From: Acutalibacteraceae bacterium | Lineage (GTDB): Bacteria > Bacillota > Clostridia > Oscillospirales > Acutalibacteraceae | DNA length: 27,062 bases | Direction: 5' to 3' | NCBI GenBank assembly: GCA_050946805.1 | Contig: JBMNVM010000001.1 | Coordinates: 1 to 27,062 of the forward strand | Part shown: piece by piece, positions 1 to 27,062 of the stretch | Layout of the letters: each line of letters begins with the position of its first letter | How positions within the stretch are numbered: position 1 is the stretch's first letter | Program-made: the position numbers and the translations under genes | The notes under the pieces: model-generated | Databases searched by the model: none | What the model saw: the letters and a program-made list of their open reading frames with translations, nothing else | What the model was told of the DNA's origin: nothing

Positions 1-3000
1 TGCCTTTTCGCAGACAATTTCAATATCCCTGTCTTCCCGCTCGGATATTCTTCCGGTGAGAATCACCGGCTCCCCGAGAGTTAAGATATCCTTATATTCG
101 TTGTAGGTGCCCGAAAAAACGGTTATGTTTACCGACGAATATATATCCTCAATCTGCCCTGTCGCCAAAAGGGAATTGTTTTTAAGCTGCCGGACTTTAA
201 GCGGGCTTACAATTCCGGCTACGGTAACCCGCGTGCCGTCTGAATACCTGCCGGAGAGTATATCCGGCGTTCGCGCAAACCCCGCGTTTTCAAGGTAGGA
301 CATATACTTATCCATCGGATGACCCGAAAGATAAAGCCCTGTCGCCTCCTTTTCGAGCGCCAGCTTTAAGTCTGTATCCATTTCGGGCATCTTGTGCGGG
401 ACGTAAACGTTGGGCGAACCCATTTCTTCAAACAGGTTAAGCTGCCCCTGGGCGGAGAATTTCAGCTCGGCCTCTACCGCGGCAAGGGTGCCCTCAATAT
501 TGTAAAGCATCTGCCGGCGGTTATCCTCAAGGCCGTCCATCGCACCGCTTTTAATCAAGCCCTCAAGCGCTTTGCGGTTGAATTCCCGCGAATGGTTTCT
601 AAGGCAAAAGTCGTACATTGACGTGTATCTGCCGTTTTCCTCACGCTCGAATATCAGTTTTTCAATTAAACCCAGCCCCAGATTTTTAATAGCCATAAGC
701 CCGAAGCGGATTTTGCCGTCAACAGGGGTAAAGCCCGCCAGACTTTCGTTGACCGACGGCGGAAGAACCGTTATGCCAATTCTGCGGCATTCGGCGGTGT
801 AAAGGGAAATTTTGCCCGCGTTGTCCATCATGCTGGTCATCAAGGCGGCAAAATATTCGGCGGGGAAATGGCATTTTAAATAGGCTGTTCTGTATGCAAT
901 AAAGGAATATGCCGCGGCGTGCGCCTTGTTAAAGGCGTAGGAGCTGAAGCTTGACATATCCTCGAAAATCTTAATTGCGGCCTCTTTTGGAACGCCCCTT
1001 TTTATAGCTCCCTCGCATATTAATTTTCCGTTGCTGTCCTTTTCGCCGTAAAGGAAAAACTCCCGCTCCCGCTCCATGACGTCATGCTTTTTCTTGGCCA
1101 TGGCGCGCCGCACAATGTCCGCCCTTCCGAAGGAATACCCCGCAAGGGTGCGGAAAACCTGCATTACCTGTTCTTGGTAGACAATGCAGCCGTAGGTTAC
1201 GTCAAGGATAGGCTTTAAAAGGGGTGTCGGATAGCGTATATCCTGCGGATTGTGGCGGTTGTGAATATATTTCGGTATCGAATCCATCGGCCCCGGGCGG
1301 TATAAAGAGAGTATCGCCGTTAAATCCTCTATACTCTCGGGTCCGAACTGCCGCAGGACATTCTTCATCCCGTCCGACTCAAACTGGAAAACACCATCGG
1401 TAAGCCCCTTGCCCATCATGGCGTAGGTTTCTTTATCGTCAAGCGGTACCTTTTCGATATCGAAATCGGGTCTTTGACGGCGGATAAGTTTTTGGGCTTC
1501 ATCAATGACCGTCAGGTTTCTAAGCCCCAGAAAGTCCATCTTTAAAAGCCCCAGCTCCTCAAGTCCGCTCATGGTGTACTGGGTTACCACCGCATTGTCG
1601 TTTACGGCAAGCGGCACATATTCGGCAACCGGCCGGTCGGATATAACCACGCCCGCCGCATGGGTGGAGGCGTGTCGGGGCATACCCTCAAGCCGTACCG
1701 CCATATCTATAAGCTCTTTTACCTGCGTGTCGGTATCATAAAGCCCTTTAAGCTCGCGAGAGCCTTCTAACGCTCTCATAATCGTCATTCCAGGGGAGTT
1801 GGGGATAAGCTTTGCGATTTTGTCGCACAGCGCGTAAGGCAGCTCCATCGCCCTGCCGGTGTCCCTAACGGCAGCGCGGGCGGCAAGGGTTCCGAAGGTT
1901 ATTATCTGGGAAACGCGGTCGGCACCGTATTTGTTTATTACATAATCAATTACCTTTTGGCGGTTGACAAAGCAAAAGTCAATATCGAAATCGGGCATGG
2001 AAATTCTTTCGGGGTTCAAAAACCGCTCGAAAAAGAGGTTGTACTTTATAGGGTCAACCCCAGTAATTCCAATGCAATATGCCACAAGGCTTGCCGCTCC
2101 CGAACCACGTCCGGGGCCTACGGGTATGTTGTTTTTCTTTGCGTACCCCACAAAGTCGGCTACTATCAAAAAATAATCGACATAGCCCATTTTATTGATG
2201 ATTTCAAGCTCGTAATTCAAGCGGTCAATAACCTCTTGTGTCGGGTTATCACCGTAAATTCGGTGCATGCCGTCTATGGCTTTTTTCTTTAAATATTCAA
2301 AATGATCCTGATTTCCAATGTCAAAGGTCGGCAGCTTTATTTTGCCGAATTCAAACTCTACATTACACCTTATGGCAATTTTTTCCGCATTGTCAATGGC
2401 CTCAGGAGTGTCAAGAAAGGTCGCACGCATTTCGTCTTCGCTTTTTAGGTAAAATTCATTGGTTTTAAATTCAAGGGGGTTGTCCTTTGAGACGGTATTT
2501 CCGGTCTGTATACAAAGCAGTACGCTTTGCATGCGGTGATCCTCTTTGTTTATATAATGCACATCATTTGTGGCAACAAGCGGTATGCCGGTCTCCTTTG
2601 ATATGTCGATTAATGCTTTGTTTACGGCAATTTGGTCTTCAATTCCGTGGTTTTGCAGTTCAAGGTAGAAGTTCCCCCTGCCAAAAACACTGTCATACCA
2701 CAAGGCGGTCTCCTTCGCCTTTTGAGAATCGCCCTTTAAAATAAGCTTTGGTATTTCCCCTGCAAGGCAGGCGGAAAGGGCGATCAGCCCTTCGTGGTGC
2801 GTTTCAAGCAGCTCACGGTCAACGCGGGGCTTGGAGTAAAACCCTTCTGTAAAGCCGAGCGATACAAGGCGGATAAGATTTTTGTATCCTGTATTGTTTT
2901 CGCAAAGCAAAACCAAGTGGGTGTAGGGGGTATCGCTGCCCTTTTGCTTGTCAAAGCGGCTTGCGGGGGCTACATACACCTCGCAGCCGATAATCGGCTT

Positions 3001-3177
3001 TACCCCCTTTTTAAGGGCGTATTTATAAAAGTCAATAACGCCGTACATTACCCCGTGGTCGGTGATGGCAATGCTTTTCTGACCAAGCTCATGTGCTTTG
3101 TCTATCAGCTGCTCAATGCGGCAGCAACCGTCAAGCAGACTGTACTCGGTATGAACGTGAAGATGTGAAAATGCCAT
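1..3177 (-). CDS. dnaE: DNA polymerase III alpha subunit, 3' end runs off the window (absent from the ORF track)
   Basis: Hand translation: ATG at 3177 behind an AGGAGG RBS gives MAFSHLHVHTEYSLLDG (PHP domain). KPIIGCEVY, LVATNDVHY, ERISMPDFDIDF (about 1970-2010) and LLKMDFLGL (about 1520-1550) follow; the catalytic motifs checked are in the start frame, which reaches base 1. Confidence 0.96.
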   Translation of the reverse strand, partial: MAFSHLHVHTEYSLLDGCCRIEQLIDKAHELGQKSIAITDHGVMYGVIDFYKYALKKGVKPIIGCEVYVAPASRFDKQKGSDTPYTHLVLLCENNTGYKNLIRLVSLGFTEGFYSKPRVDRELLETHHEGLIALSACLAGEIPKLILKGDSQKAKETALWYDSVFGRGNFYLELQNHGIEDQIAVNKALIDISKETGIPLVATNDVHYINKEDHRMQSVLLCIQTGNTVSKDNPLEFKTNEFYLKSEDEMRATFLDTPEAIDNAEKIAIRCNVEFEFGKIKLPTFDIGNQDHFEYLKKKAIDGMHRIYGDNPTQEVIDRLNYELEIINKMGYVDYFLIVADFVGYAKKNNIPVGPGRGSGAASLVAYCIGITGVDPIKYNLFFERFLNPERISMPDFDIDFCFVNRQKVIDYVINKYGADRVSQIITFGTLAARAAVRDTGRAMELPYALCDKIAKLIPNSPGMTIMRALEGSRELKGLYDTDTQVKELIDMAVRLEGMPRHASTHAAGVVISDRPVAEYVPLAVNDNAVVTQYTMSGLEELGLLKMDFLGLRNLTVIDEAQKLIRRQRPDFDIEKVPLDDKETYAMMGKGLTDGVFQFESDGMKNVLRQFGPESIEDLTAILSLYRPGPMDSIPKYIHNRHNPQDIRYPTPLLKPILDVTYGCIVYQEQVMQVFRTLAGYSFGRADIVRRAMAKKKHDVMEREREFFLYGEKDSNGKLICEGAIKRGVPKEAAIKIFEDMSSFSSYAFNKAHAAAYSFIAYRTAYLKCHFPAEYFAALMTSMMDNAGKISLYTAECRRIGITVLPPSVNESLAGFTPVDGKIRFGLMAIKNLGLGLIEKLIFEREENGRYTSMYDFCLRNHSREFNRKALEGLIKSGAMDGLEDNRRQMLYNIEGTLAAVEAELKFSAQGQLNLFEEMGSPNVYVPHKMPEMDTDLKLALEKEATGLYLSGHPMDKYMSYLENAGFARTPDILSGRYSDGTRVTVAGIVSPLKVRQLKNNSLLATGQIEDIYSSVNITVFSGTYNEYKDILTLGEPVILTGRISEREDRDIEIVCEKA

Positions 3178-3216
3178 AATCCGACCTCCTTTTATTGTGC
3201 GGCAATTTAAAACCGT

Positions 3217-4116
3217 TTAATTTTGATTTTTTGCCTTTTCGTAAATTTCAATTATTTTTGCGAACCTGTGGCTAAGCCCCGATACGGTCAGCGGCGAGTC
3301 GGCCAGTCGACACAGCTCTTTAAGGGTCGCTTCGGGGTTGTTTTTGCGAAGCAGCGCCACCTCAAGCAACTCCTGCGGGAGGCTGTAAAGCTTGTCGGTC
3401 TTTTCAAGATATTCTATGGCGGTGCGCTGCCTTATCGAAGCCTCGACCGTTTTTGAAATATTGGCGCTGTCGCAGTTGCCCGCGCGGTTTATGTTGTTTT
3501 TAACGCTCTTTATAATTTTGGTGTCGATAATATCAAGGGTCAGCCTTGAAGCCCCCATAAAGGTGAGAAGATCCTCAATTACCGAGCTTTCCTTTGTGTA
3601 AAGCTGGAATCTGCCGTTTCGGGCGGAGATTTTAAGCGGTATTCCATGCTTTTCAAGTAAGTCTTGAAGTTCTTCGGCCGCTTGTTTGGTTTTAACGTTA
3701 AATTCGGCACGGTACTCCTTTTCGGGGTCGTTAATGTTGCCGCAGGCAAGAAACGCCCCCCGTATGAATGCGGGTACGCAGCAATCCCTGTAAAAAAGCG
3801 CGGGGTTAATAACCCGTTCACTTACCCCGAAATCCTGCGACGCTAAAATTTTAAGCCTGTCCGATTCGTCGGTCACCTCGGCTATAAAGGTCGGGCGCAC
3901 CGACCCACCACTGCGGATTTCAGGCCATATTCGGTATTCGGAGTAGACCGCATCGCAGTAGCCTTCGGCCACCTCGCGGTGTCCGGTCTGCAGGCAGATT
4001 CGCTTTATAGAAAAAGACCTGCCAAACAGCATAAATCCATAGGTGTAAGCGGATTTACAGCAGCCCGACAGACGAAGTTTCAAAAGTTCGTTTTTTACTT
4101 CTGAACAAAAAGACAT
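3217..4116 (-). CDS. whiA: DNA-binding protein WhiA
   Basis: 299 aa; MSFxSEVKNEL start, AFIRGAFLACG, NNINRAGNCDSANISK, C-terminal HTH; lies downstream of rapZ as usual. Confidence 0.93.
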   Translation of the reverse strand: MSFCSEVKNELLKLRLSGCCKSAYTYGFMLFGRSFSIKRICLQTGHREVAEGYCDAVYSEYRIWPEIRSGGSVRPTFIAEVTDESDRLKILASQDFGVSERVINPALFYRDCCVPAFIRGAFLACGNINDPEKEYRAEFNVKTKQAAEELQDLLEKHGIPLKISARNGRFQLYTKESSVIEDLLTFMGASRLTLDIIDTKIIKSVKNNINRAGNCDSANISKTVEASIRQRTAIEYLEKTDKLYSLPQELLEVALLRKNNPEATLKELCRLADSPLTVSGLSHRFAKIIEIYEKAKNQN

Positions 4117-4123
4117 TTTAATC

Positions 4124-4984
4124 CTACCTTTTCAGAATATCACGGTGGATAATTGTACAGTCATAGTTTTTATTCTTCAAGTGTTCGCCGACAAGCTCCG
4201 CAAATGTTACCGAGCGGTGCTTGCCACCCGTGCAGCCGATGGCGATGGTAAGCTGGCTTTTGCCCTCCTTTTCGTACAAAGGTACCGAAAAGTCGACAAA
4301 CGAAAGCAGCTTTTCAAGAAAGACCTTACTGTCGTTACTTTCCATCACATAATCGCGAACACTTTTGTCAAGTCCGGTCTTGTCCTTTAGTTCTTCAATA
4401 TAATAAGGGTTCGGAAGACATCTTACGTCAAATACCAAATCCGCCTCCGAATCAAGGCCGTACTTAAAACCGAAGGACATACAGCGGATTTTCAGAACGT
4501 TTTTGTCGTTTCCGTAGAAAATGCCGGTCAGCTTTTCCTTTAGCTGTGCTATGGAAATATGGCTTGTGTCAATGATATAGTTGGATTTAAGCCTTATGCC
4601 CTCAAGCTTTTTCCGCTCGTTTTTGACGGCGGCGGCTATGGATACCGCGCCGTCCTGACTTAACGGGTGCTTGCGGCGGTTTTCCTTGTAGCGGCGTACA
4701 AGTATTTCATCGGCCGCGTCAAGAAAAAGAATTTTGTAATCGATTTTACGGTGAGCAAGTTCGGCAAGTATTTCGTTTATGCTGTCAAACATATCGCCAC
4801 CGCGAACATCGGTTACCAGCGCCATTTTCCTAAGGGTGACATTGCCGCTTTGAGCCATATCCACAAAGGCGGGTATTATTTGGGGCGGCACATTGTCGAC
4901 ACAGTAAAAGCCCATATCCTCAAGAGCGTTTGCCGTCTGGGATTTTCCGGCGCCCGACATTCCGGTTACGATTATAAGTTCCAC
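4124..4984 (-). CDS. rapZ: RNase adapter / P-loop NTPase RapZ (YvcJ)
   Basis: VTGMSGAGKS P-loop, GFYCVDN, SFGFKYG, FDVRCLPNPYY, IGCTGGKHRSV. Confidence 0.96.
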   Translation of the reverse strand: MELIIVTGMSGAGKSQTANALEDMGFYCVDNVPPQIIPAFVDMAQSGNVTLRKMALVTDVRGGDMFDSINEILAELAHRKIDYKILFLDAADEILVRRYKENRRKHPLSQDGAVSIAAAVKNERKKLEGIRLKSNYIIDTSHISIAQLKEKLTGIFYGNDKNVLKIRCMSFGFKYGLDSEADLVFDVRCLPNPYYIEELKDKTGLDKSVRDYVMESNDSKVFLEKLLSFVDFSVPLYEKEGKSQLTIAIGCTGGKHRSVTFAELVGEHLKNKNYDCTIIHRDILKR

Positions 4985-4987
4985 CCT

Positions 4988-5896
4988 TTAATTCCTCCCG
5001 ACAAAAATTACTTCCGGTTCAAGCAATACGCCGTTGTTTTTTTGAACGGTTGATTTTACAAGTTCTATAAGCTTTAAAATATCGTCGGTAGTGGCTCCTC
5101 CGGTGTTGATTATGAAGCCGGCGTGCTTTTGGCTGACCGCGGCGCCGCCTACCGATACGCCTTTTAAATTATTTTGCTCAATAAGGGTGCCGGCAAAATG
5201 CCCCTTAGGGCGTTTGAAGGTGCTTCCGGCGCTTGGAAATTCAAGCGGCTGACTTAGCTTTCTTTTTTCCATGTATTCGTTCATTTTGTTCCAAATCTCT
5301 TTTGAATCGCCTTTTTTAAGGCGGAAAACGGCTTTGGTTATTATAATATCGCCGGCGGTTTTGAAAATGCTGGTTCGGTAACCGAGTTGCATATCTTTTT
5401 TTTCAATTATACCCGTCTGACCGCTTAAGGTAACATATTCGGCCGACACGGCCACCTGCGAAATCTCGCCACCGTAGGCGCCCGCATTCATGTAAAGCGC
5501 GCCGCCCACGCTGCCGGGGATTCCGTAGGCAAACTCAAGCCCCGAAAGTCCCGCGTTTGCCGCCGCCACGCAGAGTGCCGAAAGGGAGGCTCCGGCGCCC
5601 GCCGTAATGGTGTCCTCCTCAACGGATATTTCATCCATATCGGAAAGGTTTATAACCGCCCCTTCAATCCCACGGTCCGAAACCAGCAGATTAGAGCCCT
5701 TTCCGATAACGGTTACCGGAACGCACAAAGCCTTTGCGGTTTCCAGTAGAGTTGAAAGCACCGAAGCACAGCCGATATTTATAAAAATATCAGCCGCCCC
5801 ACCGGTTTTAAAGCTGGTGTGTTTGCACATGGGTTCGTTTCGTTTAACATCCAGACCTAACTCTGAGCAAAAGCTTTCAAAAACACTGTACTGCAT
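4988..5896 (-). CDS. murB: UDP-N-acetylenolpyruvoylglucosamine reductase
   Basis: HTSFKTGG, GKGSNLLVSD, GIPGSVGGALYMNAGAYG, QPLEFPSAGSTFKRP, KHAGFIIN, LEPEV. Start moved to ATG 5896 (GGGAGA RBS) because the 5959 start overlaps the ROK gene. Confidence 0.95.
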   Translation of the reverse strand: MQYSVFESFCSELGLDVKRNEPMCKHTSFKTGGAADIFINIGCASVLSTLLETAKALCVPVTVIGKGSNLLVSDRGIEGAVINLSDMDEISVEEDTITAGAGASLSALCVAAANAGLSGLEFAYGIPGSVGGALYMNAGAYGGEISQVAVSAEYVTLSGQTGIIEKKDMQLGYRTSIFKTAGDIIITKAVFRLKKGDSKEIWNKMNEYMEKRKLSQPLEFPSAGSTFKRPKGHFAGTLIEQNNLKGVSVGGAAVSQKHAGFIINTGGATTDDILKLIELVKSTVQKNNGVLLEPEVIFVGRN

Positions 5897-5934
5897 AAAT
5901 TCTCCCGCTGATTGTAGTAAATTGTGTAAAAACT

Positions 5935-6897
5935 TTATTTGTTGCTGTATAGGTTGCAAATGAAGGCCGCACCAATAATGCCGGCATCGTTTCCAAGCTG
6001 CGCGGTCTTGATTTCGGTTTTTTTAGAAAGATTGCAGGTGTAATTTTCGCCCTCTACAATCTGTTTTACGGGCAAGGTCAAATAATCGCCCTCTTTGGAG
6101 ATCCCGCCGCCAATGCACAGCACTTCCGGCTGGAAGATGTTTATATTGTTGGCTATTCCGACGGCGACGTAGTAAATATAATTGTCAACAACCGCCTTTG
6201 CGGCCGTATCGCCCTGCCGCATAGCGTTAAAGGCGGTTTTTCCGCTGACAGCGTTAATATCGCCGTCCACCAGCTGCCACATAAGGCTGTTCGGGTATCT
6301 TAACATAGCCTGTTTGGTCTGGCGGATAAGGGCAGTGGCCGAGGCATACGCCTCCCAGCAACCAAGACGGCCGCAGCTGCATGCTTCGCCGTTCATGCTG
6401 ATAACTACATGCCCGAGCTCGGCTCCGGCATAGTTGGAGCCGGCGTATATCTTGCCGTCTATTATCACGCCGCCGCCGACACCGGTACCAAGGGTAATCA
6501 TTATAAAGTTTTTGCTGCCCCGTCCCGCGCCGGCTATATATTCGCCGTAAGCTGCGGCGTTAGCGTCGTTTTCAAGGTAAAAATCAATTCCGGTGCGGTC
6601 TTTCAGCATATCGGCAAGCTTTACATCAAAAAATCCGAGGTTGTTGGAGTAGGATACTATTCCGTTTTGAGGATCTATAGCTCCAGGTGATCCGACACCC
6701 GCGGCGTCAATATCCGATTTTTGAAGTCCGGCGTTTTTAATTGCCTCCAGCGCCACGGCTGCCATATCGTCGGCAATCTCTTCAGCCGGACGGGGGCAGT
6801 TGGTCTTTCTTTTGGCGGTTGCTATTATGTTATAGTTTTGATCCACAACCCCTGCTACTATGTTTGTTCCTCCAAGGTCAATGCCTAATTTATACAT
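5935..6897 (-). CDS. ROK family sugar kinase (glucokinase-like)
   Basis: GIDLGGT, ENDANAAA, TLGTGVGGG, ELGH and the CSCGRLGCWEAYAS zinc motif. The substrate cannot be fixed from sequence. Confidence 0.9.
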   Translation of the reverse strand: MYKLGIDLGGTNIVAGVVDQNYNIIATAKRKTNCPRPAEEIADDMAAVALEAIKNAGLQKSDIDAAGVGSPGAIDPQNGIVSYSNNLGFFDVKLADMLKDRTGIDFYLENDANAAAYGEYIAGAGRGSKNFIMITLGTGVGGGVIIDGKIYAGSNYAGAELGHVVISMNGEACSCGRLGCWEAYASATALIRQTKQAMLRYPNSLMWQLVDGDINAVSGKTAFNAMRQGDTAAKAVVDNYIYYVAVGIANNINIFQPEVLCIGGGISKEGDYLTLPVKQIVEGENYTCNLSKKTEIKTAQLGNDAGIIGAAFICNLYSNK

Positions 6898-6934
6898 AAT
6901 TTAACGCTCCTTAAATATTAACAAAAATTAAATT

Positions 6935-7903
6935 TTAAAAGGGACTTACCGGTTGATTGGCCGCGGCATCATCCGAATCGTCACTCACCATGCCGAGCCG
7001 CCGCAGCAGATCCTCCGCCGCATTGTAGCCCAGCTTCTTTTGACGGCTGTTCATGGCCGCAACCTCAATAATAACGGCAAGGTTTCGTCCCGGCTTTACA
7101 GGGATGGTAAGGGAGGGAATCTCAAGGTCAAGTATGTTTGTGGTCTGGTTTTCAAGCCCCATTCGGTCGTATGATTTATTTATATCCCACGGCTCAAGGT
7201 GGATTACAAGGTCGATTTTTTCGGTAAGCTTTACGGCTCCCGCACCGAAAATACGGCTGGCATTTATAATACCTATTCCGCGAAGCTCAATAAAATGCCT
7301 GATATTGTCCGGCGCGGTGCCCACAAGGGATTTACTGGAAACACGTCTTATCTCGACCGCATCGTCGGCTATAAGACGGTGGCCTCTCTTGACAAGCTCA
7401 ATGGCGGTTTCACTTTTACCGACTCCACTTTCTCCAAGCAAAAGAATACCTTCGCCGTAAACCTCAACCAGCACGCCGTGGCGGATAACCCTTGGCGCCA
7501 AATGGAGGTTTAAAAAGGCTATCAGCGCCGCCGTGAATTCGGAGGTCGGCTCGGATGTTCTTAAAACCGGTACCCCGTACTCCTTGGCGATTTTTGTATA
7601 CATCTCGCTAACCTCAAGCCCGCGGCAGAAAATGACCGCAACCGGATTTTTGGAAAAAAGCTCACGCAGCCGCTTTTCTGCCTTTTCCTCGGTAAAGCGG
7701 CGAAGGAAGCTTTCCTCGCTTTTTCCGATTATTTGAATACGGTCAGGGTCAAAAAACTCGAAATATCCCGCCATTTGAAGCCCCGGGCGATTTACGTCGG
7801 CAGAGGTTATAAGAATATCCTTAGCTTTGCCGGGCATATTCAGAATTTCGAGCGAAAATTCAGATATCAGCTTGTCAAGCGAGACAGAAAACCCATTATG
7901 CAA
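6935..7903 (-). CDS. hprK: HPr(Ser) kinase/phosphatase
   Basis: DVNRPGLQ, HGVLVEVYGEGILLLGESGVGKSETA, LIADDAV, IELRGIGII, PVKPGRNLA; TTG start with AGGAGG RBS. Confidence 0.97.
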   Translation of the reverse strand: MHNGFSVSLDKLISEFSLEILNMPGKAKDILITSADVNRPGLQMAGYFEFFDPDRIQIIGKSEESFLRRFTEEKAEKRLRELFSKNPVAVIFCRGLEVSEMYTKIAKEYGVPVLRTSEPTSEFTAALIAFLNLHLAPRVIRHGVLVEVYGEGILLLGESGVGKSETAIELVKRGHRLIADDAVEIRRVSSKSLVGTAPDNIRHFIELRGIGIINASRIFGAGAVKLTEKIDLVIHLEPWDINKSYDRMGLENQTTNILDLEIPSLTIPVKPGRNLAVIIEVAAMNSRQKKLGYNAAEDLLRRLGMVSDDSDDAAANQPVSPF

Positions 7904-7939
7904 AACAAACCCTCCTAATATATAATATCACTTATGCTA

Positions 7940-7968
7940 ATTATAATATAAACATTGCCAAAAATCAA
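7940..7968 (-). promoter_or_regulatory. sigma-A promoter for the hprK operon
   Basis: Minus strand TTGATT (7968-7963), 17 bp spacer, TATAAT (7945-7940). Confidence 0.65.
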
Positions 7969-8009
7969 AGTATTTCGGAGTAAATTTAAGCCATTTTTCA
8001 ACTTTTCCC

Positions 8010-8038
8010 TTGATAATAGTCATACAAGGACTTATAAT
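8010..8038 (+). promoter_or_regulatory. sigma-A promoter upstream of ychF
   Basis: TTGATA (8010-8015), 17 bp spacer, TATAAT (8033-8038). Confidence 0.65.
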
Positions 8039-8100
8039 TGATGTATGCTGAATATTGGAAAAGCAAATTATTCGCGCGATAAAGCCGCACAAGTTCACAC

Positions 8101-8126
8101 AAAAACGGCACAAAAAAGCCGTTTTT
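8101..8126 (+). terminator. terminator-like hairpin in the ychF leader
   Basis: AAAAACGGC-ACAAAAAA-GCCGTTTTT; perfect 9-bp inverted repeat whose right arm ends in a T run. Confidence 0.45.
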
Positions 8127-8178
8127 GCATGAATTCAGAAATTATAAGATAAACTTACATAAAGGACGAGAAATTTTT

Positions 8179-9279
8179 ATGAAGCTTGGCATGGTCGGAC
8201 TTCCCAATGTCGGGAAATCAACCCTTTTTAACGCAATAACCAACGCTGGCGCGCAGTCGGCTAATTACCCCTTTTGCACCATTGAGCCGAATGTGGGTAT
8301 GGTCAGCGTTCCGGACGAGAGGCTTGAAAAACTGGCTGAAATTTATAAGCCCGATAAATTCACCCCCGCGGTAATCGAATTTGTGGACATTGCCGGACTT
8401 GTAAAGGGCGCCTCCAAAGGCGAGGGGCTTGGCAACAAATTTTTGGCCAATATACGCGAGGTGGATGCCATTGTTCACGTGGTTCGCTGCTTTGAAAGTG
8501 ACGATATTATACACGTTGAAGGCTCGGTCGACCCTGTAAGGGACATTGAAACCATAAATATTGAACTTATTTTGTCGGACATGGAGATTGTCCAGCGCCG
8601 CCTTGACAAAGCCTTAAAGGCATTAAAGGGCGACAAGAAAATGCAGGGCGAGGTTGACTTTTTAAAAAGGCTTATGGAGCACCTTGAAAAGGGACTGCCC
8701 GCCCGTTCGGTTGAAATTAAGGACGACAGCGAGGAGGAAATTTTAAACACCACCCCGCTTTTGTCGGCAAAGCCGGTTATATACGCCTGCAACATGAGCG
8801 AGCAGGATTTTACAAACGGCATTGAAGGAAACCAAAATTACGAGAAGGTCAAAAAGATAGCCGCCGCCGAAAAGGCCGAAATTCTGCCTATATGCGCCGC
8901 TTTGGAGGCGGAGATTTCCTCACTTCCCGAGGAAGAGAAAATAATGTTTTTGGAAGAACTGGGGCTTGAGCGTTCCGGTCTTGACCGAATGATACAAAAG
9001 TGCTACTCGCTTTTAGGGCTTATATCATTCCTGACCGCCGGCAAGCCCGAAGTGCGCGCCTGGACAATAAAGAAAGGCACTAAGGCTCCGCAGGCCGCGG
9101 GCAAAATTCACTCGGATTTCGAGCGCGGATTTATCCGCGCGGAGGTTATTTCCTTTGATGATTTCATAACCTGCGGCGGCAGCATGACCGCGGCCAAAGA
9201 AAAGGGTCTTGTCCGCAGCGAGGGCAAGGAATACGTAATGAACGACGGGGACATCGTGCTGTTTAGGTTTAACGTATAA
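8179..9279 (+). CDS. ychF: redox-regulated ATPase YchF
   Basis: [65 protein letters not shown]. Start set at ATG 8179. Confidence 0.97.
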
Positions 9280-9345
9280 TTCCCGAATTTCTTTTGGCGG
9301 GAGACCGGCTTAAAGCAAATTAATCTGATAAAGGTCGTGTAGCAG

Positions 9346-10473
9346 TTGGATTTTTTGCACAGAACCTGGGCGGAGATTGATATTAGCGCCCTTATTCACA
9401 ATTTTAAAATCATAAAGGCCGCGGCCGACGGCGCTAAAATAATGGCGGTGGTAAAGGCCAACGCCTATGGCCACAGCGTTGCCGATATTGCCCCCGCGCT
9501 TCAAAGCGAGGGAGCGGATTTTTTTGCCGTTTCAAACATTGAGGAGGCCATGCAGTTAAGGGAAATTGGCATTGTAAAGCCGATTTTAATTCTCGGCTAC
9601 ACCCCTCCCGAAATGGCGCGGGAGCTGGCTTTAAACGACATTTCACAGTGTGTCTATTCTTCCGAATACGCGGCACTTTTATCAAACTTTGCTAAAAAGA
9701 ATAACGTAACAGTTAAAATACATATTAAGCTTGACACCGGAATGTCAAGACTCGGCTTTAACTGCCGAAGCGATGATTTGCCCGAAATTGAAAAGGCGGC
9801 ATATGCCGCGGAGCTTCCCTTTCTTTCGCTTGAGGGCGTTTTCACCCATTTTGCCGTTGCCGACCGAACCGCGAAAAACGAGGACGGTTTTACGGAAAAA
9901 CAGTTTTCACGCTTTTTAGCGGCGTTAAGGTTTTTAAAGGAACGCGGGATAGAGCCTCCAATCAGGCATTGCTGCAACTCTGCCGCGCTGCTAATAGATC
10001 ACGATAAGCACCTTGACCTGTGCCGCCCGGGGATTATTCTTTACGGGCTTAAACCCTCTTATGAGCTTGATTTAAAAGAGGATTTAATTCCCGTAATGAC
10101 ACTAAAATCGGTTGTGTCAATGGTTAAGGAAATCGGCCCTTCGGACACCGTAAGCTACGGCAGAACCTTTAAGTGTGAAAGAAAAATGAGGATTGCGACC
10201 GTTGCCGCCGGATATGCCGACGGGTACCCCCGCCTGCTTTCAAACAAGGGGTATGTCCTGATAAGGGGCAAAAAGGCTCCAATTGTAGGCAACGTCTGCA
10301 TGGATCAGATTACGGTTGACGTAAGCGGCATAGAAGGCGTATCCATGGGGGATGAGGTAATACTGTTCGGCAAGGAGTTGTCGGTTGATATTCTGGCCAA
10401 TCTATGCGGCACCATCAATTATGAAATTGTCTGCGGCATATCCCCCAGAGTGCCGAGAATAATAAAAAAATAA
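9346..10473 (+). CDS. alr: alanine racemase
   Basis: AVVKANAYGH (PLP lysine), HIKLDTGMSRLG, RPGIILYG, GYADGYPR, GNVCMDQ, GTINYEIVC. Confidence 0.96.
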   Translation: MDFLHRTWAEIDISALIHNFKIIKAAADGAKIMAVVKANAYGHSVADIAPALQSEGADFFAVSNIEEAMQLREIGIVKPILILGYTPPEMARELALNDISQCVYSSEYAALLSNFAKKNNVTVKIHIKLDTGMSRLGFNCRSDDLPEIEKAAYAAELPFLSLEGVFTHFAVADRTAKNEDGFTEKQFSRFLAALRFLKERGIEPPIRHCCNSAALLIDHDKHLDLCRPGIILYGLKPSYELDLKEDLIPVMTLKSVVSMVKEIGPSDTVSYGRTFKCERKMRIATVAAGYADGYPRLLSNKGYVLIRGKKAPIVGNVCMDQITVDVSGIEGVSMGDEVILFGKELSVDILANLCGTINYEIVCGISPRVPRIIKK

Positions 10474-10499
10474 CCGCCCTTTGCGTTAAACGCAGCTTT

Positions 10500-10530
10500 T
10501 CCGGCAAAGCATACTTTTGCCGGATTTTTC
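10500..10530 (+). terminator. probable intrinsic terminator after alr
   Basis: TCCGGCAAA ... TTTGCCGGA stem followed by TTTTTC. Confidence 0.55.
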
Positions 10531-10557
10531 ATATTTTAAGGTTTGAGGAGTGTAAAA

Positions 10558-11316
10558 ATGAAGATTGCCGTTGTTACCGGCGCTTCGTCGGGGCTTGGGG
10601 AGCAGTTTGCGCTTAATATTGATAAAACAAGAAAAGATTTAGATGAAATATGGCTTATAGCAAGGCGTGAGGATAGGCTTCGAGACCTTTCCTTGCGGCT
10701 TTCAAAGCCCGCAAGAATATTCCCAATGGATATTACCGATACGCAAATGCTAAAAAGCTACACTGCCGCGCTTGAGGAATTTGGTGTGCAGGTGGAACTT
10801 CTTATTAACAACGCCGGATTTGGAAAACTTAAGCCTTTTGACGAGTTGACGGCAGAGAAAAACTGCGGTATGGTAAGGCTTAACTGTGAAGCGCTTGTAA
10901 ATACGACTTCCAAAACCCTTCCTTTCATGGGAGCAGGCGGGGAGATAATCAATGTTTGCTCGATTGCTTCCTTTGCGCCCACCGCCCGCATGGCGGTTTA
11001 CAGTTCAACAAAGGCCTTTGTTTTAAGCTTTTCAAGGGCATTAAGAGAGGAACTGAAAGTCCGCAAAATCAACGTCTTGGCCGCCTGCCCGGGGCCTATG
11101 GATACGGAGTTTCTGCCGATTGCAGGGATAGCGAAAGGTACCAGCCGCGCCTTTGACACCCTGCCGAAGGTAAGCCCTGAAGTGATGGCGCAAAAGGCGC
11201 TTAAAGCCTCCCGCAAGGGAAGGGCGGTTTACACCAATCGCGTAATTTATAAGCTTTACCGCCTTGTCGCAAAGCTTTTGCCCCACAGTCTGGTTATGAA
11301 GATGGCAAAGACTTAA
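10558..11316 (+). CDS. short-chain dehydrogenase/reductase (SDR)
   Basis: VTGASSGLG, LINNAGFG, YSSTK (YxxxK). ATG 10558 follows a GAGGAG RBS. Confidence 0.92.
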   Translation: MKIAVVTGASSGLGEQFALNIDKTRKDLDEIWLIARREDRLRDLSLRLSKPARIFPMDITDTQMLKSYTAALEEFGVQVELLINNAGFGKLKPFDELTAEKNCGMVRLNCEALVNTTSKTLPFMGAGGEIINVCSIASFAPTARMAVYSSTKAFVLSFSRALREELKVRKINVLAACPGPMDTEFLPIAGIAKGTSRAFDTLPKVSPEVMAQKALKASRKGRAVYTNRVIYKLYRLVAKLLPHSLVMKMAKT

Positions 11317-11353
11317 ATTTTTGTTCGGTTTATGGCGAATCGGCAAAAAATTG

Positions 11354-11382
11354 ATGACATTATTTACCTTTGGTAGTATAAT
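11354..11382 (+). promoter_or_regulatory. sigma-A promoter for the YfhO-like gene
   Basis: ATGACA (11354-11359), 17 bp spacer, TATAAT (11377-11382). Confidence 0.55.
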
Positions 11383-11534
11383 AAGATTATTCCTGTTTTG
11401 CTTGCGTACTTTGCGAAAAAGGCACAAGCTTTTTCAAAACGGCGGCGTCTTGGCGAGTACACTTTATTTGCCGCTGTATTTTCTATAAATTCGCCGTACA
11501 GAGCGAAGATTATCCTTAATAAGGAGTGTTTTAA

Positions 11535-14135
11535 GTGCGAATCAAAAGCCGATATCTGGCTTTTTTGTTTACCGGATTAATCCTCCTTTTCGGCTTTTAT
11601 ATAGGCGGATTGTTCCCGTTTGGAAAAGGTACAATTTCATGGTGCGATATGAACCAGCACGGAATACCCCTGCTTTGCGATTTTAAAGACATACTTGCGG
11701 GCAAGGCGGGTATGTTCCTCAATATGAAAAATGCCTTCGGTATGAATTTTTACGGGGTGTTTTTCTTTTTTCTGTCCTCTCCTTTTTCTTTTGCGGCGGC
11801 ATTTGTGCCTAAGGCCGACATACCTTTTTTGATGAACATTTTAGTCGTGGTAAAGCTTTGCCTTGCGGCCTTTACCGCAGCCCTTTTCTTTGAAAAATAC
11901 GCTTCGAAAATCGGCGTCGGGCTTCAGGCCTTTCTCGGAACCGCTTACGGGCTGTGCGGATACGGTATGCTCTTTTATCAGAACATAATGTGGCTTGACA
12001 TTATGTATCTTTTTCCGGTGCTTATGATAGGCGCCGTTAAGCTTATAAAAGAAGGAAAACCCGCAACCTTTGTGCTGACACTCAGTCTTTGCGTGGTTAT
12101 GAACTATTATATAAGCTTTATGGTCTTTATTTTTGTTATTGTCTTTTTCGGGCTGTACGCGCTTTGGTACAAGACTGCCGACCATACGGTCTTTGTAAAT
12201 CTCGGGATTTGCGGGGTACTCTCCCTTGTGCTTTCGGCGATTGTATGGATACCCTGCTTTCTTCAGTACACCGACTCGGCAAGAACGGCCTCGGTTTTGT
12301 CACAGCTGGCATCAAGCAGCTTTTTTGCCGAAATGCACACCACTTTGTCGATACTGCTTTGCACCGGAATTGTGTTTGCGGTATTGGCGCTGATAATACC
12401 AAGGCTTTCGGTGGCGGACGGCGATACCCGCTTTTTAATGCTTCTGCTGGTCGCGGTAGGTATGCCGCTGGTTATTGAGCCGGTAAACCTTATGTGGCAT
12501 ACCGGCAGCTATATGGCCTTTCCGGCACGTTACGGATTTGTTACCGTTTTTGCAGCGCTTATGCTTGTGGCAAAAGAGCTGTCGGATATTCAGTACTCCG
12601 AAAAATCGGATTATATGATAGTTACCATTCTTTTCTTAATAATTTCTGCTCTTTCGGTGTTTATGATAGGGTTTACAAACAAGAATTCCGAAGTGCTTTC
12701 AACCTATATTAAAACCCTTTGGGGCAATGAGGAATTTTTAAGTAATCTTGCTATTATAACGATTTTTGCCGCCTTGGCCTCGCTGGCGGTTCTTATCTAC
12801 GCCAAGAAAAGGTATTTAAGCCGCGCGGTTGTTACGGTTTTTCTCTGCATAATTTTGGCGGCTCAGGGGCTTTGCTCGGTTCATATTTACATGACCTCGG
12901 CCAAAGGGTCGTTTCATATGTATAATTACCGCACCTTCCTGGATTTAGCCGATATTTTAAATGATGATAAATTTTACCGTGTCAACACCGAGGCAAGGCT
13001 GGCCGACGTAAATATGACCGGTGCTGCCGGCTTTAACAGCATTTCGCATTATACCTCGCTGAATAATCGCTATACCATGGAGGCCGCAAAACAAATGGGT
13101 TACAGCGGCTATTGGATGGAGACGGCCAACTGGGGCGGAAGCCTGTTAAGCGATGCACTTTTAAGCATCGGCTGCACGGTCTACTTGGAAGACGGTAATC
13201 TTTTCATCAATAAAAATCCGCGTTATTTCGGTCTTGGCATTAAAGCGGCAGAGGATGTCCCCAAAGAGCTTTCGGATGTTGACAGATTGATGTCGCTGGA
13301 CTACGCCTTCGGGCGGATAACCGGCAGCGTTTCGTGTGTCAAGCAGTATGCTCCCTCATTTTTTGAGTACTGCGATTATACCGCCGGCAAGGACGGATAT
13401 GAGATTGTAAGCACTATCGAGCAAAATAGCAGTCAGGACAGCGCGATATATTATAATATTTTCGTAAACGGCAAGCAGACCTTGTATTTTGACTGCTATA
13501 ACGGCTTTTCCAACCGCCTTGTCGAGACGATTAACGGCAGTTTTGCCATAAGAGTCAACGGTGAGCTTATATCCTCCTATTATCCGGCGCAGAAAAACAA
13601 CGGGCTTTTGAATCTCGGCAGCTTTGAGGATACGACTGTTACGGTTAAGGTTACGGTACTTAAAGATGTCGAATGTTCCTCATTCGGGCTTTTCGGAGTT
13701 GAGGAGGATGTCTTTGAGGAGGCTTTTAACAAGACCGAAAGCCTTGACCTTAAAACATTAAAAAATACTATTTACGGCCATGTGGAAACGGCCGGCAAGT
13801 ATTTTATAAGTATTCCGTATTCAAAGGATTATAAAATTACCTTAAACGGGCAAAAAATCAACTATACAAGAGCATTGACCGGATTTATTCTTGTTGATGT
13901 TCCGGAAGACGGAGAGCTTAAAATCACAAGAATACCGCAAGGCTTTGTGGCGGGAGCGGTGCTTTCGGTTATCGGTATAGTAATTTTGATTATTTATTTA
14001 AGAAATTCAAACCGAATAGAAAATTTAAGCCGGAACTTTAAAAAGGCGGTTTACGGTATCTTTTTGGGCGTTTTTGCTACCGTTATTTTCGTGGTTTACA
14101 TCTTCTCGATTTTCGTAAACCTTGTGGCCGGATAG
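11535..14135 (+). CDS. YfhO family polytopic membrane protein (GT-C glycosyltransferase-like)
   Basis: 866 aa with many hydrophobic helices; CDMNQ early-loop motif, GYGMLFYQNIMWLD, WHTGSYMAFPARYGF, SIPYSKDYKITLNG near the C-terminus. Family recognised by eye. Confidence 0.8.
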   Translation: MRIKSRYLAFLFTGLILLFGFYIGGLFPFGKGTISWCDMNQHGIPLLCDFKDILAGKAGMFLNMKNAFGMNFYGVFFFFLSSPFSFAAAFVPKADIPFLMNILVVVKLCLAAFTAALFFEKYASKIGVGLQAFLGTAYGLCGYGMLFYQNIMWLDIMYLFPVLMIGAVKLIKEGKPATFVLTLSLCVVMNYYISFMVFIFVIVFFGLYALWYKTADHTVFVNLGICGVLSLVLSAIVWIPCFLQYTDSARTASVLSQLASSSFFAEMHTTLSILLCTGIVFAVLALIIPRLSVADGDTRFLMLLLVAVGMPLVIEPVNLMWHTGSYMAFPARYGFVTVFAALMLVAKELSDIQYSEKSDYMIVTILFLIISALSVFMIGFTNKNSEVLSTYIKTLWGNEEFLSNLAIITIFAALASLAVLIYAKKRYLSRAVVTVFLCIILAAQGLCSVHIYMTSAKGSFHMYNYRTFLDLADILNDDKFYRVNTEARLADVNMTGAAGFNSISHYTSLNNRYTMEAAKQMGYSGYWMETANWGGSLLSDALLSIGCTVYLEDGNLFINKNPRYFGLGIKAAEDVPKELSDVDRLMSLDYAFGRITGSVSCVKQYAPSFFEYCDYTAGKDGYEIVSTIEQNSSQDSAIYYNIFVNGKQTLYFDCYNGFSNRLVETINGSFAIRVNGELISSYYPAQKNNGLLNLGSFEDTTVTVKVTVLKDVECSSFGLFGVEEDVFEEAFNKTESLDLKTLKNTIYGHVETAGKYFISIPYSKDYKITLNGQKINYTRALTGFILVDVPEDGELKITRIPQGFVAGAVLSVIGIVILIIYLRNSNRIENLSRNFKKAVYGIFLGVFATVIFVVYIFSIFVNLVAG

Positions 14136-14193
14136 CGGGAAACAAGTATAGCCATTGGTAAGCGATTTGGAATAATTAAGTGTTATTAAAACC

Positions 14194-14227
14194 AAAACCT
14201 CGATACACCTTTTCGTATCGAGGTTTT
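14194..14227. terminator. bidirectional terminator between convergent genes
   Basis: AAAACCTCGATAC-8 nt loop-GTATCGAGGTTTT; perfect 13-bp stem. Confidence 0.8.
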
Positions 14228-14237
14228 AAAAGTAGTT

Positions 14238-14585
14238 TCAATTTAATTTTCCTTTGGCGGTATTGATTGAGGAGATGAGCAATTTGCGAATGGTTCCGCA
14301 TTGTTTGTAAAGATTCTGCACATTTTCATTGTTAACAATGTCGGCTTCAACAAACAATTTTAGCCAGTATTCTGTTTCGTAACACTCTTTTAAAGCTATT
14401 TGAAATTTTGAAATGAAATCCGCTTTACTCTGGGCGTAATTCGCTTCATGTATGTTAGCGCCTATCGATGTTGCGGAACGCTCCAGTTGGTTTACAATGG
14501 AATAATGCCCCTTGATGGTGTCACATAGTTCTATAGTATTGACCGCAAGCGACATAGACAAATCAATCAGCTTGTTTTCTTTCAT
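14238..14585 (-). CDS. four-helix-bundle protein (23S rRNA IVS protein / Avd-like superfamily)
   Basis: NQLERSATSIGANIHEA, SKADFISKFQIALKECYETEYWL. ATG 14585 follows an AGAGGTGA RBS. Confidence 0.88.
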   Translation of the reverse strand: MKENKLIDLSMSLAVNTIELCDTIKGHYSIVNQLERSATSIGANIHEANYAQSKADFISKFQIALKECYETEYWLKLFVEADIVNNENVQNLYKQCGTIRKLLISSINTAKGKLN

Positions 14586-14648
14586 GCAGATCACCTCTGC
14601 GATTATTTATCATCTTTTATTGGATATTTCTACGGTGGTATGGGCGGT

Positions 14649-14784
14649 ACGAAATAAAATTCGTTTCCACATTTGCGAAGCAAATTTCATACGCCTTGGC
14701 GTATTTCATAGCTTTTGCTATTTCATTCGTTCTAAAGGAACGAATTTCATTGAAAAAAGCAAGTCTTGCGACTTGCTTTTTTCA
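14649..14784. repeat. tandem array of six hairpins with repeated ATTTCAT junctions
   Basis: ATTTCAT at 14684, 14703, 14720 and 14744, each separated by a self-complementary spacer; flanked by further hairpins at 14649-14664 and 14751-14784. Confidence 0.85.
14751..14784 (-). terminator. tRNA-Gly terminator-like hairpin
   Basis: TGAAAAAAGCAAGTC-TTGC-GACTTGCTTTTTTCA; perfect 15-bp stem abutting the tRNA CCA end. Confidence 0.75.
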
Positions 14785-14859
14785 TGGAGCGGGTGATGGG
14801 AATCGAACCCACACGACCAGCTTGGAAGGCTGGGATTCTAGCCATTGAACTACACCCGC
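14785..14859 (-). tRNA. tRNA-Gly (anticodon UCC)
   Basis: GCGGGTG acceptor stem; CCAGC-CTTCCAA-GCTGG anticodon arm; GGTTCGATTCC T arm; encoded CCA; 75 nt. Confidence 0.97.
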
Positions 14860-14878
14860 AGTTATTTGAACGAACATT

Positions 14879-14907
14879 ATAATATCATAAACCTCTTAAT
14901 TAGTCAA
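14879..14907 (-). promoter_or_regulatory. sigma-A promoter of tRNA-Gly
   Basis: Minus strand TTGACT (14907-14902), 17 bp spacer, TG-extended TATTAT (14884-14879). Confidence 0.65.
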
Positions 14908-14979
14908 GTTTTTTTGCTGAAATTTTTTAAAAATTTCGCTGTATTTTTAACTTATAAAACGGCAAAAAATTAAAAATGC

Positions 14980-15008
14980 TTGACAAAAACAGGTGATAAT
15001 GCTATACT
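14980..15008 (+). promoter_or_regulatory. sigma-A promoter of the T-box operon
   Basis: TTGACA (14980-14985), 17 bp spacer, TG-extended TATACT (15003-15008). Confidence 0.85.
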
Positions 15009-15024
15009 TTCTAAAAAAATAAAT

Positions 15025-15281
15025 GCGTTGAAGGAAAGCGGGTTTACATCACGACTTTAAGAGAGCCGGCGGCTGGTGCGAGCCGGTAGGGCGGTGTGGA
15101 CTTTATCTCGTTCCGGAGCAGAGCGGCCGAAACTAAAGTAAGCCGCTACGGAATGCCCCGTTATCATGGCAAAAGGCTTGTTAGAGCCTTGCAAAGAGAC
15201 CGTTTTTTAACGGTAATCAGGGTGGTACCGCGAAGTAATTTCGTCCCTGAGACTGCTTTTAGCAGTCTCGGGGCTTTTTTT
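15025..15281 (+). promoter_or_regulatory. T-box riboswitch, probable Leu (CUC) specifier
   Basis: Stem I with AG box AGAGAGCC and GGTGCGA apical loop; specifier loop TTTAT-CTC-G closed by TTCC/GGAA; stem II with GAAA/AGTA; CCGTTA motif; T-box AATCAGGGTGGTACCGCG (15215-15232); antiterminator CAGGG/CCCTG; terminator 15245-15281 with T run. Confidence 0.93.
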
Positions 15282-15326
15282 ATACACAAGCCTTCAATGA
15301 CCGAATTGACGAAAGAGAGTGTTTTT

Positions 15327-16712
15327 ATGAAAATCCAAATTTCCGACAAAACCCTTTGCAGACAGGAAAATTCCTTTAGCTTTAAAGAAAAAATCGAGAT
15401 AGCAAGACAGCTTGAAAAGCTTTGTGTTGACACAATAGAGCTGCCTTCCATACAAAATGTCAAAGCCGATACGCTACTTATTAAAACAATCGCTTCCTTT
15501 GTGAAAAACAGCGTTATTTCGGTCTGCGCCGGCGAAAGTAAGGAAAGCCTTGAAAACGCCTTGACTGCCCTTGCTACCACCGCTCATCCGAGAATCAGGG
15601 TGGAGCTGCCGGTTTCCCCTTTCGGGATGGAGTATATGTTGCATATGAAAGCGCCGCAAATACTCGAAACTGCGGCCGAACTTATAGCGCTTGCAAAAGA
15701 AAAATGCCAAGAGGTTGAGTTTTGCGCCTTTGATGCTGCCCGCGCGGAGGAGGACTTCTTAAAAGAGGCAATCACCGCGGCCGTAAATGCCGGAGCGACG
15801 ATTATCACGGTTTGTGACAGCGCCGCCGAGATGATGCCCGACTCTTTCGGAGAATTTGTTGCCAAAATTAAGGTTCTTGTGCCGGAGAATGTGACGGTCG
15901 GCGTTTGTGCCTGCAACAAAAACGGTTTGGCGGCGGCGAATGCCATAATTGCAATAAAAAACGGTGCGCGGATTATTAAAACCAACGTAGGCGGCGAGGA
16001 AATCGACCTTAAAACGGTTGCCGAAATCTTGCGCAACTGCGGCAGGGCAATCGGTTTTGATTCGGGGGTTAAGTATACCGAAATGCACCGCATTATAAAG
16101 CAGATTAACTGGATTATTTTAAACGCCAAGAACGAAAAATCGGCTGTTACGGTTGTCGAACCCGACCGCAGCGGTATTCACCTTGATTCAAATGACGACA
16201 AGGATGCGGTTGCTGCCGCTGTTTTAAAGCTGGGGTATGACCTAAGTGACGAGGACATCACAAAGGTTTATGAGGAGGTCATGCGTGTAGCGGCGAGCAA
16301 AATGGTAAACGCCAAGGAACTTGATGCCATTGTCGCAAGCGTTGCCTTGCAGGTTCCGCCCACCTATAAGCTTGTAAGCTATGTTATCAACAGCGGCAAC
16401 ATTATTACTGCCTCCGCCCAAATAACCCTTGAAAGGGACGGAGAAAAGCTTCAGGGCATTTGCATAGGCGACGGTCCGGTAGACGCGGCCTTCCTTGCCA
16501 TTGAGCAGATTATCGGCCGCCATTATGAGCTGGACAATTTCCAAATCCAGTCGGTAACCGAGGGTAAAGAGGCTATGGGCTCGGCGGTTGTCAAGCTGCG
16601 CTCGGGCGGAAAGCTCTACTCCGGAACCGGTATTTCGACCGACATTTTGGGCGCAAGTATACGCGCTTTTTTGAGCGCCGTAAACAAAATCGTTTATGAG
16701 GAGGCATTATAA
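15327..16712 (+). CDS. degenerate 2-isopropylmalate synthase homologue with intact C-terminal regulatory domain (probable pseudoenzyme)
   Basis: 461 aa from ATG 15327. Collinear with LeuA (KIEIARQLEKL, PRI..SP..MEY, EF..FDAAR, AGATII, GDGPVDAA, STDILGASIRAFLSAVNK), but DTTLRDGEQ reads DKTLCRQEN, HxH reads CAC, and GERAGN is absent. Confidence 0.85.
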   Translation: MKIQISDKTLCRQENSFSFKEKIEIARQLEKLCVDTIELPSIQNVKADTLLIKTIASFVKNSVISVCAGESKESLENALTALATTAHPRIRVELPVSPFGMEYMLHMKAPQILETAAELIALAKEKCQEVEFCAFDAARAEEDFLKEAITAAVNAGATIITVCDSAAEMMPDSFGEFVAKIKVLVPENVTVGVCACNKNGLAAANAIIAIKNGARIIKTNVGGEEIDLKTVAEILRNCGRAIGFDSGVKYTEMHRIIKQINWIILNAKNEKSAVTVVEPDRSGIHLDSNDDKDAVAAAVLKLGYDLSDEDITKVYEEVMRVAASKMVNAKELDAIVASVALQVPPTYKLVSYVINSGNIITASAQITLERDGEKLQGICIGDGPVDAAFLAIEQIIGRHYELDNFQIQSVTEGKEAMGSAVVKLRSGGKLYSGTGISTDILGASIRAFLSAVNKIVYEEAL

Positions 16713-19219
16713 TGAAATTTTCTTTCATGACCAAGGGCTGGCACTCAATCAGCTTTGATGAATTCTGTAACGTTGCCAAGGAGCTTAAATTTAAAGGTAT
16801 AGAGCTTCATAACATACATAATCCTCTTTTTACCGATAAAGACGGCGCCTTCCATGACTATGCCGCGGCCTCAACCCTTAGAAAGCTTTATGAGATGAAG
16901 CTGGAGCTGCCCTGCATTGACACTATATGTGATATAGCGGTTCAAAACGCGGTTGATGAAAATATTGCGGAAATTACCGCCTGCTTAAATGTTGCCGCAA
17001 ATCTTAAAATACCGTACGTGCGGCTTCACGCTTGCGACACCGTGTATACCGAAGAAAAGAACAAGGCAACAACCGACCTTTTAAAAAAGGTGCTTCCCAT
17101 GGCCGAGGAAAAGGGCGTAACCCTGCTTGTCGAAACCAGCGGGATTTATTGCGATACCGCAAAGCTGCGGGATTTGCTTGACAGCTTTGCCTGCGACAGT
17201 CTGGCGGCTTTATGGGATATGTACTCCCCTTATTTCAATGCCGGCGAACAGCCCGAAGCCACAATTCAAAATCTCGGCGCCTATATAAAGCATGTGCATA
17301 TAAAGGATGCGGTCAGGACAGAAAAGGGTGTCGAATTTTGTCTTATCGGCGAGGGGGAAATGCCGATTATCGAAATGATGCAGGGGCTTCGTTCCCTTAA
17401 TTACGACGGCTTTTTCTCCCTTGAGTGGCACCCCAAATGGTGCGAAGAGCTTGATGACATGGAAATCATCTTCTCACAGTTCATAAACTACATGAAGCAG
17501 TTCGGGGATACCTCCAAGAGTGATAATTCCCTTTACTACAACCGCGATCATACGGGAAGATACGTCTGGGAAAAGGACAGGTTAATAGATGCCACCTTTT
17601 CGCAGGTTTTAGACCGCATGGTGGAGGAGTTTCCCGACCAGTACGCCTTTAAATACACCACCCTTGACTACACAAGGACATACAGCGAGTTCAGGGACGA
17701 TGTTGACCTTTTCGCCCGCTCCCTTATTTCAATGGGGGTAAAGGCGGGAACCCACGTTGCGGTATGGGCTTCCAACGTGCCGCAATGGTTTATTGCCTTT
17801 TGGGCAACCGTTAAAATAGGCGCTGTGCTTGTAACCGTAAATACCGCCTACAAAATTCACGAGGTTGAATACCTTTTAAGGCAGTCGGACACCCATACCC
17901 TTATTATGACCCAGGGCTCGAAGGACTGCAACTACGGTGAAATAATTGCTCAGCTTTGTCCCGAGCTTGAAAATACAAAGCCCGGCACACCGCTTCACAG
18001 CAAGCGGCTGCCCTTCCTTCGAAACGTAATAACCGTAGGATACAAGCAAAAGGGCTGCATGACATGGGCGGATGCCGTCGCCCGCGCTTCGCAGGTGCCG
18101 GTAAGCGAGGTTTACCGCATGGCGGCGTTGGTTGACAAGGATGATGTCTGCAATATGCAGTACACCTCCGGCACGACAGGTTTCCCTAAAGGTGTTATGC
18201 TGACACACTATAATGTTGTGAACAACGGAAAGTACATAGGCGACCATATGGATCTTTCGACCGCCGACCGCATGATGATTCAGGTTCCGATGTTCCACTG
18301 CTTTGGCATGGTGCTTTCCATGACCGCCTGCATGACCCACGGTTCCACCATGTGCCCGCTGCCATACTTTTCGCCCAAGCCGGCGCTGGCCTGTGTCAAC
18401 GCCGAGCGGATTACCGCATTTAACGGCGTGCCCACAATGTTTATTGCCATGATGCAGCATCCGGACTTTAAGAAGACCGATTTTTCACATGTAAGAATAG
18501 GTATTATGGCCGGCTCGAACTGCCCTGCGGAGCTTATGAAAAAGGCCTCAAAAGACATGAATATGCGGGAAATAATATCTGTCTACGGCCAGACCGAGGC
18601 CTCACCGGGCTGCACCATGAGCAGCTATTACGATTCGCTTGAGGTGCGTACCGAAACGGTAGGCTCCGCCTTTGCTCATATCGAATGTAAGATTATTGAC
18701 CCTGAAACCGGCAAGGAGTGTCCCGACGGTGTCAGCGGTGAGTTTGTCGTGCGCGGCTACAATGTAATGAAAGGGTATTATAAAATGCCCTCCGCCACCG
18801 CTTTGGCCATTGACAAGGACGGTTGGCTCCACACAGGCGACCTTGCGACCAGACGGCCGGACGGGAACTTTTGCATAACCGGCAGACTTAAAGACATGAT
18901 AATACGCGGCGGAGAAAACATTTATCCGAAAGAGATAGAGGAGTTTATCTACACCTGCGACAAGGTGCGGGATGTACAGGTTATCGGCGTGCCTGATGAA
19001 AAGTACGGCGAGGAGATAATGGCCTGCATTATATTAAAAGACGGGGAGACCATGACCGCTGATGAAATGAGGTCTTACATAGCTGCCAACCTTGCCCGCC
19101 ACAAGGTTCCAAGGTACATTGAATTTGTTGACAGCTTCCCTATGAACGCCGCAGGTAAAATTTTGAAATACAAAATGCGCGAAGAAGCTGCAGAAAGGTT
19201 GGGACTTTCGAAAAAATAA
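16712..19219 (+). CDS. fusion of an N-terminal xylose-isomerase-like (AP endonuclease 2) TIM barrel and a C-terminal AMP-binding acyl-CoA synthetase
   Basis: N-terminus: KGIELH, LLVETS, HVHIKD, GEGEMP, FSLEWH. C-terminus: QYTSGTTGFPKG, YGQTEASP, GWLHTGDL, GRLKDMIIRGGENIYPKEIE, NAAGKILK. TAATG overlap with the upstream gene. Confidence 0.9.
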   Translation: MKFSFMTKGWHSISFDEFCNVAKELKFKGIELHNIHNPLFTDKDGAFHDYAAASTLRKLYEMKLELPCIDTICDIAVQNAVDENIAEITACLNVAANLKIPYVRLHACDTVYTEEKNKATTDLLKKVLPMAEEKGVTLLVETSGIYCDTAKLRDLLDSFACDSLAALWDMYSPYFNAGEQPEATIQNLGAYIKHVHIKDAVRTEKGVEFCLIGEGEMPIIEMMQGLRSLNYDGFFSLEWHPKWCEELDDMEIIFSQFINYMKQFGDTSKSDNSLYYNRDHTGRYVWEKDRLIDATFSQVLDRMVEEFPDQYAFKYTTLDYTRTYSEFRDDVDLFARSLISMGVKAGTHVAVWASNVPQWFIAFWATVKIGAVLVTVNTAYKIHEVEYLLRQSDTHTLIMTQGSKDCNYGEIIAQLCPELENTKPGTPLHSKRLPFLRNVITVGYKQKGCMTWADAVARASQVPVSEVYRMAALVDKDDVCNMQYTSGTTGFPKGVMLTHYNVVNNGKYIGDHMDLSTADRMMIQVPMFHCFGMVLSMTACMTHGSTMCPLPYFSPKPALACVNAERITAFNGVPTMFIAMMQHPDFKKTDFSHVRIGIMAGSNCPAELMKKASKDMNMREIISVYGQTEASPGCTMSSYYDSLEVRTETVGSAFAHIECKIIDPETGKECPDGVSGEFVVRGYNVMKGYYKMPSATALAIDKDGWLHTGDLATRRPDGNFCITGRLKDMIIRGGENIYPKEIEEFIYTCDKVRDVQVIGVPDEKYGEEIMACIILKDGETMTADEMRSYIAANLARHKVPRYIEFVDSFPMNAAGKILKYKMREEAAERLGLSKK

Positions 19220-19220
19220 A

Positions 19221-20027
19221 ATGGTAAACGGAATTTATGTAATAGATGCACATTGCCATATATACCCCGAAAAGATTGCCGCCAAGGCCGTTGCCGGCAC
19301 CGACAGGTTCTACGGCGGAAAATCGGTGGGTACCGGTACGGTCGGCGATCTTTTGGAAAGGGGAGCCGAGGCCGGCATTGACCGTTTTATCGTTCAGTCG
19401 GTTGCCACAACGCCGAAACAGGTGCGAAGCATTAATGATTTTATCGCATCGCAGGTGTCCGAAAATCCGCAAAGGTTTATAGGCTTTGGCACACTGCACC
19501 CCGACAGCGAGGATATAAACGGGGATGTTGAACACTTAATGGAGCTGGGACTTAAAGGCGTAAAGCTGCACCCCGATATTCAGGCATTTAAAATCGACGA
19601 CTACCGCTGCCTTAAAATCTATGAGATTTGTGAGCAAAAGGGGCTGCCGATTTTAATGCACACCGGTGACTACCGCTTTGATTACTCAAATCCCAACCGC
19701 CTTTTGCCGATTTTGGATATTTATGAGAATTTAACGGTCATAGGGGCGCATTTGGGCGGCTGGTCGGTTTGGGATGAGGCATGCGAAAAATACGCCGGAA
19801 AACCGAAATTTTATGTTGACTGTTCCTCGAGTTTCAGTTATTTGAAACCCGAAAAGGCACTTGAAATTATACGCCGCTACGGCGCCGACAGGGTGCTTTT
19901 CGGCACCGATTACCCGATGTGGTCGCCAAAGGCCGAGCTTGAATATTTTTTGGCTCTCGGTCTTGACGAACACGAAAAAGAGTGTATACTAAATATAAAC
20001 GCCAAGAAGCTTTTAAATTTGGAGTAG
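19221..20027 (+). CDS. amidohydrolase family 2 metal-dependent hydrolase
   Basis: IDAHCHI, GVKLHP, ILMHTG, AHLGG, VLFGTDYP. Confidence 0.88.
   Translation: MVNGIYVIDAHCHIYPEKIAAKAVAGTDRFYGGKSVGTGTVGDLLERGAEAGIDRFIVQSVATTPKQVRSINDFIASQVSENPQRFIGFGTLHPDSEDINGDVEHLMELGLKGVKLHPDIQAFKIDDYRCLKIYEICEQKGLPILMHTGDYRFDYSNPNRLLPILDIYENLTVIGAHLGGWSVWDEACEKYAGKPKFYVDCSSSFSYLKPEKALEIIRRYGADRVLFGTDYPMWSPKAELEYFLALGLDEHEKECILNINAKKLLNLE
19963..19990 (+). promoter_or_regulatory. possible internal sigma-A promoter for metY-metA
   Basis: TTGACG (19963-19968), 16 bp spacer, TATACT (19985-19990), inside the 3' end of the amidohydrolase gene. Confidence 0.45.
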
Positions 20028-20068
20028 TACGGCCTTGACACAGAGAATTAAGATTTGGAGAAATTGTG

Positions 20069-21352
20069 ATGAGTAATTATAATATCGAGACAAAGTGTGT
20101 CCAAAGCGGGTATACTCCGGGCAACGGGGAACCGCGCGAAATTCCGATTATTCAAAGCACAACCTTTAAATATGCCACCTGCGAGGAAATGGGAAAGCTC
20201 TTTGACCTTGAGGCAAGCGGCTATTTTTATACTCGGCTTCAAAATCCTACAAACGATATGGTGGCGGCCAAGATCTGTGATATGGAGGGCGGCGCCGCCG
20301 CAATGCTGACCTCCTCTGGTCAGGCTGCATCCTTTTACTCTGTTTTTAATATAGCCTCCTGCGGCGATCATGTTGTCTGCTCTGCCTCAATTTACGGCGG
20401 AACATATAACCTTTTTGCCGTTACCATGAAAAGAATGGGGGTTGAATTTACCTTTGTTTCCCCCGACTGCTCGGAGGAAGAGCTTAACGCGGCATTCCGC
20501 GAAAACACAAAGGCGGTTTTCGGGGAAACCATAGCCAACCCGTCTTTGGTTGTTCTTGATATTGAAAAGTTCGCAAAAGCGGCTCACAGCCACGGGGTAC
20601 CGCTTATTATTGACAATACCTTTGCCACACCGGTCAACTGCCGCCCCTTTGAATGGGGAGCCGACATTGTAACCCATTCCACCACAAAGTATATGGACGG
20701 TCATGGCGCCGCCGTGGGCGGATGCATTGTCGATTCAGGCAAATTTGACTGGAGCAAATATCCGGATAAATTCCCGGGACTTTGTACTCCGGATGAAAGC
20801 TATCACGGCGTTATATATACCAAGCGCTTCGGAATAGAGGGCGCGTATATCACAAAGGCAACCGTTCAGCTTATGCGTGATTTAGGCTCCATTCAGGCGC
20901 CACAAAACGCCTTTTTACTTAATTTGGGGCTTGAAAGCCTGCATGTAAGAATGAAGCGCCACTGCGAAAATGCCCTTGCCGTTGCCGAGTATTTGGAGTC
21001 GGACGACAGGATTTCATGGGTCAACTACCCGGGGCTTAAAAGCAGTAAATACTATGAACTGGCCAAAAAGTATATGCCGAACGGCACTTGCGGCGTTGTA
21101 AGCTTTGGAATAAAGGGCGGAAGAGCCGCTGCCGAACGGTTCATGAAAAATTTAAAGCTTGCGGCCATTGAAACCCATGTTGCGGACGCGCGCACCTGCT
21201 GTCTGCATCCGGCAAGCACGACCCACCGCCAGATGAATGACGATGAACTCAAGGCCTGCGGAATCACGCCCGACCTTGTCCGTTTCTCCTGCGGAATTGA
21301 AAACTCAGGGGACTTGATTGAGGATATAAAGCAGGCTTTGGATAACATATAA
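20069..21352 (+). CDS. metY: O-acetylhomoserine sulfhydrylase (aminocarboxypropyltransferase)
   Basis: YTRLQNPT, TSSGQAA, ETIANP, DNTFATP, HSTTKYMDGHG (PLP lysine), HPASTTHRQ. ATG 20069, or GTG 20066. Confidence 0.88.
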   Translation: MSNYNIETKCVQSGYTPGNGEPREIPIIQSTTFKYATCEEMGKLFDLEASGYFYTRLQNPTNDMVAAKICDMEGGAAAMLTSSGQAASFYSVFNIASCGDHVVCSASIYGGTYNLFAVTMKRMGVEFTFVSPDCSEEELNAAFRENTKAVFGETIANPSLVVLDIEKFAKAAHSHGVPLIIDNTFATPVNCRPFEWGADIVTHSTTKYMDGHGAAVGGCIVDSGKFDWSKYPDKFPGLCTPDESYHGVIYTKRFGIEGAYITKATVQLMRDLGSIQAPQNAFLLNLGLESLHVRMKRHCENALAVAEYLESDDRISWVNYPGLKSSKYYELAKKYMPNGTCGVVSFGIKGGRAAAERFMKNLKLAAIETHVADARTCCLHPASTTHRQMNDDELKACGITPDLVRFSCGIENSGDLIEDIKQALDNI

Positions 21353-21376
21353 AATTTTAAGGAAAAGGAAAAGCCT

Positions 21377-22300
21377 ATGCCTATTAAAATACCAAACGAT
21401 TTACCTGCCGTAAAAATTTTGAATGAAGAAAATATCTTTGTTATGACCGAAACAAGGGCCATAACGCAGGATATTCGTCCGCTTAAAATTCTGGTGCTTA
21501 ATTTAATGCCCAAGAAGATTGAGACCGAAACCCAGCTTTCAAGGCTTCTGGGAAACACTCCCTTGCAGGTGGATCTTGAGTTAATTCATACAAAAAGCCA
21601 TAAGTCCAAAAACACCTCGGCGGAGCATCTTATCGCCTTTTACAAAACCTTTGACGATATAAAGGATCGCGCCTTTGACGGGATGATTATCACCGGCGCG
21701 CCTGTCGAGCAGATGGAGTTTGAAGAGGTTGAGTACTGGAAAGAGCTTTGTGAAATAATGGAATGGACCAAAACCCACGTTCACAGCACCTTCCATATAT
21801 GCTGGGGGGCGCAGGCGGGGCTTTATTACCATTACGGAATAAAGAAATATCCGCTTGATAAAAAGCTTTTCGGCGTTTTCCCGCACAAGGTGGATTATAA
21901 AAAGTCCATACTTTTCCGCGGGTTTGACGATGTGTTCATGGTTCCCCAGTCCCGCCATACCACCGTATCGAGCGAGGATATAAAGCAGGTTAAAGAGCTG
22001 CGTATCTTATCAAGCTCTGACGAGTGCGGGGTTTACGCCATATCCACAAAGAACGGCAAGCAGATTTTCATAACCGGCCATTCGGAATATGACCGCGATA
22101 CGCTGGCCAACGAGTATTTCAGGGACTTAAACGAAGGCCGACCGATTGAAATTCCGAAAAACTATTTCCCGGGCGACGACCCCAAAAACACGCCGGTCGT
22201 AACATGGCGTTCGCACGCCAATCTGCTTTTCTCTAACTGGCTTAACTACTTTGTTTACCAGACAACTCCTTACGATATCGAAAAGATAAAAAAGGATTAA
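21377..22300 (+). CDS. metA: homoserine O-acyltransferase MetA, acetyl-CoA type
   Basis: [30 protein letters not shown] (E111), HICWGAQ (C142), [21 protein letters not shown]. Confidence 0.96.
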
Positions 22301-22386
22301 ACTTATATATTTTCACTTTGCGGCTTGACCGCCCTTATAGTTTTGCTTTTGGACGGCGAAGTCTGCAAAAGATATATAAAAATCAG

Positions 22387-22423
22387 AAAAACCCGGAAAG
22401 ACCTGAATCTTTCCGGGATTTTT
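22387..22423. terminator. bidirectional terminator between metA and rubredoxin
   Basis: AAAAA-CCCGGAAAGA-CCTGAA-TCTTTCCGGG-ATTTTT. Confidence 0.75.
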
Positions 22424-22441
22424 ATGCTTGTAATTAAATAA

Positions 22442-22576
22442 TTATTCTTCCGGCTGGAATTCCTCCTTGCCTGCACCGCAAAGCGGGCATACCCAATCGT
22501 CCGGCAACTCGGCGAAGGGCACCTTTTCCTCGGCCTCGTCATAAACATAGCCGCAAAGAGAACATACGTATTTCAT
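22442..22576 (-). CDS. rubredoxin, 44 aa (absent from the ORF track)
   Basis: GGAGGTG RBS, then [44 protein letters not shown]; two CxxCG iron knuckles and LPDDWVCP. Confidence 0.95.
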
Positions 22577-22800
22577 ATTGACACCTCCAATTTTCTATAC
22601 AATTCCCCAAACGGGATTGCTTGCAATTTCCTTTATTTGCTTTATGATTTTAAGTGAATTGCCATAAATACAAGTTTTTACAAAAGCTTTGCTTTTATGT
22701 ATTATACAACAAAAAAATGGAAAAATCCAGCATGATTTTAAATTCTCACGCCTTGCCGAAAAAACGGCAGATAATTTGTGGAAACTATGCAGAAAAAATA

Positions 22801-22829
22801 TTAAAACAGTCCGCAAGGGACTGTTTTAA
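22801..22829 (-). terminator. terminator of the ECF S-component gene
   Basis: TTAAAACAGTCC-GCAAG-GGACTGTTTTAA; followed on the minus strand by TATTTTTT. Confidence 0.75.
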
Positions 22830-22857
22830 TTAAATGATTTACCCATAAAAAATGGAT

Positions 22858-23592
22858 TTAAATTTTCTTTAATTTTGCAAACGGCTTTTCAAGTGCACTA
22901 TAGAGTGCTACTCCGCCGATAACCGCGATACCCGCGTTTATAAGGGTCGAACCCTGCGCCAAAACCGCCGCAGCCGTAGCCGCCGACACGCTGGAGCCGG
23001 CAAGGCTGAACTGAACGATTTTCCACAGCGTTTCGCCGATTATATTTACCATCATGCCGCAGGAGGCTGCCACAATGGCGGATGCGGTTTTTTGCGGGAA
23101 TTTATTTTTAAGCAGTGCAAAGAAGAAGCAGATAAGCCCCACAACAATAAACAAGGGGCAAAGAACCACAGTTTTACCCTCATACCCGCTTTTTGCGGCG
23201 GGGATTGCAAGCGCGGCGGCAATAAGAATTGATACAGCGCCGGAAATCCAAAGTGCGGTTGCAGGATAGCTTTTGCGATTTTTAAAGAGGGTGAAAACCG
23301 CGCCTACCGTAATACCGATTAGGAATTTCAGCAAAAAGGTTTTTGGAGCCGAGTCGGCATGGCCGTTTAAAATATCAAAAAGTCCCATTCCGACAGAACC
23401 GGCAAGCCCGCCCTGCCATCCGCCGACAAGCAGTGCCGCCACAACGACTATCAGGTTGCCGAAATGTATGTACATTTGCGCAAAGGGAAAGAAGAAAACC
23501 GTCAAGGCGATATAGCACAGTGCAGCGAAAAGCGCAATAAATGTTAAATCAAGCAATTTTTGACGGGGTGTTTTTTTAATCTTTTCTGACAT
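22858..23592 (-). CDS. ECF transporter S component, probably vitamin B6 related
   Basis: IALFAAL, YIHFGNLIVVVAALLVGGWQGGLAGSVGMGLFDIL, APKTFLLK. Substrate is inferred from the divergent MocR/PdxR regulator. Start set at ATG 23592. Confidence 0.8.
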   Translation of the reverse strand: MSEKIKKTPRQKLLDLTFIALFAALCYIALTVFFFPFAQMYIHFGNLIVVVAALLVGGWQGGLAGSVGMGLFDILNGHADSAPKTFLLKFLIGITVGAVFTLFKNRKSYPATALWISGAVSILIAAALAIPAAKSGYEGKTVVLCPLFIVVGLICFFFALLKNKFPQKTASAIVAASCGMMVNIIGETLWKIVQFSLAGSSVSAATAAAVLAQGSTLINAGIAVIGGVALYSALEKPFAKLKKI

Positions 23593-23644
23593 AATATCAC
23601 TTCCCACTATTGATTTTTTGATTGATTGATAGTATTATACTAAT

Positions 23645-23696
23645 AAAGTGTCCGCTTTAAAATAGCCAATTTCATCTTTTTTTGAAAGGACAGTTT
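23645..23696. promoter_or_regulatory. candidate MocR/PdxR operator with three related boxes
   Basis: AAAGTGTCC (23645-23653, +); TAGCCAATTT (23663-23672, = AAATTGGCTA on -); GGACAGTTT (23688-23696, = AAACTGTCC on -). A minus-strand TATAAT at 23639-23634 has a poor -35. Confidence 0.5.
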
Positions 23697-23700
23697 TGCT

Positions 23701-25059
23701 ATGCTGCTTGATTTTGCCGATCTTTCACTTGCCAACAAGGGGGAAATTTATCTTACCCTTTACGAACAGATTAAAAAAGCAATCAAAACAAAGGCCATAA
23801 AGCCGGGGGAAAAACTTCCCTCGGTCAGGGAGGCTGCGGCCGAGCTTGGGGTCAGCCGCACGACCATTGAAAACGCCTATACACGCCTTTGCATTGAAGG
23901 GTTTGCCGAAAGCATACCTCAAAAGGGGTATTTTATTATTGCCCCTGTCGGCAGAAAGTACACGCCGGCGGCGGAGAAAACTGCCAAAGAGCCAAAAATA
24001 ATCTACGATTTTTCAAGCCGCAGGGTTGATGAAAAGGCTTCGGATACGAATTTATGGAAAAAGACGGTAAGGTCGGTTTTGTGGGATTCGGGCGAGCTTA
24101 TTTCCTACGGCGACCCGCAGGGCGAGCCGGGGCTTCGGGCGGCTTTAGCGGATTATTCCTTTAAAGCAAGGGGTGTCTCCGCAAGGGCGGAGAATATTTT
24201 AATAGGCGCTGGCGCGGGACCGCTGCTTAACATATTGTGCGGGCTTATCGGCAGGAATGTTACCGTGGGTCTTGAAAACGGCGGTTTTTTCGAAGCTGAA
24301 AGAATTTTTTCGGATTACGGAATAAAAACCCTTCCGCTTAAATACGATAAGGACGGAGCCACAATAGATAGCTTAAAAACCCTTGACCCCGACATACTGT
24401 TTATGATGCCTTCATTACTGCCCAAAATCAGCCCGACCACCCTTTCCAAGCGGCGAAACAGTATCCGCAAATGGGTGGAGGAGAAAGAAAACCGCCTGAT
24501 TATAGAGGACGACTACAACGGCGAGCTTCGCTACACCGCCCGAAGCGTTCCGGCATTTCAGCAGCGCTGCCCCCAAAAAACGGTATATATCGGCAGCTTT
24601 TCAAAGCTTTTGCTGCCAAGTGTACGAATAGCTTATATGGTATTACCCGACTTTTTGATTTCCCGCTTTAGGGAGTTTTCCCACTGTTATAACCAGACCT
24701 GCGGCAAAATCGAGCAATTGGCGCTTGAGAAATACATTTCCTCCGGCAGCCTTGAAAAGCACCTTAAGAAACTTAGAAGACTTTATTACAACAAAAGTCA
24801 AATTCTAATTAGGGAGCTTGAGGATAATCTGCGAGTTTTCAAGGCGGCAAGGCTGTATGAATCCTCACTTACGGTCGAGCTTGAAACGACCCTTGACATG
24901 GGCAGCTGCCAAATCTGTCAAGCGGCGCTTGAGTATGGCATCAACCTTTTGGAGGCCAAACAAAAGGGATGTGTGCGGCTTTGCTTTGCGGGAATAGCGG
25001 AGGAGGAAATTGCGGGAGCGGTAAAATACCTCGACACAGTTTTTGGAAAAATAAAATAA
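23701..25059 (+). CDS. MocR/PdxR family GntR regulator with PLP-dependent aminotransferase-like domain
   Basis: EKLPSVREAAAELGVSRTTIENAY winged HTH; YGDPQGEPGLR, IIEDDYNGE, GSFSK (PLP lysine). Confidence 0.93.
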   Translation: MLLDFADLSLANKGEIYLTLYEQIKKAIKTKAIKPGEKLPSVREAAAELGVSRTTIENAYTRLCIEGFAESIPQKGYFIIAPVGRKYTPAAEKTAKEPKIIYDFSSRRVDEKASDTNLWKKTVRSVLWDSGELISYGDPQGEPGLRAALADYSFKARGVSARAENILIGAGAGPLLNILCGLIGRNVTVGLENGGFFEAERIFSDYGIKTLPLKYDKDGATIDSLKTLDPDILFMMPSLLPKISPTTLSKRRNSIRKWVEEKENRLIIEDDYNGELRYTARSVPAFQQRCPQKTVYIGSFSKLLLPSVRIAYMVLPDFLISRFREFSHCYNQTCGKIEQLALEKYISSGSLEKHLKKLRRLYYNKSQILIRELEDNLRVFKAARLYESSLTVELETTLDMGSCQICQAALEYGINLLEAKQKGCVRLCFAGIAEEEIAGAVKYLDTVFGKIK

Positions 25060-25063
25060 TGTG

Positions 25064-25092
25064 TTGAAAATTGTCGGTTTATATAATATACT
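25064..25092 (+). promoter_or_regulatory. sigma-A promoter for the DUF3048 gene
   Basis: TTGAAA (25064-25069), 17 bp spacer, TATACT (25087-25092). Confidence 0.55.
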
Positions 25093-25135
25093 GTCTTGTG
25101 TGGTTAAATTTCTTATAATTCTTTGGAGGCTTTAA

Positions 25136-26167
25136 ATGTTCAAAAAAATTTTTGCCTTGTGCTTGTGTGTGTGCCTTTTTTCTCTTGCCGGTTGCACCAA
25201 AAAAACCGAAAGCTTGAGTATATCAACGGGGGATGAAAGCTCCACAATACAAAAACAAGAGGTTGTCTATAAAAATCCGCTTACCGGACTTGGCGGAATT
25301 GATAAAGAGGCTTACGAATCACGTCCGGTCGCGATAATGATTAACAATATATCGACGGCTCAGCCTGTGCAGACAGGACTTACGCAGGCCGACATTGTAT
25401 ATGAAACAGAGGTTGAGGGCGGAATTACAAGGCTTCTTGCGGTTTATCAGAATATCAAGGATGTTGAGCAGATTGGCACTGTCAGATCCGCAAGATATGC
25501 ATTTATCGATATGGCCTTAGGGCATAACGCAATTTATGTACATCACGGCGCGGACGAGGATTATGCCGGACAGCATTTGAGAAGCACCGACCATTTTGAG
25601 GTTGATGTAGGTAACGGCGGCGCCAGAATTTCCAACGGTCTTGCAAAGGAGCATACTCTTTATGCTTACGGCGACAAGATTTGGGAGAAAATACTTTCCT
25701 CAAAGCGCACGATTGCCTACCCAAATCCGACCCCGTGGCAGACATTCGCAAGCGAGGATAGCCCCGTAAGCCTTGAATACACAGCGACAAGCGTTACGGT
25801 TCCGTTTTCTCCGTCATACAAAACCACTTTTAAGTATGACTCGGTAACCGGCAGATATACAAGGTATTTCAACAACACAGAGCGCAAGGATTACATAACA
25901 AAGCAGTCAATTACCTTCAAAAACGTGTTTGTGCTTGAAACTACCATTACAAATTATTCGGACCATTACCACCGCAAGGTCGCCCTTGATTCGGGTGAAG
26001 GGTACTACTTTGTAAACGGCACCTACACCAAAATAAAATGGAGCAAGGGTGCCGCATCAAACGGGTTTACCTTCACAAACTTGGACGGCACACCGCTTAC
26101 CGTAAACCCCGGAAATTCATGGGTGTGTATTGCAAACAAATCGACCTCCAGTCCGATTATAGCATAA
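25136..26167 (+). CDS. DUF3048 domain lipoprotein (YerB-like)
   Basis: Signal peptide with LAGC lipobox; RPVAIMINN, QTGLTQADIVYETEVEGGITRL, VRSAR, HHGA. Confidence 0.85.
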   Translation: MFKKIFALCLCVCLFSLAGCTKKTESLSISTGDESSTIQKQEVVYKNPLTGLGGIDKEAYESRPVAIMINNISTAQPVQTGLTQADIVYETEVEGGITRLLAVYQNIKDVEQIGTVRSARYAFIDMALGHNAIYVHHGADEDYAGQHLRSTDHFEVDVGNGGARISNGLAKEHTLYAYGDKIWEKILSSKRTIAYPNPTPWQTFASEDSPVSLEYTATSVTVPFSPSYKTTFKYDSVTGRYTRYFNNTERKDYITKQSITFKNVFVLETTITNYSDHYHRKVALDSGEGYYFVNGTYTKIKWSKGAASNGFTFTNLDGTPLTVNPGNSWVCIANKSTSSPIIA

Positions 26168-26171
26168 AGAA

Positions 26172-26209
26172 AAAAGAGACTTGAACTGTGGACTGTTCAA
26201 GTCTCTTTT
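26172..26209. terminator. bidirectional terminator
   Basis: AAAAGAGACTTGAAC-8 nt loop-GTTCAAGTCTCTTTT; perfect 15-bp stem between convergent genes. Confidence 0.85.
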
Positions 26210-26278
26210 GTTTTTTGTATTAGGATATTCTGCTATTACACGTGGGAGATGGAGCCGAGCGGCAGAAAATATACAGGC

Positions 26279-26998
26279 TTAATTTGTGCGGTTTAAAATA
26301 TTCTGAAGCTCCCGCATTTTTTCATCGGTTGGTTCGGGGGTGCCTTTTAAGGGGAAGGGTCTGCCCATATTATCGTACTTTGTTTCGCACAGCTTTCTAA
26401 AGGGCAGCAGTTCGGTCTTTTTTACGCATTTATAGCGGCCGACAATTTCCCGCAAGGCGGATATGTTTTCCTCATTGTCGTTTAGCCCGGGGATTATAAC
26501 CTGCCGTATCCAGACCGGTATTTGCTGCTGCTGTAAATATTCAAGAAACTGTATTACGGCTGACATTTTGCAGCCGGCGTACTTTAAATAGCTGTTCTCG
26601 TTTGTGTATTTAATATCAAGCAGCACAAGGTCGGTGTATTTAAGCACTTCTTTTATCTTGTCATTTAAAGCGTAACCGCTGGTGTCAAGGCAGGTGTTAA
26701 TGCTATTTTGTTTGCAAAGCCTTAAAATCTCTGCGGCAAACTCGGGCTGGGCAAGCGGGTCGCCGCCCGACAGGGTAATGCCGCCGGTATCGCCGAAATA
26801 GTCCTTATACCGCTTTGCCTTTTGCACAATATCCTCTGCCGAATAGAGATTCCCGCCGCTCATGCTTTGGGTTTCGGGGTTATGGCAGCAGACACACCTT
26901 AAAGGACAGCCCTGCAAAAACACCACAAAACGGATACCCGGCCCGTCAACGGCGCCGAGTGTCTGAAAGGAGCTTACATATCCCGTAATTTTTTCCAT
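26279..26998 (-). CDS. pflA: pyruvate formate-lyase activating enzyme (radical SAM)
   Basis: FQTLGAVDGPGIRFVVFLQGCPLRCVCCHNPET, GGITLSGGDP, LDTSG, WIRQVIIPG; directly follows the pflB C-terminus. Confidence 0.94.
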   Translation of the reverse strand: MEKITGYVSSFQTLGAVDGPGIRFVVFLQGCPLRCVCCHNPETQSMSGGNLYSAEDIVQKAKRYKDYFGDTGGITLSGGDPLAQPEFAAEILRLCKQNSINTCLDTSGYALNDKIKEVLKYTDLVLLDIKYTNENSYLKYAGCKMSAVIQFLEYLQQQQIPVWIRQVIIPGLNDNEENISALREIVGRYKCVKKTELLPFRKLCETKYDNMGRPFPLKGTPEPTDEKMRELQNILNRTN

Positions 26999-27000
26999 TG

Positions 27001-27062
27001 CTACACCGCCTTGTGGAAGGTTCGGATCAGCACCTCACGCTGCTGTTCTCTTGAGAGCTTGT
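27001..27062 (-). CDS. pflB: C-terminal 19 residues of formate C-acetyltransferase (partial)
   Basis: Hand translation KLSREQQREVLIRTFHKAV-stop matches the PflB C-terminal pattern LTREQQ.DVI.RTFH; lies 2 bp upstream of pflA. Confidence 0.85.
   Translation of the reverse strand, partial: KLSREQQREVLIRTFHKAV

Follow-up and report, generated by a model that had tools for sequence, protein, structure and literature searches.

A candidate leucine arm of branched-chain acid salvage: a Leu T-box operon pairing a LeuA-like pseudoenzyme with a TIM-barrel acyl-CoA ligase fusion

What does a bacterium gain from an operon that is headed by a leucine T-box but encodes no enzyme of the leucine pathway? 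This question is raised by a locus in the window analysed here, a stretch of 27,062 nucleotides from an Acutalibacteraceae bacterium (GenBank GCA_050946805.1, contig JBMNVM010000001.1), in which a LeuA-like gene, a fusion gene and an amidohydrolase gene follow one another (Table 1). The sequence-only reading of this DNA had proposed that the unit is induced by leucine shortage, that the ligase activates a branched-chain acid, and that the non-catalytic LeuA senses leucine. It is established that rumen microbes make leucine from isovalerate by carboxylation followed by amination (PMC7356843 and work cited there). More broadly, the conversion of isovalerate, 2-methylbutyrate and isobutyrate to leucine, isoleucine and valine in rumen and gut anaerobes has been known from physiology since the 1960s (PMC7356843). 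Our literature search found neither a published description of the cassette nor a paper assigning the activating enzymes or their regulation in such anaerobes. The evidence presented below suggests that the operon is, with good probability, the leucine arm of this pathway, in which branched-chain amino acids are salvaged from branched short-chain acids.

Table 1. Features of the operon and of the genes downstream of it (positions in the window)
Feature	Position	Strand	Details
Sigma-A type promoter	14980..15008	+	TTGACA-17 nt-TATACT, TG extension, 11/12 matches
T-box leader, Leu specifier	15019..15251	+	RF00230 match
Intrinsic terminator of T-box	15245..15273	+	13-bp stem and U-run, -24 kcal/mol, z = -7.5
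LeuA-like pseudoenzyme, 461 aa	15327..16712	+	HMGL-like and LeuA_dimer; decayed DRE-TIM barrel
Fusion protein, 835 aa	16712..19219	+	AP_endonuc_2, AMP-binding and AMP-binding_C
Amidohydro_2 metal-dependent enzyme, 268 aa	19221..20027	+	PF04909, 122 bits
Promoter-like site in 3' end of amidohydrolase gene	19963..19990	+	TTGACG-16-TATACT
metY, O-acetylhomoserine sulfhydrylase	20066..21352	+	TIGR01326, 580 bits (cut-off 495)
metA, homoserine O-acetyltransferase	21377..22300	+	NF047918, 517 bits (cut-off 460)
First intrinsic terminator downstream of leader terminator	22392..22417	+	End of extended unit

Leader and transcription unit

The leader matches the T-box covariance model RF00230 over its full length (model positions 1-219; 129.7 bits against a gathering score of 93, E = 7e-29). 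Its specifier is the leucine codon CUC (15107-15109), followed by a purine, G at 15110, and a UUCC helix, and the bulge UGGU in the T-box sequence AGGGUGGUACCGCG (15219-15232) fits a tRNA with discriminator base A (A73). The antiterminator (15217-15250, with a 7-nt bulge) and the terminator have CCCUGA in common, so that the two structures are mutually exclusive. The full-length match, the Leu specifier with its matching UGGN bulge and this exclusive pair of structures place the leader in the Leu class of T-boxes, and the gene for the cognate tRNA-Leu(GAG) is found on contig C26 of the same genome. About 50 orthologous leaders ahead of the LeuA-like/fusion pair, from about 50 species, retain CUC amid variable neighbouring bases; in leader L089 the specifier seems to be CUG, likewise a Leu codon, and in genome G009 a Leu T-box precedes the fusion although the LeuA-like gene is absent there. 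Control of this operon by tRNA-Leu is thus supported by sequence and by family membership. The near-consensus sigma-A promoter and the complete T-box claimed by the sequence-only reading both hold up, as does, from its specifier, the leucine specificity of the control.

Leu (CUC) T-boxes are familiar from the ilv-leu operons of Bacillota, including one on contig C38 of this genome, and have their RNA family, specifier, terminator/antiterminator logic and signal (uncharged tRNA-Leu) in common with the present leader. Unlike those operons, the unit at 14980-20027 consists of a pseudo-LeuA, a fused acyl-CoA ligase and an amidohydrolase; as had been noted before, no leuB, leuC, leuD or ilv gene is among its genes. 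The tight coupling first described for the three genes is also confirmed, with a TAATG overlap (16710-16714) joining the LeuA-like and fusion genes and a 1-base gap (19220) between the fusion and amidohydrolase genes. The true start of the LeuA-like gene is the ATG at 15327. A GTG at 15096 was considered as its start and rejected, as it sits within the leader.

Downstream of the trio lie metY and metA, which went unmentioned in the earlier reading. metY follows the amidohydrolase gene on the same strand after 38 nt, and metA is the only copy found in the assembly. We found no terminator between that of the leader and the one downstream of metA, hence none ahead of metY-metA, and judging from the sequence the transcription unit probably extends into these two genes. 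The promoter-like site near the end of the amidohydrolase gene is kept in all six loci in which metY-metA stand behind an amidohydrolase gene and is missing from the other 43 amidohydrolase genes compared; it is a candidate promoter, probably serving metY-metA.

The three encoded proteins

True LeuA is a DRE-TIM metallolyase with a C-terminal leucine-binding regulatory domain. The LeuA-like protein has the same order of barrel, accessory subdomains and LeuA_dimer domain as LeuA of known structure (PDB 3rmj, 3ewb, 1sr9/3fig), and these parts are 32%, 21% and 37% identical to those of the LeuA encoded elsewhere in this genome. Compared with LeuA, however, RDGEQ has become CRQEN with a 4-residue deletion, so that neither its Arg nor its Asp remains in place; HxH has become A-C-N, without either His; and the GERAGN loop is deleted. 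The Arg, Asp and His positions vary even within the LeuA-like family: of 70 orthologues, three retain the metal-ligand Asp and none retains both His. The protein also scores far below the cut-off of every NCBIfam LeuA model (best 272.8 bits against 532). The metal ligands (Asp and two His), the catalytic Arg and the equivalog score of LeuA are all missing. To judge from these residues, it cannot condense acetyl-CoA. Its LeuA_dimer domain (PF08502, 109 bits) is complete over profile positions 2-130 of 131, shares the motifs GDGPxDAxF, ELxD(F/Y)xI and STDI with true LeuA, and is the best-conserved part of the protein (conservation 0.785, against 0.587 for the barrel). The proposal of a non-catalytic LeuA is therefore well borne out at the level of sequence. 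On the basis of the preserved regulatory domain and the near-universal coupling to the fusion, the LeuA-like protein would most likely serve as a leucine-binding regulatory partner of the ligase.

The fusion protein joins a xylose-isomerase-like TIM barrel (residues 1-265; PF01261, 82 bits against a gathering score of 31) through a linker to an AMP-forming acyl-CoA ligase (residues 300-835). The ligase domain has the domains and motifs of the ANL superfamily (PF00501, 316 bits; PF13193, 64 bits), and its motif YTSGTTGFPKG and the stretch after it are invariant across 37 sequences; the mean top-residue frequency is 0.835, and 47% of columns are at least 95% conserved. Its nearest families are generic: the best is PRK12583-like (673 bits, below the PRK12583 cut-off), and those in the PDB are feruloyl- or malonyl-CoA synthetases. 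Such generic neighbours count against assigning isovalerate to it.

The predicted model of the TIM domain (pLDDT 90) has TM scores of 0.75-0.78 to SCO6571, Art22 and AsbF. AsbF, of petrobactin synthesis, is a xylose-isomerase-like dehydratase whose acid product is then activated by an AMP ligase. It is the nearest reviewed fold neighbour (TM 0.78), and AsbF/AsbC resemble the fusion in pairing a TIM-barrel enzyme with an adenylating enzyme. Unlike that system, the identity here is just 20%, the fusion locus has no carrier protein or siderophore genes, and the metal site is gone in nearly half of the TIM orthologues. The Glu-Asp-His-Glu tetrad, intact in the window's protein as E141-D169-H196-E238, is likewise intact in 43 of 79 orthologues and broken in the other 36 with the same gene context, and across much of the family the TIM domain looks like an appendage with a structural or regulatory function.

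The amidohydrolase is predicted to be an active enzyme, as its residues H11, H13, H147, H177 and D230 (HxH, H, H, D) are invariant in 35 of 35 orthologues; its model (pLDDT 97) has a TM score of 0.84 to 3irs.

Conservation in relatives and context in the genome

At least 599 species-level genomes, almost all of uncultured organisms, encode a relative of the fusion. In all 78 related loci with upstream DNA, the gene immediately before the fusion is the LeuA-like one, and the partner is nearly universal without being obligatory, as the fusion in G009 shows. The amidohydrolase gene is present in about 60% of loci and lies outside the T-box unit in two of them (L105 and L108). Of the three coupled genes, two, the LeuA-like gene and the fusion, thus form the conserved core together with the T-box, and the amidohydrolase is accessory to this pair.

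A survey of neighbourhoods for 2-oxoacid:ferredoxin oxidoreductases (OFOR), suggested with the earlier reading, gave a positive result. Genes for subunits of a VOR-type OFOR, for IlvE or for both stand no more than 7 kb away at 41 of 80 loci; among the 34 loci with full flanks, 20 have them. In locus L051 one Leu T-box heads genes for a ParA-like protein, OFOR alpha, beta and gamma, IlvE, the LeuA-like protein, the fusion and the amidohydrolase. Neighbouring MbcS-like ligases in relatives stand behind Ile (AUC) or Val (GUA) T-boxes. In this genome the corresponding genes are on contig C46, in the order T-box(Ile), ligase, T-box(Val), ligase, ParA-like, ferredoxin delta, VorB-type alpha (543 bits against a cut-off of 399), beta, gamma and IlvE (499 bits against 307). 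VorB and IlvE are thus both encoded in the genome, as the salvage route demands, and by gene content and linkage the proposed tie to branched-chain acid activation and reductive carboxylation is supported. The oxidoreductase and IlvE genes, on a contig separate from the fusion, are behind Ile/Val T-boxes and have no Leu T-box, so that leucine limitation alone would not obviously induce them. This location and these T-boxes count against the salvage reading.

Both contig C46 ligases have an HTH and a cupin domain, and their best family is MbcS. Purified MbcS of Staphylococcus aureus activates 2-methylbutyrate and isobutyrate and takes isovalerate poorly (PMC10026030), which fits with a separate type of ligase for leucine. 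All of these enzymes, the fusion ligase included, are short-chain acyl-CoA ligases of the AMP-forming type, and each would have an exogenous branched acid as its substrate within the same presumed salvage system. Unlike the MbcS type, the fusion ligase is PRK12583-like (about 26% identity), carries an N-terminal TIM barrel instead of the HTH and cupin, and stands behind a Leu T-box, not an Ile or Val one; MbcS moreover feeds lipid synthesis, unlike the role presumed for the fusion ligase.

A full ilvBNCD-leuA-cimA-leuCDB operon, under its own Leu T-box, is present on contig C38. The lack of leu genes in the unit therefore does not mean a lack of de novo synthesis in this organism, where salvage would supplement the de novo route. 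The complete pathway is itself an observation against the salvage reading. Relatives differ in this respect: leuB over the cut-off is absent from 52 of 82 sampled genomes that carry an orthologue of the fusion, most of the closest carriers lack leuB, and LeuA over the cut-off is absent from five carrier genomes that are 97-100% complete. A survey of leuABCD thus gives a divided answer, with many carriers lacking leuA and leuB and this genome keeping the full operon. In many relatives, from their gene content, the cassette appears to be the sole route to leucine.

Proposed role and its alternatives

We propose that uncharged tRNA-Leu(GAG) would stabilise the T-box antiterminator and let transcription enter the operon, as sequence and family membership suggest. 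The ligase domain would then convert isovalerate, ATP and CoA to isovaleryl-CoA, the VOR-type oxidoreductase of contig C46 would reductively carboxylate this to 4-methyl-2-oxopentanoate, and IlvE would aminate the latter to leucine; these last two steps are suggested by gene order in relatives and by what is established for rumen microbes. The LeuA-like protein, as a leucine-binding partner, may add feedback control of the ligase at the protein level, and in this genome the route would run beside the de novo ilv-leu operon. The fusion ligase is hence a candidate isovalerate-CoA ligase, the basis for isovalerate consisting of the Leu T-box, the VOR/IlvE synteny and the poor use of isovalerate by MbcS. 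The predicted chemistry, from acid to acyl-CoA, 2-oxoacid and amino acid, is that of the reductive carboxylation known from physiology, which defined fluxes and not genes, whereas here three T-boxes and a pseudo-LeuA partner come with it (PMC7356843).

The intact metal tetrad of the window's TIM domain and the strictly conserved amidohydrolase raise the possibility of a true substrate other than free isovalerate. Leucine would then come from another precursor, with these two proteins making the acid for the ligase or processing its CoA ester. Isomerases, epimerases and dehydratases share the fold of the TIM barrel, and decarboxylases, hydratases and lactonases that of the amidohydrolase; AsbF makes an acid for an AMP ligase, translational coupling links the amidohydrolase gene to that of the fusion, and the ligases for Ile and Val do without partners of this kind. 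We nevertheless consider this unlikely, for the tetrad is broken in so many orthologues of unchanged context, some 40% of loci have no amidohydrolase gene, and none of the neighbouring genes points to a candidate precursor. Another use of the acyl-CoA, the priming of branched-chain fatty acids for membrane lipids, is documented for exogenous branched acids activated by MbcS (PMC10026030), but a T-box that senses tRNA-Leu and the recurrent VOR and IlvE linkage both point to amino-acid supply, and with no fab genes in the neighbourhood this role is very improbable. LeuA enzymes are domain-swapped dimers in which the regulatory domains pair (PMC9860122), and a true LeuA is present in this genome, so that the dead LeuA might act as a decoy or modulator of the genuine enzyme, for example in heterodimers that relieve leucine feedback, with the ligase as a mere passenger. 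The constant partner is the fusion, not LeuA, and the LeuA-like protein persists in the near-complete genomes without leuA and in carriers without leuB, which argues so strongly against a decoy that we give it hardly any credence.

The salvage of isovalerate therefore remains our preferred reading, and the operon most likely lets a gut or bioreactor anaerobe turn this fermentation acid back into leucine. We further speculate, much more tentatively, that the dead LeuA is a portable leucine sensor that allosterically controls a TIM-fused isovalerate-CoA ligase, so that leucine governs its own supply twice, through tRNA charging and through the pseudoenzyme, and that such a system, as the sole leucine route, explains the isoacid requirement of gut and rumen Oscillospirales without leuA and leuB. 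If so, the LeuA-like protein may clearly exemplify how the allosteric domain of one enzyme can be reused as the sensor for another. The cassette provides gene candidates for the leucine arm of a pathway that has been known for about 60 years only from physiology. Because many carriers have neither leuA nor leuB, it could also serve to predict isoacid dependence among gut and rumen bacteria, which bears on the use of isoacid feed supplements for ruminants.

Organization of the leucine T-box operon

Our analysis confirms that the operon begins with the near-consensus promoter and the complete T-box that a sequence-only reading had described, and that the leader is a leucine-class T-box with all of its structural parts. 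The T-box bulge, UGGU, matches the discriminator A of tRNA-Leu, and a tRNA-Leu(GAG) gene is present on contig C26 of the same genome. Since the sequence CCCUGA is common to the terminator and the antiterminator, these two structures are mutually exclusive. A methionine or isoleucine specifier was also considered, because metY and metA follow the operon and an AUC triplet overlaps the loop in the window. However, across about 50 readable leaders of related loci no triplet is kept other than CUC with a purine after it, so this possibility was rejected; the only exception, the leader of locus L089, apparently reads CUG, which is likewise a leucine codon.

The three genes behind the leader, encoding a LeuA-like protein, a fusion of a TIM barrel with an acyl-CoA ligase and an amidohydrolase, are coupled exactly as described earlier, by a TAATG overlap and a 1-base gap. 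The listed GTG start of the LeuA-like gene at 15096 falls within the leader, and the real start is the downstream ATG. The trio was taken to be the whole unit, but the unit extends further, because metY and metA follow with no terminator between the amidohydrolase gene and the end of metA. The same five-gene order, with the amidohydrolase gene overlapping metY, is found in locus L010 and four other relatives. This order is missing from 76 of the 80 closest related loci and is therefore an addition specific to the lineage. Within the 3' end of the amidohydrolase gene, all six loci with metY-metA carry a promoter-like site that none of 43 other amidohydrolase genes has; the pattern is suggestive rather than conclusive, as the six loci are close kin. 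metY-metA is probably a second transcription unit that is also open to read-through from the T-box operon. There is a single copy of metA in the assembly; no SAM riboswitch was found ahead of metY-metA, and the only one in the assembly lies on contig C60. The genes on both flanks of the operon are ordinary and have no visible link to it; they include dnaE, whiA, rapZ, murB, a ROK kinase gene, hprK, ychF, alr and genes for an SDR and a YfhO membrane protein upstream (1-14135), and genes for an ECF S component, a GntR-aminotransferase (MocR-type) regulator, a DUF3048 protein and a radical SAM activase downstream (22858-26998). The sequencing runs that contain this stretch are all DNA runs, and it occurs in no RNA run.

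Features of the operon, its surroundings and selected related loci
Feature	Location	Coordinates	Strand	Details
23S rRNA intervening-sequence protein gene (PF05635)	window	14238-14594		after Gut-1 match
Gut-1 RNA match (RF01706)	window	14679-14752	minus	directly after tRNA-Gly(UCC); 51 bits vs gathering score 50
tRNA-Gly(UCC)	window	14785-14859	minus	
Promoter, near-consensus	window	14980-15008		TTGACA, 17 nt, TATACT, TG extension
T-box leader, full-length	window	15019-15251		129.7 bits vs gathering score 93, E = 7e-29
Specifier triplet CUC	window	15107-15109		in specifier loop; purine next, then closing helix UUCC
Leader terminator	window	15245-15273		13-bp stem and U-run, -24 kcal/mol, z = -7.5
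Gene 1, LeuA-like	window	15327-16712		461 aa; ATG behind GAGAG ribosome-binding site
Gene 2, TIM::ligase fusion	window	16712-19219		835 aa
Gene 3, amidohydrolase	window	19221-20027		268 aa
Promoter-like site	window	19963-19990		TTGACG, 16 nt, TATACT; within 3' end of gene 3
metY	window	20066-21352		38-nt gap after gene 3
metA	window	21377-22300		24-nt gap after metY
First terminator beyond trio	window	22392-22417		
Second salvage cluster	own-genome contig C46 (locus L112)	46-9612		
ParA/CbiA-like protein	L028	936-1604		
ParA/CbiA-like protein	own-genome contig C46	5290-5961		
Leu (CUC) T-box directly before a fusion, no LeuA-like gene	L111 (genome G009)	8723-9047	minus	

A LeuA-like pseudoenzyme beside an intact ligase

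In the LeuA-like protein an HMGL-like barrel is combined with a LeuA_dimer domain, and the protein falls well short of all curated LeuA models, its best score being 273 bits where the cut-off is 532. Comparison with solved LeuA structures reveals that RDGEQ is changed to CRQEN with a 4-residue deletion, that HCHND is changed to ACNKN and that the GERAGN loop is absent, so the proposal of a non-catalytic LeuA holds. Among 70 LeuA-like orthologues the metal-binding Asp is kept in three and the two His in none, and the catalytic-site positions vary even among members of the family. The best conserved part of the protein is its C-terminal regulatory domain, with a mean top-residue frequency of 0.785 against 0.587 for the barrel, and the motifs GDGPxDAxF, ELxD(F/Y)xI and STDI in this domain are common to the protein and the true LeuA of the same genome. 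In real LeuA the regulatory domain is the part that binds leucine (PMC9860122). The loss of catalytic residues together with an intact regulatory domain therefore indicates a pseudoenzyme that retains the leucine-binding part of the real enzyme.

The second gene encodes an AMP-forming acyl-CoA ligase fused to a xylose-isomerase-like TIM barrel. The ligase is intact and extraordinarily conserved, with the adenylation motifs and long surrounding stretches invariant in 37 sequences. Its mean top-residue frequency is 0.835 against 0.587 for the TIM half, which changes at the same rate as the barrel of the dead LeuA. The window protein retains the complete Glu-Asp-His-Glu metal site in its TIM half, but only 43 of 79 orthologues do. 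The third gene encodes an enzyme of the Amidohydro_2 family in which every metal ligand is invariant, and the structure model of this enzyme is confident (pLDDT 97). PDB sequence searches with the TIM domain, the ligase and the amidohydrolase matched isomerase Art22 (E = 2.5e-8), feruloyl- and malonyl-CoA synthetases, and BB4693, respectively, and named no specific function. Neither did fold searches with the TIM half and the amidohydrolase give a specific assignment; they returned general family neighbours only, namely SCO6571, Art22 and the dehydratase AsbF for the TIM half, and the uncharacterised BB4693 with the decarboxylase, hydratase and hydrolase branch of the superfamily for the amidohydrolase. 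A complex prediction for the LeuA-like protein and the TIM domain (residues 1-290) from 37-row alignments gave 0.01 against a mark of 0.32, a value that counts neither for nor against binding.

Conservation of the operon and its linkage to putative branched-chain salvage genes

Relatives of the fusion occur in at least 599 species-level genomes, and the 80 closest all come from gut or rumen Oscillospirales that are uncultured. In 78 of these 80 loci the LeuA-like gene is the immediate 5' neighbour of the fusion, the remaining two having no upstream DNA; of the 68 loci with sufficient upstream DNA, about 53 have a T-box directly before the LeuA-like gene. The expected conservation of the trio is seen for the LeuA-like gene and the fusion, but the amidohydrolase gene follows in only about 50 of the 80. 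The anticipated association with oxidoreductases and leucine T-boxes is borne out by this survey: in 41 of the 80 loci the unit adjoins a recurrent same-strand block encoding an HTH, cupin and AMP-binding ligase protein, a ParA-like P-loop protein, the alpha, beta and gamma subunits of a 2-oxoacid:ferredoxin oxidoreductase (VOR) and a class IV aminotransferase. Additional T-boxes with AUC (Ile) or GUA (Val) specifiers precede the HTH-cupin ligases, and in locus L051 one leucine T-box heads the oxidoreductase, the branched-chain aminotransferase IlvE, the LeuA-like gene, the fusion and the amidohydrolase gene. These arrangements link the operon to VOR, IlvE and the isoleucine and valine ligases. 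In 33 of the 80 loci the gene for the ParA/CbiA-like protein, of about 222 aa, comes immediately before those for the oxidoreductase, and the weak NUBPL-type similarity of this protein hints that it might deliver iron-sulfur clusters.

The window's own genome carries a second salvage cluster on contig C46, in which an isoleucine T-box (AUC) and a valine T-box (GUA) each precede an HTH, cupin and MbcS-like ligase gene. Genes for the ParA-like protein, a 67-aa ferredoxin delta subunit, the three oxidoreductase subunits in the order alpha, beta, gamma, and IlvE follow; the alpha subunit is of VorB type, with 543 bits where the cut-off is 399, and IlvE scores 499 bits where it is 307. The best family for both ligases is MbcS, the methylbutyryl-CoA synthetase of Staphylococcus aureus, and purified MbcS activates 2-methylbutyrate and isobutyrate and uses isovalerate poorly (PMC10026030). 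This substrate range fits both the isoleucine and valine T-boxes on these ligases and a separate type of ligase for leucine. The C46 ligases recall BirA-type enzyme-repressors in that a DNA-binding HTH, here with a cupin, is fused to an adenylating enzyme.

In more distant fusions, with 32-35% identity in the TIM half, the context is unchanged. In the complete genome G009 a leucine T-box lies directly 5' of a fusion with a canonical metal site (WDxHH, HxKD, SLEW), with no LeuA-like gene. The link between the leucine T-box and the ligase therefore predates the partnership with the pseudo-LeuA, and the G009 arrangement may represent the cassette in its ancestral form. A second, independent case in which the fusion adjoins metA-type genes occurs on metagenome contig L023 (161-4825), where another distant fusion, P0328 (TIM half 32% identical), precedes genes that encode a solitary 2-oxoacid dehydrogenase acyltransferase domain protein and a homoserine O-acyltransferase (HTS).

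Two other interpretations of the trio were weighed. One was a role related to methionine, but metY and metA follow in only four of the 80 related loci, besides the window and L010, and the promoter-like site inside the amidohydrolase gene is specific to such loci; we therefore reject it. The other, that the dead LeuA is a decoy for LeuA, we reject as well, since five carrier genomes of 97-100% completeness retain the LeuA-like gene although none of them has LeuA above cut-off; the pseudo-LeuA can thus do without the real enzyme. Two of these five, G086 and G013, have the entire salvage cluster in one locus.

A proposed route to leucine and its phyletic pattern

In the leucine salvage route that we propose, the fusion ligase would form isovaleryl-CoA, VOR would carboxylate it reductively to 4-methyl-2-oxopentanoate and IlvE would aminate this product to leucine, while the pseudo-LeuA would pass leucine feedback on to the ligase. 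Such a route of carboxylation and then amination is known from rumen microbes (PMC7356843). Both the salvage chemistry and the RNA switch are of known kinds. A full-text literature search, with most subscription journals outside its coverage, found no description of the gene set of the cassette, above all of a pseudo-LeuA that accompanies a TIM-fused ligase.

Contig C38 of the window's genome carries a complete ilvBNCD-leuA-cimA-leuCDB operon under a leucine T-box (CUC), so that in this organism the salvage route would supplement de novo synthesis. Among 301 genomes sampled from the order, 82 have an orthologous fusion, and leuB is above cut-off in only 30 of these carriers and in none of the 27 closest, compared with about 133 of the 218 that lack the fusion; these tallies, like that for leuA, are descriptive counts only, because genomes of close kin do not count as independent. 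For leucine, many carriers probably depend on salvage or uptake.

Follow-up and report, generated by a model that had tools for sequence, protein, structure and literature searches.

The window analyzed here is a 27,062-nt stretch of forward-strand DNA from an Acutalibacteraceae bacterium (contig JBMNVM010000001.1, positions 1 to 27,062), and it contains a gene for a LeuA-like protein that lies between a T-box leader and a gene for an acyl-CoA ligase fusion. The LeuA-like ORF, 15327-16712 on the + strand, translates into 461 residues followed by a stop. Its start is the ATG at 15327 and not the GTG at 15096 of the ORF-finder listing, because all orthologues begin MKI... and the T-box leader with its terminator occupies 15019-15282. 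The features of the locus are:

14980..15008, + strand, promoter-like site (TTGACA, 17 nt, TATACT, with TG; 11/12 in a consensus scan, a pattern match only)
15019..15251, + strand, T-box leader (RF00230; Rfam 129.7 bits against a gathering score of 93)
15245..15282, + strand, intrinsic terminator (T-box attenuator) with a 13-bp stem and T run (terminator scan)
15327..16001, + strand, LeuA-like barrel, residues 1-225, an IPMS-type TIM barrel (motif alignment, Pfam, AF2, Foldseek)
16002..16304, + strand, LeuA-like remnant linker, residues 226-326 (alignment to canonical LeuA)
16305..16712, + strand, LeuA-like LeuA_dimer regulatory domain, residues 327-461 plus stop (PF08502, 109 bits)
16712..19219, + strand, TIM-barrel::acyl-CoA-ligase fusion (Pfam and NCBIfam, synteny)
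19221..20027, + strand, Amidohydro_2 (PF04909) protein, HxH...H...H...D retained
20066..21352, + strand, metY-like gene (O-acetylhomoserine sulfhydrylase), downstream in 24/80 fetched loci (25 with the window)
21377..22300, + strand, metA (homoserine O-acetyltransferase), downstream in 19/80 fetched loci (20 with the window)

The promoter-like site lies just 5' of the T-box leader, and the 5' arm of the terminator overlaps the 3' end of the Rfam T-box match. The first strong terminator is found at 22392-22417, with the metY-like gene and metA lying before it on the same strand.

LeuA-like lacks the active site of 2-isopropylmalate synthase

In fold and in the succession of its domains (a TIM barrel, then a linker and a beta-beta-beta-alpha regulatory domain; PF00682 plus PF08502), LeuA-like matches LeuA, the 2-isopropylmalate synthase (IPMS; EC 2.3.3.13; TIGR00973/NF002086), a DRE-TIM metallolyase with structures 3rmj, 3ewb and 1sr9/3fig. 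Pfam matched HMGL-like (PF00682) at residues 14-223 (1.2e-33) and LeuA_dimer (PF08502) at residues 327-455 (1.6e-31), the latter covering 129/131 profile positions. Most 10-residue blocks of the AF2 barrel average >90 pLDDT (range 69-97), and Foldseek aligned the barrel with 3rmj, 3ewb and 3eeg at an rmsd of 2.0 Å over ~270 columns; in the AF2 monomer the regulatory domain is poorly predicted at residues 402-435. However, LeuA-like is 45 residues shorter than LeuA and falls far under every cut-off of the NCBIfam IPMS equivalogs, scoring about half of what is required, with 272.8 against 532 bits for the top match, NF002086, and 244 against 598.7 for TIGR00973.

Alignment to the canonical LeuA (P0122) and a CimA-like protein (P0123) of the same genome reveals that, in contrast to LeuA, the protein is without the substrate Arg, metal Asp, catalytic Glu, HxH histidines, GERAGN and subdomain I. 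The DTTLRDGEQ position reads D7-K-T-L-C-R-Q-E-N (15345-15371), with the substrate Arg and metal Asp gone, the HxH metal pair of strand 7 is replaced by C194-A-C196 (15906-15914), and PDT has become C163-D-S. In place of the catalytic Glu (equivalent to Mtb E218, and the E in 'AED'), this protein has F135 and the family has V, I or L. In Mtb IPMS, R80A/K and E218A abolished activity (PMC10464499). The GIGERAGN region carries a 5-residue deletion relative to P0122 and P0123, and a 27-residue deletion removes subdomain I (HEAGIHQHG...YEIM) while subdomain II is retained; catalytic subdomain I of the Mtb enzyme includes H379 and Y410 (residue roles: PMC10464499, PMC9860122). The changes in the strand-1, HxH and PDT motifs, the loss of GERAGN and of most of subdomain I, and a frame open for 461 codons had been claimed in the original prediction, and these hold, with the coordinates given there, in our translation and alignment.

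The regulatory domain contains both G381-D-G-P-V-D-A and S-T-D-I-L, and is 37% identical to that of the own-genome LeuA (barrel, 32%) and 23% identical to the CimA-like regulatory domain. In IPMS, the leucine carboxylate is held between two helix N-termini (PMC11057210), and the LeuA-like family shows almost no variation in its helix-N-terminal motifs GDGPxDA and GxSTDI. Collectively, these motifs and domains suggest that LeuA-like could well be a non-catalytic IPMS paralogue in which the barrel serves as a structural body and the amino-acid-binding regulatory domain has been kept.

A widespread family under purifying selection

Members of the LeuA-like family are present in at least 437 genomes, counted at species level, from Oscillospirales-type gut bacteria (Acutalibacteraceae, Oscillospiraceae, Ruminococcus), and a quick IQ-TREE run placed the ~460-aa family in one clade (SH-aLRT 99). 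Our analyses used 80 fetched loci (81 with the window), 120 close orthologues and 106 representative clusters at 50% identity. The same catalytic losses are common to at least 105 clusters at 50% identity. No His was found at either HxH position in the 120 close orthologues or the 106 clusters, and 106/106 clusters carry deletions of GERAGN and subdomain I. At strand 1, close-family members have C, S, M or V instead of the Arg, while the metal-Asp position holds G, R, S and other residues there and is Asp in 9/106 of the wider family.

The orthologues are intact and full length in 80/80 fetched loci, with dN/dS values of 0.105 for the barrel, 0.098 for the linker and 0.042 for the regulatory domain. 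Positions at least 85% conserved across the 106 clusters number 42/135 in the regulatory domain against 20/225 in the barrel. LeuA-like is therefore a case of selective catalytic loss under purifying selection and not of decay. The original prediction had proposed such selection, and a well-conserved C-terminal domain; both are borne out by these values and by the PF08502 match with its nearly invariant motifs. The frameshifts and stops by which it would be recognized as a decaying gene were not seen in any of the 80 orthologues. Its description of the catalytic motifs as eroded stands as far as their loss goes, but the word does not do justice to the barrel, on which constraint is still strong (ω 0.10). 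In contrast, the suggestion that the His-to-Cys changes create a new metal or redox site did not survive: Cys194 is present in 13/120 close orthologues and Cys196 in 1/120, the window protein only, while the family at large has [E/Q/S]-C-S at these positions. We rejected a Cys-x-Cys site since both cysteines are unconserved.

The loss of every catalytic motif is what might be expected of an ordinary pseudogene, or of a decaying leuA wrongly annotated as a gene, but this explanation is scarcely credible in view of the 80/80 open, full-length orthologues with ω of 0.04-0.10, the at least 105 clusters at 50% identity and a conserved T-box and translational coupling (see below); we rejected it on the intact orthologues and dN/dS. 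The constraint on the barrel is nonetheless greater than a mere spacer would need, and the barrel may carry out a separate function. Former active-site-face residues D7, T9, S97, D136, R139 and D164 are kept family-wide, and E102, K108, P95 and F19 are family-specific invariants of the LeuA-like barrel.

A leucine T-box precedes the LeuA-like gene

Firmicutes leu operons sit behind a Leu T-box, and LeuA-like shares this placement with LeuA. Using an alignment of 73 orthologous leaders to locate the specifier, we find CUC (Leu) at 15107-15109, followed by G15110, and the T-box sequence GGGTGGTACCGCG at 15220-15232. CUC plus a purine occupies the specifier in 69/69 parsed leaders; distant members have CUC or CUG, the synonymous CUG being found in loci L092 and L096. 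A T-box motif lies upstream of LeuA-like in 77/81 cases. The LeuA-like operon is thus probably regulated by a leucine-class T-box, with tRNA-Leu as the predicted ligand of the leader. The leader resembles those of T-box ilv-leu operons (RF00230, CUC) in its full-length T-box, its specifier and a terminator/antiterminator ahead of expected leucine-supply genes. In contrast to those operons, the genes that follow are not leuABCD, leuS or a transporter, but a dead LeuA, a ligase fusion, an amidohydrolase, metY and metA.

LeuA-like is coupled to an acyl-CoA ligase fusion

The LeuA-like stop overlaps the start of the fusion gene (TAATG), and the fusion gene has its ribosome-binding site in the last LeuA-like codons (GAGGAGG). 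The fusion consists of a xylose-isomerase-like TIM barrel (residues 1-270) and an ANL acyl-CoA ligase (~290-832). It lies directly 3' of LeuA-like in 76/76 loci with downstream sequence, and also follows LeuA-like in distant loci whose members are only 37-46% identical; no LeuA-like gene without the fusion was found in loci that were long enough. Fourteen ligase fusions stand alone, without LeuA-like, and a Leu T-box precedes these in 6/6 readable leaders. Because the fusion occurs alone behind Leu T-boxes and LeuA-like never occurs without the fusion, LeuA-like is an add-on to the ligase fusion. Among longer proteins we found no LeuA-like::ligase fusion, the single match being unrelated in architecture, which is weak evidence.

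The TIM domain of the fusion was modeled with a pLDDT of 93, and its fold matches only generic sugar isomerase, epimerase and dehydratase barrels. Its metal site, E-D-H-H-D-E, is complete in 14/14 stand-alone fusions and in 0/40 LeuA-like-linked fusions. The restriction of this loss to linked fusions suggests that the two barrels are functionally tied. The ligase is of the general fatty-acyl/malonyl-CoA-ligase type (PRK12583-like, 673 bits against a cut-off of 832); its solved relatives are generic fatty-acyl, feruloyl and malonyl-CoA ligases only, and none of the matches is diagnostic of a known isovalerate ligase. Amidohydro_2 is the third gene in 60/80 fetched loci (61 with the window) and is not adjacent in L091, L092 and L094. 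The solved protein nearest to it is 3irs (uncharacterised), followed by decarboxylases at weak E-values. With a TIM domain and Amidohydro_2 also present, the chemistry may go beyond simple activation of isovalerate.

The presence in the operon of two further barrel proteins, together with the constraint on the LeuA-like barrel, raises the prospect of a neofunctionalised enzyme, in which the remodelled barrel would run a different, metal-independent reaction of the leucine branch. Charged strand-end residues that are invariant in the close family (R91, E93, K198, K218, E131, D136 and D164) would suit such an enzyme. However, the wider family keeps R91 in only 13/106, E93 in 16/106 and K198 in 11/106 clusters, the subdomain that acts as a lid over the active site of IPMS has been lost, and at least 14 genomes have the putative leucine-branch ligase without LeuA-like, so that a new activity of the barrel seems quite improbable.

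Canonical LeuA is rarely present alongside LeuA-like

In contrast to LeuA, LeuA-like is paired with an acyl-CoA ligase in place of leuBCD and is found mostly in genomes with no detected canonical LeuA. Among 121 genomes, one per genus, canonical LeuA was present in 7 and LeuA-like in 24, and the window's genome alone had both. The absence of canonical LeuA from the other LeuA-like-positive genomes (0/23) is not significant, as LeuA is rare overall (7/121). A PF00682 scan of 20 LeuA-like-positive genomes (92-100% complete) showed canonical IPMS to be absent from 18; the remaining two have one stronger HMGL-like match each, just 30% identical to the own-genome LeuA.

These distributions bear on the idea that LeuA-like modulates canonical LeuA, the dead copy forming heterodimers with IPMS by way of the conserved dimerisation and regulatory domain and altering its feedback in leucine starvation. 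IPMS forms domain-swapped dimers, and viable heterodimers have been engineered (PMC9860122), and the window's genome does encode a canonical LeuA. However, the two proteins overlap in that one genome of the 121, canonical IPMS is missing from 18/20 scanned genomes, and the fixed neighbor of LeuA-like is the ligase and not leuA. Such a role is very improbable, and as a general one we rejected it on co-occurrence.

A probable context of branched-acid salvage for the locus

It is long established that anaerobes of the rumen and gut make branched-chain amino acids from isovalerate, isobutyrate and 2-methylbutyrate, all of them fermentation acids, and the carboxylation of isovalerate en route to leucine has been known from labelling for decades. 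In ~27-32 of 80 loci, the genes upstream of LeuA-like include those for VOR (2-oxoacid:ferredoxin oxidoreductase) alpha/beta/gamma, IlvE and HTH-cupin-MbcS-like ligases. In locus L094, VOR, IlvE, MbcS-like ligases and LeuA-like are gathered in a single cluster that has Leu, Ile and Val T-boxes, and in L090 and L091 the LeuA-like/ligase pair lies inside a VOR/IlvE operon. The window's own genome encodes, on contig C46, ligases behind Ile and Val T-boxes, VOR and IlvE; the best match of the two ligases is MbcS (449 and 435 bits), and VorB scores 543 bits against a cut-off of 399. VorB is present in 24/24 LeuA-like-positive genomes, compared with 47/97 others.

In S. aureus, the methylbutyryl-CoA synthetase MbcS acts on 2-methylbutyrate and isobutyrate but only poorly on isovalerate (PMC10026030), so that there is room for another ligase dedicated to the leucine branch. 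A route by which rumen bacteria obtain leucine through carboxylation of isovalerate is mentioned in PMC7356843. Set against MbcS and that route, the own-genome Ile and Val ligases are MbcS-like and accompanied by VorB and IlvE, which frames the LeuA-like/ligase pair as a candidate leucine branch. The putative leucine-branch ligase differs from MbcS in belonging to another ANL subgroup, in its N-terminal TIM barrel and in often having a LeuA-like partner. We found no paper that assigns genes for the activation steps or the control of the branched-acid route, or ligase genes for isovalerate carboxylation.

The pair within the VOR/IlvE operon of L090 and L091 could also be accommodated if LeuA-like were a structural or substrate-handling partner that does not sense leucine, such as a scaffold or chaperone stabilizing the ligase. 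In one variant, isovaleryl-CoA or 2-oxoisocaproate could be passed between the ligase, VOR and IlvE by way of a leftover 2-oxoacid/CoA-binding barrel. The strong barrel constraint (ω 0.105), the residues kept family-wide and those specific to the family, and a TIM metal site eroded in the linked fusions and intact in the stand-alone ones all agree with such a partner. However, the 2-oxoacid- and metal-binding residues are lost, and the regulatory domain with its ligand-pocket motifs, for which a pure scaffold would have no need, is by far the most conserved part of the protein. We consider this explanation unlikely.

A model for LeuA-like as a leucine-responsive subunit

The reading that we prefer, with a probability of about one half, is that LeuA-like is a non-catalytic, leucine-binding regulatory subunit in the leucine branch of branched-acid salvage. 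A role as sensor or scaffold fits the Leu T-box, the translational coupling to the ligase and the linkage to VOR and IlvE. From sequence and gene context we infer that LeuA-like binds leucine and physically contacts the ligase, that the ligase acts on isovalerate, and which way the regulation runs. Leucine as the ligand is an assignment from context, because CimA regulatory domains have the same motifs but bind isoleucine.

According to this model, uncharged tRNA-Leu would cause transcription to read through the Leu T-box, and LeuA-like and the ligase fusion would be co-produced through their overlapping stop and start. The ligase would most likely convert isovalerate to isovaleryl-CoA, the linked VOR would reductively carboxylate this to 2-oxoisocaproate, and IlvE would transaminate the latter to leucine. 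LeuA-like would bind the ligase, with its LeuA-type leucine pocket imposing fast end-product feedback. The two-tier control of the classical pathway, by T-box and allosteric LeuA, would in this way be copied by the LeuA-like/ligase pair. More tentatively, LeuA-like might be a trans-acting leucine sensor, recycled from the leucine pathway, that has replaced the role of the ligase's metal-binding TIM domain.

A precedent is HisZ, an inactive HisRS paralogue that senses histidine as a regulatory subunit within short-form ATP phosphoribosyltransferase. The logic proposed for LeuA-like is the same: a dead paralogue with its amino-acid-binding part kept, a co-encoded catalytic partner and end-product feedback. 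Indeed, two HisZ-type hallmarks, catalytic residues lost under purifying selection and constant co-encoding with a partner, are found in LeuA-like. The fold and pathway differ, however, and while complex formation and allostery are proven for HisZ, for LeuA-like they are predicted from genomics.

LeuA-like genes should not be annotated as 2-isopropylmalate synthase, since metabolic models of gut bacteria that rely on this label wrongly predict leucine prototrophy through the classical pathway. Our literature searches found no paper combining 'isopropylmalate synthase' with 'pseudoenzyme', and if the more tentative reading is correct, LeuA-like would be a first case of an IPMS-derived pseudoenzyme that provides an unrelated enzyme with allosteric control. 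It would also provide a clean natural case of an enzyme becoming a ligand-sensing pseudoenzyme while its source pathway was lost. The LeuA-like/ligase pair would then be the regulated entry step of isovalerate-to-leucine carboxylation, a step for which we found no assigned genes in the literature. For gut bacteria, LeuA-like and its ligase are concrete candidates, open to testing, for the leucine arm of branched-acid salvage.

Loss of the catalytic apparatus

The 461-residue LeuA-like protein (P0001) was aligned to the canonical LeuA of its own genome (P0122, on contig C38 and adjoining ilvD) and to the CimA-like protein of that genome. The alignment bore out the motif losses, and their coordinates, on which the original prediction of a LeuA pseudoenzyme had been built.

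Catalytic elements of canonical LeuA and their counterparts in P0001 (Mtb, residue numbers of the Mtb IPMS)
DTSLRDGEQ: DKTLCRQEN
Glu of AED (Mtb E218): F135
PDT: CDS
HCH: CAC
GIGERAGN: 5-residue deletion
Subdomain I (HEAGIHQHG...YEIM; Mtb H379 and Y410): 27-residue deletion

In the Mtb enzyme, R80 and E218 substitutions abolish activity (PMC10464499). The start of the gene is placed at ATG 15327, not at the GTG of the 15096–16712 frame listed by the ORF finder, because all orthologues begin MKI... and because 15019–15282 is taken up by the T-box leader and terminator. Pfam identifies an HMGL-like barrel (residues 14–223, 1.2e-33) and a LeuA_dimer domain (residues 327–455, 1.6e-31), and the protein falls far below every NCBIfam IPMS, citramalate-synthase, and homocitrate-synthase equivalog (best 272.8 bits, cut-off 532). 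An AF2 model based on 50 orthologues averages pLDDT >90 in the majority of 10-residue barrel blocks and superimposes on the IPMS catalytic domains 3rmj, 3ewb, and 3eeg at 2.0 Å over ~270 columns. A barrel of this fold that lacks the canonical motifs might have acquired a new catalytic function, which we regard as improbable.

The further proposal that the His-to-Cys swaps could create a metal or redox site was not supported as a conserved feature. Among 120 close orthologues, Cys194 is present in 13 and Cys196 in one, P0001 itself, the consensus at this site being S-A-D in the close family and (E/Q)-C-S in the wide family; both cysteines are thus a private feature of P0001.

A conserved family under purifying selection

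A search of 5.8 billion proteins returned >100 intact proteins of 455–463 aa with 64–75% identity to P0001. Searched with a profile, 1.84 billion representatives yielded at least 105 full-length LeuA-like clusters at 50% identity (739 to ~310 bits), below which the first canonical LeuA appeared at ~269 bits. Relatives are encoded in at least 437 species-representative genomes, assigned by record title to Acutalibacteraceae, Oscillospiraceae, Ruminococcus, and unclassified Clostridia, from animal guts. The short LeuA-like family forms one clade, separate from canonical LeuA (SH-aLRT 99; ML tree, quick search only). HxH, GERAGN, and subdomain I are absent from all 106 representatives, across which GDGPxDA and G-x-S-T-D-I are nearly invariant.

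The reading frame is open in 80 of 80 orthologous genes. Codon alignments of these orthologues (Nei–Gojobori, 27 independent pairs, dS <1.5) gave median dN/dS values of 0.105 for the barrel, 0.098 for the linker, and 0.042 for the regulatory domain, in agreement with the original prediction of purifying selection rather than decay. In the wide family, the commonest residue at a position has a mean frequency of 0.48, 0.38, and 0.69, respectively. With an intact, conserved family and low dN/dS in all three regions, we reject the view of the gene as a wreck; the core of the protein is its ligand domain, and the barrel is clearly maintained too.

The profile search also matched two full-length LeuA-like proteins, P0262 (503 aa) and P0269 (511 aa), with only partly eroded catalytic sets (one reading DSTLCEGER, VHSQND, and GIGERAGN, the other DTTLCDGEQ, IRAYND, and GIGKRAGC). 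Both were placed outside the short family in the quick tree and may represent independent LeuA inactivations.

A leucine T-box operon with an acyl-CoA ligase fusion

Features of the operon start
14980–15008: strong promoter-like site (pattern scan)
15019–15251: complete T-box leader (Rfam, 129.7 bits)
15245–15273: 13-bp terminator
15327–16712 (+): LeuA-like gene
16712–19219 (+): ligase fusion, joining a xylose-isomerase-like TIM barrel to an ANL acyl-CoA ligase (Pfam, NCBIfam)

A T-box motif lies 5′ of the LeuA-like gene in 77 of 81 loci. Once the specifier loops are aligned, every one of the 69 parsed leaders shows CUC as the triplet ahead of the closing stem, with A or G as the next base; one member of only 45% identity has the synonymous CUG. 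With such a leucine specifier, the operon is predicted to be switched on by uncharged tRNA-Leu. On the reverse strand, a tRNA-Gly(UCC) gene (14785–14859) is directly followed by a Gut-1 RNA match (RF01706, 14679–14752; 51.0 bits, gathering score 50), beyond which lies a small ORF of 118 aa (14238–14594).

The ATG of the ligase fusion overlaps the LeuA-like stop codon (TAATG), and its Shine-Dalgarno sequence, GAGGAGG, coincides with the conserved C-terminal Glu-Glu codons of the LeuA-like gene (Y-E-E-A; 16695–16714), an overlap to which the C-terminal conservation may be partly due. The fusion lies directly 3′ of the LeuA-like gene in all 76 loci having downstream sequence, and also in members down to 37% identity. 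Next in most loci is an Amidohydro_2 gene with HxH/H/H/D intact.

Downstream, a metY-like gene occurs in 24 and metA in 19 of the 80 fetched loci. The window has both (20066–22300), beginning 39 nt past the amidohydrolase gene and lying ahead of the first strong terminator (22392–22417), so that methionine-pathway genes apparently lie within the leucine-controlled transcript here and in approximately one-quarter to one-third of fetched loci; a promoter-like site at 19963–19990 could provide their own start. A ZMP/ZTP riboswitch (65.9 bits) downstream of the LeuA-like/ligase pair in one related locus (L053:12466–12551) is probably unrelated.

The LeuA-like protein as an addition to the ligase

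Among 121 genomes of the family, one per genus, the LeuA-like gene was found in 24 and the ligase fusion in 39, comprising all LeuA-like carriers and ~15 others. No LeuA-like gene was found within ~2.5 kb upstream of 14 ligase fusions fetched from noncarriers, and the leaders of such stand-alone fusions have a leucine specifier in 6 of 6 readable cases. Because the fusion occurs without the LeuA-like gene, and the reverse was never seen in the loci examined, the ligase chemistry can run without the LeuA-like protein.

The TIM domain constellation E141-D169-H172-H196-D199-E238 is complete in 14 of 14 stand-alone fusions (L096–L109) and in 0 of 40 LeuA-like–linked fusions (window 16712–17521 and L006–L095), which have lost one to four residues (e.g., H172 to S or A, D169 to N, E238 to V), these counts coming from related genomes and not from independent events. 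Where the LeuA-like protein is present, the accessory metal site of the ligase itself has decayed, and there the TIM domain may be on its way to becoming a pseudoenzyme too. The LeuA-like protein could serve as a scaffold or handle substrate, a role that we consider unlikely.

A proposed branched-acid salvage context

In ~27–32 of 80 loci, a 2-oxoacid:ferredoxin oxidoreductase (VOR)/IlvE block lies immediately upstream of the LeuA-like gene.

Genes of the upstream block
HTH-cupin-ligase fusion: best NCBIfam match methylbutyryl-CoA synthetase (MbcS)
P-loop NTPase
VOR alpha, beta, and gamma: VorB 543 bits, cut-off 399
IlvE: 499 bits, cut-off 307

The same block is found on contig C46 of the window's own genome (L089:46–9612). 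There, an Ile T-box (AUC specifier, 46–284) and a Val T-box (GUA specifier, 2654–2909) each precede an HTH-cupin-MbcS-like acyl-CoA ligase fusion (758 and 765 aa), and downstream of both ligases come the P-loop NTPase, VOR alpha/beta/gamma, and IlvE. HTH-cupin heads are in themselves an unusual feature of metabolic ligases. One locus (L094) carries on one strand a Leu-T-box, the LeuA-like gene, the ligase fusion, an Ile-T-box, a ligase, a Val-T-box, a ligase, IlvE, the P-loop gene, and VOR. VorB is present in 24 of 24 LeuA-like carriers, often within ~11 kb of the LeuA-like gene, compared with 47 of 97 other genomes. MbcS activates 2-methylbutyrate and isobutyrate, and isovalerate poorly (PMC10026030). 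The separate, leucine-controlled ligase would therefore fill the isovalerate branch that is otherwise missing from the carboxylation route to leucine (PMC7356843).

Putative end-product control of the leucine branch

The window's genome encodes canonical leuA and leuB. Of the 121 sampled genomes, only 7 were found to have canonical LeuA, and the 23 further LeuA-like carriers are not among them. When 20 carriers (92–100% complete) were scanned with PF00682, 18 showed no canonical IPMS, and the other two gave one stronger HMGL-like match each, only 30% identical to the own-genome LeuA. On this co-occurrence, action through canonical LeuA is rejected as a general role.

Leucine is the putative ligand, on the basis of the Leu T-box, the greater identity of the regulatory domain to LeuA (37%) than to the CimA-like protein (23%), and retention of the helix–N-terminal motifs by which IPMS holds the carboxylate of leucine (PMC11057210). 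The reading that we favor, with a probability of about one-half, is that the LeuA-like protein is a noncatalytic, amino-acid-binding subunit that would give the leucine-branch ligase end-product control. This reading resembles the logic of HisZ/HisG, and such control would mirror the T-box-plus-feedback design of the classical leucine pathway.
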